The notes below the pieces were generated by a model, which saw nothing but the letters and a program-made list of their open reading frames with translations, was not told the DNA's origin and made no database searches. Position numbers and translations under genes: made by a program. Shown here piece after piece: positions 1 to 64,000 of a stretch of 64,000 bases of DNA. The stretch covers positions 1,054,001 to 1,118,000 of the forward strand of contig OX337237.1 of NCBI GenBank assembly GCA_946965045.2, written 5' to 3'. The stretch is from Epithemia pelagica. Taxonomy: Eukaryota; Protista; Bacillariophyta. Position 1 is the stretch's first letter; each line of letters begins with the position of its first letter.

Positions 1-1243
1 AGTCACCCTTCCATGCCACAGGAGACTCTCCTGCTGGTTGTGAGGATGACGTATCCGACAGGAATGGTGCTGTCGCAAGGGGTGCTACGGCTGTGACTGT
101 GTTTTTGGTTGTGGGTGGCGATCGAGACCAGGTGGTGGTTACCGGCCCCGAGTAGTTGCCGGGTGCTTGTTCCGTTGGTGGTGGTGGAGGTGGATCGTTG
201 GGTGGTGGTGGTGGGATACGTGGATTTCCGGGGGTACGCATCGCTGTCGATTTTGTTTTGGCGGTTGCCGTCAAGCTGCCAGCCTTGGTCTTTTTCTTTT
301 TGGTTCCACTCGTCTTTTTGATAGATGTGTTGGTAGTGTTGCGCAATTGTTTCGTTCCAGAACCAGTAGTCGTCGTTGTGGAGGTGGCGTTTGTCGAAGT
401 GGCACCTGCCTTGTCCTTTTTCTTCTTTTTGCGTGTTTTCTTGTTAGAAGTATTGCTCGCCGTGCTACTATTGCTACCAACGGACGAATCATCGTTGGAG
501 GCTTGTGATTTTTTGGAGCCAGCTTTCTTGCTCTTTGTTGTTGGTATCGCAGAAGCTTGTTGTTGTTGTCTTTGCTGTTGCTGTTCTTCCTTTTCTTGTT
601 GGAATTGAGCGGCCGTTTCTGCCGCATAGTATTCGACAAAGGAAATGGCTTGCAATTGAAATTCCAATCGTTCCACCTGTCGATCACGATCTTCTTCGGT
701 CTCGCGCAATCGTTCACTCAAATGAGCAATGGTAGTTCGCAAAGTTTGAATGGTCATGTGATTGTTTTCCAATTCCAGTTGCAATTCTCGAATGGCTTGT
801 AACAATACGCTCGGAGGTGTCGAGGGACGCAAAATGCCACCGGCCGCCATGCGTTTGACACCACTCGTGGTGGTTGTGGTGGCAGCTGGTGGTGGAGGAG
901 GGCGTGGTGCTGGAGAAGGCCGCAGTGATTGTGAGGGGGGTTGCCGAACCGTAAAGTCCGATGTAGAACTCGTAAGCGAAACGGGTGCCGATGGTTCCGT
1001 CCGTGCATTTGATGGTGTCGAAGAAGATGAAGAGACAAAGGAGTTGTACAACAACCTTCGTGGAGCCGTGGTTTTTGTAGATGTTTCTGATGACATTGAA
1101 GAGGACAGAAGCGATCGACCAAATCTTGTCGAATTCGAGTTGTTGTTGTTGTTTCCTCGTGATAGGAACGGTCTGGAAGAAAACAAGGGCTCACGATTCG
1201 ACGAGAAATTGTTGCGTTCCGCTTCATGTGAAGAGGTATTCAT
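1..1243 (-). CDS. Low-complexity S/T/P-rich protein with a central coiled coil; 3' end runs off the window
   Basis: ATG at 1243 (MNTSSHEAERN...) is open to position 1 with no stop, so it is absent from the ORF track. Heptad-like segment LLQAIRELQLELENNHMTIQTLRTTIAHLSERLRETEEDRDRQVERLEFQLQ. The + strand ORFs here read as antisense shadows. Confidence 0.75.
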   Translation of the reverse strand, partial: MNTSSHEAERNNFSSNREPLFSSRPFLSRGNNNNNSNSTRFGRSLLSSSMSSETSTKTTAPRRLLYNSFVSSSSSTPSNARTEPSAPVSLTSSTSDFTVRQPPSQSLRPSPAPRPPPPPAATTTTTSGVKRMAAGGILRPSTPPSVLLQAIRELQLELENNHMTIQTLRTTIAHLSERLRETEEDRDRQVERLEFQLQAISFVEYYAAETAAQFQQEKEEQQQQRQQQQASAIPTTKSKKAGSKKSQASNDDSSVGSNSSTASNTSNKKTRKKKKKDKAGATSTNATSTTTTTGSGTKQLRNTTNTSIKKTSGTKKKKTKAGSLTATAKTKSTAMRTPGNPRIPPPPPNDPPPPPPTEQAPGNYSGPVTTTWSRSPPTTKNTVTAVAPLATAPFLSDTSSSQPAGESPVAWKGD

Positions 1244-3571
1244 TATGGGTGAAGTCACCGCCTGGGAATTCCAACACCGAAATCGAAACACTAACCACCG
1301 ATGTTTTTCTGGAAACAACGGAAGGCCAACACAACGACTCTGGTCCGATTCTTCTCTTTCACCTCTCTTTTCTGATCCAAGCAAAGTGTAAAAGAATGAG
1401 CGGGCGGATTGTTATCCGTGTATCATCCACTTCCAAAACCTCCGAAAGCCCACCCAAACAATTCTTGTTTGGATGAGAAGGAAGGTCCGACCAAAGAAAG
1501 AACTGTTGGTCCGATTTATTTTCGTTGGCTGCCTCTTTCGGCTACAAGAACAATGAATCTGTTCGAAGACAGTGAGAAAGGAATCTACAGCCACTCTTTA
1601 ACCTTGTATCATCCAAACAACCAGAGCTTCTTTATCAGGGTCTATATTGTCGATACACAGGAAAGAAGACGACGATCGATGTCCCATATTCTCTAGAGAG
1701 TAATGGTTAATCCCCATACATACAATGAAAGCGATGGCACTCTCCCTAGACGGAGGGAGGGGGCACATCCACTGAACGCCGCCCAACCATCAAATGAGAA
1801 AGCCGGGCGTGCCTGTATCATGGAAGGAATGGGGCCGACGGACGCGCGACGCATGTCTCTCGCGTCGCTCACGCCCCATAGACCAAAACAAGACCATCGT
1901 TGGCACGACCGCCGGGTGCCATTTTGGCCCCCGCTCATCGGACATAATTCTTATCGTCGAATGTCTAATTTTACTATTGATCATCTTATGATTCAAATTT
2001 TATGAGCCGCTTAGATTTTCAGTGACCCTTTTGGAAAGAGTCTTTTTTGTCGACCATTCCCCCAAAATTTGTGCTCCTTGCCACGAGCACATCGCCGGAT
2101 CTTTCGCAATTCACACGTTCAGTCGCTTCAAGATCGCATCAAAACTGATCTACCGAGTAAGCCCTCTAGCTAGGGCTACTACTCCTACCTAGAGCTAAGG
2201 TAACACTGTTAACTGTCAACTTCATGCAGTCATTGATTGAACTACAAACCTCAAAGCATCTGGATGAGGATTGGGATAATTAAAAATCTAAGGAGCTCCC
2301 TGCCAATTACACGTGATATATTTCTGCATTGAAGACTATGAGTCCAATAGTAATTACCGATCATGGTCTTTCCTTTTATCGTTCAACGATCAACGATTGT
2401 ACTATGATCTATAGCCAATGATCATAGTCTTACTCGTAGTCTTATTCGTACGAGATTAATTGTTCTTTTATAGTAGTACCCGAGAACTGGTAAGTGGTAA
2501 GATACATCGAGATATCTGGTACCGAGTAGCGAATACAGAATTCGCAATTCGGAATGCTACATGTCGTCGGCAGATGCATAGCTATTAGCTATAGGCCATA
2601 GAACAAACAATGACCAAGAGGGCGAGGATTGAATTGTCCTCCATGAAACAACTCCATGTCTCTTCTTATTGGATGAATCGTGGAGTACAGTACGTAACGA
2701 TCTTGAGAGTCGAAAAAAGATGGATGGACCACCTACCACCTCCCTCACCAAGATACCGATGGATGTCCGAATGTCCTGGCGACAACATACGACAGAAAAA
2801 GGACACGCACCAAGATACCGAAGGTAGTAGATCTTCTATAGCGAATAGAGGGTTCCTGATTGCCTTTGGTTAGGACTTTGGACTTCTCGTTTCTGTCATA
2901 GCGTTCTAACTTAGGACAAACTTCTTCGTGATTGCATGCATTCCAGGAATACATCTAGTGGGAACTTGAACCAGGAGATGACAAACCCGATAGTACAGGT
3001 TTTTCAGAGTGAAAGACTTGGCGGTAGACGGCATCTGGCCAAACGTTCCAGTGAATAATCCCCATACGAGTATGTCATCGACCTCGTAAACAAGGGATTG
3101 ACTACGTACTACTATGATCTACGATAGGACGTCGTTGATCACCATCCACAGCGGATCGTCTTGGTCGCGCCATTGCGATTTGCGATACCGCAGAATAAGC
3201 TTGATATGACGAGAGAATTAGAATGGGATTGCCCTCAATGACTCTGGTCCTCTGCATGCAACAATCCCAAGTTCTCGTTCTACTCCTAGGAGTTAAAGCG
3301 TATACTCCTACATTACTATGTGATCTCGCAGTAGCAAAGGTAGCAGAAGTACATTAACTTCACCGGTAAAGGTAAACAGGTTCACGTAGTGGTCATTTGG
3401 TCAAAGTGAGAATTTAGTTGTAACTAAGTATCCCATCTCATTTTCGATGCTCCATTCACCATCTCAATCCTTTGCCAACTGCCAGATCCCAATATCCTTG
3501 GGATAACGACCAAGGGCTCACAAAAAAGATCCTCATCAAACTGCAAAGGTCAGCCAACAAATTGCACAACC

Positions 3572-4828
3572 ATGAACTCTGACTCCCTGCCGCATACAAA
3601 GACGAAAGGTAATCTGAAACGTAACCCATCGTTTGAAGAAGAAATTCTCTCCACCCCAATTCGAACAGGAGGGCGTCGCGTTCCAGTTCGTGGATATTTC
3701 ACGAAGTCTCGATCTCTCAACAAGAAAATTACTGACGAAATGGAATCTCCAAGCTCTGTCTGCGCCATGCTTATTTCACCCTTGGTTACATCCGGTCCCT
3801 CCACTCCCAAGCGCACCAAGGCTCGCCGACACCCTGTTTCCCCAGTGACACCAAATGGAACTGACTGTGGTGATTCACACAAGATCATGGTCCGAAGAAT
3901 CGTTAACAGGACCAACAGCATCGACAGCGAGATTACTGTTCCAAGCTTATGTGGAAGTGAAACATCACAAAGCTGTGATAGTTGGATTCGCAACACACCA
4001 ACGAGCCGGACATCATCAGTAAGCACACCGACCTCACATCATCAACATGAAGGAGAAGAAATGCGTACGGACTGCCGCCGAGTCCTGGTGCCAAAATCAA
4101 TGCTGCGACACCTTGTTCTCTCGAGATCCGCTTCCAATATGAGCGTCGTTTCAACTTTGAGCACCAAGAAACGTGTCCGCTTTGTTGATTAAGACGGTTA
4201 CACGGAACATCAAGAACTTGATGACAGGTCTATGGCAAAACAACAACCTTCCTTGACCGAAGAGGAACAAAAGGCTGCTTTCTGGACATCGGATGAGATC
4301 AGCACGATGAGAAAGAAGGCGAGACGATTCGCGGCCAACTACGCATGGAAGAAAGATAAAAAGGTGGTAACATGCTTGAACTTGTTGTTCGATTCATGCC
4401 GTGCCAACAAGAAAGATGCGTCCGCATCGACAATCGAACATGGTTTCGAGTACTTGTACATGCGTGAGATTCCTGAAGACGAGTCTTCTGCCACTTTTAC
4501 AACCTTGCGTGGATTGGAAGGGCTTTTTGAGTCCGACGTCACTCATGATCGACGCATGGAGTGCATTCATGCTGTCCTTCGAAAACAAGCCAAGATGCAG
4601 CAGCTGAAAGTGCACGAAGAAGAAGACAAGAAGAACAGTTCCAAGCGTTCTGATAAACACAGCCAAGAAACCATCGAATATGTCCTGGCCAAGACGTCAG
4701 CAAAAGCAAGTTCTCCAGCCCGAAGATTTGCACGTTTCTTGGGCAAAGTGGACGAGGCACTCGTCTCTGCATCGGTGGACGGAAAAAAGAAGACCCGAAG
4801 GGCTACCATTGACGGCATGTCCTCGTGA
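3572..4828 (+). CDS. Diatom-type uncharacterised protein (KRVRF...W...RGLE family) interrupted by one in-frame TAA at 4190-4192
   Basis: ORFs 3572-4192 and 4232-4828 share one frame: KRVRFVD*DGYTEHQELDDRSMAKQ. Downstream FWTSDEISTMR and TLRGLE motifs resemble a common diatom orphan family. Confidence 0.65.
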
Positions 4829-5614
4829 TGATTCAATCCATTTTTACAAAAGCCTGTTAACTCTGGTAGCTGTCGCCTCCTTTCATAACATGAAAGGTTT
4901 TCCTACAGGCATCACGGACCCAACCATCGTCAATCGCCATTGTCGTTGGACAGTGGTCGTGACGGCTCAAAAGCTACCCTTACATTTTTCGATTTGCATT
5001 CAATCTAAGCTAGTCCTACTACTCCTACCAATTTCAATGTTCCTCTATCTCAACCTCGCAACCTTAGCTCTCTTTCAATAGATCTTGTTCACCTATCACA
5101 TCCCCAACGAGACCATGGATGTTCTTCATAATCAAATTGAGGAAATAGCTTCATTTTGAATAATATAAGAATTGAGAGACACGGTGGATACCCTAGGAAA
5201 AGCAACGCCATGACTTAGCTTTCTGTGATACAGTTGAACGTTGAACATATCTTGAGTTTAATTTTTAATTTTCTTTGAAATGCAAAGGTATGGGGAATAC
5301 TGAAGACTCATGCAAGACAGGGATGAGGGAGAAACCATGGTGTTCGTTTTAGCAGGAGTCGCAAGCGACGGACGGCAAACTGCGAGAGCTAGAGATTGAG
5401 GAAGCATGCGGAGACCATAGTGTACATAGATGAATAGAAGATAGGGTAGCTGTTGAGGTTCATTGCCAACCGCACGATTGTGCTCTCGCGGCCGTGGTGT
5501 GGTCGCGTGGCGCTCTTTCTTGTCCACCTTACTAAACCGTGTCCAAGCTCCGACACCGTTGTTGCGTTCGTTGTTGTCGTTGTTGTCTCTTGACAGATCC
5601 ATCCCAAGTAAAAG

Positions 5615-6592
5615 ATGCCCGAGGTAGGTTTTTAATGAGTTGATTGGTCTGATATGAGTTCCTGGATTAACCACTAGGGAAAGGACTGAAGTTTTTGGTT
5701 TGCTGCTGGTTGGAGGTTGTCTACGCAACTCTACAAATGCAAGACAACCTTTTCGCAACGGACCGGATGAACTGTTTTTTCAGTGATCTTAGCCTTTATG
5801 ACTTCTTCTTCTTGTCTGGTCATGGCTGGTCTTTGGTTCTAATTTCGCCTGGTCGTGTCAACTTTCGCCATACTTGGTTCCTCTGTGTTTTTTATCTGTT
5901 CCGGTGTCTTATCTTGACAAAATTGTGTGCGTGCTTCGTATCCATAGATTGAAGAAATTGCCGACGTTCCTGAATTGGAAGAAGCTGATGATGATATCCC
6001 GGAACTTGAAGAGCAAGCTGAGGGATCTGGGGTAGCAGCTGATGGGTCCGTAGACCCTGCCGCCATGGCCGCGGCCATGGCAGGTGCCGCCGAAGATTCC
6101 AAACAAAACCGTAACGAAAAGAAATCGCGCAAGGCCATGCAAAAATTGGGTATGCGCCCTGTCGGGGGAGTGCTGCGAGTTACGGTGAAAAAGTCGAAAA
6201 ATGTGCTTTTCGTCATTCACAAACCAGATGTCTTCAAGAGCCCTAACGCGGACACCTATGTCGTCTTTGGAGAAGCCAAGAGTGAAGATTCCAGTGCTAT
6301 GAGCCAAGCTGCCGCGGCCAAGCAATTTCAGCAACAAGCACAGGCTATGCCTGCCGCGGCTGCTCCAGCTATGCCTGCAGCAGCGGAAGGTGAAGAAGGT
6401 GGTATCCCGGCAATGGATGGAGGAGAAGCGGCTGGTGGTGAAGGTGGAGAAGCTGTCGATGAAACTGGATTGGAGTCGAAAGATATTGAATTGGTTATGT
6501 CACAGGCTGGATGTTCAAGATCCGCTGCGGTCAGCGCACTGAAGGAGAATGATGGTGACCTGGTCAACTCCATTATGAGCTTGACGAAATAA
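5615..6592 (+). CDS. NACA: Nascent polypeptide-associated complex alpha subunit (exon 1 5615-5623, intron 5624-5947, exon 2 5948-6592)
   Basis: NAC domain ([52 protein letters not shown]) and C-terminal UBA-like domain ([35 protein letters not shown]). ATGCCCGAG|gtaggt...ccatag|ATTGAA splices in frame to give [15 protein letters not shown]. Confidence 0.92.
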
Positions 6593-7332
6593 TTGGAGCC
6601 ATTTAGCTATGGTCTGGTTGGGACTCAAAGTCAATCCATTTTTCATTTAACAAAAACAGTCTTCTTGCTAGACATATTTCTCTCATATCTCATATGGTTC
6701 TACGTTCTGGGAAAGGTACAAGAAGGTGTAAGTTCTTTGTGTTTTGTCTTTGCACAGTGGGCCACGTTCAATGCTGGATCACGATGTAAGTATTGACTAT
6801 CACCATACTACATAAGCAAATGAAGATTTGGAATGGTGGGACTTCTAGCTCCGGTGGGCATTACGCGTTCACCAAGGGTGAGTGATGTATGGAATATGGA
6901 CGACGATTCTCCATCCTAGGAGTAAGGTTAACTCTTGCCACTTGTCTGTCACAGTTTCCCCATGGCATTGGCCTTGGCACATCTACCGTAGCCCTGCCGA
7001 AGGATTATCGCCTATGATTCGCTTATCGCTTGATGGATCGTAGGTAGGAGCAGGAGAAGGATCAATGAAGATGTGACGCACTCTAAAAGTCTACAGTATG
7101 AGGTACACTAGAAAAAGCATTTTTAGAGATCCTGATCAAGAACATCGTTGTCTCACAAAATCAGAAATCATGGAACTGATCCAAGACCGGCTTTTGATTC
7201 CAACAAGATTCCGAACGAACGTCATCTTTTGCGCTGTCGTTGGTGCAAATGTGAGGGAGTGAGGACTTCTGGTTTGTGGTGGAGTTCATATCGCTGCTAT
7301 TGCACAAGTGGAGAGCTCAATCAAAGTATACA

Positions 7333-7996
7333 ATGACAAAGATCGCAATCGTCTACTACTCTTTGTATGGCCATGTTGCCACCATGGCTCATGCTGTGAA
7401 GAAGGGCGTCGAAGCTGCAGGTGCTGCTTGCGATGTATTCCAAGTTCCTGAGACTCTGTCCGATGAAATCTTGGGTAAAATGCACGCTCCTCCCAAGAAG
7501 GACGATCCAATCATGGAAACAGCAAAAATGGCAGAATATGATGGATTCATCTTTGGTCTTTCAGGTCGATTTGGTTCGGTACCAGCGCAAATGAAGGTGA
7601 GTTGTCAATACAAGTTCAAACCGAGACCACCAGATTTTTCTAACTGTGTTGAAGTCGTTCATGGATGCCACCGGAGGTCTTTGGATGAAAGGTGGCTTGG
7701 TTGGAAAGACAGCAGGAACCTTTGTCTCAGTTGGTACTCAAGGAGGTGGACAAGAAACTGTGAATCTCTCCGTCATTCCATTCTTTGCCCACCAAGGAAT
7801 GGTTTTTGTTCCCCTTGGTTACACGGAACCAAAAGTGTTCAACTACGACGAAGTTCATGGAGCTTCTGCTTATGGATGTGGTACCTATGCCGGTCCCGAC
7901 GGATCACGTACCCCTTCGGACCTGGAAAAGGAAATCGCAGAATCACATGGAAAACATTTTGCCTCCATCACAGCCAAGCTTGCTTCTTCTTCCTAG
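7333..7996 (+). CDS. wrbA: Flavodoxin-like NAD(P)H:quinone oxidoreductase, WrbA/FQR1 family (intron 7597-7654)
   Basis: KIAIVYYSLYGHV, YDGFIFGLSGRFGSVPAQMK|SFMDATGGLW, GTQGGGQET and VHGASAYGCGT motifs. The intron is gtgagt...ctaac...gaag. Confidence 0.95.
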
Positions 7997-8330
7997 ACTG
8001 GTCTTTGATTGAGTACAAAAGCCGGTAAAACTGCTTTTTTAGTAAGTATCAGTTCAGTAGTTTTATGAAGGATCAATAGACGCCCCATTCTTTTCTTTTG
8101 CTTCTCATGTGCAAACGAAACTGCATCTTCCACAAGGATTCTAAACGATATTTCTAGCGCTACATTTGGAAAAAGTCAAGTGTATTGCGGCAGCGTGCGC
8201 AATCTTCTTCCATGGTCGGTCCACTCATTTGCACTGGTTTCACCAAGATGATCCGATCGAACATCTGGGAAAGAGAAGACAACGATCCACAATTTTGAGA
8301 AGGATTATCATACGATGGTCTCCAGTCTCT

Positions 8331-9547
8331 TTAGGTCCCAGTTGATGATATTGATGGTTGTAGATTGACCATTACAAAACCGCCACAACCGTCAAGGCAC
8401 CCAACAGCGAGGCGGTCGAGAGGACATGAGGGGTTTGCAAAATGAGCAAATCGGTCAAAAATCCTATGGGTACAATCAGCCCCAATCCCACACTCACAAC
8501 AGTGGCATCGCCAGTCAACACAATTGCTCGGAAACAAAAGTACTGGGACAAGAAACAGTCCAAAAAGCCTCGGAGCAAGAACAAAGCAAAATAATAGAGT
8601 ATGGTGGAGGCCGTCACTGCCGAAGCTCCTGTCCACGTCAACTGAATCATGTTGGGTATAGTCCAGAGTGCCACAGGGAGCAAGGCTACCTGTACGGTCA
8701 AGCCCACACACCCCAGCAAAAGATCAGCGGAATAGAGGGATTCGTCTCGTGGACATTCGATGCGTACTTGCAAGGCGTAGGAAGCATAGGCCAAACCCGA
8801 CAAGAGAGCATATATATCTCCTTGCAAACTTTCTTGAGGCTCCGAGGTTGGTTCATTGCTTTCCGAAGACGAATAATCGTGATAGGCGGTCAAGGTCGTC
8901 CCCAACAAGGCGAGCAAACAACCAGCTAGTTTCCAACAGGTGAATCGTTCGACTCGCACCAGTACAGCCAAGACGAAGCAAAAGACACCATTGGTACTGG
9001 TCAAGACAGAAGCAGAGGCCAAGGATGTTTTCTGCAGTGCAATGAGAAAACACCAATTGGCCGCAAACCAACAAGGTTCAACTTTGGCACCAACAACCAA
9101 ATGTTGGAAAAAGTTCCAAGGAAGAGGGCTTTGCTGCGACGGCTGTTGAGATAGTTCATCAGTTTGATGTTCCAATTCGGTCAATTCACAGTTTTGATGG
9201 CTGGTTGTAGATGACAGCGAGGAATAATTTGTTTTCGTGGTATAAAGCAATGATCCAGCGTGTTTGTCGTGATGGACACCATGTTTGATAGTATGGTCCT
9301 TGTTGTCCCCGTTGCGTGCTTGTTCGCCGACCGATGATGGAAGCCATTGGAAACCACAGAAATGAAGTGGTACAAAAAATAAGAAGCTGGTTGCCCCAAG
9401 GAAGGCAAAGACAAAGGGAGAGTCTAGTTCATCGGGAATCGAATCGTAGATGAATTGGACAAAAACGGAACAGGTATTCCATAACACAACGGCGAGCACC
9501 AGGAAACAGAGACCAAGCCTGTATGGCGATATGGCGAATCCATTCAT
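8331..9547 (-). CDS. EamA/DMT-superfamily transporter, SLC35F5-like; apparent 1-nt frameshift near 8380
   Basis: About 10 hydrophobic helices; WFAANWCFLIALQKTSLASASVLTSTNGVFCFVLA and GDIYALLSGLAYASYALQVR. ATG at 9547. The C-terminus continues as GFVMVNL...* at 8331 if one G is restored. Confidence 0.85.
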
Positions 9548-9960
9548 AATGCGGCTGATTGCACCTGTATTACGTTGGGCCAAACCGATTCAGAGAACGA
9601 AAGAAACGTTTGAGGTTCAACCTCGTCGTAATGTTCTCCTGTTACGTCTAGACCAAAGGGAACATTATCATCGTGAAACACGGATGTACTCCTACAAAGA
9701 TTCCGTTTGAGGAAAGAGACAGAGGCCAGCTTCAGCTTCCGGTTCGTGCGAGAACTGTAGGCGGTTCAGTACGAAATGTAGGAAAGTATAGCATGAAAGA
9801 GTAGTCGGCATGACTATCTCTTCCCTCAAAAACTCGTCTCACATCGACGATAGCCTTTATCTCACAATTTCATCCTTCCAGTTTCTACCGGTAGGAGTAT
9901 TGAACAGGAACCAGAGTGATCGAAACCCAGCCGTCGATATGTCAAGCCACAAGAAAGGGA

Positions 9961-10494
9961 ATGCACAATGTTAATACCAGGGACAGTGGTGAGCCAAGTA
10001 GTCTACCGATTGCGCAATTCTTCTTGAAGCGTGGACAAGAAGGTCGTATCCTAGTTTACACAGACCGTCTGGAAGTCGTACCTGAAGGGCCCAAGGGTCC
10101 CAAAGCCCGTGCCTATCATTTTGACGAGTTCCCGAACCAAGGCGCTTGTTGCTTCCGTCATGTAAAGCAAGAAATCTATGCATTGGAGGATGGATACCGC
10201 TGGTATTGCGGTGGAGGATACTTTCATTCAAGTTTCCACGACTCGGATTGCTGCTATGGTAACGTCGTGGAAGTGAACCAATGTGGGAGCCTGGGTTGTT
10301 TGGGTGCTCGCATGTGTTCGGTTCCTCTCTGGTACCGTGTGGACGATCCGTACGGATTAATGTTAGTGTGGGAAACCGCACTCAAAGCATACTTTCGTGA
10401 ACAAGGAAGAGACGAGAACTCCTTGTCCATTTCCTTCCATTATCCTGGAAAAGTTCGGCAGCAAGTCATGGAACGTATGGGCGCACAGGGCTAA
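9961..10494 (+). CDS. Hypothetical protein, Cys/aromatic-rich
   Basis: Open frame of about 177 aa with globular-like composition. No family recognised. Confidence 0.6.
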   Translation: MHNVNTRDSGEPSSLPIAQFFLKRGQEGRILVYTDRLEVVPEGPKGPKARAYHFDEFPNQGACCFRHVKQEIYALEDGYRWYCGGGYFHSSFHDSDCCYGNVVEVNQCGSLGCLGARMCSVPLWYRVDDPYGLMLVWETALKAYFREQGRDENSLSISFHYPGKVRQQVMERMGAQG

Positions 10495-10807
10495 CAGCAA
10501 GATGTGAACGACCCTAGGTAATGCATGTAGTTGCTTGAATCTGGCATAGAGGTGAAGTGTTTCTTTGAAAGCTGTAGGAAGATCGTTCTTTCAGAAAGTG
10601 TATTGATACAAAGAATGCTCGTGATGCTTCGGATCATGTGCAGAATAATAACTTGACAGTGTATTCGTATCGCTCGAATGCAAAGAAAAGTGTTTTAAAT
10701 CGCCCAGAATGCAAACCTTAGACTTTGAAAACAATGATTACTGCGAGAAAACTTCTCCAACAGAAGCATCCCATTTCCGGAAGGATGGATCATCAGCGTT
10801 ACGTATG

Positions 10808-11272
10808 CTACCCTTGCTTGGCCCGTTGTGGAGATGGTTTCTTGGTCTTTTGTTGTTGCTTCTTGTCCACTGTAAAAATGCCTGGTTCATTGGCATTGAC
10901 AAGTGCTCCCAACAAGGCGAGTGCGACCCATCCGCAGGCAATCATAAAGTTGGCTTGCAATCCCAGTTCGTAGGCATCCCAGGCCACAGCGGCCCAACAA
11001 ACCACTTCGGACCAAATCAAAATGCCTCGAAAATGAGACGATTCTCCTCCGATGGCTCCCATGATACAGAAAAGAAGCATGGCAGCATTGTAACCACGCA
11101 CATGTCCCAACATGTGCCATTGTCGTGGATTTTCTTGCGAGGGGACCGATTCTTCTGTACTGGAAGCCAAACCTGTCATTTCCGTCCACCGCGTCAGGTC
11201 CATGGAAGCATAAATACACATGATATGCAAAACACCAAACATGGGAATGAGAGCGTGCTTGAGGAGACCCAT
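10808..11272 (-). CDS. Small multi-pass membrane protein of unknown function
   Basis: From ATG 11272 (MGLLKHALIPMFGVLH...): about 4 hydrophobic segments and a basic C-terminal tail (KKQQQKTKK). Confidence 0.65.
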   Translation of the reverse strand: MGLLKHALIPMFGVLHIMCIYASMDLTRWTEMTGLASSTEESVPSQENPRQWHMLGHVRGYNAAMLLFCIMGAIGGESSHFRGILIWSEVVCWAAVAWDAYELGLQANFMIACGWVALALLGALVNANEPGIFTVDKKQQQKTKKPSPQRAKQG

Positions 11273-11729
11273 TGTTACCGATTCAAGAGTACCGACAACA
11301 CCAGCGGTCAACGATGCCCGCAAAGATTCATCAGGGATCACGGAGGGATCTTTTTGGGGTGTTCTGTGTTCTATTGTGTGGAGAGATCTTTTGTGGATCT
11401 TCGAACTCTGTTTGGAGCCATCATCATCCAAACCCGAACCCCGAGTCGCAGTCCATTCAGGTGTCCATCCATTGTCGAGGGTAAGACACACCTGAGCGGT
11501 AAAGTTCATTACCATCAATAAACAATATTCTATACGTTTCTAATTGAACTCTGAGTTGTAGAAGGAGACATGTCATGCGACCTTCAAAGAACGTGCGTGT
11601 GTCACGTGTCGCAACCAAGGACATGATTGACCTTGACATACATTGGTGGCTGCTTCTTCCACCACCACACTTCCCATTTCGCCCGTCAACAAAACAACAG
11701 AAAACCATTGACGCAACCAAAGTGGAGGA

Positions 11730-12836
11730 ATGGGTGGATATTCGTGGTTGCAGTGTTCCGATCAGGTCACAACAAGGCGACCAACGGAGAGACATTGTTT
11801 TACCGTGAGACTGCTTTTTTCAGGCACACTCTTACTCCTACTCGCATTGTCGGTCGAAGCGACATCTTCTTCCAAACCAGCAACTCGAATCGGTTGGTTG
11901 AGTCGAAAACGACATGTCGAAACAGCAGTTGATGATGAGGAGAATGGATTTGGCTGTGAATTGCCCTTGTCTATGGTGACAGACCAACGAAAGACCAGTA
12001 GAAGAGCAACCGAGCCAACAATCAGCACATCCACATTTGTTCGAGGAGGAGAAACATTGGGAGGACTACGATCCGACCCAGGTATCATGAGTGGTGCTCA
12101 ATATGGAGGATCCTTCCCTTCGACTAGTGGTGATGATACCAGATACCCCTATCGGTCTTCGTCACGCAATAGTCCCTATGGTGGTCGCTCCTCATGGTCT
12201 TCCTACCCGCGCATCAATGAGAGTCGAGGGTCCTTCAACAAACGCACTCGTAATTTCTTTCAACCCTTTACGGACTGGTGGACTATCAATGTATCGCCCA
12301 ATATCAAGAACTGGCCCAAAATTCATTGTCGGGTGGAACCTACCACGACGCTCAAAATTCGCAAAACCTTTCGACCCCTTCATACCATTGTGCAAGTCGG
12401 GGCCGATTTCAATACGCAACTCAGTGTATGGCAATTCAAGAGTTCGTGGGAAGATGCACTGATTGGTGGAAAGTTGACCTTGGCGGGACGCGAACTGCAA
12501 TTCACCAAAAGTTGGCAACTCTCGGTCGGAGCCATGGGAGATTTGGTCACACGCCTAAAATTACGGGCTGCCGTCGACTTGCAGACCTGGAAAGCCTATG
12601 CCCGCATTGGCTTTCGAACGGAACGACTGGCACCTATTAATGTCATGGAAGGGTTTACTGTCATGAAGCAAATTCCACTCGATGGGAACAAGGGACATGT
12701 CAAACTAGAAGTCAAGGCCAATTTTGCACTGCCGGAACCCGAAATTGAGTATTCCACCGAAATACAACGAAGCGTCATTGGGATGGGAGACATTGAAATC
12801 AACATTGATGAATTGAATCTGGTGTTGGACTATTAG
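11730..12836 (+). CDS. Presequence-bearing protein with a beta-strand-rich C-terminal domain (possible beta-barrel pore)
   Basis: Hydrophobic LLFSGTLLLLLALSVEA, then a long S/R-rich linker, then about 170 aa of alternating amphipathic strands ending LNLVLDY. Confidence 0.7.
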   Translation: MGGYSWLQCSDQVTTRRPTERHCFTVRLLFSGTLLLLLALSVEATSSSKPATRIGWLSRKRHVETAVDDEENGFGCELPLSMVTDQRKTSRRATEPTISTSTFVRGGETLGGLRSDPGIMSGAQYGGSFPSTSGDDTRYPYRSSSRNSPYGGRSSWSSYPRINESRGSFNKRTRNFFQPFTDWWTINVSPNIKNWPKIHCRVEPTTTLKIRKTFRPLHTIVQVGADFNTQLSVWQFKSSWEDALIGGKLTLAGRELQFTKSWQLSVGAMGDLVTRLKLRAAVDLQTWKAYARIGFRTERLAPINVMEGFTVMKQIPLDGNKGHVKLEVKANFALPEPEIEYSTEIQRSVIGMGDIEINIDELNLVLDY

Positions 12837-12974
12837 ACAAGAAGAAGAAGAGTACAATACTCGACTTCTACGACAACTACTAAATGTAACAATTCAGCAA
12901 TGTTGTGACGAAGAATGATTCATTGCCCTGGGGCCCTTCAATTCACCATGAACGTGTGTGCCCGTTCATTGGTC

Positions 12975-14130
12975 TTAGTAGTAGTATGGGAATGGTTCAT
13001 GATCATCGCCATCGTTCTCTTCTTCGTATTCAGGTGCTCTCCATACACCGGAGTCAACCTTCTCGTCCTGAACAGACGGTGATCCGGCCGACGAGAGTGA
13101 GTTGCTTTCATCAAAGGAGAAACATGGGTAGAGTCCAAAGGACTCGTTATTTCTTCTTGTTATCCGCCGAGATGTTCTTTCCCTTTGGACTTGTTGGTCA
13201 TGTGATTGAGCCGAATGCATCGGCGCTTGCCTTTCTTTATTGGGTCCCTCCCCTCCAACAGAACTCCGTTTCCCTTCGTCGTCCACGGATTCTCTGCGTC
13301 GTTTCGTCTTCTGGCTACACACATCCATCAAACTTTCCGATTGAATGTCACCAGCTGAGGTGGATCGTTTTCGTGGACGGGCAGTTTCAGTTTGTCGATG
13401 CATCGCATCGTGACTACTAGCCATGGCTGCCGCACTGCTAGCAGTGGTAGAGGAGGGTGGGTCTTTTCTGGAAATGAGATCGCGTAGTTGCTGTCCGACT
13501 TTTTCCCGGGCTACCGCGTCTGTAACTTCTATCCACCGCTGCGTTTGTGGATCCTATCAATGAGAACAAGGAAGGGTGAGTAAATCGACTGTAGATCATC
13601 TTCGTGACATGACTATGTGCCGAGGGACAATCCCATTGCAAGTCCATCCTTGTAGAATAGTACGATTCTAGTGAATTCTCAGAAGCTGCAGTCTCACCTG
13701 CTTGACAAAACCTTGGCAGTCACTGGCTTCCCGAACAGCGTCCACGATACTAACAACGATCGATGACTTTTCTGTTTTCGTTTTAGCTCGGTCATATTTC
13801 TCAAGATTGAGTTCACAGAGTACCCGAAACCTCCGATTGCCAACTTCATGTCCACCGCAGTAGTTGGATGAAAGGTCGTTAGATATGTGCTGCACAAGCT
13901 TGTACTAGACATGTGTTTGGCGAGAACTTACTGTGATCGTAGGGTGCCCGACCTCGCCCACATATGACAGTCCAGTTGTCTGGCTGGTAGTCCTCGGGCA
14001 ACATCCGAGACTCTTGTCGAGGTGCCAACGACTGCATTCGATTCACATAGTTCATGTAGTCGAAGCGATGGTTCTCATCGTTACTCTGATTGCTCATGCT
14101 CCTGGCATTCTTTCCACCACGGTCAACCAT
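12975..14130 (-). CDS. DUF6824-domain protein, 3 exons (introns 13844-13931 and 13554-13697)
   Basis: VICGRGRAPYDH|IGNRRFRVLCELNLEKYDRAKTKTEKSSIVVSIVDAVRE..GFVKQ|DPQTQRWIEVTDAVAREKVGQQLRD. Both introns are GT-AG and join in frame. Confidence 0.85.
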
Positions 14131-16021
14131 TACAGTCCATGCGAGTGTGTGGGATAATGCATGAGTACTGCAAAGCGTGAGCATTGATGATGTTCGTTTT
14201 CTGTTGTCCTTAGGCCGACTAGTCTAGATGAAAGAAGAGGCATGCACTTTCTTCACTTTATTGTGACCAGCATAGTTAGGTCTTTTTCATAAGTGGTGAG
14301 GTACGATCATGCCATTGTCTAAGGTCGAACTATTGCTTTGGTTTTTGTTGTGAACTGTGATCGCAAATGATACAACCATCTAGAGGATCGAACTTTCTTC
14401 GATGCTCTTAGATACTCTGCGATTGTTCTGCATGTCCATTGAAAATCGAGTATGGGAATCCATCACGCTTGAGGAGTGGTGAGATTGTTTTCCATTCATT
14501 GTACGACCGTCTCGAGACACTTTCGGTATTGATTATCCAGCACAGAGACATCTTTTGTGGACATGTCGCACGTCCACGATCAACGACAACCTGTCGGCTG
14601 GTCTTTCACGTGTGATCGATGATCGTAAGGGGGTGGTATTCCCGCATAACTCCTACTACCTACTCTCCGACCACCAAGAAGTCAGTGATAGATCCCATTT
14701 CAATGTCCCAGAAAAGCAGCATGCCATTACCAATCCTTGGCGAAAACATTTTATACCATGGTTATATGAAGGCGAGGAGTAACCAGTGATTTTTCTCCTT
14801 GCAAATAGCATGTAAGATTGATTCTCTCTTTGCTCTAGTTTATCCCAGGAGGCAATCTGTACTTCGAAACCGTAGTATTTATGCGACATGAACAACAACA
14901 TAAGAGACCTGTCTTGCAATGTCCACAGTCGCCTTTATCCCTCTCAAAGAAAAGGAATCTTTGTCCCCTCCGGGTCGTCCTATTGTACCTAGGCGTTTTC
15001 ACTCTTTAGTTCGTGCTTCAATGTGGTTTGCATCTATCCGCAGCATGTTTCTTTCATGATGAGACAAGTTTTTTCCGAAAGAGCAACGACAAGCACTAGT
15101 ACTATCCTCGGTTTGTTGTGTCGAAATTAAGATTACGTACTATCATGTACCTTTGGTTGGTGTCTGAACGAGACACGACAATGTACGTCTCTTGAGTCCG
15201 TTCCGTATTTTGATTGTCATGGAATCTTTTTCTTCTTATCAATGCTGGTAAATGGACATCGAAATTGATGTAACAACATTGCTTTCATCAAAAGTCCAAC
15301 TACTACAAGGTCTCCTAGAGGAGTACCTACGAGTAAGGAGGAGAAACGAGGAACGATGACACGTGAAGGCTTAGTAACACAGGTAGCATCCATAGATGTT
15401 TAGGCTTCTCTTCAGCGACTGAAAGGTGATTGGAGGATGTGTGTCTCAGCCCGACTGGGCAGTCGGTCGACCGTACCCTAGCGGGTAGGCGCGGCAGCTG
15501 GAAGAATAGACTATTCCCTTTTTTGTAGTCTCATCTTTCGTGATATTCTCATCACCATGGAAAGTATGTGGGTTTTGGCGTGATACATGTTGAATCCATG
15601 TCACTCCCATTGTATGGCGCGCAGTCTGAGGGAGTGGAGTGCACATAGCAGGGACATCTCGGCCAAAAGGTCATATTCGCAGCGTTTCACACTGCGATTG
15701 AAAAGGCGAACTGGGATCCTCCGCGATGTGCAGCAAGGCGACGCAACCGCCGATTCAAATCAGCAACGTCGACTTATCGAATGATTGATTCAATGTGAAG
15801 GAGACATATGACTAAAACGACCTTTGCTGTTCAAAACAAGCGGGTATGAGATCATGGTGTCAATTGTGCTGGTACCAACCCGAGGAAGCACAGTCCATGG
15901 TACTCCGATTTGCGATCCAGACGGGGGTTATGATGTGAGAAAAGAACTGTGAGACAGATTTCGTAACTGCCAATGCCTATCTACTTATGCGTCGACGGTG
16001 CGCTTTGGATTCTCTATGTGC

Positions 16022-16059
16022 ATATTGTCCTGTTTGACCTATATTGTCCTGTTTGACCT
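16022..16059. repeat. Perfect 19-bp tandem duplication (atattgtcctgtttgacct x2)
   Basis: Read directly: 16022-16040 equals 16041-16059. Confidence 0.9.
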
Positions 16060-16811
16060 TGTTTTCTGAATCAACATTTCTACTAAAGCGGCATTTCGTC
16101 ATCTCGTTGATTCTATAGCATGGAATTTTCCATACACCTCAGGCCGCAGGGGCACGGATATCTGAAACTTCGTCGAGGGCGACAAGGAGCTCAGCCTGGT
16201 ATTGGGGGTCCTGTCACTGATTTGTCAGAACAAGAAGATTTAACCATCATGGCTCTGTGCATAAGACATACGAGTACCCAGTCTTGGCGTGGGTAGAGAT
16301 TTATGAGACAAATTATCCACAACGGGAAGAATGACTTCTCAGGTAGGTGATCCGAGTGACGCTCCAAGCTGCGCACCTCGCATTGAGAAAAGATACCACC
16401 GGTTCGCGTTCGCATCCCCATCTACAACCGAGCTTTCTTTTTACTCCATATGGCTTAAATCAATGAATAAAATCAAGTTGAGTTTTATGGGTATCCGCTT
16501 GAGCGTATCAATGCACGGGACATATTGCCTTGTGTCACGGAACAGAAGAACAAATCAATCAAGACAAGCGATTCCACAAAAAAATCCTAAAAGGACGCCA
16601 ATCCAAACAATGCGAACTGCCCCAGATCCTTTCGAGATCGAGGTGTTCATCCCATAAAACAGTTTTACCGACAGCTGACAAAAAACAAGCCGCAAATCTT
16701 TAACACCTCATTCGTCTTTGCTCCATCCCCCTTCTCGTTTCTCAAGAACTGCAACAAAACCTTGGTCTCAACAATTGCATTGACTCTATACCTACAGATA
16801 ACTTCCAAAAA

Positions 16812-17562
16812 ATGATGTCTCTCACTACCTGTACTCTGATCTTCTTGTCGAAGGTCCCAAGTACGACCCTGGCATTTTCAGCCCTCCTTCCTCGACAACA
16901 ACATCGTCGTCGCACCGTCATTGTATTCACCACAGAAAAGGATCTTACATTCAACCCGGCCGAAGGATACCGATCTGTGAACCTACCAAGAGCCAATTAC
17001 TGTGCTCAACATTTTGGAGTATGCTCTGTGGAAGAAATTGAAGACCTTCGTGACAGTAAGTTTTGGAATAGCCATGCAGGATTCGCATTCTCGGCCTACA
17101 CCTCAAGTCTTTCTCATTATTTTGACACTGTCTTTCTGAATAGATTTGCACAAGGAACGGCTTCAAAACTTTGTGTTTGGTGGTGGAGACCAGCAGCATA
17201 CTACCAAAGAAGCCATGGAACATTTGGTATTGGAAGAAGAGTTGGAACTCCAACTCAATTTGCTTCGCGATGAAATCGAATCCACCAGCACCACCAACGA
17301 GGCAGAGCTCTTTCCTCAAGTGGAAGAACCCATGACGGAATTGCCACACCTCAAAGACAAACAGGTAAAGGAATCGCATACTCTGGAGGAAGATACCGCC
17401 GAGGTGATTCATGTCGTCGAAGATGTTCTTCATCACATGGAACATTCCGTGGCCCTGCAAGAACCGGCCTTGATGGAAGAAAGCAATTTGGAAACCCTGG
17501 CCATGTGTGCCGTGATCTTGGCTCTGGCGTTGGTTCCCGAAATACTCCACCACATGAACTAA
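16812..17562 (+). CDS. Plastid-targeted uncharacterised protein (intron 17056-17143)
   Basis: Signal peptide plus TLA-FSA cleavage motif. gtaagt...aatag joins ANYCAQHFGVCSVEEIEDLRD-NLHKERLQNF. C-terminal hydrophobic segment. Confidence 0.75.
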
Positions 17563-18088
17563 TAGGGCTAGACGCTGTGGAATGTCTCGCCCCATCTGCC
17601 CGTTCGTCGTTGTGACGAGTCCTCGACCAACCTACGTACTATCTGAATTCATTCTTGCTACTACACTTCCTTCTTCCTGTGGGTCACCTGCCATCATCAT
17701 CATGTAACATGCATCCGTACAACAGGCAACGCACCAAATCACGAGCATGATAGATAGAGATTGATCCAAGCAGCGCGCTTTTGCATGGAAACAAGTTGAT
17801 AACATATCACAAAACTTTAGTGTTTCTTATCATCCTATTATATCCTTTGTACATTAGGGAGGGTGACAAACAGACCGCGTTCGCAAACATGACTGTGTAA
17901 GTGTAATTTTTTAACCCACTTCCGCACATTGTTGCTCCAAGAACTTTGAAGCTTCAGTTTAACAGTTGAAGCCCCGCCTCACGACGTATCCATTCTTTCA
18001 GCGGTTTCTCAGTAGGACTGGACATTCATGATGGACCAGACGACTTTCTTTCCGAGTTGTGTCACAACAACGAATGACTATCCTTCTT

Positions 18089-20442
18089 TCAGTCGTCTCC
18101 TGGACTAGTCAGGTTGTTGCTGAAAAAGCATTCTTCTTCTTCTTCTCCATGGATATCGAGATCCATGTCATTGGAAACTGCATGAATTTCCTCTGCCTCT
18201 GCCTCTAGCAGCGATGCCAGGGTGGGAGTGGAATTGAGTTCGTTTGGTCGTGGAACCAGGACGGAATCTTCAATATCGCTATTGTAATGAATCGTCGAGG
18301 GCGCCTTGGGCGCCGACGAGGGCATAAAGATCCGGCTGGGTCGAAAGGCATATTCATGCACTTGTCGTCGCATGGCCTTCTCCAAGGCCTGATACAGGGG
18401 TTGTGCCGCTTTGGGACCTGTTTGCGACAAGAGTTCCAAGGCCGACAAGGAACTCAGGGCTCCTCCGTAAAATTGAGCATTCACTTCTTTCCGAATCGTC
18501 AAAAAGGAACCTTCCAAACTCAAACCGGCAAACAAGCCCTGAGAATGCGCGTACGCATAGGCCGTGTGCAAGGTCCAATCACCGGTATGCAACTGCGAAT
18601 GGGCCCCGCGTCCCAGTGGACCCACTGCCACATCCAATTCTGCTCCCACTTGCAAGGAATTCTTTTGGTGCACCAAGTCCAACACGGCCTGTTCCGTTGT
18701 AAAAACAACCATGTAATGTGTCTGTGCGACACGACACGAAACGACACAACAAATAAGCAACACCATCAACAACAGATGCAACAACACCAACAACAACAAT
18801 GAGCGAATTGACAGGCTTTGGACACACAAAACCATCGAATGCAACGACTTACCACATCGCCACCCACCAAGGCTCCCCATCCCATTCCCATGGTCCCTAC
18901 AGCAATGGGTGCACTCCAAATGCCCGCCAAGTTGTCGTCGTCACCCGCATCTGTGCTCAGTCGTTTGACCAGCAAGCCCGTTCCGACTCGACCCGAAACG
19001 ACCAATCCAGCCTTGGCCACGGTCAAGAACAAAATACCTTGAGCGGCATGGAGCAAATCGACTGGAATGGATTGATCCGATTCTTGGAAAGAGGCGGATT
19101 CCGAAAGGGAACTACTGGCCATGGTCGTCTTTGATGGAAGGGGCGGACACATGGTGTCCACGGTCCAACAAGCTTGACGGATGGCCGAGGTGAGGGAAAA
19201 GGAGACCGGATTGTGCCTTTTCCACCAATTGAGAGACGTCGCGGAAGATGACGACTCCGGTTTGGACAACAACAACTGTTGAGAATCTTGTTCATTGACA
19301 AGAAAGGGTGTCTCATTGTGTAACGAGGTCGATTGTACAGTCTCGGATGACCCCTCTTGCCAGTCTTGATGACACGGTAGGGGCGACTTTTGGGTACAAA
19401 AGTCTTGAACGGCCGTTTGGACGGCTCGTGGCATGGATTGAGAATACACGAGATGAACGACATGGACCAACCAAATATCCAATTGCTTCAATCGATATTG
19501 AATCAACTTGTGATAGGATTGTGGGGCCCATACTTGTGCCGGTGACCACAACCCCAATCGACCCGACAAGGATCGTCCGGGAAACGGTGTCGGAACACGG
19601 ACGCCATGGCGTTGCAACACGGCGTGCAATTTGTGAAATTCCGAATATCGATGTTCGACCGTCCATTCGTTCGATTGTTGTTGTTGTTGTTGCAAGGGTG
19701 TCACTCGCAAGACATAGGCCGTATATTCCTTCTGCGAAACATCCACGCGCGGTTGTGCTGCAATGACACGAACCATCAAGCCGTGTTGTTGTTGTTCCTG
19801 TCGCAGCTCTTCCAGGGCTTGTGTCATTCCGACACCATGCTGGCGCCATTCCTGACGCGCCAATGACACGGCATGCGTTTGATGTTGTGGTTGTTGTTGT
19901 TGTACGGTAGGTCGTTGTTGTTGTTGATGATGTTCTGGAGACGATGCCTCGTACCAAGGATTGGTAGTCGGTGCGATATAGATGGGTTGTTGTTGTGGAT
20001 TGGAATGATGATAGGAATGTGGTGGATGCGGTGCTTCTTGAGAAAAGCTACTTCGTGAGGAAACCGCAGTGTTTCTCGAATCCATAGTGGAGGAATAGGG
20101 TTGTAACGGTGCTGGAGAGTGGACAGACGGATCCTGGGAGGCAACTCGTCTGGGTGTTATTGTGTCACGCGCATTGGGGTAGTGATACGAGATTCCTTCT
20201 CCCCCATGGTTGCCGTGAGCATTGACCATCGGAGAGTTTTGCCATCTGTCCATCGAATCCTCCGATCTCATGCCACCACCACCAAATCCTCGACGGCGAT
20301 CCTCGTAGGACGGCGACACAAAACTGGGGGATGGAACAGTGTGGCGGCTATTGGGATGGTGATTCAAATGAGGCGATTGTTGTTGTTGTTGAAGCTGCGC
20401 TCTCTGCCGAGCCTCTTGGCGAATCAAATTGTCCACCACCAT
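18089..20442 (-). CDS. PX-domain plus SYLF (Ysc84/SH3YL1-type) domain protein (intron 18722-18852)
   Basis: PX: YTAYVLRV..WTVEHRYSEFHKLH..FP..R..QLDIWL. SYLF: AQGILFLTVAKAGLVVSGRVGTGLLV..WSAPIAVGTMGMGWGALVGGDV|THYMVVF..SQGLFAGLSLEGS..NAQFYG. Confidence 0.9.
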
Positions 20443-21862
20443 GGCCAAGATTCGACACGAGTCTAGTAGCAATAGCCAATCTCTCGAGTTGTATCGTCAA
20501 TGCCCAATGTCTTCTGGATCGATTCCTCGTTTTCACGTCAAAACTTGTGGATCATGAGAAAAGAGTGCCACATGGCGATGGCGTTGTCCACAAAAAAAAA
20601 ACCCGACGATGGAGCTGTACTTTTTTACACATTTTGTTGCATTTTCAATGATTTTTCAGACTATAACCGGAAGCTCGACAGACGGAGTGAGTATTAAAAC
20701 CTCAGCGATCATCATATACACGACTTAGAATCGACCATCACTTTGTCTCTTCGATGTGGATTCTGCGATTGAATAAGAAACGCTAGAGTTTTATCTCGGT
20801 CGGATCCGAATCAGACGCTTCTGAATTGCAGGGGGACCATGGTGATCAATGGGAAATCAAATCGTCTCAACGGATCGTTTGTTTAGGTGATGCAACAAAG
20901 TCAGGATGACCGCTAGATTCAGAAAGTCCGTTTCTCACCCGTCCTATTCCTATGTACAAGTTTAAACTATGGAATCCTCTCGGCAAGGTCACACCACCAC
21001 AAGAGAAAAGAAATGCATTCTACGGGCCTTGTCGCAAATATGGTAATTCATCCGCAATGAAGGAACTCTTGCATGACAAAGTACACGCCATGGTCAAGCC
21101 TTCATGGAGCAGCAGCATCCGATGAAAACAGCTCTATCTCGTTGCGAGGACAAATGATTCAATCACTACTTTCTTGCACCCCATCACCAGATAATACTAG
21201 TTCAATTCTTGTGTATCAGGACAGTCTGCTCTCCATAAGAATGCACTTCCATTCCTCCGAAGGTGTGTGTTCCTAGTAGGATTAGTAGATCGTTGGGATT
21301 TTGGATGGACGAATCTTGTCCACTGTAGGGTTTCAACAAGTTGTACATAACGAGTGGAGCTCGACTCCTCCGAGGTACGGTTGACATTCTCTATACTTTC
21401 TTGCGATAGGCTCTTGTTTGGCGGCGCAGCGTGACTGCCGTCAGCTGTTTGAGCGGCGCATCGCACAGCATTGGAGAATCGAAAATGTGAGAGAATGGGG
21501 GATGATGGGGGATGGACGATAAGTACTAAGACGTTATATAGACGTTAAGTATCAGCCGATACTAGAATTCACTTAAGTGCGATACGGATACCATACACCG
21601 GAAACGGCTGGCACGTGTGTCGCAAGCGAGCCACGAGTTCGGTTTCTTAGGACACTCCAGCTTCGCCAAGCGCCACGACAATCTATGAATTTGATCGCCG
21701 GGGGATCACCGAATCCGTGTTGGAGGCAAGGAAAGCGATCGAGAAGGCATCCATATCCTTGGTTCCAAGGCATGGTTCATTATTTTCTGGTTTGATCAAC
21801 CGGGTAGAGCAAGAGGGAGAACCAATCGACTCCATTGGATAACAACAGCCACAACAGCAAAG

Positions 21863-23287
21863 ATGGTACAACACTTGTTTAGCAACGTCGGTTTTCGACA
21901 GAGCCTCGTTCTGGTCTTGTTCGTAGCGGTCTTTTCTTCGGCGGAAGGTCGTGTGCTCCGTCGAGAGCCAAGAAAGACCACAACAACGACAACTGCGACG
22001 AGAGGTGAAACTCGTCGTCGTGCCGATAACTATGGTGGATCGGGCAATGGATATGGATATGGCAATAGCGGCAAGGGCTACGGTTCGAGCGGAAGTAGCC
22101 ACGCTGGACAAAGTTACGGCACAACCAACGCCTATACCGGTAGCAGTGGCAGTGGCTACAGTGGCATCACAACCTCCTACGGTGGCACCGGCTCTTACGG
22201 TGGTGGCAGCGGCACGTATGGTAGTGGCCCCCAATATACAGGAAGCACATACGGTGGAAACGCGTATACTGGAAACTCGAATGGTGGAAACTCGTATGGT
22301 GGAACAGTCAGTTCGGCCCAAGGAGCGAGCACCGGTACTTCTGTCTTTGGTTACTCATCAGGTATAAGCAGCAGCACTCTTGATTCGACTACCAACAACT
22401 ATCAGGAACCGAATTATCAGGCGTCCTTCTACGATTCCGAAGAGCAGCAAAAACAAAACTTTTTCAACGATGGAAATGGCAAGCCATCCATCTTGTTCCT
22501 TGTTGGAGCCGTCGCTGCTGCCTTTGTGTCTTGTTTTGGTATGGGAAAGATTCGTCAGATCCAAAACAGATCCTCCTACCTCAAAGCACGCGAAAGTGCT
22601 CAAATTCTGTTGGAGGAAAGTGCACTCGGCTATGTTGCCGCCGCGGCTCCCACCACTCGTGCCGTCAAGAATGTACCCGTAAGCGGCGAGTACAAAATCT
22701 CGTATTTGGAACAGGGAAGAACCTTTTACTCCAAAACCCATTTGAAGTTTGGCATGTCTCGTGACCGAGGTGGATGGGAGATTAGCGGATACGGCAAGGA
22801 TGCGGATGGACACTTTAAGATTGTCGAAGGTTTTGTTTCACCCGCTCCTGCGGGTGCTGCTGCCGCCTCCAGTGGCGAAGCAGCCACGGCGGCCTCCACC
22901 GTGGCAGCCGAAACTTCCACCAAGGCCTTGGCCATGAATGCTTACTGGGTGGAACAGGCCGAAAACGAAGAACGTCTTGTCTTGAACACGGGCACCTTCC
23001 ATTTTGACCCGCTTTCAACTCCCCACTTCGAAGGTGGTTGGAAAGCAAGCAATGGCATGTCCGGTCAATATCATGGCTTCCGACTGGAACAACAGGACAA
23101 GATCCAACCAGCGGGAGATCTTTTGTCGCACATTCCAAAGCGTAAAGGAGACGACGTATCGATAATAGCCGACGTAGAACAATGTGGCAAGTCAGACGAC
23201 GACGGTCCATTGAAGCCCGCAGATTATCAACTCATTAAAGACCGAAAAGACAATGGTCGTCCCAGAGGCGTCCAGTTGGTGTTTTAA
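21863..23287 (+). CDS. Type-I membrane protein: signal peptide, RXL motif, G/S/Y-rich ectodomain, TM helix, globular C-terminal domain
   Basis: VLVLFVAVFSSAEG-RVL; YGGS/YGSS/YTG repeats; TM ILFLVGAVAAAFVSCFG. Confidence 0.8.
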   Translation: MVQHLFSNVGFRQSLVLVLFVAVFSSAEGRVLRREPRKTTTTTTATRGETRRRADNYGGSGNGYGYGNSGKGYGSSGSSHAGQSYGTTNAYTGSSGSGYSGITTSYGGTGSYGGGSGTYGSGPQYTGSTYGGNAYTGNSNGGNSYGGTVSSAQGASTGTSVFGYSSGISSSTLDSTTNNYQEPNYQASFYDSEEQQKQNFFNDGNGKPSILFLVGAVAAAFVSCFGMGKIRQIQNRSSYLKARESAQILLEESALGYVAAAAPTTRAVKNVPVSGEYKISYLEQGRTFYSKTHLKFGMSRDRGGWEISGYGKDADGHFKIVEGFVSPAPAGAAAASSGEAATAASTVAAETSTKALAMNAYWVEQAENEERLVLNTGTFHFDPLSTPHFEGGWKASNGMSGQYHGFRLEQQDKIQPAGDLLSHIPKRKGDDVSIIADVEQCGKSDDDGPLKPADYQLIKDRKDNGRPRGVQLVF

Positions 23288-23729
23288 GGGAGGAAGGACC
23301 ACCATATCTGTTTTTCCTTCACCCGATAGTATAGTTGCCCGTTCACACCACAATCGTGCGAAAATGTATTGTTGAACCATTGTTAAACCTAAATTAAAAA
23401 TCCATGGAACCACTATTCTCGAGTGTTTGTATCCATTTGTCTCAGACAGATATACGCTTCCTAAGAGTTATTCTGTTTTCTTCCTTTCCGTGAACAGCCG
23501 CGCCGAATGACAATGAAACTGAAATGTGCCTGTTCAGGAGGAACTTGGGCTATAGAAGAAAATGTTAGATTGATGAGGTCATCATGGCTTAAATCAATCT
23601 TTAACGATGAAGTTCTATAGAGCTAGGCAATCCATTTGTTTTGTGGGGTAGAGTGAGTCAGTGGTTGAATGCACAAATGATTGAAGTGTGCAGGCCGTCT
23701 GCAAAAACAAACTAGAAACGACACAATGC

Positions 23730-25596
23730 TCAACGATGAGCGCGCCGGCGTCCATTGGAGGCCGCACCAGATCGACGACCACGATGTCTGTTAGCCGTAA
23801 ACATGGGATCCCATGCTGCACGAACAACAAAGGAACAACAAATATGAGCCAAATCACCACATCAATACTCGATCAACAAGCTATGAGGATTCAAATAAAC
23901 ACATACCTGGAAGCACTATTGGCGAGGTCTGCATTCCCTCCATGGATTTGGGGGAAAGATACTTCGGAGGCGCCACTACTTCAAAGACGTACTCGTCAAA
24001 CCAATTATTGTTCATCGTGTAGTAACCATTGTCACCCGAGTCCCCCCAAGAATTTTCCACACGCCATCGAGTCGGAGAGGTCATGTCCTTTGGCAAGGTT
24101 TTGATACAGCTCGAAGCACCTGTCTTCTTCGATTCCTGTTCCTCCGATCCGATCACATCCAGGCCGACTCCGGTAAACAACATAACATGAGTCCCCATGG
24201 GAGAACCATATCGAATTCGATCGGCCTTGGTCATTTTCATCGAGGGAGGAGGAATGTTGTAAAACGCATTCATTTCATACAAGTTTTCGTCCCATAGACC
24301 ATGATAGTCGTCCATTTCTTCGTCCACGTTACATGCAAACCACACTGGAAGTTTATCTTTCATCATGGCAATGGACATGTGCTTGATTTCACACATGGGG
24401 AGATTCAAAAACACTACTGGATCGCCTCCACAAATAGGCATGGCGTACTTGGGTTGATACCGTCGATAATACTCATGACGAGGATCATGAATGATGCTGA
24501 TATAGTCTTGATAGGGAACCGTAACATAATTCCGGGCAAAGTCATGGGGAGAATAGTTCTGTAACTGATGCAAGGTGCCATCGGTATCACGCCATTGCCA
24601 GTCGAATCCAGTCTTCTTATCGTCCTTATCGCTAGAAGGGCTACAAGACGGTGGCGTTCCCATATGAATGGTCAAAACACGATGACATTGCGCTACGCAC
24701 TTCCACTTGACTTGACGGGCTTCTTCAACAGTGGCTCCGGAATGCATCATGGTTCGCATAACAAAGGCAGTTTTGGTCAACAGATTGTTGATGAAATCGT
24801 CTACTTCTTCGGTATAGGAGCTGCTGAAGGACTCTGGATACACTTGTTTAGGCACCAGTCCATACTTGTTGATAAGAGTGACGGCGATGCTCCAGTCACC
24901 ACCATCATCAATGGGCCATCCAAGAAACGAAGAGACCAACCGGTCATCGAGAGGGCGGTCAACGGTTTCAATGATGAACTCCAAAAAGAAATTGGCCTGT
25001 TCCAACAGATGGTAAAACAAGAGGTAGCTTTCACTGAATTCAAAGTTGCCCAGTTTGAGAATATCGCGCGTCCCAAATCGAAAGAGGTTGAGTGTTCCAA
25101 ACATCCAACAACGACCAGAGTACTTTTGATCAGTGGCTGGCATGCCTCCATGGTCCAAGTTAATCGAAAAGTAGGGAGACAAACTCGTTTGAATCAAGTC
25201 TCGACGTAGGGTCAAATCGTACATGGAACACGAACTGGCTGCATTTTGGGCTACATAACCAGACGGATCCTTTACAAAGTCTTGTTCCAATTGCGCCAAA
25301 CGAGCTTGATCGATGGTGCGACCGTCCTGGTCTTGATGGATACTTTTGAATCTGCCTGGACCGTTTCGAAGTTCAGCTTTCTCCAGATGACTGGAGATGA
25401 CTTTCTGTTGCAAGGAATTTGTCTCTCCGTCATTCATCGAGTGATGATGTGCGACCAATTCCCATGGTTCTTCCTCGACTTTGTCGATTGTATTTTTGCG
25501 CATCGTCTCAGGATCTCCTTCATTGCACGTCTGCACACCAACACTTGTTGCTGAAGATGAAGATTTTGATTCATTGATCGTCTTGTGGATACGCAT
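23730..25596 (-). CDS. BLMH: Bleomycin hydrolase / aminopeptidase C, peptidase family C1B (intron 23816-23906)
   Basis: Catalytic motifs QKYSGRCW (Cys), THVMLFTG (His) and WRVENSWG (Asn). Splicing CCAG|gtatgt...tgcag|CATGG restores the family C-terminal LPAWDPM. Confidence 0.95.
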
Positions 25597-26255
25597 TTGT
25601 TCTTCCAGCTTTTCTGGCTGTTCGGTGCAGTGTGAGTTAGTGGTCTGAAGTTGAATAGAATCGACATGTTCAACTGGAACCTACCGAAAGAACGACAGAA
25701 GCATCAGGGACGTCTGGCGTTGAGGTCCTCTTGCGGGCGCTAATTTGGCTTCGTGCCATCTTTGTTACTCCTATGATTTTGCTTGCCTTCTTGTGGTTAT
25801 TGCTTCTTGGGTTTGCTTCACATTCCCGGTTCCATCCCACAAGAATCCAATGCCAACATCAAAGATATTACACCCCATCAGTTAATTTGTTTCAACTACA
25901 CCCTTCGTGGTTATTGACGCGTTTCCATTTCGCGATCAGGAGTTTCCGAAAGACTATGATAGCTAATGACTATGTTAGCTACCATCGAGGAGTAGTCACT
26001 CCTATTGTCCCTTTTAGCGAACAAATGCATGGTTGAGGTAGAAGGAGCACTACCTACAAGGAGTAGAAAAGGTGCCCAAGTGTTACTCTACTCCTATGAG
26101 AAATGGGCGGTATATATGTACTGACTATGCAAAGTGAATTCAAGAATGTACAATCTGAGTGGGTCCCCGTCAAAGTTTCAAGTAATGGTGGGCTGCCAAA
26201 TGGTCAAGTGAAAGTGCTTCTTTCTGTTACATGTTTGGTTTCAGATCACAGCCCG

Positions 26256-27795
26256 TTATGTCTCTTTTTTGGTTTCCTTGTAGTTGTAATGAAACATTGT
26301 GGGTAGGGAAGAAGTAGTGCATGAGGATTCCCCAACCGTCGGACCATTGGTTCTCCGTTCGGGTTGGTCCGAGCCTGTTTGATCCACAAAGGCCAATATA
26401 GCCTCATCGCTCACCAACGGAGCAAGAGGGGAACTAAAGTTTCTTCCCCAGTCTTCTTGATCTTCCGCAAGTTTTATTGCCGAAAGTGAGACATCCAAAC
26501 TGCTGCAGCTTTCATTGTCTGCGTGAGCTTGTAGATGCACACTGTTTCGATCCGACAACATTCTGGTGGTTCCAGAGGATGCATGCCTGGTAATACCAGT
26601 TTCAAGCAAGTGATGGTTGTTGTTTGGTACGGATTCAGCATCGACGGCCCGCAAATGTTCGGCAACATGTTGTTGTTGTTGTTGTTGTTGTTGCTCCAAA
26701 GAATATCTGCCAATGCTGGTATCGGTTATGACAGCTGGTTCGCTCGTTGCGGCTACCTGCTTTGGTAAGAATGCGTTTGCATCGTATCCGAGGGAAGATA
26801 GAATCTCCTGATTGGTCAGCAGAGGTGCCGGTTTGGTGGAATTTTGTCCGTGTTCCATAGTATGATCGCTGTCACTGTCCCATAGATCCATGAGGACCGA
26901 AATATCCAAACTTCCGACACTTTCTGCTCCACTGAGTTTCTCGCCAGAGCGGATCTGGTCGTCATTATCATCTTCAATGTACGTAGCACACGATGAGGAG
27001 GACGAAGAGTGCGCACTGTTCAAACAGAATGTTCTGTCATTCGGGGGCTTGGCGACGTCTGGACCTTGGCCTCCAACTTCTAACGGAGTTGTGACAAGGC
27101 TTTTCGGTCGGTTTCTGGCGTCGTTATCAAGAACCGAGGAATCGCTCGATCTCGACAGCAGCGATTCCCGACGTTCGTTATCTGATGCCGACGATACTTC
27201 GGACTTGCATTGGTCCGTCATTTGATACCGAAGAGCCTACAAGAGATGAATCAAGGACGAGTTTGTTAGAGAAAGTTATCGAAGGTCGAAATTCCATTTG
27301 TTTCTCGCAGGAGACAACACTTACCTGTCCGATCTTTTTCCGTATTTGAAAGTTGTTGGCCAGGCACCATTGGATCCCATCATCCCCTGAAATGCCTCTG
27401 GCCCTGGGTGTTCGCTTGGAAACAGACACTTTGGCGGAACGAGCAGTCCTGCCCATGGGATGAAGAAAGCGTCCTCCCCATGCCTGAACAGCCCCAACAA
27501 TCTCAAAGACAATTCGTGATTTCACACTTCTCGAATCCGCTTCATGGTATCGTTGCGCATTTTGTCGGACGACGGTTTGGAAGCGCAGATTTCCCTCCCA
27601 TCGGACATTTCCTCTCCCCAATAACACATCGTCTGCTTGACGAGCAACCACAACTGTCTTTGGACTTTTGCTCGTAGGAAGAGAAAAGGTCGACTGGGTC
27701 AAGGAAGTCTCCTTCTCGGTGATGCAAGTTTCGCGGTTGGCCATGGGAGGAGCCAGCGATTGGGGAGCATCCTTAATTTTGTGGTTGTCCTCCAT
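26256..27795 (-). CDS. Second DUF6824-domain protein (intron 27236-27324)
   Basis: DDVLLGRGNVRWEGNLRFQTVV..Y..KSRIVFEIVGAVQAWGGRFL..W..KKIGQ|ALRY, then a long S/Q-rich tail. The start codon is uncertain. Confidence 0.8.
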
Positions 27796-28992
27796 AAGTA
27801 ACAAGTCAACCGTAGTCAAGTCAAAGTCGATATCGATGTCTCGTGTTTGAAGGAAGAAGGAAACATTCATTGGCGGATGTGTTCTTTGGTGGTTTCTCAA
27901 TTTATGAGTCTTCCAAGATGACGATGATGATGTTGGACCCAAAGAGGTGGCACCGTTGTGATCGTCACAACTCGGAGTTGTTTATGTGGACTATTCATCG
28001 GAGCATTCATCATCATCGAACATGTGGTGGAGCGAATAGCTTCTTTTTGTTCGTTTATCCATTTCACCGATCTTTTTATGATGTTGTTGTTGTTCTTTTT
28101 GGTTGCTGTGGTCCGGAAGATTCTTCTGACCATCGCAAAAAAGGGATTGGATGTGTGCCTGCCCCATATGTGCGACTGATCTGCCAGCTGGTCAGCTGGT
28201 AGAGAAGGAATGACTCGTGACTCGCATTCCTTTCCTTAAATGAATATGAATCCAAAAGAACGCGAATCCAGTAGAGAACGGAGCGCGGACATCACAGCGA
28301 TGTCTTGATTCTGGAGTCATAGTTTGCGATTTGCGAAAGAGCCTTTTGCCTTGTGCCCCTTTACTGCGAGAAGTAGGGCTCCCGAGTCCCGAGTCCCGTT
28401 CGGAACAATAATCCTCATCGCTACAAATTCAAAAAATATGAACGGCAAGGGGTAATCATAAGGTACATGTTTCTTGGGTGAATATGGTGCGCCTGGTAGT
28501 TCTTCGGCCAGGAGGACCTTAATTATGCCCCTACACTACAGTCTACAATATAGCTACTGGGCTCGAAACAACAAAGACCGAGTACCGAGTTTACTTCCGA
28601 TTTCATTTTTTCAAGTTTCCAGTGTGTATTCGGCTTCCGGCTGTTCCGGCATCTGATGCATGATAAGAAAACCTATCGACCTTCATGGATATTCCAATCA
28701 GTCTTCTTTTAGCATTAACGCCAATCGTAAAGAACAGGTTTTAAGCTTATGCGAGCAGCATATAGGTGTCTCCCATAAATTTTATCGGAGTCAACGTGCT
28801 GCTCGAATTGCTGTCTCCCTTATTAAAACAGTAAAGCAAGCTGTGTTAAGCAATGACGCCTGTGTCATTTTTTCCCTCATTCATTGCGTCCAAGGTCACT
28901 CATTCATGAATGATACCAAAGCAATCTATTGTTACTTCTATTCCTTACTCGTCTACTGGCCTTCCGTCAACACCGCCTCCCAACCGAAGATC

Positions 28993-29649
28993 ATGAATGG
29001 TAAGTGCGCGGATTATTTCATACAGGAATCCAACCCATCAAGTGTTTCTTGTTTCCATTCACCCCTCTAATCTTTTCTGTGCAAAAATGCAGGTCTCATT
29101 GAGTCGATCGAAGTTGCAGAGATGCATCTTGAACCTGAAGACAACAATCAAGCAAACACTGTTGTGATGGTCCCCTTCACTCTCCAGAAACCCCGAGTGC
29201 TAGTTACTGGAGAAAAGGGCAGTGTCATTGACGAGACCGCTGAAGCTACTGAGACTAGATATCTGCCCGAACAATACGCTTGTCCTGAAAGCATCAGTAC
29301 GATTCTCCTCGAACTCAACCACAATACGCCTCCCTCCCAAACTCACGGATACATGCATTGGGAGAGTGTTTGCGGAGTCTGTCAACAAAATCCCTGCGTT
29401 ATTGTCGACAATCTTCCTTACCTTCATGAAATAGCAATGCATATGAAGAAAAAAGGTGAATCGAATCGCAGTATTCGATATCAATTGTATCGCCGCTTGT
29501 CGAACAAGCTTCATGGCCCCCTTGGACGCGGCCACCGCGTACAACTTCCTGATTGTTTGGTTGATTTTGTTCGCGAAAACTTCCCCAACGAGAACCCAGA
29601 TGAACAGTACGTTGGCTTTCGCGAAGGTCCTATCAATCACGACGAGTAA
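28993..29649 (+). CDS. Small protein with a P2X7 C-terminal ballast-like Cys motif (intron 29000-29092)
   Basis: ATGAATG|gtaagt...ctaat...gcag|GTCTC is in frame with ORF 29122-29649. CGVCQQNPC followed by RYQLYRRLSNKLHGPLGRGHRVQLPDCLVDFVRENFP..YVGF. Confidence 0.7.
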
Positions 29650-29714
29650 TCAAGCACTAAGAGACTAGCGTCAAAGTGGGTAATATTCTCTTATTTAGAT
29701 TATTCAATTCTCTT

Positions 29715-32700
29715 CTAGAGTTCATGCATTTCTCTACTTTCGTCAGTACTTTCATAGTCACCATCATTGTTGTCATCGTCTTCTTCTGTATCATTCCGTC
29801 CGTGGTTCCTGCGCTTTCTTTTCCTTGTCCACTCTGGAGGCAAACCGTGTTTCTCGCGTAGATCCATTATGATTGGATGATTCTTCTTTGTTGTGTATTT
29901 GTATCGAGCTCCCGGAGATGACGCTGGTCGACACATGAACATTTCTCTTCCATTGGTCGAATGGAGAATCTCGAAGCATGTGAGATCGGTGAATTGAGGG
30001 AGTTGATGGATCTTCCATCCATCTTCTCTTTCGTCCTTGCATGATACCAAATGGGCAACAATCTCACACTTGGCACATTGACCCACGTTGGTAAAAATGC
30101 CTTTCATACCAAGCTCTTTGCGTTTCCAACGATATTCCAACAAACATATGGCGCATGCAACTCCTCTGTTACCTTCCAATGGGATGGGATAGTGCCCATC
30201 TTCACACGTTCGTTCCCTTGCTGCAGTAATCCTCCTTGCCAAAGCGTCTACTTCCTCTGTGTGGACGTAGCTGCACATTGCTTGTGCGACACAGGTGTAG
30301 AATGCATGCCGCGTGAGCTTCGTGCGTCGAGCTCGGACACGGTCTCCAGCGGACATGTTCCATCCGATGTAGGCATTTAGAAGCATAACATCCATTATGC
30401 CTAAACCAGTCTTCTTGTACCACTTTTTGAAATGCCCATGAGTGGCAAAACCGCCAAAATGTTGTCGCATCTGGTCCCCTTCATCTATCCCCCCCATTGT
30501 CTCTTGATACCGAATGAGAACTATAGGGCAATTGAATATCTCTTTGTTGGGTCCAACTTGTCGTTGTACCTGTCCTTTGCCATTATTTTTGTAACTCGAT
30601 GCAAAATTTACCACTTTCGAGTCCACCCATTGCCCAATGATGATTCAATTCACTTTGTCGTGTGCCAGGTGGATTGTTCCTCGGTTAGTTTTTGTCTTCT
30701 TTAGTTGCGTCAGTCTCTTGTTCCACCCAACTCTGTTTGAACGTACTGTGCCTGTCGCGAGGATTTTCAGACGATCACGAAGAATAACCAGTAATTGGGG
30801 CACTGCATATCTATTGTCCATTGCCAAATGACGGAATCCGTTGGTTTCCTTATGCAACTCCAACGCATAACATGCGTTTACCACAGCCTTCATCGTTGTA
30901 GGAAGTTTCTTGGCCTTCTCTCGTATATAAGAGTTGGTAGCATTTTTTCCTTGATATACGTCCAGATGGAGAATTGCGTAGGACCTGGAAGAAGCGAGAA
31001 TGAAGAACACGAAATTTTTGCGGCTTGTCCTTGTTGTACTGCCTAACAGGGCAGTACCGGGAGCGACAGCCAATTCCACCTTCATCAAATGCCAAATCTT
31101 GAGGAATCCAAAATGATCTCTTGGAAGCAGCGTTAACAGCTTGAATGAGTTTCCGAAGCTAGTAGCACTTGTCACCGCCCCTTGCAGCACCTTTGTTCTC
31201 AAAGTGAAAGGCTCCTCTTATCTGACGGAATCTGGCCAACCTCATGTATCTCGAAGCCCATCCTTCACTATCAAGAGTCTCTACAGAGGGAAGAGCAGTT
31301 CCCAGACTGTACATACGGTTTGAGGTCTGAAAATAAGAGGCATAGCCTCCACCATCAACTGGTCGGAGTGACATCATTAGGATGATTCCGAGGAACCTCG
31401 TCATTTCTTCTGCCGTGACATCCTTCCATTTTTGGGAATGATAATAACCTCGGCGCCCCATCAAACGCGGACGGATTTTCTGGTGAAAGTACTGATTAGT
31501 TGCGGCAGCCATATCGGAAATCAATGAATTCGACAATCCACCAATAACACGGAGACAATCTAGTGGAGTATGGAACTCATCCGCTACTCCAGCTTTCAGA
31601 CCGTCTTCTCCACGAAACATTGACCTGTTATGACGTTCCTTACCAATCCACGACAACATATTGTTAGACGCATCAACCTGTTTGTAATGAAAGTGCAAGT
31701 TGTCGATCAGTACTTTGAGATTTGTTGAATTGTTGGAGTCTTCGTCGTCCGAAACCGAGTCTGTTGATTCTCCATCATCTTCTTGTGTGTTGTCTTGGGC
31801 AGAATCATTGTCATCGCTTTGACAATAATCATCCAATGGATTCTGTGACCTTTGCACGGTATCGTTGAAGTCCAGCTCAAAACCACCGTCCGCATCTTCA
31901 TCTGAAGAAGATCCCTTGTCGTCAATGTCATTATTTGCTCTAGCGTCATTTTGCTGTTGTTGTTGTCGACGAGTGGTGACAGTAGGGATGGCAGCCATTT
32001 CTATGGAGTTGTTGTTTGGTTGAAGTTGTTGAGCCGCGGTATCAGTTGTCCCTGTCGAGTCTCCTGTATTGGAAGTACCAAAAAGACGTGTGGCAACTTG
32101 GTTGATTGGAGTGTGATTGTTATCTTCATCTCCAGTTGCTGCCTCAGAGTTATTCATTGCTGGAGAGGGTTCACCTCGTGGGGCAGTCATCAAAGTGGCT
32201 CGACCCTGTGCTCGCTCTTGAGTGGACGGTGGATTGGATCGTGTCCGACGATTGGAATGCCGCAAAGATGAATTGCTAGCATTCCTTAGGGCGTCTCTTC
32301 TTCGTGCTCGTTCTGTTGTTGGAGGAGGTGGTGGTGGTGCTCTTGCTGTGTTGCCGCGTCGAGGCGATCGTCGTAGTGCAGGTGACTGTGTGACGTTGTT
32401 GCTGCCACCATGAACCTCGGAAACTTGACTTTGTTGTTGTTGCTGTTGTGTTACAGATGGTTCACCATTTGGCCTGTATGCTTCAATGTACTGACGAAGC
32501 CTCTCTTTCACTGTTTTCGTTGATATGAACTGAGACTTGATCCAGTTCTGGGGGACTTGCATAGTACTAATCGTACCGTTGTCCCAGATAATGGAATAAG
32601 CATTGCCATTTTTCTTTGACGGGCACTCCATGATTTTTCCGACTACACGAACAGGATTGTCAGTTTCATTTGGACGAAAGCGCGGTAGAAAATCTTGGTA

Positions 32701-33174
32701 GAAGTTATCATGGATCCAAAATTCGTCTGGAGCAACAAGAAAGCGCTTGGCATACGAAAACCGCGATCGCTGGTGGTTGTTGCCAGGTGGACGTCGAGGA
32801 CGATCGTGTGTCTGTGTTGTTTTGGTAGCGACGACTCCCGGACGGGCAACGTTGGAACCCGATTCTGTTGCATGTTCGCGTGTTGCTGTTGTTGTAGTAG
32901 TTGTAGGTGCAACGTTGGTGGATGAATCCATTGCTTCTGAATTGCGGGGTGGAGGTGCGACAGTATTGTTGGCGATTGCTTCAAACGGTGGTGGTGGTTG
33001 GGGGGGAACACCAAAGGCTGCCTCTGTTGCTAAGGCATTGCCAACAGATTGTTCGGGAAGTTGGGCGGTATCTTCGGTGGCATGGTCAATATCTGGTTCG
33101 ATGAGCGGTTGCGACAAATTCGGTTGTCCTGACTCTTGGTCCTCGTTCTCCGCAGGTACAGCTGCAGACGACAT
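29715..33174 (-). pseudogene. piggyBac-superfamily (DDE_Tnp_1_7) transposase, inactivated
   Basis: FLGIILMMSL..Y..MRLARFRQIRGAFHF; AFDEG..CPVRQYNKDKPQKFRV; DVYQGK; MDNRY; ATGTVRSNR; W.DSKVVNFAS; Y..MGGID.GDQ; KKWYKK..LLNAYI; C-terminal Cys cluster. In-frame TAG at 31159-31161, frameshift near 31015, in-frame TGA at 30645-30647. Confidence 0.9.
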
Positions 33175-33473
33175 TGCCTTTGGTGGACGTCTTCTTCACT
33201 ATATTGACCGTCAAAATGGAGAATCCTGCAACGATCGGCCCAGATGATAGGAATATAGAATCATACAAAGTTGGGCCCTAGGCGCAGGATGATCGAAATG
33301 AACAGAAATGAGGAAAATCGCCCATTTTTCAAAGCAAAATATCACGCTATTGACTGTGTATTTACTGTAGACTATCATATATGAAGTTGTTCGGAATTCC
33401 AAGATCTTTCGAACAATGAAGTCAGATCTGCATGAAATTGAAGTTTCAGGAAGTTATACGAAGTGAAAGTTAA

Positions 33474-33525
33474 GGGAGTAGCGTATACGCTGCTCCCATA
33501 TATGGGAGTAGCGTATACGCTGCTC
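33474..33525. repeat. Compound palindrome: two copies of gggagtagcgtatacgctgctc(cc) joined by atatat (30-bp period)
   Basis: Read directly. Each unit, and the 52-nt whole, is self-complementary apart from G.T mismatches. Preceded by TTAA at 33470-33473. Confidence 0.9.
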
Positions 33526-33685
33526 GCTTACGATTGGCGTTAAGGAAAATGAATAATAGGGAGTTAAAATACTTGGAGGAGAGAAGAAGTTGTAGGTTGG
33601 AGACTATGGAGACTATGGGGACGATGAAGCAGAAGGTGTTCTTTGTTCTGACCTGCAGCCTACAACTGACTACTGACTATGAATA

Positions 33686-33902
33686 CCGACGGGATTTACT
33701 TTCTGCTGACAGCTGTTACTTGTTACTCCTACCGTCTAGTAGAGAGAAGCAACAAGCAACAACGGACAACAGACGGGATTGGTATTTGACACCATTGCCG
33801 ACTGCTGACAGCGACAGCCACCATCAGCTTGCTAGCCTACACACTACACATCGTAGACCGACGGGATTGGTTTGTGTTACGAGTTACGAACACTCTGCTG
33901 AT
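33686..33902. repeat. Three degenerate direct repeats ((c/a)gacgggatt...ctgctga), probable subterminal transposon repeats
   Basis: gacgggatt recurs near 33688, 33773 and 33859, each followed 12-35 nt later by ctgctga. Confidence 0.65.
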
Positions 33903-34208
33903 TGCTGGGACACCTATGAAATTTGTAGCCAAGGAACATTTTTGTTGTTGACGCTAATAGGCAACAATGCCTCTCGACGATAGGTTCAAGCGGTGAGGTC
34001 GACTAGCGATATACTAGAGGCATCGTCCTTATGATAGGTATCCTAGCAAAATGGCTTCATTAAATGAATACTTCTATCGACTCAATAGTGGTATCTACGA
34101 CATAATTATTGTGTCGCAGTTCTTTTTTGTGTCCGAAGAATGTATCGATACAGGAAAAGAATGTATCGATACATGTATCGATACATGTTCTGGGATGCCA
34201 CAAAGAAC

Positions 34209-34590
34209 ATGGATGACCTGGACGAACAACGCAAACCAATTGCCTTTGAGGACTTGCATTCGACTAGTCGGAAACTCATCCGTCGGGTTATCAAAGAGTA
34301 CAAGACGTACGTTCTCGAAGAAAAAGACGAAGATGCAGAGAAAGCCATGTGCTGCAACCCACTCCTGGCCAATATTTTTGAAGGACTCTTCAAAGATTTG
34401 GATGCCTATGACGACGACGATATCTCCCGTGTTAAGACGATGTTTGTGGAGGATATGGTTGCCAAGTTTTCGAACAAACAAGTTTCGCGCCTTGGTACAG
34501 TGTTTGCAAAACAGACTGGCAACAGTGGGGGAACAACAGACTCCACACCTACTACGAACTCGAGTGCGAAACCTAAGAAAAAATACACAG
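34209..34590 (+). pseudogene. Coding-like fragment between palindrome arrays 1 and 2
   Basis: MDDLDEQRKPIAFEDLHSTSRKLIRRVIKEYKTYVLEEKDED...KPKKKYTE is an open, protein-like acidic/helical sequence that runs into array 2. Confidence 0.5.
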
Positions 34591-34699
34591 AACTTGTATC
34601 GATACATGTATCGATACACTATCACTGTATCGCTTATGTATCGATACAATGTATCGATACAAGTTCTGTGTATCGATACATTATCCTATGCATCTGAAA

Positions 34700-35193
34700 G
34701 CACATCCCCTCATTCTCTTGGCCATGGCACATGTTACAGGACGAACGGCGATGAACTCTCCGGGCAAGCGATGCCTTCATGGAGTGGGGATGGTGGCTTG
34801 GGGCTGGCGATCTCTCTGGGCCCCTTGCTCTTGTAGACCTCACTTGAAATGTCCATCCGAAGCAAGTTTCGTGCTGGATGGACGTCAAAGGAAGGCTCCC
34901 CTCTGTCATTCTTCGTCTTCCTCGGCAACAACGACCGATCTCTTTCGTAGGCCTCCTGATCTCGCTTTGCCATCACTCGTAGCTAGGTTGATTGCTTCTT
35001 GTGATCAGCAAACCGTTCCCGGAACTGCTCCAACACAACATCTGCAATTGTTCTTCTGGTAGTACTCCAGGACGTCTTTTGCGCCCAGTTCGTCCAGCTC
35101 CTCCAGCATCCCACCTGGCTCGAGGTCTCGAAGAATGATGGCTCGAGCCTTGCTTTTCCTCCAATCAATCCAACCTGCTTTTCGGGGCGCCAT
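34700..35193 (-). pseudogene. Disrupted copy of a repetitive diatom orphan family (W..S.A..L..D motif)
   Basis: ATG 35193: MAPRKAGWIDWRKSKARAIILRDLE.., frameshift near 35050, in-frame TAG near 34983, then AKRDQEAYERDR..FDVHPARNLLRMDI. Truncated towards array 2. Confidence 0.55.
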
Positions 35194-35562
35194 TGTCACT
35201 TTGTTTGATTGTTCACTTCGTCATTACGTCGATGTATCGATACATGTATCGATACACTGATTCTGTATCGATACATGTATCGAAACACTGACTTTGTATC
35301 GGTAGTGTATCGATACATGTATCGATACACGAACAGTGTATCGATACATGTATCGATACAGAATCTGTGTATCGATACATGTATCGAAACATAAAGAATG
35401 TATCGATACAGAAAAAGAATGTATCGATACATTTTTACTATATTTTTTTAAGTACCTGCGACATTTTCTCGGACGTTTGACTTCCACCATTATAGTGTAC
35501 CTTATAAAATGTTTCTGTACTATTATGCTAGGTGAACAAAAATGAGATACCTAGTATAGACC

Positions 35563-35700
35563 TTAACCCCCTCTAGTACCTTATCATCGAAAGGGTCCAA
35601 GACGATGTTGCCTACTAGGTTCAACAACAAATTTGTTCCTTGGCTACAAATTTCATAGGTGTCCCTGACACTTGCCGCCGGAATCATCCCCGGCACGGGC
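35563..35700 (+). mobile_element. Orphan piggyBac-like terminus (TTAA|CCCC...)
   Basis: TTAA at 35563-35566 is followed by CCCCCTCTAG and by the 32-bp subterminal sequence also found upstream of the piggyBac pseudogene. No partner end found. Confidence 0.55.
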
Positions 35701-36044
35701 GTGGTCGCCCTGGAGGCTAGACCTATTGTAACAATAGTCGAGCATGTTCATTGGCAAAATCGATCTAAAGATGTAAACAAGAGATGATCTTTTGACTGGA
35801 CATCACGAACTCTCTGTGGTGTTTTGTTGTGGGATACTTGAAATTTGTTTCGGAATGGAGCGCTTGGCACAAGTTGTTTTTGTTGTTGTTACTCCTACGA
35901 GGAGAATGTTTGTGATGTGGAGTGGTGGTCTGGGTGCGACCACAAGGTGGACTTTGAACGGGACGTATGCTGTCATGGTTGTTTCTTTCCATGTTCCATG
36001 GAGCGTTCATCGTTCATTGGGTCCAACAAGACAGTAAGCAGAGG

Positions 36045-36072
36045 TAGCTATTAGCTATTAGCTATTAGCTAT
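36045..36072. repeat. (TAGCTAT)4 microsatellite
   Basis: Read directly. A two-unit version also occurs near 2579. Confidence 0.85.
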
Positions 36073-36296
36073 GTGGAAGTGGACCGTGGTTCGGTTTCGC
36101 GACCGCATCAGACCAGTCGCTCTCTCCGGGTAACGCGTCGTACGTGGCGCACCAACAAGATCTTTGGTTGACACTCTCCAAAAAGATACCCCCGCAATGC
36201 CTGTTTGGGGATTACGGATTATGTTCCCTTTGTTGTCGTGTTCTCTGCTGGTCTTGCTTTGAAGGCTGCTTGATCAACAACCCCCAAACATCCAAA

Positions 36297-37712
36297 ATGA
36301 ACGTTGCTGTCGCCATTCGTAACGTTGCATGCGTGCAGTGTCTAGTCATGCCCCTGGCAGTAGCCTTTGTGTCACCAGAACAGGGATTCGGCGCCGCCGC
36401 ACACCACCCCAAACGAGCGTTTCGACTGGAGTCCATTCCCACTGTCTTGGACACCGTCACTTCTGGGTTGGCCAGTATCTGTCGACTGCCCAAAGGCGTG
36501 ACCGTGTCGCCCACTGCTGCCAGCACCAACGACGCCGAGATTCGTTTGGTCAAGCTCTATGACATTGAAAATTCCGTTCCCTGTCGAGTCGTTCGAGAAC
36601 GCATTACGGAATTGGATTTGGTGGTAGAAAAGGTGATTCCGGCTGCTGACAATTCGCGGGCCATGGTCGACACATCGAGTGACGACTTTTTACCACCGGG
36701 TATGGAATTGCCCTGCCTGAGAGTAGCCATGTCGGATGGAAGCATGGACACGCTGACGGGTGAAACTACCATTGTCGACTTTTTGAATCAAAACTTTGAC
36801 GCAACACCACCCGAGACGTCCCAACAAGAAACGGAATTGTCTCCCAGCACGGTTCGGGATGGTTTGATTCAAGGCTTGCAAGCGGCTGGATCCGTGGTCG
36901 CCAGTCTGTTGCGCACGGGACGTGGATGTCGCGTGTCACCCGCCGTGTCCTCTGCCCCACAACCCAATCAAAAACCCCTCATTTTGTATTCGTACGAAGG
37001 CAATCAGTTTTGTCGATTGGTCCGGGAAGTCTTGACCGAATTGGATTTGGTCTACCAACTACAATCGGCGGGAAAAGAATCTCCTCGCCGCAACGAATTG
37101 GCGGCACGAACTGGTGGATCCTCACAATGCCCGTACCTGATTGATCCCAACACCAATGTCGAAATGGCCGAAAGCAAGGATATTATTGCCTACCTGTACG
37201 ATACCTATGCGGAGTGGACACCACCTCCCGAAATTTTGGAATGGACGTCCAAGGTTGTCATGGAAACCTTGTTCCAACCAGTCTTTTCTCTTCTTGCCCC
37301 ACTCCAAGCTGGATCGAAAAGCCTGGAAGGAGACGAGTATCAGATTGCCATTGGCAAGGCCAAGGCAGAAATTGAGACCGAGACCAAGTCCTCCCCGGTT
37401 GTCATTTATACCTATGCCTGGTCGCCCTTTTCCAGCGAGACCAAGCTGTTACTGGATCGACTCCAAATTGACTACAAGGAACTATCGCTGGGACAAGAAT
37501 GGATCCCTGGTTTGATTGCTCCAGGAGGCGCCGCCAAACGAGCCGCATTGTTGGAAGTAACGGGACAGTCGTCCTTGCCTCACATTTTTGTGGGAGGCGA
37601 GTCTCTGGGGGGTCTCTTTAGTGGCCGACCCGGCCTCGTACCCAGTTTGCAAGAGGGCACCTTTCGTCGTCGCGTGTCGGCAGCATCCGCGACTACTGCT
37701 ACTGTTGTGTAA
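36297..37712 (+). CDS. Plastid-targeted thioredoxin-fold protein: two GST_N-like domains plus a glutaredoxin domain
   Basis: Signal plus AVA-FVSP; LYDIENSVPCRVVRERITELDL; LYSYEGNQFCRLVREVLTELDL..QCPYLIDPN; VVIYTYAWSPF..TGQSSLPHIFVGGESLGG. Confidence 0.88.
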   Translation: MNVAVAIRNVACVQCLVMPLAVAFVSPEQGFGAAAHHPKRAFRLESIPTVLDTVTSGLASICRLPKGVTVSPTAASTNDAEIRLVKLYDIENSVPCRVVRERITELDLVVEKVIPAADNSRAMVDTSSDDFLPPGMELPCLRVAMSDGSMDTLTGETTIVDFLNQNFDATPPETSQQETELSPSTVRDGLIQGLQAAGSVVASLLRTGRGCRVSPAVSSAPQPNQKPLILYSYEGNQFCRLVREVLTELDLVYQLQSAGKESPRRNELAARTGGSSQCPYLIDPNTNVEMAESKDIIAYLYDTYAEWTPPPEILEWTSKVVMETLFQPVFSLLAPLQAGSKSLEGDEYQIAIGKAKAEIETETKSSPVVIYTYAWSPFSSETKLLLDRLQIDYKELSLGQEWIPGLIAPGGAAKRAALLEVTGQSSLPHIFVGGESLGGLFSGRPGLVPSLQEGTFRRRVSAASATTATVV

Positions 37713-37915
37713 TAAATGATAATCTCTACGGACATTCCATCCATCTCTCCTTTCTTCAAAGATGCGAGGACTCATCCAACAAATCGTTCAAACTCCATTC
37801 GCCAAGGGTGTGAGATTTTCTTTTTTTCAACGAGTGAAATTGCTGTTAACAGTTAACACCATTTGTTAGACATGGGCCTATCGAACCATTTCTCTGTTAG
37901 AAACGGGTGGCCAAA

Positions 37916-38575
37916 TCATGCAATCGCCCGAAACGGCGTCGTCAGGATACCCAAGATTGGGCGAAATCTGACCAGCACGAGCAAACCAGGTGTATCGGAT
38001 CGATGCTCCCGTCGAAAGTCAGTGTAAAAGCCCAATGCTTCAAATCGCGCCTGTTCTTGTTCGACAATACTTTGTGGAGCGGCAATCCTCGACATGTTGA
38101 CGGCATGAGACCGAAGAAGCGGCAAAATAAAGATTCCCAAGCCAATAATCATCCATAGAAGCATCCATAGAAGCATCCATTCTTGAGTAGAGTGCTCGCC
38201 ATCCATTTTATCAAACTCCTGAAACAGTGGAATGGTCGCATACATGAATACAAGGCAGAAGAATAAAACCAACCAAGGCGCACCAATGATTCGCTTCGCC
38301 TCATCGTTGACAGCCGCCGTGAAAAGATTCCAACTTTCCACCGATATTGAGGATAACTCGGAAGGTAGTGAGCCGTCGTACTCATACATGCCGGGTGGCA
38401 AATGCTGCTTGGATGGCAAACAGTTTTGGAAATAGGAATTGGGACACTGGGTCATTGCAATAATTGTTAAAGGGTGGAGGTAAAGCCTTCGAAAGAGGAT
38501 CCGGACTTCGTCGACATTGGGGTCCGTCACTTCCACAACTGAGGGATGTTGCCAAAGAGTCCAGCACCTGACCAT
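37916..38575 (-). CDS. Two-TM membrane protein, paralog copy 1 (weakly Erf4/Golgin-A7-like)
   Basis: LPSELSSISVESWNLFTAAVNDEAKR, two TM helices, IVEQEQARFEALGF. Clear paralog at 41006-41646. Confidence 0.7.
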   Translation of the reverse strand: MVRCWTLWQHPSVVEVTDPNVDEVRILFRRLYLHPLTIIAMTQCPNSYFQNCLPSKQHLPPGMYEYDGSLPSELSSISVESWNLFTAAVNDEAKRIIGAPWLVLFFCLVFMYATIPLFQEFDKMDGEHSTQEWMLLWMLLWMIIGLGIFILPLLRSHAVNMSRIAAPQSIVEQEQARFEALGFYTDFRREHRSDTPGLLVLVRFRPILGILTTPFRAIA

Positions 38576-41005
38576 GATATTGGATTGCAGATACCTGAGA
38601 TCAAAAAGTGTGATCGTTGTCGTCTGTTCTGTAGCTCTCGTAGTTTTGTTTTTTCGCACGACTGGCCTACTACCTCATGATCCGGAAGAAGAACCGGACT
38701 AATACTAATGCACTACTGAAATCATCACAGACGCGACGTACGCTGAGGAATACAATACTCGCCATCGCCTGCTCCTCTTCGGGAGGGCGTGATACCCCCC
38801 AGCGCCGGGTGAGTTTTGAATCCCGCCTGAGTCGGAGAAAATATGCATTCGTGTTCTCACCCCCATGGCGCGTCCTCCAAATTTGGCAATTTCTCGAGGT
38901 TGATACAAATCCATTTTCACCTCCACAGTTCCACCGTGGACCCGACCGAGTGAGGTCCAGTGCATCGGCAATTGGAGCTGCTACAGCGCACCTGCTTGCA
39001 GGTCTGTTTTATAGCCACTACTGAAGGGCCTCGGCTATCGAACTCCCACCGAAACATTGCTGTTGTGTCTGCCGAACTGCCACACTCAAGCACCATTTCC
39101 ACCATCATGACTGGAAGCAACGACGTGTCTACAAGCCCACAAGACAACCACATTTCCCTCCACCGACCCTCTTCGCATTCGCCCACCACTCCCTCTTTCC
39201 AATTGCCGCTATGGGAACGGGCCATCCTCCTTTCATACCACTACAAGGTTGGAATACACTCATTTTCAACTCTGTCACAACAAATTTATCACAACAATCC
39301 ACCAGATGTGGTCGTTACCTATCTGTTGGGTGCGACTGTATTAATCCTGATGGATCTGCATTTTTTTTTAACTTGGACCGTCCCCTGTTGCAATTGGCCT
39401 TGATGTGTTGCATCCCTTTTCGGCTTGGCAAAAGTTGCAACTCTTGATCAATACCCCAAAATCACATGCCAATTGGTTATTCTTGCCTCTGAAGGAACAA
39501 CAACTTGTATGAACCTTGTTGGGAGAAGACTACAAGGAGGAAGAGGAAGCTACCATTGGTTTCAAGTACGTTGTGTCGGATTTCCACCATGGCCGTCGCA
39601 TTTTCCGATCGATTAAAGAGTTTGAGTCGCAATGAAGAGGAAAGGAATTTCTCGTAAGCGATCACCACCAATGGAGGACAAGTACCGGCACTGGAAACGA
39701 CCAATCATGGTTCCTCAACCATATCCCAAATTGTGGCTGATTATTGTGTACTCTTTGTCTTCGTTTTGCATCCACTTTCATACCAAGCCAAGATAGAAAA
39801 ACAACAATAAGACAAATAATGAACCATTTGCTTGTTTTTTGCCCAGCCACTACCGGTTGCTCCTCTTGGAATTGGCAATTGTAATAAGTTGTTTTGCTGT
39901 CTGATTTTTGCATGATCACAGATGCTGATTATTATGTTGTTTCATTAGCTGATTGTTGCGTATCCTTCGCTGTTGTCTTTGCTAGGATCATGGCCATGTT
40001 TCTGCCATGAAGCAGACTGTGGTTGATTGTCATCAAGTCCTTGTCTTTATCTCTGACTTCTCCTGACTCACCATCTGTCGATGCGGCCACATATGGTTGA
40101 TTGTTGTGCTATTTTCGTCTTAGTCGTCTTCCTTCTTATGATTTATGTTGTACTCCGCTCGTACGGTTACACCCGCAACAGAAGAAGAGAAAGGAAACAG
40201 GGAAACACCGGGTTTGGGCGATGAATTGTTCTGTGAGACAGGAGTGAAAGTTTTGGCGATTTACCTCTCCCTTGAACCCTCTCCTGTGGATACCATCGAT
40301 GCTCCAGAGTATCATCGCGCCCCGTAAGGTTCTCTTGGTGTGGTCTGAGCGACATAGTGTCATTTGTGGGAAGACATGGACATGATGGAGATCGATTTGG
40401 GACCCCTACACCTTCACCACCGTGATGACAGTGGGGAGATGCTTGGCATTTTGTATCAACACCGAGAGCTCAGGATCGCGCCATGGGGGTGAGTATACGA
40501 AAGCCCTTTTTAAGTGCGACTCAATACTCGCCCGGCGCTTGGGGGTAGAGGGCGTGAGATGTCAACTTCCGAGCTCGATCGGAACTCGGAAGCCACTTTT
40601 CTGCGTCCACGTACATAAACGCGATTGAGAAGCGATTTATCGGTTCGTGAAAAATGCGTAAGCAAATGTGTTTGGGTTTGCTTGTCCCCATTCCTTGATT
40701 CCATGGTTCGCCCTTCACCCAAGTGAAAGAGATCCTATTTAACATAGCAGAACAGCAACCAGTTCATTTTATCCGCTTCCAGTGTCCCAGAGACAAACTA
40801 AACTTACGTGTGGGTCGGGGCGACTCTAGACATCAGCGCTACTGTCCTGACTTGCAAGCAGGACCTAAGATCTATCGAGACAACATTGACGTAGGCACAT
40901 GAACACGAAGCTGCTCCAACTCGTTTGGGGCTTGTGGTTCGATTGCGCCGTACGCAGTTTTGACTCGGAAAAGGATATTCGTCCTCCTCTTGGTAATTGT
41001 CGGAA

Positions 41006-41646
41006 TCATGCAATAGCACGAAACGGCGTCGTCAGGACACCCGAGATGGGGCGAAATCTGACCAGCACGAACATACCAGGTGTATCGGATCTATGCTCCA
41101 GTCGAAAGTCAATGTAAAAGCCAAAAGTTTCGAATAGCGCCTGTTCTTGTTCGACAAGTCTCTGTAGAGCGGCAATCCTCGCCTGGTTGAATGTATGGGA
41201 CCAACGAAGTCGGCAAAGAAAGGCTACCGTGCAACTTATCATCCATAGAAGCATCCATACTTGTGTATGCTGCTCGCCATCCATTTTATCAAACTGTTGA
41301 AACAGTGGCATGATCGCATATATAAATAGAAGGCCAAAGAATAAAAGTATCCATGGCACACCAATGATTCGTTTCGCCTCATTGTTGACAGACGCCGTGA
41401 AAAATTCCAACTTGGCAGCGGTATAGAGGATAACTCGGAAGGTAGTGAGCCGTCGTACTCATACATGCCGGATGGCAAAGGCTGCTTGGATGGGTCGCAA
41501 TATTTGGGACATAGGATCATTGGAAGAACTGTTGCAGGGTGGAGATAATAGAGCCTTCGAAACATGATCCGGACTTCGTCGACATTGGGGCCCGTTACTT
41601 CCACACGTGAGGGATGTTGCCAAAGAGTCCAGCACCTGGCCTTCAT
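41006..41646 (-). CDS. Two-TM membrane protein, paralog copy 2; 1-nt frameshift in a T-run near 41400
   Basis: Collinear with 37916-38575. A 37-bp upstream block (cacgactggcctactacctcatgatccggaagaagaa) is shared at about 38656 and 41737. Confidence 0.7.
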
Positions 41647-42415
41647 AGTATTGCAGATTGCAGATGCCGGATGCCTGATCAAAAAGTGTTATCGGTTGTC
41701 GTCTTCTGCGTTTGCGGTAGGCGTTTTTGTTTTTTTCACGACTGGCCTACTACCTCATGATCCGGAAGAAGAATCGGAAGCATTTGGATAATGCTTCACT
41801 TGAATTCTACGACGGACGGGAAGTACGCTGAGAAGAACGCCGGCAGGTAGCCTCGCAGTCTTTCGCCCTGCTTCAGGCAGATTCCTCTTCGGGTTTCGGG
41901 CGGGCGGATGTCAACTTCCGAGCTCGATCGCAACTCGGAAGCCAGACCATCAGCCCCCCACGTGTTTTTCTGCGCCCACGTACATAAACGCTATTGACAA
42001 GCGATCGAACCACCGTGAGCGTTTCTGGAGTATTGCCTTTCGGAGAAATGGAATAAGCCCCATGCCAAACTGTTAAGCCCCTTTTGCTTCCGGTTTCAAT
42101 CCCTGATTAAGGAGATTCGGATGAATGCCGTCTTCGGACATTTCAGCAGCGCCGGCTTGTCTGTCGTGCGTACGTCGTGACGCGGCAGGAATTCGGGAGC
42201 AGATGTTCGGACACTCGTGGACGAGCACGCGCGCAGCGCGCACGCGGCCACGGCCAGCGCGCACCTTTGGTTGGAGCTAGAGAATCGAAACATCAGCGTC
42301 AGAGTCGAGCTCACAAATCTTGGGATCAGTGAGCAGAGACTTCGAATTCTGCCATCTCAAGTGGAGGACTCACGTTAGTCAGTAGCATAAGAGATTCAAA
42401 AACTTTGTCTTTACG

Positions 42416-45151
42416 ATGACTGTTTCGAACAATCCTTTCTTTGAGGATTCTGATGGTGCTCTCTTTTCGGACTCGGATCCTCCGATTCGCGCGAATACTT
42501 CCTCTACTACCGCCGGGACAGGAGTTGCTAAGAAACGCAGTCCCGTTGTTTCTCGACCATCTCAAGAGGATTCTCACCATGGTGTTTCTGAGCCTACGAT
42601 GATTGATTTGAGTACAGGTGTGACTGGTGATGATCGTGAAGTAACTCGTGGAGTTACGAAGTTGACTTCAGCGACTGGCGGGATTCCGTTTGATGCTGGT
42701 GGTACCGTGGTAGAGGACTCTCCTTCCAATGCTCCCCCACCCCCCTTTCGTCGCTCGGATTTGTTCAAAGGAACCTTCCCGATTTCCTCTTCGGAGAAAG
42801 CACGCCTTCGTTCCTGTCGTCCGGTTGATTGGTCAGATGCTTTCTGTTCCGACTTTCATTTGTTGATTGATGGCGACCCCAAGATTTGGTTGGAGATTTG
42901 CAAGAAGTTTAATGGAGTTATCAACCTGGATGACCTCCAGCACTTCATTTCTTGTGACTTGAACGGGATGCCTTTGATGTTTATCGGAGTCGATCATGAC
43001 AAGAAGTTGCGGCTTTTTCATAATGTTATGATCGCCCCTGACACTGGTTCGATTATCAACCCGACTCCTTCTTTTATCTGCTTGACACAGATGGGCTTCG
43101 ACAGTCCTCCCATGGCTTTGGTCTCGGATAAACTACACTCCCTATTGATCAGCTCAGAATATGAGGGAATCCCTTCCGTTCCCACCATTGTTGCCGAGTG
43201 TGTTTCGGACTTGCTTTTGGAGGGTCAGGAATCTAATCAGTCCCGTCCGATTGATGTGTTACCTGATTTTCGTTTGGATGCCTTGAAGTTTTCGAATCTT
43301 ACAGTTCCCGAAGCTTCCCAAGACGAGAATGAGAATGGTGGTGATGCGGTCCTTCCCCAAGATCCAACGGTTTTCGAACACATGGGACTGTTTCCGATTC
43401 ATCCCGCTATTGCTGGTGAATTGTTGAAGCTGTTCTCCCGATTTGGTTTTGGTTCTGAAAAATGTTCTCCCCCAGCAATCGCAGCTCTTATCTTTCGATT
43501 CCTTGTCAAACGTTGGGCTCGTTCGATTGGTCGAAACGAGTTTGGAAAAGCTAAAACGGTTGATCTATCTCATCCCGTCTTTTCTGGGATCATGCCTTTG
43601 TTTCGATTCCTTTGGGTGGCCACCAAGAAACCAGGAAACTTAGACCCCGTGGTCTTTGATGTACCTTCGAAATTTGAAGCTGCTTCCAAAATGGTCCGCC
43701 GTCGTGTTGCACAAGCATTCCCAGATCTGAATTCTCCCGATCGAGTTGCTCGAGCTCGTCAACACAACCAAGCTTTACCACCAACCCCTAACCCAAACCC
43801 GGCTGTTCCTCCAACGGGCTTACCCCCTCCGACCTTTGCTGGTGGAATCTCTCCAGAGACTTTATTGATGACAGAGCACCTGTCGGATAAACTTTCTGAA
43901 GCCTTTCTCCGTCACTCCACTCGCTTATCCAAGGACAAAGAGGACGAGAAGAAAGATATTTTCAAGAACGCGATCCACCTCAAGAATGGAATCTTATTTG
44001 GCCAAGTCAACGAGAACAGTACCACCCTTCCGACAGCCCCAACGGATTTGGCTCTGGAGATCTTTCGACAAAAGAGTACCCATACTCTTCATTCATTGAT
44101 ACACGCTCGAGTGTTCCGCAAGTCTCAGAATGCATGCTACACTCTGTTTAGCCAGTGTGGGGTATTGCAGAAGTATGGCCTCCGTTGGAAGGGGGACGAC
44201 CACCCCAGTGGTCTCTCCCCTTTCTCTTTCGACCCTTACAACAACAGCGGTCCTGACTCCAACTTATCACTCGATAGTGATATCCAGCAGCATATCTACG
44301 AATGCTCGCTTCGCCAAGACAATGGACTGTCCACGAAGGACATGCGAGACATCTTTACCAATGAGAAGTTGTTTTGTCCGTTGACGTGCGACAAGTATCT
44401 TCTCCAGCTCCGCTCCTATTACTTGTTTGCAGTAGCCGTCTGGGGAAGTTCGTCCTTCATAGTGGGCCAGATCCACAAGATGGTGGAGCACCATATTACG
44501 AACCGTCGACTTTATCGCAATAGTCAGAACTACGACAATAAGTTCTTGACACAAGTTCTCTTTTGGCTTGATGACGCTGTCCAGCGTTATATTGAAGATG
44601 TGCTTGAGCCGGCGGAGTGCATTGAAGATATTACGTTTGATTCTCTTGAATACCATACGAATCAATTGTGTTACAAGATTGTATCTCGCGAGTCGGTTTG
44701 TCGCATGTTGCCTCGATTCTTCCTTGCAGCCTTGAATGCAAAGAGCAACAAAGTTACCCCGAATTCTTCTACCAACTCAGGACTGTTGGGGTCTTCAGCA
44801 AATTCTGGAAGCAACGATTCGAAGAAACGAGGAAACAATGATGCTTCCAATGGTGGTTCTGCCGATAACACTCAGAAGCGCGTCAAGTTTGATTCGCCGA
44901 AAGAATGGTGTCTCCCAGCTCGCATGAAATACTCGAAGATTTTCGTTCGATCAGTTTTGGAGAAGATGCCCACGATTGAGATTGATGGCGAAGCGAAACC
45001 TTTTTGTAATCGTTTGTTGGCCCTTAAATCTTGTCGTAACGGGGACAAGTGTTACTTTGTACACGCCGATCCTCGCGATCATGGCAAGGGCGATGAAGTG
45101 ACAGCGTTCTTCAAGAAAGTTTATGCCGAAGCGAAAAAACAAAACACCTGA
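42416..45151 (+). CDS. ORF1, gag-like, 911 aa, C-terminal CCCH-type finger
   Basis: Intact ORF starting 11 nt after A1; ends with CNRLLALKSCRNGDKCYFVH. Confidence 0.8.
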   Translation: MTVSNNPFFEDSDGALFSDSDPPIRANTSSTTAGTGVAKKRSPVVSRPSQEDSHHGVSEPTMIDLSTGVTGDDREVTRGVTKLTSATGGIPFDAGGTVVEDSPSNAPPPPFRRSDLFKGTFPISSSEKARLRSCRPVDWSDAFCSDFHLLIDGDPKIWLEICKKFNGVINLDDLQHFISCDLNGMPLMFIGVDHDKKLRLFHNVMIAPDTGSIINPTPSFICLTQMGFDSPPMALVSDKLHSLLISSEYEGIPSVPTIVAECVSDLLLEGQESNQSRPIDVLPDFRLDALKFSNLTVPEASQDENENGGDAVLPQDPTVFEHMGLFPIHPAIAGELLKLFSRFGFGSEKCSPPAIAALIFRFLVKRWARSIGRNEFGKAKTVDLSHPVFSGIMPLFRFLWVATKKPGNLDPVVFDVPSKFEAASKMVRRRVAQAFPDLNSPDRVARARQHNQALPPTPNPNPAVPPTGLPPPTFAGGISPETLLMTEHLSDKLSEAFLRHSTRLSKDKEDEKKDIFKNAIHLKNGILFGQVNENSTTLPTAPTDLALEIFRQKSTHTLHSLIHARVFRKSQNACYTLFSQCGVLQKYGLRWKGDDHPSGLSPFSFDPYNNSGPDSNLSLDSDIQQHIYECSLRQDNGLSTKDMRDIFTNEKLFCPLTCDKYLLQLRSYYLFAVAVWGSSSFIVGQIHKMVEHHITNRRLYRNSQNYDNKFLTQVLFWLDDAVQRYIEDVLEPAECIEDITFDSLEYHTNQLCYKIVSRESVCRMLPRFFLAALNAKSNKVTPNSSTNSGLLGSSANSGSNDSKKRGNNDASNGGSADNTQKRVKFDSPKEWCLPARMKYSKIFVRSVLEKMPTIEIDGEAKPFCNRLLALKSCRNGDKCYFVHADPRDHGKGDEVTAFFKKVYAEAKKQNT

Positions 45152-47757
45152 CGGTGCCTCGGGTTGATTGATGAATCAGATAGCTCCTGTATTTTCAGTG
45201 CTTTAAGTTTCACCTATCCGTCTTCTTTCAACCCACCAGCTGTAGGTCCTTCCCGAGTACAGTCGGCCGACCTGACCTCCGAACCTCCAAGACCCAGTCT
45301 CGAGTTACCTCCTATAGTAGGAGTTCCACTTCCCAAAACTCCGACTCCCATGTTCCCCCTTCGATTCTCAGATGAACCAAGACTGTCGATCGAAGATGTG
45401 ACATCCGCCATTGAAACTGTACCTCCTTCAGAGTCACTTGTTCTCGAAAACCGCAAGCGATCCAACTCTGTCCAGTTTTCGGATGAAGTTCAATGCCAAG
45501 AGTTCTTCAAGGTAGATCCGGCAGTACGAGTTTCGATGACACCAAGACCACAAGATACTTCGGAAGTGACGGTTCGTTCAGTTTTACAATCGTCGTCGAT
45601 TCCCTCACAAGATACAGGTGATACCGATGTGATGGAAGGTGAATCCTTAGCGATTGACCCATCAATCAGTCATGACAACCAAGCATTAATCTCAGCAGTC
45701 GCACGAGCGTCAAACGCTGAGAATGCACGCCAGTCGATCCTCGATGATATCTCGACTCCCACACAAAACCCCATTGGCAATCCAAGGGCGTTTGGAGCCC
45801 CATCTCCCAACATTTCCTCTGATCAATCCGGCCGAGCACTGAGTAGAAACCTTGATCGGCTCCAAACTGAAATCAGAACAGGTGAACAGATGTTAGGTGA
45901 GTCCCATGCTCCATCCCCGTCGTCGTCTAGTGCCATTGATGTGGAAGCGAATGAGTTGGCTGAACAGCCGGCATTCCTTCCAAATGATCCGTCGCAAATA
46001 TTCAAGAGGAAAATTCCGCGACCTCCTCTCCAACCTCCCTCCTTGACACACCAACTAGATACAATAGTTGCGATTAGCCAGAGGAAGGTCCCAACTCCGA
46101 AACCGTCTCCATTTGCACATGCAGCAAATGCTGATGCGGCCAACCAAAACTCCCAGTTGATTGCCAAGTTTGACTTTGATTTACAAAGTCTCTTTGATGC
46201 GTTCCCAAACTCCACCATTAGTCCGGGCTCAGAGTTCCGCCAAATTGAAGACATCGAAAAGCTGTTGGGGACACATCCGTTCTGGCCCAAGATTCAAGAG
46301 ATTTTGACGAAGGGTGCGAGTTACACTTTCAAGAACCTTCCTTCGGACACCGACCGCAAGCAAGAGAATGACGCAATCCTTGATTACGGTAATCATGCTT
46401 CTGCCCGTAAAAAACCAGAGGCACTTCGAAAAGTAATGGCGAAGGACGCGAAGTACGGGTATGCCTTTCCCGTTACATTCGATTGCGCGAGACAGCTGAA
46501 GCATGGACGAGCTGGACCACTTGGAGTCGCTCAACATGCAGGGATCGACGAGAAAGGAGAGATCATTCTCAAGGACCGACTGGCGCACGATCAGACTTTC
46601 TCCATGGGCCATGCACCGTCACTCAACAGGTTGGTTGATGAGTCAGTGTTGATTGATTTAGTCTATGGCTGGTGCATTGACAGATTGATACACCAGCTCG
46701 TTGCAATCCGACAGAAACACCCATCGGAACGGATATTGATTTGCAAGTTTGATTGGGGTGCGGCGTATCGACGGATTAACGGAGATGGAATCCTCACCGC
46801 AATGGTGTCAGCTTCAACTTGCTGACTTGCCGTCGCCCCGACCACATATTCATTGCAGATTCTTGTCCCTATGGCATGGGAGGTTTCTCCGTGAAGACGG
46901 GCAAGGCCTGGCGGTGTGAGTTGGACCCCGATATATACGCGTTGGCGGCAACAGCCGAAGAAATGAAGGAGGATGAAGTCTTTGGTCGCCCCGACCACCA
47001 CCTGTCCAACAACCTGTACGAATTTATTTGTCAGGTAGTAACCGTGTGGATTGCTTGTATGGATGGTTCTATCCAAGAAGAAGACAGCATCTTGAGCCTG
47101 TCGGACAGCAGTTCAGCGACAGGATGGCTCCATCGATCCTCCTTCGGCGTCCAAAAATTAAACCATCAACGAGTCTCGGAAAAACTTACCCTCCTGGCAA
47201 TCAACAACAACTTTGCACTCCATCCAGAGCACATACCTGGGCGAATTAACCACGTGACCGATATGTTGTCACGATCGTTTGATTGTTGCGACGAACTCAC
47301 GAAAAAGATTTTGTCTTTATACCCTACCCAGGTACCAGCCAATTTCAAGATTTGCCAACTCCCAAGCGAAATTGTATCATGGCTCTTCTCGGTCGCGACG
47401 CTGCGGCCAGAGTCTTCTTCGGTAAAGTCGAATCCTCCCACGAGGATCTCGACAGAACATGGCGAAGATGGCTCCTCCACCTTGAGCTCTTCAACCTCAC
47501 CGACGATCCCTTTTTGGACGGCATCGCGTCCATTCGGCACCGATCACAGGTCGTCTGCACGTTCATGCAACGACTCCATGACGGAGCTTTCAGCCGAGGG
47601 GTTGAGAAAAATCTACGAGCGGGCACTGTCGAGAAGGCCGTTGGCCACCTGGCATCGAAGTTCAGGAATCACGACAGGGCGAGCCCATGCCATGTCCCGG
47701 GGAGCAACCGCCTCCACCCACTTGTTGAATCGCTCAAACGAGCCTGGAAACACTTAG
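45152..47757 (+). pseudogene. ORF2 pol: RT N-terminus fused out of frame to RNase H, RT catalytic core deleted
   Basis: KDRLAHDQTF..LICKFDWGAAYRRI then jumps at about 46810 to NLLTCRRPDHIFIADSCPYGMGG..NLYEF..SDSSSATGW..HIPGRINHVTDMLSR. No YxDD motif. Confidence 0.85.
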
Positions 47758-48700
47758 ATCCAGAAGAGAAAAGACAAAAAGCGGTGACACCAAAACATCT
47801 TCGTCACACGTTGAGAGAGTATACAAAAAGGGATAGCGATGGACGAAAACCCAGGGACCTTACCTCGTTCAAAGCATGAAACGCTGAATTGGCTTGTGCG
47901 GCTTACTTCACCGCATGCCGAAGTTGCGAGTATTCCACGGTGAAACAACGTGGAAAGACTCGACTGCTGACGATTGGAAACATCGTCTTTAAACGCAACG
48001 ACGAGTTACGTTCCCCAATCGAACCCAACCATCACGACTTCCACACACAAGCCTTCTTCGTCTGCGTAACGTTCGTCTCACAGAAGAACGGAGAAAAATA
48101 CCAAACAAGAACCCAGAGCCGCACCGAGGATCACCTGCTCTGCCCAGTTCGATTGTGGGGCCGCATCATCCGTCGGATTCTCTTTTACCGACCGGACGCT
48201 CCAGCCGACACTCCGGTATATTGTTGGTTTGATCCGCTCGTCCATGCCGCAGGGAAAACGCCCAAACCAAGATTCAGCCGGGCAGAAGATACAATCAAGA
48301 TCCTTCGCGAGTCATGCATTACTGGTGGCGGACTAGCAAGATTCGGATACCGGCCTCTGGATATTGGAACGCACTCCCTTCGATCCGGAGCAGCGATGGC
48401 GCTATTCCTTGCCAAGACGTCCGTGCTCAAATCATGATCTTGGGTCGGTGGTCCTCAGCGGCGTTCTTGCGATATATACGCCCACAAGTCATGGAATGGA
48501 CGGCTGGTTTATCGACCAGCATGCTTCAGAACCCAGACTTTCGCCACGTCGACCCGTCGTCACGAACAGAAATCACAATGGGAGACGTCGACGCCCTTCA
48601 ATCGAACTTGGAGGCGGCCATCGAATCTCCAGAAGAAATCACCTTCAATGGCTCCGTGGAATTTGCCGACTTCACATCCCAACTCAACCTGGAGTTCTAA
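47283..48700 (+). pseudogene. ORF3 tyrosine recombinase overlapping RNase H; in-frame TGA at 47877-47879 and 1-nt frameshift near 48430
   Basis: AYFTACRSCEY (Arg), GTHSLRSGAA (His-x-x-Arg), IMILGRWSSAAFLRYIR (Trp/Tyr). Confidence 0.9.
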
Positions 48701-49897
48701 GGCCATCGCAATGGCGACTGAGTGGGATCTTTGATGTCAAATCCTTCGTTCAATGGTGTTGGGAGCCATCTTTGGTTCCGGGGCCTTTACGGCACACGCG
48801 TCTACTCCTAGCGTGACTACTGACAACTATGGTGAGACCTGCACGAGGACGGAGCGCCACGATAGCTGCAGGATGTGGTCGCTGGGTCATCCCCTCGTTG
48901 TCTGTCGTGCGTACGTCGTGACGCGGCAGGAATTCGGGAGCAGATGTTCGGACACTCGTGGACGAGCACGCGCGCAGCGCGCACGCGGCCACGGCCAGCG
49001 CGCACCTTTGGTTGGAGCTAGAGAATCGAAACATCGGCGTCAGAGTCGAGCTCACAAATCTTGGGATCAGTGAGCAGAGACTTCGAATTCTGCCATCTCA
49101 AGTGGAGGACTCACGTTAGTCAGTAGCATAAGAGATTCAAAAACTAGCCCCATACCCGCCCTTGGGAGCCATCTTTGGTTCCGGGGCCTTTACGGCACAC
49201 GCGTCTCCCCCCGACTTTGGGGGGGGCCCAGGCAGGCGAAGGGGGAAAGGGAAGGGGAAAGGAAGGACTTGCCATAGGATGAGGGATTCCACTTCCTAAC
49301 GGGAAACCGATATAACCGTCGCCAATTTTTAGTCTTGGTATATCTTGAGTACACTAATTTCTATAGTGATCATTTTTCGTGGAGGGAGTTAAATGAGGAA
49401 TGACAAATCCCCCGCGGCTGTGGGACTGGGCATAATTCGAACTTTCTAACTACCCAATCAAATCTTGCCATAAAAAAATGAGCGACAGAAACAGACAGAT
49501 CCTCAGTACCAAGCTTTCTACACAGGAATCACGTATGTACATGGCTACGTGAAATTTGTACCGGAAAATCGCTTGATTCTCAGTATAACACAAACAGTAG
49601 TACCAAAGACCGTGGACATCTCACCATCCACATTTCATTCCTCATAATTGGTAACAAAAACCAGTGATTACACCGAAGACACAACACCATCATCACTCCA
49701 TCCGTTCCCACCACCATAGCGTTCCCACCACCATAGCGTTGCCATTGCGTTGTCATACCGTTGTCATCATCACCAACAACAACAACAAGCCGAAAGCCAC
49801 AGCGGCACAGAAAGTAAGTGTTTCCCTCGCCGATGGATGTGATGACAACAGTAACTAACCTTTGCTTTCTTCCATGTTTACAGGAAAAGTGGAGTGC

Positions 49898-50092
49898 AGT
49901 AAGGCCGTTCCCAAAACGGACCCGAAACCAAATCGAAAAGTAAGGCCGTTCCCAAAACGGACCCGAAACCAAATCGACAAGTAAGGCCGTTCCCAAAACG
50001 GACCCGAAACCAAATCGAACAGTAAGGCCGTTCCCAAAACGGACCCGAATTCATTCTTTCAGTAAGGCCGTTTTAACGGACCCGAAACCAAA
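49898..50092. repeat. Five tandem copies of a 40-41-bp unit (gtaaggccgttcccaaaacggacccgaaaccaaatcga...)
   Basis: gtaagg starts at 49899, 49940, 49981, 50022 and 50062. Each unit has a CCGTT..AACGG inverted pair. The array ends about 15 nt before ATG 50108. Confidence 0.95.
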
Positions 50093-50107
50093 GTCCGGCC
50101 ATTAACC

Positions 50108-51394
50108 ATGGCCCGGGACCGTCGACCCAAGGCGCCTCCAAAGGCGGCCTCAACAACATCCACGGCAGCAACCGCTGCTGTGAAATCTGAATCTCGTCCC
50201 AAAAAACGGGAACAAGAGGACGATGACAACTTTTCGATCTCGACTCCTATCCCGAAAAAGAAATCCAGGACGAAAGCGCCTGTGGATTCGGAGGAGGAAG
50301 AGGAGAACGAATCCGATGATGAAAACTCAGTCGTACCAATCGACAAACCTCCCAAAAAGAAGGGGGACTCCTCAAAAACGGCCGCCTTGAAAAAGGATGA
50401 GTCGGATGAAGAGGAAGACGACGACGAAGTCGAAGATGACTGTCCTATATTCGAGGACAAGACTCTCGCTTTGTCCAACTACCTCCCCCGCCATCGGACC
50501 AAAGTCAATAATTTTATGAACGAAAACGTTACGGCTTCCGCGGCGATCGCATTGGCAAATGCCATTGACGAGAATGTATGGTTCCCGCTGGGTCAAACGA
50601 CTCCTGGCGCGGATCTATACGGGTTCAGCCTGATTGCTCAGGCCAACAAGGTGCCGTTGAAAGAAGACGAGACGCTAGCAATGGCTATGAACAACCGCAT
50701 TACGTCGTTGATCAAGCCTTTGTACAATTTTCAGAAAATCGAAGAAGCCAAGTTTAACTTGAGCGATTACAGCATCCCCACTCCAGTGGTGGTTGTCTTC
50801 CCGAGCAAAGGCGATGCCAAATACAAAGGCTTTGCTGTTTGTGGATCATGGATCTACGTTGCCAAAGAGAAGTACACGATGGAAGCAACCCAGCAGAACT
50901 TTTTGAATCTGGGTTACATGGAAATCGTGAACGAGAAAGGCGATCGTGTTCGTCACAAACACAGCCGATCCAAATTGGAAGAGACGACAAGGCGCCTCGA
51001 ACAGGCTGTCACGAGTCTAGAGAACAGTGTCTTGGACATCAACACTGCCCATTTGGAATCGAGCATCAAAACGGAAGACACCACTCGGCGCCTCGAAGAG
51101 GCTGTCGCTGGATTGGTGTCGAGTACGAGCTCGATCTTAGAGAAGCTTGAACAAGGGACAAACAAGCCCTCCGGTTCATCTGAAGCTACTCTTGCCGAGT
51201 CTCCCGACTCCAAGGGAAAGGTTGGACCTCCTCCGGAAGCAGAAGGACCGGAACAGACCGACGAGGATATGATTCCTACCATTCCTTCTCCAGCACCGGA
51301 AGCGGAAGCGAAATCGACCCCTCCCAAACCCACGGTTATCAACATCAGCCGAGGTGAAGTTGTTCTACAGAAGGGACAAATGCTCCGTGTCTGA
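50108..51394 (+). CDS. Intact 428-aa orphan ORF inside the nested element (K/E/D-rich N-terminus, globular core, duplicated coiled coil)
   Basis: ATG in ACCATGG context, no disruptions; LEETTRRLEQAV and TEDTTRRLEEAV form an internal repeat. Confidence 0.75.
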   Translation: MARDRRPKAPPKAASTTSTAATAAVKSESRPKKREQEDDDNFSISTPIPKKKSRTKAPVDSEEEEENESDDENSVVPIDKPPKKKGDSSKTAALKKDESDEEEDDDEVEDDCPIFEDKTLALSNYLPRHRTKVNNFMNENVTASAAIALANAIDENVWFPLGQTTPGADLYGFSLIAQANKVPLKEDETLAMAMNNRITSLIKPLYNFQKIEEAKFNLSDYSIPTPVVVVFPSKGDAKYKGFAVCGSWIYVAKEKYTMEATQQNFLNLGYMEIVNEKGDRVRHKHSRSKLEETTRRLEQAVTSLENSVLDINTAHLESSIKTEDTTRRLEEAVAGLVSSTSSILEKLEQGTNKPSGSSEATLAESPDSKGKVGPPPEAEGPEQTDEDMIPTIPSPAPEAEAKSTPPKPTVINISRGEVVLQKGQMLRV

Positions 51395-51784
51395 AAGGGC
51401 ATCAGGCATTTTGCCATTGTCCCCAACAAGGACTATGTCACAAAACTCCTACAAAAAGAAGAACAACGACGCAGGGAAATGGCAAACGCCGCCCTCAACC
51501 CGAATTCACACCATGTCCATGCGTCTCGCCGTTGAAGAACGACGAAAAACCCTATCCTACTCCAATTTGTTATTGGAGTGGTATTTGTCATGCCACTCTA
51601 CAAATGGGGAAGAACATACGAATGGGGTAAACCTACTACTTGGAATTACTCTGTAAATCCTCGATACTAATATTGCTGTTTCAACACAGTCGATATCTCT
51701 GATAGGACTTGAAATTTTTCACGTGCTTATTATATTACTGACGATGGAAACTAAAGAAGACTCTGACGAAGTGTTGATTTAGAG

Positions 51785-51878
51785 GGGCCATGTAATCACA
51801 TGGACTCCGATGAAGAAGGCAGGGCCACGTTCTCTCGTGGACTCTGAACGAAGAAGGGCCATGTACTTACATGGACTC
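51785..51878. repeat. Three 23-nt hairpin repeats (gggcca..tggactc) with compensatory substitutions
   Basis: 51785-51807 ccatgt-aatc-acatgg; 51822-51844 ccacg-ttctct-cgtgg; 51856-51878 ccatgt-actt-acatgg. Confidence 0.85.
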
Positions 51879-53130
51879 TTCCGAACTTTGGGTCCCATTG
51901 TTAATTCTGCGATTGGGACAACCAAGAAGATGAGGTAGGCGTCCGTTCCGATTAGGGCGTCTCACCCATTCTAAAAAAGCTTGACAGCAAATCTGTTGTT
52001 GTGCCTTGGGGCGTTTGGTACGAGCGATGTCTCTCCACGACCACGACGACGCAGATGCCTGTGAGCAAATCTCAATGGGACTCTCTCGAGTGCCCGACAT
52101 TTCAATTGCTTTCCTGACACCCTCAGGAGGAGTATATTTTACCTTATAAGGATTGGTGATCTTGACCGATGAGGGAATACCCGAAGCATCGGAGACACGA
52201 TGCTTGGAGGCCACAGACTTTTTCGCAGGCGTCTGCTTGAATGCTTGAGAAAAAATCGACGGTGCACTCAGGACATCGATACAAACGGGCTCTTCGAAAG
52301 GATTGCCAATAGTATCCTGTGTTTTGGGTTCTTGTTGGGTTGGCACGATGGTTGCAATCTCTGCCGAAGTGTCCAATTCAATGCGATTGGTGCTGATCGT
52401 GTCCACCTCGACACCATCACATTCCATAGAAGGTGGAAGTGAGCACGATAGCTGCGAAGGCGAGGCCGTTGGAGGAACGGACGCCCTACCCGATCGTAAC
52501 TCGTGTGGCAACGGCGTTGGATTATGCCCACACGCCCGACAATAACAACGATCAGACAAAGGACTTGTCTCCACTTCGGCTTCTCTCTGGAGTTGCTCCG
52601 ACAAGTACTGGGCGAAGAAACGCTCACCGTTGTCTTCGGGGAGAGGACGAGCATAGTCGAAGGGTGACACCGGATAACCAATGGATTCAGCCAATCCATT
52701 GGCGAAAGTCAAGTCACTATGATTGAAAAACTCGGGATGGTTCTTCCATCCTGAAGGAACATTGGGGCGAGAAACACTCGACTCCTCCGCCATACGGATC
52801 TTGTGACAAATCTTGGTGTTGTAACGGGCAGTGCCCACCAGATTCAATGTATCACACAGATCCGCCCTCATTCCGCAATTAGCGAAGTGGGCCAACTGGT
52901 CGTGGTACTGCTCGACCTTGGACTCACATCGTAACGAGATATATTCGTTGCACTCGTGTTTTGTGGAAGGTGTTGGTTTGATTACACGATAAGTTTCGTG
53001 TAAAGGCAGGGCATCCTGGATGTGGACTGCGTTCTTCATCTGTTCGGTCACGGCGGTCTTCGTGTCGACAGTGAACAGCTTCTTACCAGTACTCGATACT
53101 TCATTCGGTCCTGTGCTCTCGCTGCTGCGT
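51867..53130 (-). pseudogene. 5'-truncated Zisupton/KDZ-like transposase C-terminus
   Basis: GKKLFT..AVHIQD..LRCESKVEQYHDQLAHF..GTARYN parallels, from memory, the Zisupton HI.CIQDP..RGSTSLESFH.HL.RF..G..RWN block around the last catalytic Glu. CYCRAC motif downstream. Confidence 0.6.
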
Positions 53131-53978
53131 TAGCGTCAACGTAGCAGCGGAAGAAGAAAGGATCCAGAGTCGACTTGATGCCGCCCTTCGTCCGTTGGGT
53201 CGTCTCCGGAGAGACGCCCTTTTGGCCAGTAAAGCCCATATTAGAATCCTCTTTGTCCATCCCTCTTGGTTTTGTTTTTGTTTTTAGAATTATGAGAATA
53301 GTCGTGCGTTGTGCGTTTTTTAGAGAGCTGAGGAGGGAATTTTTCGTGTTGGCATTTTCTGGTGAACTCGGTGGGGAATCGGCATGTTCCGAATTCCTTC
53401 CGACCGGGACCACCGACTTTGAAATATTGAATAGTGTTACTTAGATGTTTTTTATAGCTAATTGGATCGCAATTGGATTTTTTTAGACTAATTATTAGTG
53501 TTGATCCGACAGTTGGTTGACAGTTGGAGGATAGTGATAGGGGGGAAAAGGCACCAATCAGATCGCTGCCTGAGGAAACTGCACCCCTCCCCCCAGCGTG
53601 ACTACTGACAACTATGGTGAGACCTGCACGAGGACGGAGCGCCACGATAGCTGCAGGATGTGGTCGCTGGGTCATCCCCTCGTACTGCACGACACGTAGC
53701 AAAGACACGTAAATGGACCACGTCTATGACGGATCAATCGTACTACACACCAACGCCGTGCACATCAGCAGATGGGAGATGGAGACAGTCTCACAAATTT
53801 CAAGACCGGATCGATAGATGGCATCTCTGGCGTTTCACGACAAGAGCATCAGCACAGTCGCAACAACAGCAACAACAACAACGACCTCAATACCATCCTC
53901 AACCAAATCGTCAAGGCAACAAGATATTATGTGCGCTGAAAAGATCTTTCTCTTCAACAAGGAAGCCATTGGCTTTAC

Positions 53979-54677
53979 ATGAAGTTCAAATCGGCCGCCA
54001 TTCGATTGTCCGAGGCCATGTCCATGATTGAACAAGAATACGCCGATACGCCACAACACCACCACCAACAACAACAACAACACAAGAGCATGGACGAGGA
54101 GAGCCTGACAAAACGAGCAGAAGAAGATCAAATGGAGTGGGAATGTGATCCCTCCAACTTTGAATCCTTTTTTGTGCCCCGTTGTTCCCCTCGGAAAGAA
54201 CAGGATTGGTCGACCACCATTCCAGGAGACCATCACTTGCGTTCCTTCTCTCTCTTTGACAAGGCCTTGACCATTCCATCTCACTTGTGCCCCGATCGAG
54301 ATCGCGATTACACCGTGATCTGTTGCATCCTGCTCTACAACTATGGCTTGAGTAATCACTTGATGGGGCTTGTGAGTGGAAGTGACGACCGATTGGAAGA
54401 GGCTCTCTTGTCCTACGAAATGGCCTTGGGCTTTGTCAGTGTCGTGGAACAAGGCACATTGCCACTCGTCCTCGAATTGGCCCTGCTCAACAATTGCAGT
54501 CACATTCACAGTCTACACTTTTCGACGTGGAATGTCCATGCCTGTCTCCAACGAATGCACATGCTCCTCATGACATTGTACATGACTCGCAAGGTTCCTC
54601 AAACGGAGCTGTCTCCCTTCTCGGTCAACGTGGTCTACAATGCTGGACAATACGAACGACCGGCACCAGCAGCCTGA
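53979..54677 (+). CDS. Diatom-family helical (TPR-like) uncharacterised protein
   Basis: CILLYNYGLSNHL..LEEALLSYEMAL..LALLNNCSHIH; intact 232-aa ORF. Confidence 0.75.
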   Translation: MKFKSAAIRLSEAMSMIEQEYADTPQHHHQQQQQHKSMDEESLTKRAEEDQMEWECDPSNFESFFVPRCSPRKEQDWSTTIPGDHHLRSFSLFDKALTIPSHLCPDRDRDYTVICCILLYNYGLSNHLMGLVSGSDDRLEEALLSYEMALGFVSVVEQGTLPLVLELALLNNCSHIHSLHFSTWNVHACLQRMHMLLMTLYMTRKVPQTELSPFSVNVVYNAGQYERPAPAA

Positions 54678-55312
54678 ATCAACTACCGTTCCTTTTGTCT
54701 TGATGTGATCCTTTCTCGGTGTACAACCAGTTCATGATCATCTTGCTTGGGTTGTTTGCATTTGCATATACGTGTACACCATTATGGACGTTTGGTACCC
54801 TTTTTCCTTGCTCCAGAAGGTGTTGTCAGTGTTGGACTCACTACGGTCGACCCGTTGCATCACTGCTCTCTCTCTGTCTCTTCCAGTCGACTCACGGCGG
54901 TGAACAAGAGTGTCGATGGAACAACCATTTTGTTTCCTACCACCAACTGTGTGAAGCAGGCTCTAATCTCAATGCAGTCCTAAAAACACAGCCATTCTTC
55001 CTAGAAACAGTAAAAACCTTTTTTATCATGGCGTGAACTCGCGAAGTACAACAGCATTGAATATGGTCTCGCGGAGGTAGCCGCCGAAAGTATGCGAGCT
55101 TTCTGGATCACGATGTCACGACGTGTCCCTCTCCTCCTCCCCCTCTTTTGGACCTGCCTGGTTCGGAAAAGGAGGCCGACACCGACGCCCACCAAAATAA
55201 AGTAGCCTTTTTGGTATTGGTGTTGTGATAACTGTGAACAATAGTACAATAAACACGACGAGTGCTATTAAGTTGTGTGTGCAATGTGAGGACTCCTTTG
55301 ACTGCTACTAGT

Positions 55313-56476
55313 CTACTTTCCCATTTTGCCAAGTCGATAATCTGAAATGGCCTTGTGAATTTCTTCTTGTGTGTTCATCACAAAGGGTCCTTGATTTACA
55401 ATGGGTTCATTGAGCGGTTCTCCTCCCAAAATCAAGACACTGGAATTGGCATCGACAACCCGCAGCCGCACCGTATCCGATCCGTCCACTCGCATCAAGG
55501 CCACGTCTTGGGGACCCAAACTAGATTCCTTCAGTTTGGGGTAGTCGGTATGATCCGTACTGCTCACGACTTGAATGGCACCTCGCCGGACAAAGACAAT
55601 GCAATTTTGACTCGCCGGAAAGGGCAAATCGACTTCAGAACCGGCCTTGGGCAAATTGATATCCCACATTTGTACGGGCGAAAAGGTGGAAGCCGCACCC
55701 TTGGTATCCCCCAATTCCCCCGCAATAATACGAGCCGTTCCCACCGAGTCGTTACTATCACTGTTCAGGGGTAGATTGACGACGGGAATGTTTTGTTTGA
55801 GAAGGGCTTGATAGCCCGGTTTGGTCATTTTGTGCTGTTTCGGCAGATTCACCCACAATTGGCACATTTCAAAGGTTCCTCCGGACCCGGTAAATTCGTG
55901 CGAATGAAATTCTTGATGAATGATCCCGCGTCCCGCCGTCATCCATTGGACATCGCCTTCTCCAATGACATCTTTTTGACCCGTGGAATCTTGATGTTCC
56001 ACTTCGCCTTGAAAGGCCACCGTGACAGTTTCAAAGCCCCGATGGGGATGTTGTCCGACGCCCAGCGGGGGACCGACGCGAGCGGGAAACTGTTTGGGTT
56101 CGGCATAGTCAAACATTAACAGTGGCGACAATTCTTGGGTAAAGGCACTGTTGGCAAAGACGGGGTAGACACGAAAGCCATCGCCCACCCAATGAGCGGG
56201 AGGACGGGCCATGATTTTGCGCACCGAACGAAGTTTGGCCGACGAGGACATGTCGTTGTCGTTGTTGTGGTTGTGGTTGGAGGATTCACAAACGGCGGGT
56301 TCGGGGCTGGTATTCGTCGTCGTTTCGAGACTATCGGAGAGAGATACCGTGCTTGGTTTGGCAGTCGTCAGGGGCAAGACACCAAAGGCAGCAGCCGTGG
56401 TGACCAAAACGGTGGAGGAGGTGATCAGGGCACAACAGACGGAAGCAGCAAGTCTTTCAAGACTGGTGACTTTCAT
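55313..56476 (-). CDS. PIR: Pirin (bicupin) with bipartite plastid presequence
   Basis: HPHRGFETVT, EHQDSTG, VQWMTAGRGIIHQE, QLWVNLP and GEPLNEPIVNQGPFVMNT motifs; N-terminal AAA-FG. Confidence 0.95.
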   Translation of the reverse strand: MKVTSLERLAASVCCALITSSTVLVTTAAAFGVLPLTTAKPSTVSLSDSLETTTNTSPEPAVCESSNHNHNNDNDMSSSAKLRSVRKIMARPPAHWVGDGFRVYPVFANSAFTQELSPLLMFDYAEPKQFPARVGPPLGVGQHPHRGFETVTVAFQGEVEHQDSTGQKDVIGEGDVQWMTAGRGIIHQEFHSHEFTGSGGTFEMCQLWVNLPKQHKMTKPGYQALLKQNIPVVNLPLNSDSNDSVGTARIIAGELGDTKGAASTFSPVQMWDINLPKAGSEVDLPFPASQNCIVFVRRGAIQVVSSTDHTDYPKLKESSLGPQDVALMRVDGSDTVRLRVVDANSSVLILGGEPLNEPIVNQGPFVMNTQEEIHKAISDYRLGKMGK

Positions 56477-57103
56477 TCACAGTCAGTAGTTTGATGGAAA
56501 CTGTGTTTTGTTGGTTGATTCTGTGCGTAATTCTTGCACAAGACAAGGAGATTTTGTTTTATGAGACACTTTGTTATATTCTACAATCGTCGACTTCTCT
56601 CATGGTCAGCTGAGATTTTGTGGGGATGATGGTTTTGCACTGGATTCGATGATGTTCGTACATACGTCATCTTACACGACTCGAAAAGTTGATGGGACTG
56701 AAATTTCCGCGACTGCAGGATAAGTGATACTAATTAACGGGACCATGATCAAGTATGACGTATCCTTGATTCTGTCGAAGGTGCGCATGTGAGGAGCTTC
56801 CTAAATTCGAACAAGCTTTTCATGATCAGGACCAAATCTGTTAAGTGTTTGGCTACGTACGTGGATAATCAAGAATGACGTGACCTTCAAACTCGGTGTC
56901 ATTCAGTTTTCATGTCTCTCCGACACCAGCCGTTCGGTTGGGTTTGGTGCGTCCCAAAAGAAACCAAACAACAACAACAACACCGTCCGTGTCAACAGCC
57001 AATCCTTCTTTAGAGGTCTTGGTCTTTGAGAGTGTGTTGTGATTGATTCGTTTCCAAAAAGGAAAGCGAGCAAAGAAGAGTGTGTAGTTGTCAACAAGCC
57101 ACC

Positions 57104-58204
57104 ATGTCGTTGGGTCGTTTTCTGTTTGTGACGCCGCTGTTGCTGACGTCTCAAGCGTTTGCTCCCTCGTGGAGCGGTCGTAGAACGACAGTTTCGTTCT
57201 TGTCGTCACCCATGGGCATGCCGGATCCAGGACCTCCTCCTCCTCCTGGTATGGGTCAATTTGCAGGTGGTCCTCCTCCGATGCAACCTCCTCCCATGCA
57301 GCCTCCTCCCATGGAAGGACCACCTCCTCCGCAACAAGCCATGGCACCTCCTCCGCCGCAAGAACTAGCCCAGCCGACGGCCGTACCACCCCCACCCCCT
57401 CCGTCGGATGCGGCCATTCAACCCGTCCAACGTCGCATGGGCGTTCGTCCCGTTCGAGAATATGAATACGAAATTTCCAATCGTTGGGATGCCTTGGACA
57501 AGAAATATGTCAGTTCGACCGGTGCTCCCTACGGTCGGTACGATTTGGGATCCTTTACACCCGAACCTCCCATTGCCCGTGAATACACGTGGTTGCGCCC
57601 ACGGGAAAACGACGATGAACTCATGTTGGCCGGTGTCGATGAATCTCGATGGGACGAAGTCGAACGTCGCTTGTCGTTGTGTGATGCCGGCGATACCGGG
57701 GCGCGTCCCGGTCAATACAGTCGGACCGTGACACCCTTTTTGCCCGTGGCCCGCAGCAATGAACGCAATGCTGGTGGCCCCTATGGTCGCTACGAACCCT
57801 TTACGCCCGAACCGCCCATTGCTCGAAGCAGCATGCGTCGCAACACTGGTGGCCCCTACGGTCGCTACGAACCCTTTACGCCCGATCCACCCATTGCTCG
57901 GGAACCCACGTGGTTGCGGAAACGGGAAAATGACGATGAACTCATGTTGGCGGGTGTCGATGAAACGCGATGGAATGAAGTGGAACGTCGCGTCAAAATG
58001 AGTGATGCCGGCGATGTTGGTGCTCGTCCCGGACAATACAGTCGGACCGTGACACCCTTTTCCCCCGTGGCCCGAGAAAAGGGACGCGTCACCTATGTCG
58101 CCTCCCAACAAGCCAAGGCGGCGGCCCTCCCGTCAACATCGGCCATGCCCGGACCCTCCATGCAAGCGACGACCGAAGCGGTTCCGGCGCAAGCTTCCAA
58201 CTAA
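57104..58204 (+). CDS. Plastid-targeted Pro-rich protein with internal repeats
   Basis: MSLGRFLFVTPLLLTSQA-FAP; PPPM repeats; two about 75-aa repeats and an extra GGPYGRYEPFTPEPPIAR unit. Confidence 0.82.
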   Translation: MSLGRFLFVTPLLLTSQAFAPSWSGRRTTVSFLSSPMGMPDPGPPPPPGMGQFAGGPPPMQPPPMQPPPMEGPPPPQQAMAPPPPQELAQPTAVPPPPPPSDAAIQPVQRRMGVRPVREYEYEISNRWDALDKKYVSSTGAPYGRYDLGSFTPEPPIAREYTWLRPRENDDELMLAGVDESRWDEVERRLSLCDAGDTGARPGQYSRTVTPFLPVARSNERNAGGPYGRYEPFTPEPPIARSSMRRNTGGPYGRYEPFTPDPPIAREPTWLRKRENDDELMLAGVDETRWNEVERRVKMSDAGDVGARPGQYSRTVTPFSPVAREKGRVTYVASQQAKAAALPSTSAMPGPSMQATTEAVPAQASN

Positions 58205-59172
58205 CTCCACAAGAACAAACACAAGAAGAAAACCACCAAGAAGAAGAAGAAGAAGAAGAACTACGAGAAAGGGAGTCGGAACAAGGCTGGGAATACCGGA
58301 ATGTTATTTGTTGTCTGGATGATGCATATACTATACTAATCACAAAGAAGAAGAAAAAAGAAGAAGAAGAAAAATATTATTGTTTTATATAGTTGCCAAG
58401 ACGAAAACTAAAGATCAACCTCTTGGGGAACTTGTAGCTACCAAGCAAACTGACAACTCGAGTCTACCATGTCGCTTTAGCGTCGAGCATCCAACGTTCG
58501 TCGTCTCTTGTCACCTACTTGTGTGTGTTTTGGAAATGCAGGGGAGTCGTCTCGTCGTTGGCACAGTGGACGACACAAAACGAGTTTTTCTTAAAGCTGT
58601 GTACGAGGAAAACTCTGGATTTGTGCTATGTATGACCTGTTGTATGTGACACCACCACCAACAAGCGGCAACAGACTCAGCCTTGTAGGTAGTTATTTAT
58701 ACGGTAACACGGTACGCTGTCAACAGTGGGACAAACGATCCGGAGTCCGGAGCTATGAGTCCTACACAGTTAAGGTTGTCCCGTGTCACTCTCGAGCCGC
58801 CCATTTCGCGAGTGTGACCGTGCGTGATCTTCGTGGCACGGAACTTAATACTCTTGAGCGTTTAGATCAAATTATGGTTTTATTATAAACTATCGATGAT
58901 GATATCCAAGCGATGAGATGTACGAAGTTTTTCTATATTCCCTCCGACCACCCGCTCCTTTTTGCTCCACCAGTAATCGCGGTCCGACGATGACGGGGTC
59001 CTTTTAGATTGTTAACTTGTCCTGTTTCTCGCCACCGTCTTTGTCGGCTCGCTGGACCTTATTCATTGTCTACATTTCGAAGTAAGCAGCGCAGTGTGGT
59101 GGAATGGAAAACAACACAACAGCAGTTTGTTTCTCTGCGGCTTCCCTGTTATCATCAGCACGGCCTGATGTA

Positions 59173-59714
59173 ATGTCCTTTGCATTTGATTTTCAAGTTC
59201 CTTCAGAGGCAGACGAGGCGGCAATCGCCACAAGTACCCAAAAGAGTGCGCAAGGACGAGAAACAACAGCTGATCATTTCAAGGGAGCCATTGGAACGGG
59301 TTATTGATTGGGTCTCGCCACGTTTCCCTCACATGGGCTCGAAACGAACAACCGTGGTCTGGGAGATTGCTCTGAGGGCCCTTTTATAATAAGTGATGCA
59401 AAGCACAAAAAGACGATTCGGATGAATCATATGATTTGATTATGGCCGCGGAAACCTTATACACGTTAGAATCAGCTCAAGAAACGTGCCATTTGTTGGC
59501 TCGCTGGTTAAAACCGGAAACGTGTATGGCCTACCTTGCAACCAAACGGTATTACTTTGGTGTTGGCGGAGGAACTCAAGAGTTGTGGCGTGTTGTGGAG
59601 ACTAATTGTCCCAACCTTTTGACCTTGGAAACCATTCGAGTCTATGATAATGGGGTATCCAATATTCGCGAACTCGTCCGAGTGCGCGAGCAATCACAAG
59701 CCAGTCCTGGTTAA
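59173..59714 (+). pseudogene. Remnant of a METTL18/HPM1-like SAM methyltransferase
   Basis: N-terminal MSFAFDF and C-terminal YDLIMAAETLY..LKP..AYLATKRYYFGVGGG..DNGVSNIRE. The SAM-binding motif I is missing and stops or frameshifts lie between. Confidence 0.65.
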
Positions 59715-59953
59715 TCCAACAATGCCAGTCGATAGCGCTACTGTTCTTAACCCAACGAATCCTTGTGTTGCGATTCTTCGAAGCATCACTCCACGTCCGT
59801 CTCTGCAAACACTAAGTGGTAGAGCTTTCTGCAGTGACTGCAACCCATCTGTGTTTTTACTTCACTTTGTCGTTTGCTGATGCAACCTTATCTGTACCGA
59901 GACATGCACATGGTGGTCATCTAAGACTTGATACAACCATGTCACCTCTGGGT

Positions 59954-60633
59954 GAGCAACAACTTAATGACAGGAGAGGGGTAAAGACTCGTTGACAAAG
60001 TTGGAGCGAGCCACGACTTGGCACCTGAAGTACCGTACATCACTTACATGTGATATGGGAACCGACGTCTTCCAGCCTAGAGGGATCGATTTGAAAGTCA
60101 AGTCACCTTTGACACTCTCTTTTTGCTTCAGGCTCCTGAGACGTGGACATCATTGCTTTTTTCGGGACCATGAGACGTGGACATGGTGAATATCCAAGGC
60201 TTTATACAACCATTCTACATCTGACGGAGCAACAACTTGATGACAGAGTGGTATAGACCCTCTGTGAATAAGTTGTAGCGAGCCACGACTTGGCACCTGA
60301 AGTGCCGTATATGCGATACGGGAACCGACGTCTTCCAGCCTAGAGGGATCGATTTGAAAGTCAAGTCACCCTTGACACTCGCTTTTTGCTTTCGATACCC
60401 TTCAGGCCCCTGAGACGTGGACATCATTCCCTTTTTCGGGACCATGAGACGTGGTGAATATCCAAGGCTTTATACAACCATTCTACATCTGACGGAGCAA
60501 CAACTTGATGACAGAGTGGTATAGACCCTCTGTGAATAAGTTGTAGCGAGCCACGACTTGGCACCTGAAGTGCCGTATATGCGATACGGGAACCGACGTC
60601 TTCCAGCCTAGAGGGATCGATTTGAAAGTCAAG
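59954..60633. repeat. About 2.6 tandem copies of a 263-268-bp unit
   Basis: accgacgtcttccagcctagagggatcgatttgaaagtcaag at 60061, 60324 and 60592. Confidence 0.95.
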
Positions 60634-60791
60634 GATATCCAGTTTTTGTGGTTCTTGATGCGAAAAGCGGAAATACAACAATCTACATTTTTCTTGTCCA
60701 CACAGACCATCCAACATCCAATGGCAGACTCCGTCATGTAACAACATATTATATGACACCATCATCGCTGGAAGAACAAGGTTTAGATTTC

Positions 60792-62588
60792 TCAGGTATC
60801 ACTGCTGCGTACCGTGATCGTCGACATTGACGAGCCGGAACAAGAGACGTCGTCTCGGGTTATTTCGACCGGCGGTTCCTCCGTCAACATTTCATCGGAA
60901 TCATCAGGAGTTTTACGATCGTCGAACGGACCGTACGTATCGCAGGCCATCAAACTCTTCTGGCTCGTATAATCCCCCCAAGAAGACGCTGCTTTCAGAG
61001 CCCAAAGGTAGGGGTCTGGAATCATTTTTTGTTCTTCCTCTGTACAAAAGTATTTCCCAAGATCGACTTTCAAAATCTTGGCCGCGTTGGACTCAATGTT
61101 CGCCTTCTTCACAGGAACAGAAACATGTTTTTCGGCGGTGAATTGCTTCTGAACATTCCCTAGAACCCGCAATTTTCTTAGTAAGATCGGAACGCATGTT
61201 TTGGCTTTCGATGCCTCGCCTTTGCTAGTTCTATCGACAGATTCATCTTTGTTTTCTACCAACGATGAATCCGTCGATAGAACTAGCAAAGGCGACAAAG
61301 TTCCTTCGAGCTCCTCTACAAGAGAGCGGTTTTGCTCATCCCCGTTGACCAACTGTGCTTGATTTTCTTGGTCGTCCACCTGTTCGGATCTTCCATCGGG
61401 CTTACGCTTCTGCTTCTTCCTCTTCTTGTCAGCGGCCAACTCTAAATGTTTTGTTGCCCGTGCTGCCCATTCCTCAAGAGCGTCGTCACGGACAAGAAGG
61501 TCCGCGAGGGCTTTGACTGTGAGTGACAAAAACTCCGTGGCCAATGCAAGCTCCTCGTCGGATGCTTCACCGAGCCACGTCATATGTCCTTCCGCAAGGG
61601 GCTTGGTTCCCATCAGCCACTTGTACGTAGCTGGTGTCGCAGCGACAATGAGACAGTACGAAGTCCCAGGCTCCCATGTTTTGGTGTAATCCCAAACAGG
61701 AGCCAAGATCATGTGCTTCTCGCTCGATTCTGACACTTTATCAAAGTGCTCTTCGTGATGCTCTGGAATCTTTAAAAAGTTCCAGCTTAGTGCTTTCAAC
61801 GGCGTATGTGGCGTAGGTGGCGTTTCGTCAGCACCGATGAAAATCTTTAAAAAATTCCAGAATGGTGGCGTAGGTGGCGTGTCGTCGGTATCGATCAAAT
61901 TCTTATTGTTCGTACCTTCCACAAAGTATCGAAAGTCCTCGTTTTCAAGCATATTGCCATTCTCCTCCGTTTTGTAGCCTGTCACAACACGAAGAACAGG
62001 TCCCCAGGTTAGAGAACAAGTTGGGTCTAATGGGCACCCGTGAGCTCTGGACAAGGATGATACGGGAAACAGTGAAGCATCAGGATAGTCTTGTTTCCTG
62101 TACTTGATTTCGAACCTTTTCTCCGGACCATTGTACCACTTGATGGCCTCAGTGTCCTTCTCTCGAGCTCTTTTCCAGGTTTTGAACCAACCCTCGAATC
62201 CCACGGTCTCTGTGCTCCAAATATCGCTCAATGACGTGTAGTAGGTACCATTTTGATAGTCAAACTTCTTATCAAGATCCTTCGTGAAGCCGTCAAAATT
62301 TTGTCGGAGTTTTTGTTGTTCAGTCTGGAAGCCGTCAAAATCTTGTCGGAGTTTTTGTTGTTCAGTCTGGAGTTTTTGTTGTTCAGTCTGGAGTTTTTGT
62401 TGATCAGTCTGGATTGCTCCAAGCACTTGCAATATCTGTTGGAGCTGCGATTGAATAGCGGGATCAAGGGCGCTATCCGTGGAGGACGGCTGTTCCCGTT
62501 GTCGTTGTTGTTGTTGTTGTTGTTGGGACATCCCAATAATTCTACTGTTTGCGCTTTGCAGGAGATCGTCGTTTTCAGAATGAAACAT
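60792..62588 (-). CDS. Coiled-coil plus HNH_2/Crinkler-like putative nuclease, 598 aa
   Basis: QTEQQKL heptad repeats; RAHGCP..NFLKIPEHHEEHFD pattern (AH..N..H..FD); PDPYLWALKAASSW. Confidence 0.7.
   Translation of the reverse strand: MFHSENDDLLQSANSRIIGMSQQQQQQQRQREQPSSTDSALDPAIQSQLQQILQVLGAIQTDQQKLQTEQQKLQTEQQKLRQDFDGFQTEQQKLRQNFDGFTKDLDKKFDYQNGTYYTSLSDIWSTETVGFEGWFKTWKRAREKDTEAIKWYNGPEKRFEIKYRKQDYPDASLFPVSSLSRAHGCPLDPTCSLTWGPVLRVVTGYKTEENGNMLENEDFRYFVEGTNNKNLIDTDDTPPTPPFWNFLKIFIGADETPPTPHTPLKALSWNFLKIPEHHEEHFDKVSESSEKHMILAPVWDYTKTWEPGTSYCLIVAATPATYKWLMGTKPLAEGHMTWLGEASDEELALATEFLSLTVKALADLLVRDDALEEWAARATKHLELAADKKRKKQKRKPDGRSEQVDDQENQAQLVNGDEQNRSLVEELEGTLSPLLVLSTDSSLVENKDESVDRTSKGEASKAKTCVPILLRKLRVLGNVQKQFTAEKHVSVPVKKANIESNAAKILKVDLGKYFCTEEEQKMIPDPYLWALKAASSWGDYTSQKSLMACDTYGPFDDRKTPDDSDEMLTEEPPVEITRDDVSCSGSSMSTITVRSSDT
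62287..62413. repeat. 21-bp and 42-bp coding tandem repeats producing the coiled coil
   Basis: gtttttgttgttcagtctgga units and two gaagccgtcaaaa..ttgtcggagtttttgttgttcagtctg units. Confidence 0.9.
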
Positions 62589-63250
62589 AAAAAGAAAGAG
62601 TATATTGCTTCCGGTCTTCGAGAGAGAAAGAGAAGATGGAGTGCTTGTAACTTGTAACCAAGGAAGTCAATCGTATAGGAACAAGCGTTGTTTCTTGTTA
62701 TTCTACTGACTGCGAGTGCTCCGGGTTCCGGAGAGTGGGATAATCGTGATCGTGCGAACAACCTCGCTCGGTCGCGGTGGTGGTGACGACCCATGAGCGA
62801 TTCAAAGGCTTGCATCCACGACTCCGTCCCAGATTCCAGAGGTTGGATCTGCATCAATCTCTAGCGTCCGAACACTGCAAAAATTCACAGGTTGTCATCC
62901 AAGAATCTTGCAGTGGCGCTTCGTATTGATACCAGTTGTCGTTTCTCATTGGATTGCACCACCATGTCTGGATTCCATCTTTTCCATTTGATCTTTTCTC
63001 TGGGGGTGGTTGATGGCCACAACAGAAGAGCGTTCTATTGCGTGTTGATCTCTCCATTGCAATTTGTAAAAGAGTTGGTGATTCCATTCAGTGGCAGCAC
63101 ACCACCACCAAGTCTCTGATTGAAAGAGTGTTGTTCTTGTGTTGGATTCAAAAAGATTTTTGGGTGCAAAACCGAATAGTGTCTCGCCCAAAAGTTCCCC
63201 CTCGTGGAAAGGAATCAATCCATTCATTCTCATTGTGGACAATCAACAGG

Positions 63251-64000
63251 ATGGTGGTCCTTGTCTTGAGACTTTCGGTCTTGTTTGTGTGGCTGTTTCA
63301 TGCGGGGAATGCATTGCGCAATGTCAAGGTTGCCAACACCCAAGAAGCCATTGCATCTCCAAAGGAGAAAACTCCAAGGACTGGACCAACCACGGCAACA
63401 ACAACTTTTTCGTCGGAATCCGACTCTACCTTCTTTTTGTCTTCGGAAACATGTCCCTTGCACTGTTTGAATGGATCCACCTGCCGTCGCGTCAAACGCG
63501 TTGCTAGTGAAGAAGAAGTGCAAAGGGAGGAGTGGCAGTGGCACTGTGAGTGTGTTGCTGGATTTCAAGGAACAGAGTGTGGCGATACCTCTACTAGTGC
63601 ATCCATCAATGGTCTGGACTCTTTATTTCCACAACCACAAGAAGCACAAGAAGAAACACAACGGCGCATCAATGCGGCTTCCTCGACAAACACATCCCCC
63701 GCCAAGAAACTGGGACAAGCCATGACCTTGACCAATGTGATTGGATATACGATGGAATCGGATGCGGTCAAGGTCGCCATGGCGGGTCCGTATTTGGTGA
63801 TTGGCGAACGACGTATGGGCAATGGATTGGCGCAAGTGCATTATCGGAAACCCAATGCCACAACCGCCTTTTCCTTGGTTTCCACCATTACAGCCTTGGA
63901 GGGGACGCGCAATTTTGGCGATGCCGTGGATATCGAAGTGCATCCCACCACGGGTCAGCCGGCACTGGTCGTGGGTGCCTCTCGGACCATGCATGAAACC
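63251..64000 (+). CDS. Secreted EGF-like plus FG-GAP-like protein; runs off the window
   Basis: ATG 63251 is open to the window end. Signal peptide; CPLHCLNGSTC..CECVAGFQGTEC; VAMAGPYLVIG and NFGDAVDI..LVVGA. Confidence 0.8.
   Translation, partial: MVVLVLRLSVLFVWLFHAGNALRNVKVANTQEAIASPKEKTPRTGPTTATTTFSSESDSTFFLSSETCPLHCLNGSTCRRVKRVASEEEVQREEWQWHCECVAGFQGTECGDTSTSASINGLDSLFPQPQEAQEETQRRINAASSTNTSPAKKLGQAMTLTNVIGYTMESDAVKVAMAGPYLVIGERRMGNGLAQVHYRKPNATTAFSLVSTITALEGTRNFGDAVDIEVHPTTGQPALVVGASRTMHET

Follow-up and report, generated by a model that had tools for sequence, protein, structure and literature searches.

The 4,374-bp insert that interrupts the last repeat (B2) of a split-direct-repeat element in the window, by which we mean the whole stretch of 64,000 nucleotides analysed here, belongs to a recently active DNA transposon of 6.2-6.4 kb, termed family 1 below, of which it is a non-autonomous copy with an internal deletion. 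Autonomous copies of this transposon encode a 1,091-aa DDE transposase in which a Cys-rich module precedes an RNase-H-like core with an all-helical insertion domain, and the 8-mers that flank its insertions do not simply repeat the target. We give a probability of roughly 0.7 to the joint explanation, in which a deleted family-1 copy from a DDE superfamily carries unfaithful flanks that would have arisen by a junction route of insertion.

The host element is laid out as A1 (42157-42404), B1 (48759-48898), A2 (48898-49145, identical to A1 at 248 of 248 positions) and then B2, which the insert splits into a left part of ~44 bp (49162-49204, equal to 48759-48801) and a right part of 89 bp (53595-53683, equal to 48810-48898 in B1). 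The transposon body occupies 49213-53586, and CTCCCCCC stands at either side of it (49205-49212 and 53587-53594; all on the plus strand). The preliminary description had seen the end of B reappear 4.4 kb downstream and the same 8-mer on both sides, and had read this as a DNA transposon nested in the repeat and flanked by an 8-bp direct repeat; that reading is borne out, since 45 genome matches with the same ends place the insert far beyond chance. Recombinase-like motifs sit within the host element, not within the insert.

At least five copies of 6.2-6.4 kb (L021-L025, on C1, C5 and C18) are 98-100% identical to the insert, and divergence among family-1 copies is 0.2-1.5%. An origin of these copies by segmental duplication was ruled out, as their flanks have nothing in common past the 8-mer. 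Three of the copies (L021, L024 and L025) keep both reading frames intact, for the 1,091-aa transposase and a 475-aa second protein, and so provide the full-length autonomous partners that the preliminary description proposed to look for; L022 has His in place of the second catalytic Asp, and L023 has a frameshift. The window copy is colinear with the 6.2-6.4-kb copies save for one 1,888-bp deletion, which removes transposase residues ~54-682, both catalytic Asp included. By comparison with full-length L021, the deletion joint holds a 6-bp filler, CGATAC (53094-53099), which is the reverse complement of a GTATCG lying a few bases within the lost segment. On the minus strand there remain a C-terminal part of the transposase (51867-53093, residues ~683-1091), which retains no more than the third catalytic block (ESK.E..H) and the Cys clusters of the C-terminus, and an N-terminal part of ~53 codons (53100-53260, ATG at 53260-53258); the two are out of frame with each other, the net loss of 1,882 bp not being divisible by 3. 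With both catalytic Asp gone, the window copy would be mobile only with enzyme from intact copies. The two convergent genes first described are indeed present as open reading frames (50108-51394, plus strand; 51867-53051, minus strand), but they belong to a deleted derivative of a 6.2-kb element and not to a compact two-gene one.

The plus-strand gene, ORF1, encodes 428 aa here and ends early at a premature stop (51392-51394), where intact copies encode 475 aa. It is a lineage-specific protein: its central domain and C-terminus keep 33-40% identity in sister family 1b, and it is absent from family 2. ORF1 has no Pfam match and no recognisable family, and its structure model is poor.

The ends of the insert are as they had been drawn. 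The left flank and terminus read CCCCCC-GACTTT-GGGGGGGG, followed by G-tracts; the left terminus (49213-49239, plus strand) thus comprises GACTTT, eight G and the subterminal CAGGCAGGCGA (49229-49239), with an AGGCAG motif 15-17 nt in from the left end that recurs in families 1b and 2. The right terminus (53563-53586, plus strand) runs from TCGCTGCCTG (53563-53572), which matches the left motif in inverted orientation, to ACTGCACCC. There are no terminal inverted repeats, as already noted, and only this 10-11-bp subterminal motif is inverted between the two ends. The loose motif said to be common to both ends is there, in inverted orientation, but its match is no better than that of shuffled sequence, with a score of 15 where shuffles average 14; in two sister families it does recur, at equal distance from both ends. 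The structured repeats were likewise found, as tandem units of 41, 17 and 34 bp. The 41-bp repeat, 3.7 copies immediately upstream of ORF1 (49898-50049, plus strand), varies in copy number among element copies, as seen from 41-bp offset matches when copies are compared.

The assignment of the enzyme to the DDE class rests on its catalytic residues and its predicted fold. In an alignment of 29 homologues (A1), D494 and E741 are invariant and D557 is present in 28, the exception being the L022 copy, which was itself used in that alignment; in a core alignment headed by intact L024 (A2), D240, D303 and E487 are all invariant. The Cys pairs C295/C298 and C336/C339 are also invariant in A1. The AlphaFold model (pLDDT 91.7, pTM 0.89) places strands at 236-242, 257-263, 268-274, 299-302 and 321-324 and helices from 326 to ~464, with Glu487 opening a helix. 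Its best match among solved structures is ISCth4, a member of the IS256 family (Foldseek E 3.7e-4; VIA-align Z 12.5 over 339 aligned residues), while Hermes, P element, Transib and RAG match at Z 5.4-8.2. The block on the minus strand that had been called Zisupton-like is real and corresponds to the best-conserved block at the third catalytic residue (E741/E745/H748/N756 in A1); the reading frame that holds it, however, spans no more than the C-terminal third of the protein.

The first reading of the insert was that of an ordinary Zisupton/KDZ member making a true 8-bp target-site duplication, and we now consider this unlikely. Zisupton makes 8-bp duplications and inverted ends are absent in some KDZ elements (PMC12730594; bioRxiv 10.1101/2024.08.15.608186), and the family shares with KDZ a large DDE transposase with Cys clusters upstream, 8-bp direct repeats at the flanks, extra genes and ends without clean inverted repeats. 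In addition, one of the 29 members matches the KDZ-associated CxC5 domain (E 0.0086), and KDZ clusters appear among language-model look-alikes at 0.79, a lead only. Yet PF18758, the domain that defines Kyakuja-Dileera-Zisupton (PMC9297572; bioRxiv 10.1101/2024.08.15.608186), finds no match at E <=1 in the window ORF, the full-length protein or any of the 29 homologues, nor at E <=0.5 in nine divergent homologues scanned full length, so that the label Zisupton/KDZ-like has support in part only; a six-frame scan of the genome with PF18758 gave zero matches, but so did its controls, which leaves that scan uninformative. The SWIM, TET/JBP and SAP domains that autonomous partners might have carried were not found by Pfam, and a conserved CxCxxC (C867, C869, C872), which in the family-1 protein continues with xH, has a spacing unlike that of SWIM. 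DUF6729, Mutator and MULE clusters all outscore KDZ, and the flanking 8-mer, near-constant across loci, does not have the sequence of the empty paralogous site.

The predicted structures point to two other affinities. The match to ISCth4 spans the N-terminal and catalytic parts, and with IS256 and MULE enzymes the transposase shares the DDE triad and a helical insertion before the catalytic Glu; Mutator/MULE clusters reach TM 0.44-0.49 and a language-model score of 0.80-0.82. In contrast to ISCth4 and MULE, identity is 8-9%, there are no terminal inverted repeats, the flanks are unfaithful, the family-1 protein has extra Cys-rich N- and C-terminal modules in its 1,091 aa, and the element carries a second gene; PF10551 (MULE), PF00872 (Transposase_mut) and PF20700 (Mutator) give no match at E <=1 in the protein and its homologues. 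The DUF6729 profile (PF20499), which the preliminary description had also proposed, is alone among Pfam families in giving any signal, albeit sub-threshold in this family: seven of the 29 members match it (best E 3.7e-4), the family-1 protein scores 13.3 bits against a gathering cut-off of 27, sister families in the genome reach 21-25 bits at the homologous position, and two other loci exceed the cut-off at 48-51 bits. The weak matches in the seven members and the sister families land on the same Cys-rich segment, and predicted models suggest a fold common to Cys-rich module and catalytic core: an ESM Atlas cluster with DUF6729 in 90% of its members aligns at TM 0.74 by query over 528 residues (rmsd 3.7, both models predicted), and the 19 best language-model matches are all DUF6729 clusters, at scores that reach 0.97 (the three listed lie at 0.95-0.97). 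The PF20499 domain itself spans the Cys-rich module only, with the catalytic core outside it. The link to DUF6729 thus lies below the Pfam threshold by sequence and comes mainly from predicted structures. The enzyme has ISCth4 as its solved-structure neighbour and eukaryotic DUF6729 proteins as its nearest annotated relatives. In the literature searched DUF6729 goes unmentioned, so that it offers neither a transposon class nor a type of end nor a length of duplication for comparison.

The flanking 8-mers set this transposon apart from a faithful duplicator of its target. The same or a near-identical 8-mer precedes the left end in every copy, all copies being flanked by 8-bp direct repeats, while uninterrupted paralogous sites read CTACTCCT. 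Among 20 distinct uninterrupted sites of the host repeat, drawn from 28 locus rows, several of them overlapping, all read CTAC[T/C/A]CC[T/C] and 17 read CTACTCC[T/C]; they include the element's own B1 and L036, an A2-B2 paralogue 99% identical. A paralogous empty site is known for one insertion only, that of the window, and the contigs examined contain no empty allele. Where both ends were read in families 1 and 1b, the left 8-mer deviates from CTCCCCCC at positions 1-3, with an A at position 7 twice, and the right 8-mer at positions 6-8 only; all 13 right 8-mers start CTCCC. The two flanks mismatch at 6 of 80 positions in 10 copies and at ~9 of 104 after further copies are added. Family 2 shows the same relation with variable 8-mers: within each of 20 pairs the flanks are as a rule related (permutation p <5e-6), yet just 2 pairs match fully and 5 agree at >=7 of 8 positions, and recombination between copies could partly account for the unmatched ones. 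Across 33 insertions of two sister families, the flanks are related yet unequal, and their element-side part is constant. The 8-bp repeat thus seems to be no target-site duplication of the established type, contrary to what had been supposed, and a repeat that is no plain copy of its target points to unusual insertion chemistry.

A simpler account would be that the transposon requires a strict CTCCCCCC target and duplicates it faithfully, that the B2 site already read CTCCCCCC, and that unequal flanks reflect later mutations. Well over a thousand CTCCCCCC sites are expected in a 60-Mb genome, subfamilies of the host repeat do differ from one another at positions 5 and 8 (CTACCCCT, CTACTCCC and CTACACCC), and of the 13 copies of families 1 and 1b whose two ends were read, 8 have identical flanks. 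We nevertheless find this account improbable. In B1 of this very host copy, as in the 99%-identical paralogues, the site is CTACTCCT, and B1 equals B2 at the site in other host copies carrying both; as B2 otherwise equals B1, three substitutions would be required within 8 bp and none within ~130 bp. The flank mismatches (6 of 80) also lie far above the divergence between copies and are polar, and family 2 is equally unfaithful.

In place of faithful duplication we infer a circle or tandem-junction route that would carry donor flank bases to the new site. Arrays of copies set head to tail, with spacers of 7-8 bp, are frequent and occur in several families, and in ISCth4 a flank-derived spacer of 6-8 bp separates right end from left end in such junctions, with 8-bp target duplications (PMC7780238). 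Insertion would use C-rich sites of 8 bp, cut with a stagger of the same length, from a right-end/8-bp-spacer/left-end intermediate, whether circle or tandem dimer, like that of the IS256 family. After nicking, both 3' ends would be joined to target DNA while both strands of the spacer remained at the element's 5' ends; these strands, entire or partial, would be ligated into the target gaps of 8 nt and not trimmed. Each flank would then be a mosaic, donor-derived beside the element and target-derived farther out, which would explain how family 1 keeps CTCCCCCC while near-matching targets like CTACTCCT are taken and overwritten; part of the 'target-site duplication' would thereby be inherited from the donor site. 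The flap step of this route predicts one mosaic flank per descendant, but both flanks in the window copy are of the donor type, so that mismatch repair would be needed as an extra assumption. Deletion copies with filler look like gap repair after cut-and-paste excision, and fit copy-out less well; nor was a circle, an excision footprint or a fresh insertion seen. We give limited weight to the fullest version of the proposal, in which a eukaryotic Mutator/IS256-like superfamily moves through such a junction and the inherited spacer acts as a heritable address, biasing target choice through base pairing and permitting seamless joining.

It is also conceivable, if very unlikely, that a circular copy integrates when a single 8-bp core recombines with a target resembling it, by a conservative site-specific reaction or guided by microhomology, as Crypton or Tn916 would, and that the DDE protein is not the integrase. 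A core constant at both junctions, the tandem right-end/8-mer/left-end junctions, family-2 flanks with only a 5' prefix in common and the absence of inverted ends would all suit it. However, the element has no tyrosine or serine recombinase, neither the DDE gene nor ORF1 matching a recombinase family; ORF1, with no recognisable family and a poor model, is missing from family 2; the DDE triad is invariant across hundreds of relatives; and a single crossover could not account for a pair of donor-type cores flanking the window insertion.

The piggyBac transposon carries TTAA as 5' overhangs on the excised element, which pair with the target. The analogy is one of mechanism only, one short sequence flanking every copy in both cases; there is no sequence kinship, the structural match is weak (Z 6.0), and here 8 nt would be involved in place of 4, near-matching targets are used and the overhang is hypothetical. 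If the fullest version of the proposal were true, a piggyBac-like trick would have had an independent origin, with 8 nt and a different transposase fold.

As the preliminary description surmised, the transposon family looks undescribed. The superfamily to which it belongs is very large and essentially unannotated: the genome holds 157 candidate loci, at least 70 of them full-length, all 70 that were scored have E <1e-200, and protein clusters in the public library number 1,929 at E <=1e-3.

The 4,374-bp insert at 49213-53586 is a transposon, and the copy in the window is a deletion derivative of it. A search of the 60.5-Mb genome, the one genome within which all copies were compared at the DNA level, gives 45 matches to its body. 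Five full-length copies (L021-L025) of 6.2-6.4 kb are 98-100% identical, with flanks that, beyond an adjoining 8-mer, are unrelated between loci. Full-length copies of this family (family 1) carry an uninterrupted 1,091-codon transposase gene on the minus strand and a 475-codon second gene, ORF1, on the plus strand. Frames are intact in L021, L024 and L025; L023 is frameshifted, and the otherwise intact L022 (C1:6385552-6391763) has its second catalytic Asp replaced by His (YSHTWP vs YSDTWP). Judging from this substitution, the L022 transposase is likely to be catalytically dead, and it might behave as a competitor. Relative to the full-length copies, the window copy is colinear apart from a single 1,888-bp deletion at 53093/53100. 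A 6-bp filler, CGATAC, sits at the joint and matches, in inverted orientation, the GTATCG that lies just within the lost segment. This deletion takes out about residues 54-682 of the transposase and shifts the frame, and the 394-aa ORF of the preliminary description is thus the C-terminal third of the enzyme only. Two further deletion derivatives, L026 (C1:5172768-5175125) and L027 (C10:336937-340942), have a common left breakpoint near element position 1281-1287 and different right breakpoints, which points to a hot spot for deletion or to shared descent.

We put our core identification of the element at about 0.9. In the predicted structure of residues 254-874 (pLDDT 91.7), the enzyme core is modeled as an RNase-H-like fold with a helical insertion domain ahead of the catalytic Glu, and in the alignment the FAQ-D-HT, YS-D-TWP, GRLGL.H and GESK.E..H blocks are invariant or nearly so, accompanied by Cys clusters. 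Two methods agree on the IS256-family transposase ISCth4 as the top solved structure, with retroviral integrase cores, Hermes, P element and Transib ranking next; the best predicted-structure match is a eukaryotic DUF6729 (PF20499) cluster, with a TM score of 0.74 over 528 residues. A language-model search puts 19 DUF6729 clusters at the top (those listed score 0.95-0.97), followed by Mutator/MULE (0.80-0.82) and KDZ (0.79). At the sequence level, DUF6729 is matched in 7 of 29 members, below threshold, and at 21-25 bits in a homologous segment of sister families of this genome. Pfam scans of both window ORFs, the full-length protein and ORF1 returned nothing at threshold, and PDB sequence searches with the single protein and with the profile found no relative. 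Genome-wide, DUF6729 exceeds the Pfam cut-off at two loci only, C3:1569029-1569490 (51 bits) and C10:2021993-2022430 (48 bits), and we found no paper mentioning this domain.

The assignment to Zisupton/KDZ proposed in the preliminary description finds only partial support. PF18758, the domain by which papers define Kyakuja-Dileera-Zisupton (PMC9297572; 10.1101/2024.08.15.608186), matches nothing here; a genome scan with it was silent, as were its controls. Our literature search found no description of Zisupton in diatoms. The element resembles Mutator/IS256-type DDE transposons in fold and in its 8-bp register, but it fails the sequence test both for MULE and for KDZ, and its enzyme is nearest to DUF6729 proteins. 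We class it within a superfamily that is abundant, as yet without a name, and atypical in its ends and flanks. A word search retrieved 134 homologues, none with a Pfam domain and only one with a name, an "unknown protein" of Seminavis robusta, while a full profile search of public data yielded 1,929 protein clusters at E up to 1e-3, the best 150 listed being close relatives only, with no bridge to annotated families.

A six-frame scan of the genome with the core profile gave 157 candidate loci, 70 of which were scored; all 70 reach E < 1e-200, and the majority are open frames 1,070-1,259 aa long. The superfamily has at least 70 full-length loci here. Many of these have intact frames and near-identical copies. 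To our knowledge, diatom DNA transposons are poorly catalogued, and no Pfam model covers the catalytic core of this superfamily. With at least 70 loci in a 60-Mb genome, 1,929 clusters and a core without a Pfam model, the superfamily is probably a major unannotated source of diatom "hypothetical proteins" and of genome change. Several loci are arranged head to tail, two to five related transposase genes per array, with a period of 4,104-4,955 bp; such arrays occur at C7:254075-268249, C8:1133200-1139163, C8:1063855-1074175, C3:1552644-1563428, C11:3263769-3269839 and C13:1707438-1727683. At the array junctions that were read, the same 7-8-bp spacer recurs between right end and left end; family 1 has such a tandem junction on C6. 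Loci L065-L074 of ERZ21939226 were considered as a second species and rejected: contig ctg1239l of that record (L075) is 100% identical to window 45313-64000 over 18.7 kb. The record is another release of the same genome, hence its proteins are not independent evidence, and family 2 is a sister family here rather than evidence from an independent taxon.

The layout around the insert is as the preliminary description had it, with CTCCCCCC at 49205-49212 and again at 53587-53594. Repeat B of the host element is resumed across the insert, 44 bp preceding the left 8-mer and 89 bp following the right one, and this interrupted copy (B2) is identical, outside the 8-mer site, to the unbroken copy B1 at 48759-48898. 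The reading of the 8-mer as an ordinary target-site duplication is not supported, given that it is constant between loci, unlike the empty site, and often unequal on the two sides. Every copy of family 1 and of its sister family 1b (66-69% identical to family 1) is flanked on both sides by CTCCCCCC or by an 8-mer that differs from it at one to three positions. Uninterrupted host repeat sites, including B1 and a 99%-identical A2-B2 unit (L036), read CTAC[T/C/A]CC[T/C] in all 20 distinct cases recovered and CTACTCC[T/C] in 17 of them. Left 8-mers differ from CTCCCCCC at positions 1-3 (ATC, CTT, CTA, ATG, TTC), and two copies also have A at position 7; the right 8-mers of both families all start with CTCCC and depart at positions 6-8 only. 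Further flanks were read via pattern matches. Family 2 (4.1 kb, 44% protein identity) follows the same pattern, but with variable 8-mers: across 20 left/right pairs the flanks of one copy are related (permutation p < 5e-6), being identical in two pairs and matching at 7/8 or better in five, with left-right identity of 0.80 for positions 3-4 against 0.35-0.60 for positions 5-8, and a right 8-mer that always starts with CC, regardless of the left. A fixed boundary, with some bases of each 8-mer belonging to the element and the duplication shorter, was also considered; no one boundary fits the window copy, L022, L026, L027 and L030 together. L026 and L027 have single-copy left flanks, which leaves no paralogous empty site for either, and contigs of four sequencing runs at L026 stop at the element boundaries with no element-skipping joint, thus giving no evidence of an empty allele or of a circle.

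The established facts are the DDE enzyme, the 8-bp register of the two ends, the unfaithful, polar flanks and the tandem junctions. For a DDE transposon it is unusual to have flanks that are unfaithful, polar and in part constant, and the many tandem junctions add to this. ISCth4 transposes by copy-out/paste-in, through an end-to-end junction with a 6-8-bp spacer from the donor flank, and makes 8-bp duplications (PMC7780238). We suggest that the diatom elements may likewise form an end-to-end junction with an 8-bp spacer. Once both 3' ends are nicked, each of the two spacer strands would remain as a 5' flap of 8 nt, and strand transfer with an 8-bp stagger would place these flaps opposite 8-nt gaps; the flaps would then be ligated in, either at full length or once partly trimmed, with fill-in from the outer side, yielding flanks of donor type beside the element and of target type further out. 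Such a scheme would explain the polarity of the flank differences, the mixture of perfect and imperfect pairs, the near-constant family-1 8-mer and the near-matching target site in the window (5/8 bases). We advance it tentatively, as possible and somewhat short of probable. Both window flanks are fully donor-type, for which the scheme alone is insufficient and mismatch correction would be an extra assumption, and the filler-bearing deletion derivatives look more like gap repair after excision. Together, the flanks and tandem junctions offer a direct test for copy-out/paste-in or flank carry-over in eukaryotes. L021, L024 and L025, combined with naturally occurring non-autonomous derivatives like that of the window, make up a ready two-part system, a possible insertional tool for diatoms.

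The host element (42157-49204 plus 53595-53683) has a perfect split-direct-repeat layout, in the order A1, ORFs, B1, A2 and B2, the last being split by the insert; A1 (42157-42404), upstream of the ORFs, and A2 (48898-49145) are identical at 248/248 positions. This layout, with the His-x-x-Arg and GRW...Y motifs of the ORFs at 47889-48700, presumably fits a DIRS/Ngaro/PAT-type tyrosine-recombinase retroelement. The four large host ORFs match no Pfam family at E up to 0.01, and the putative reverse transcriptase and recombinase would have to be highly divergent or else misjudged.

ORF1 is a lineage-specific accessory gene and not a recognizable host gene. It occupies the same position in family 1b, with 33-40% identity in the central and short C-terminal domains, and is absent from family 2; a word search returned near-identical copies only, with no relatives detected elsewhere, and its AlphaFold model is not confident (pLDDT 42.6). 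The window ORF1 has a TGA at 51392-51394 where intact copies have Arg, beyond which the frame resumes (KGIRHFAIVPNK...), and this premature stop deprives it of the conserved last 47 residues. Directly upstream of ORF1 lie 41-bp repeats whose number differs between copies. Dense G-tracts occur just within the left end at 49219-49266 (GGGGGGGG, GGGGG, GGG, GGGG), and a G6 run at 53540-53545 is found some 45 nt short of the right end. These tracts, the pattern of which is the same in families 1b and 2, could form G-quadruplexes or a protein-binding array.
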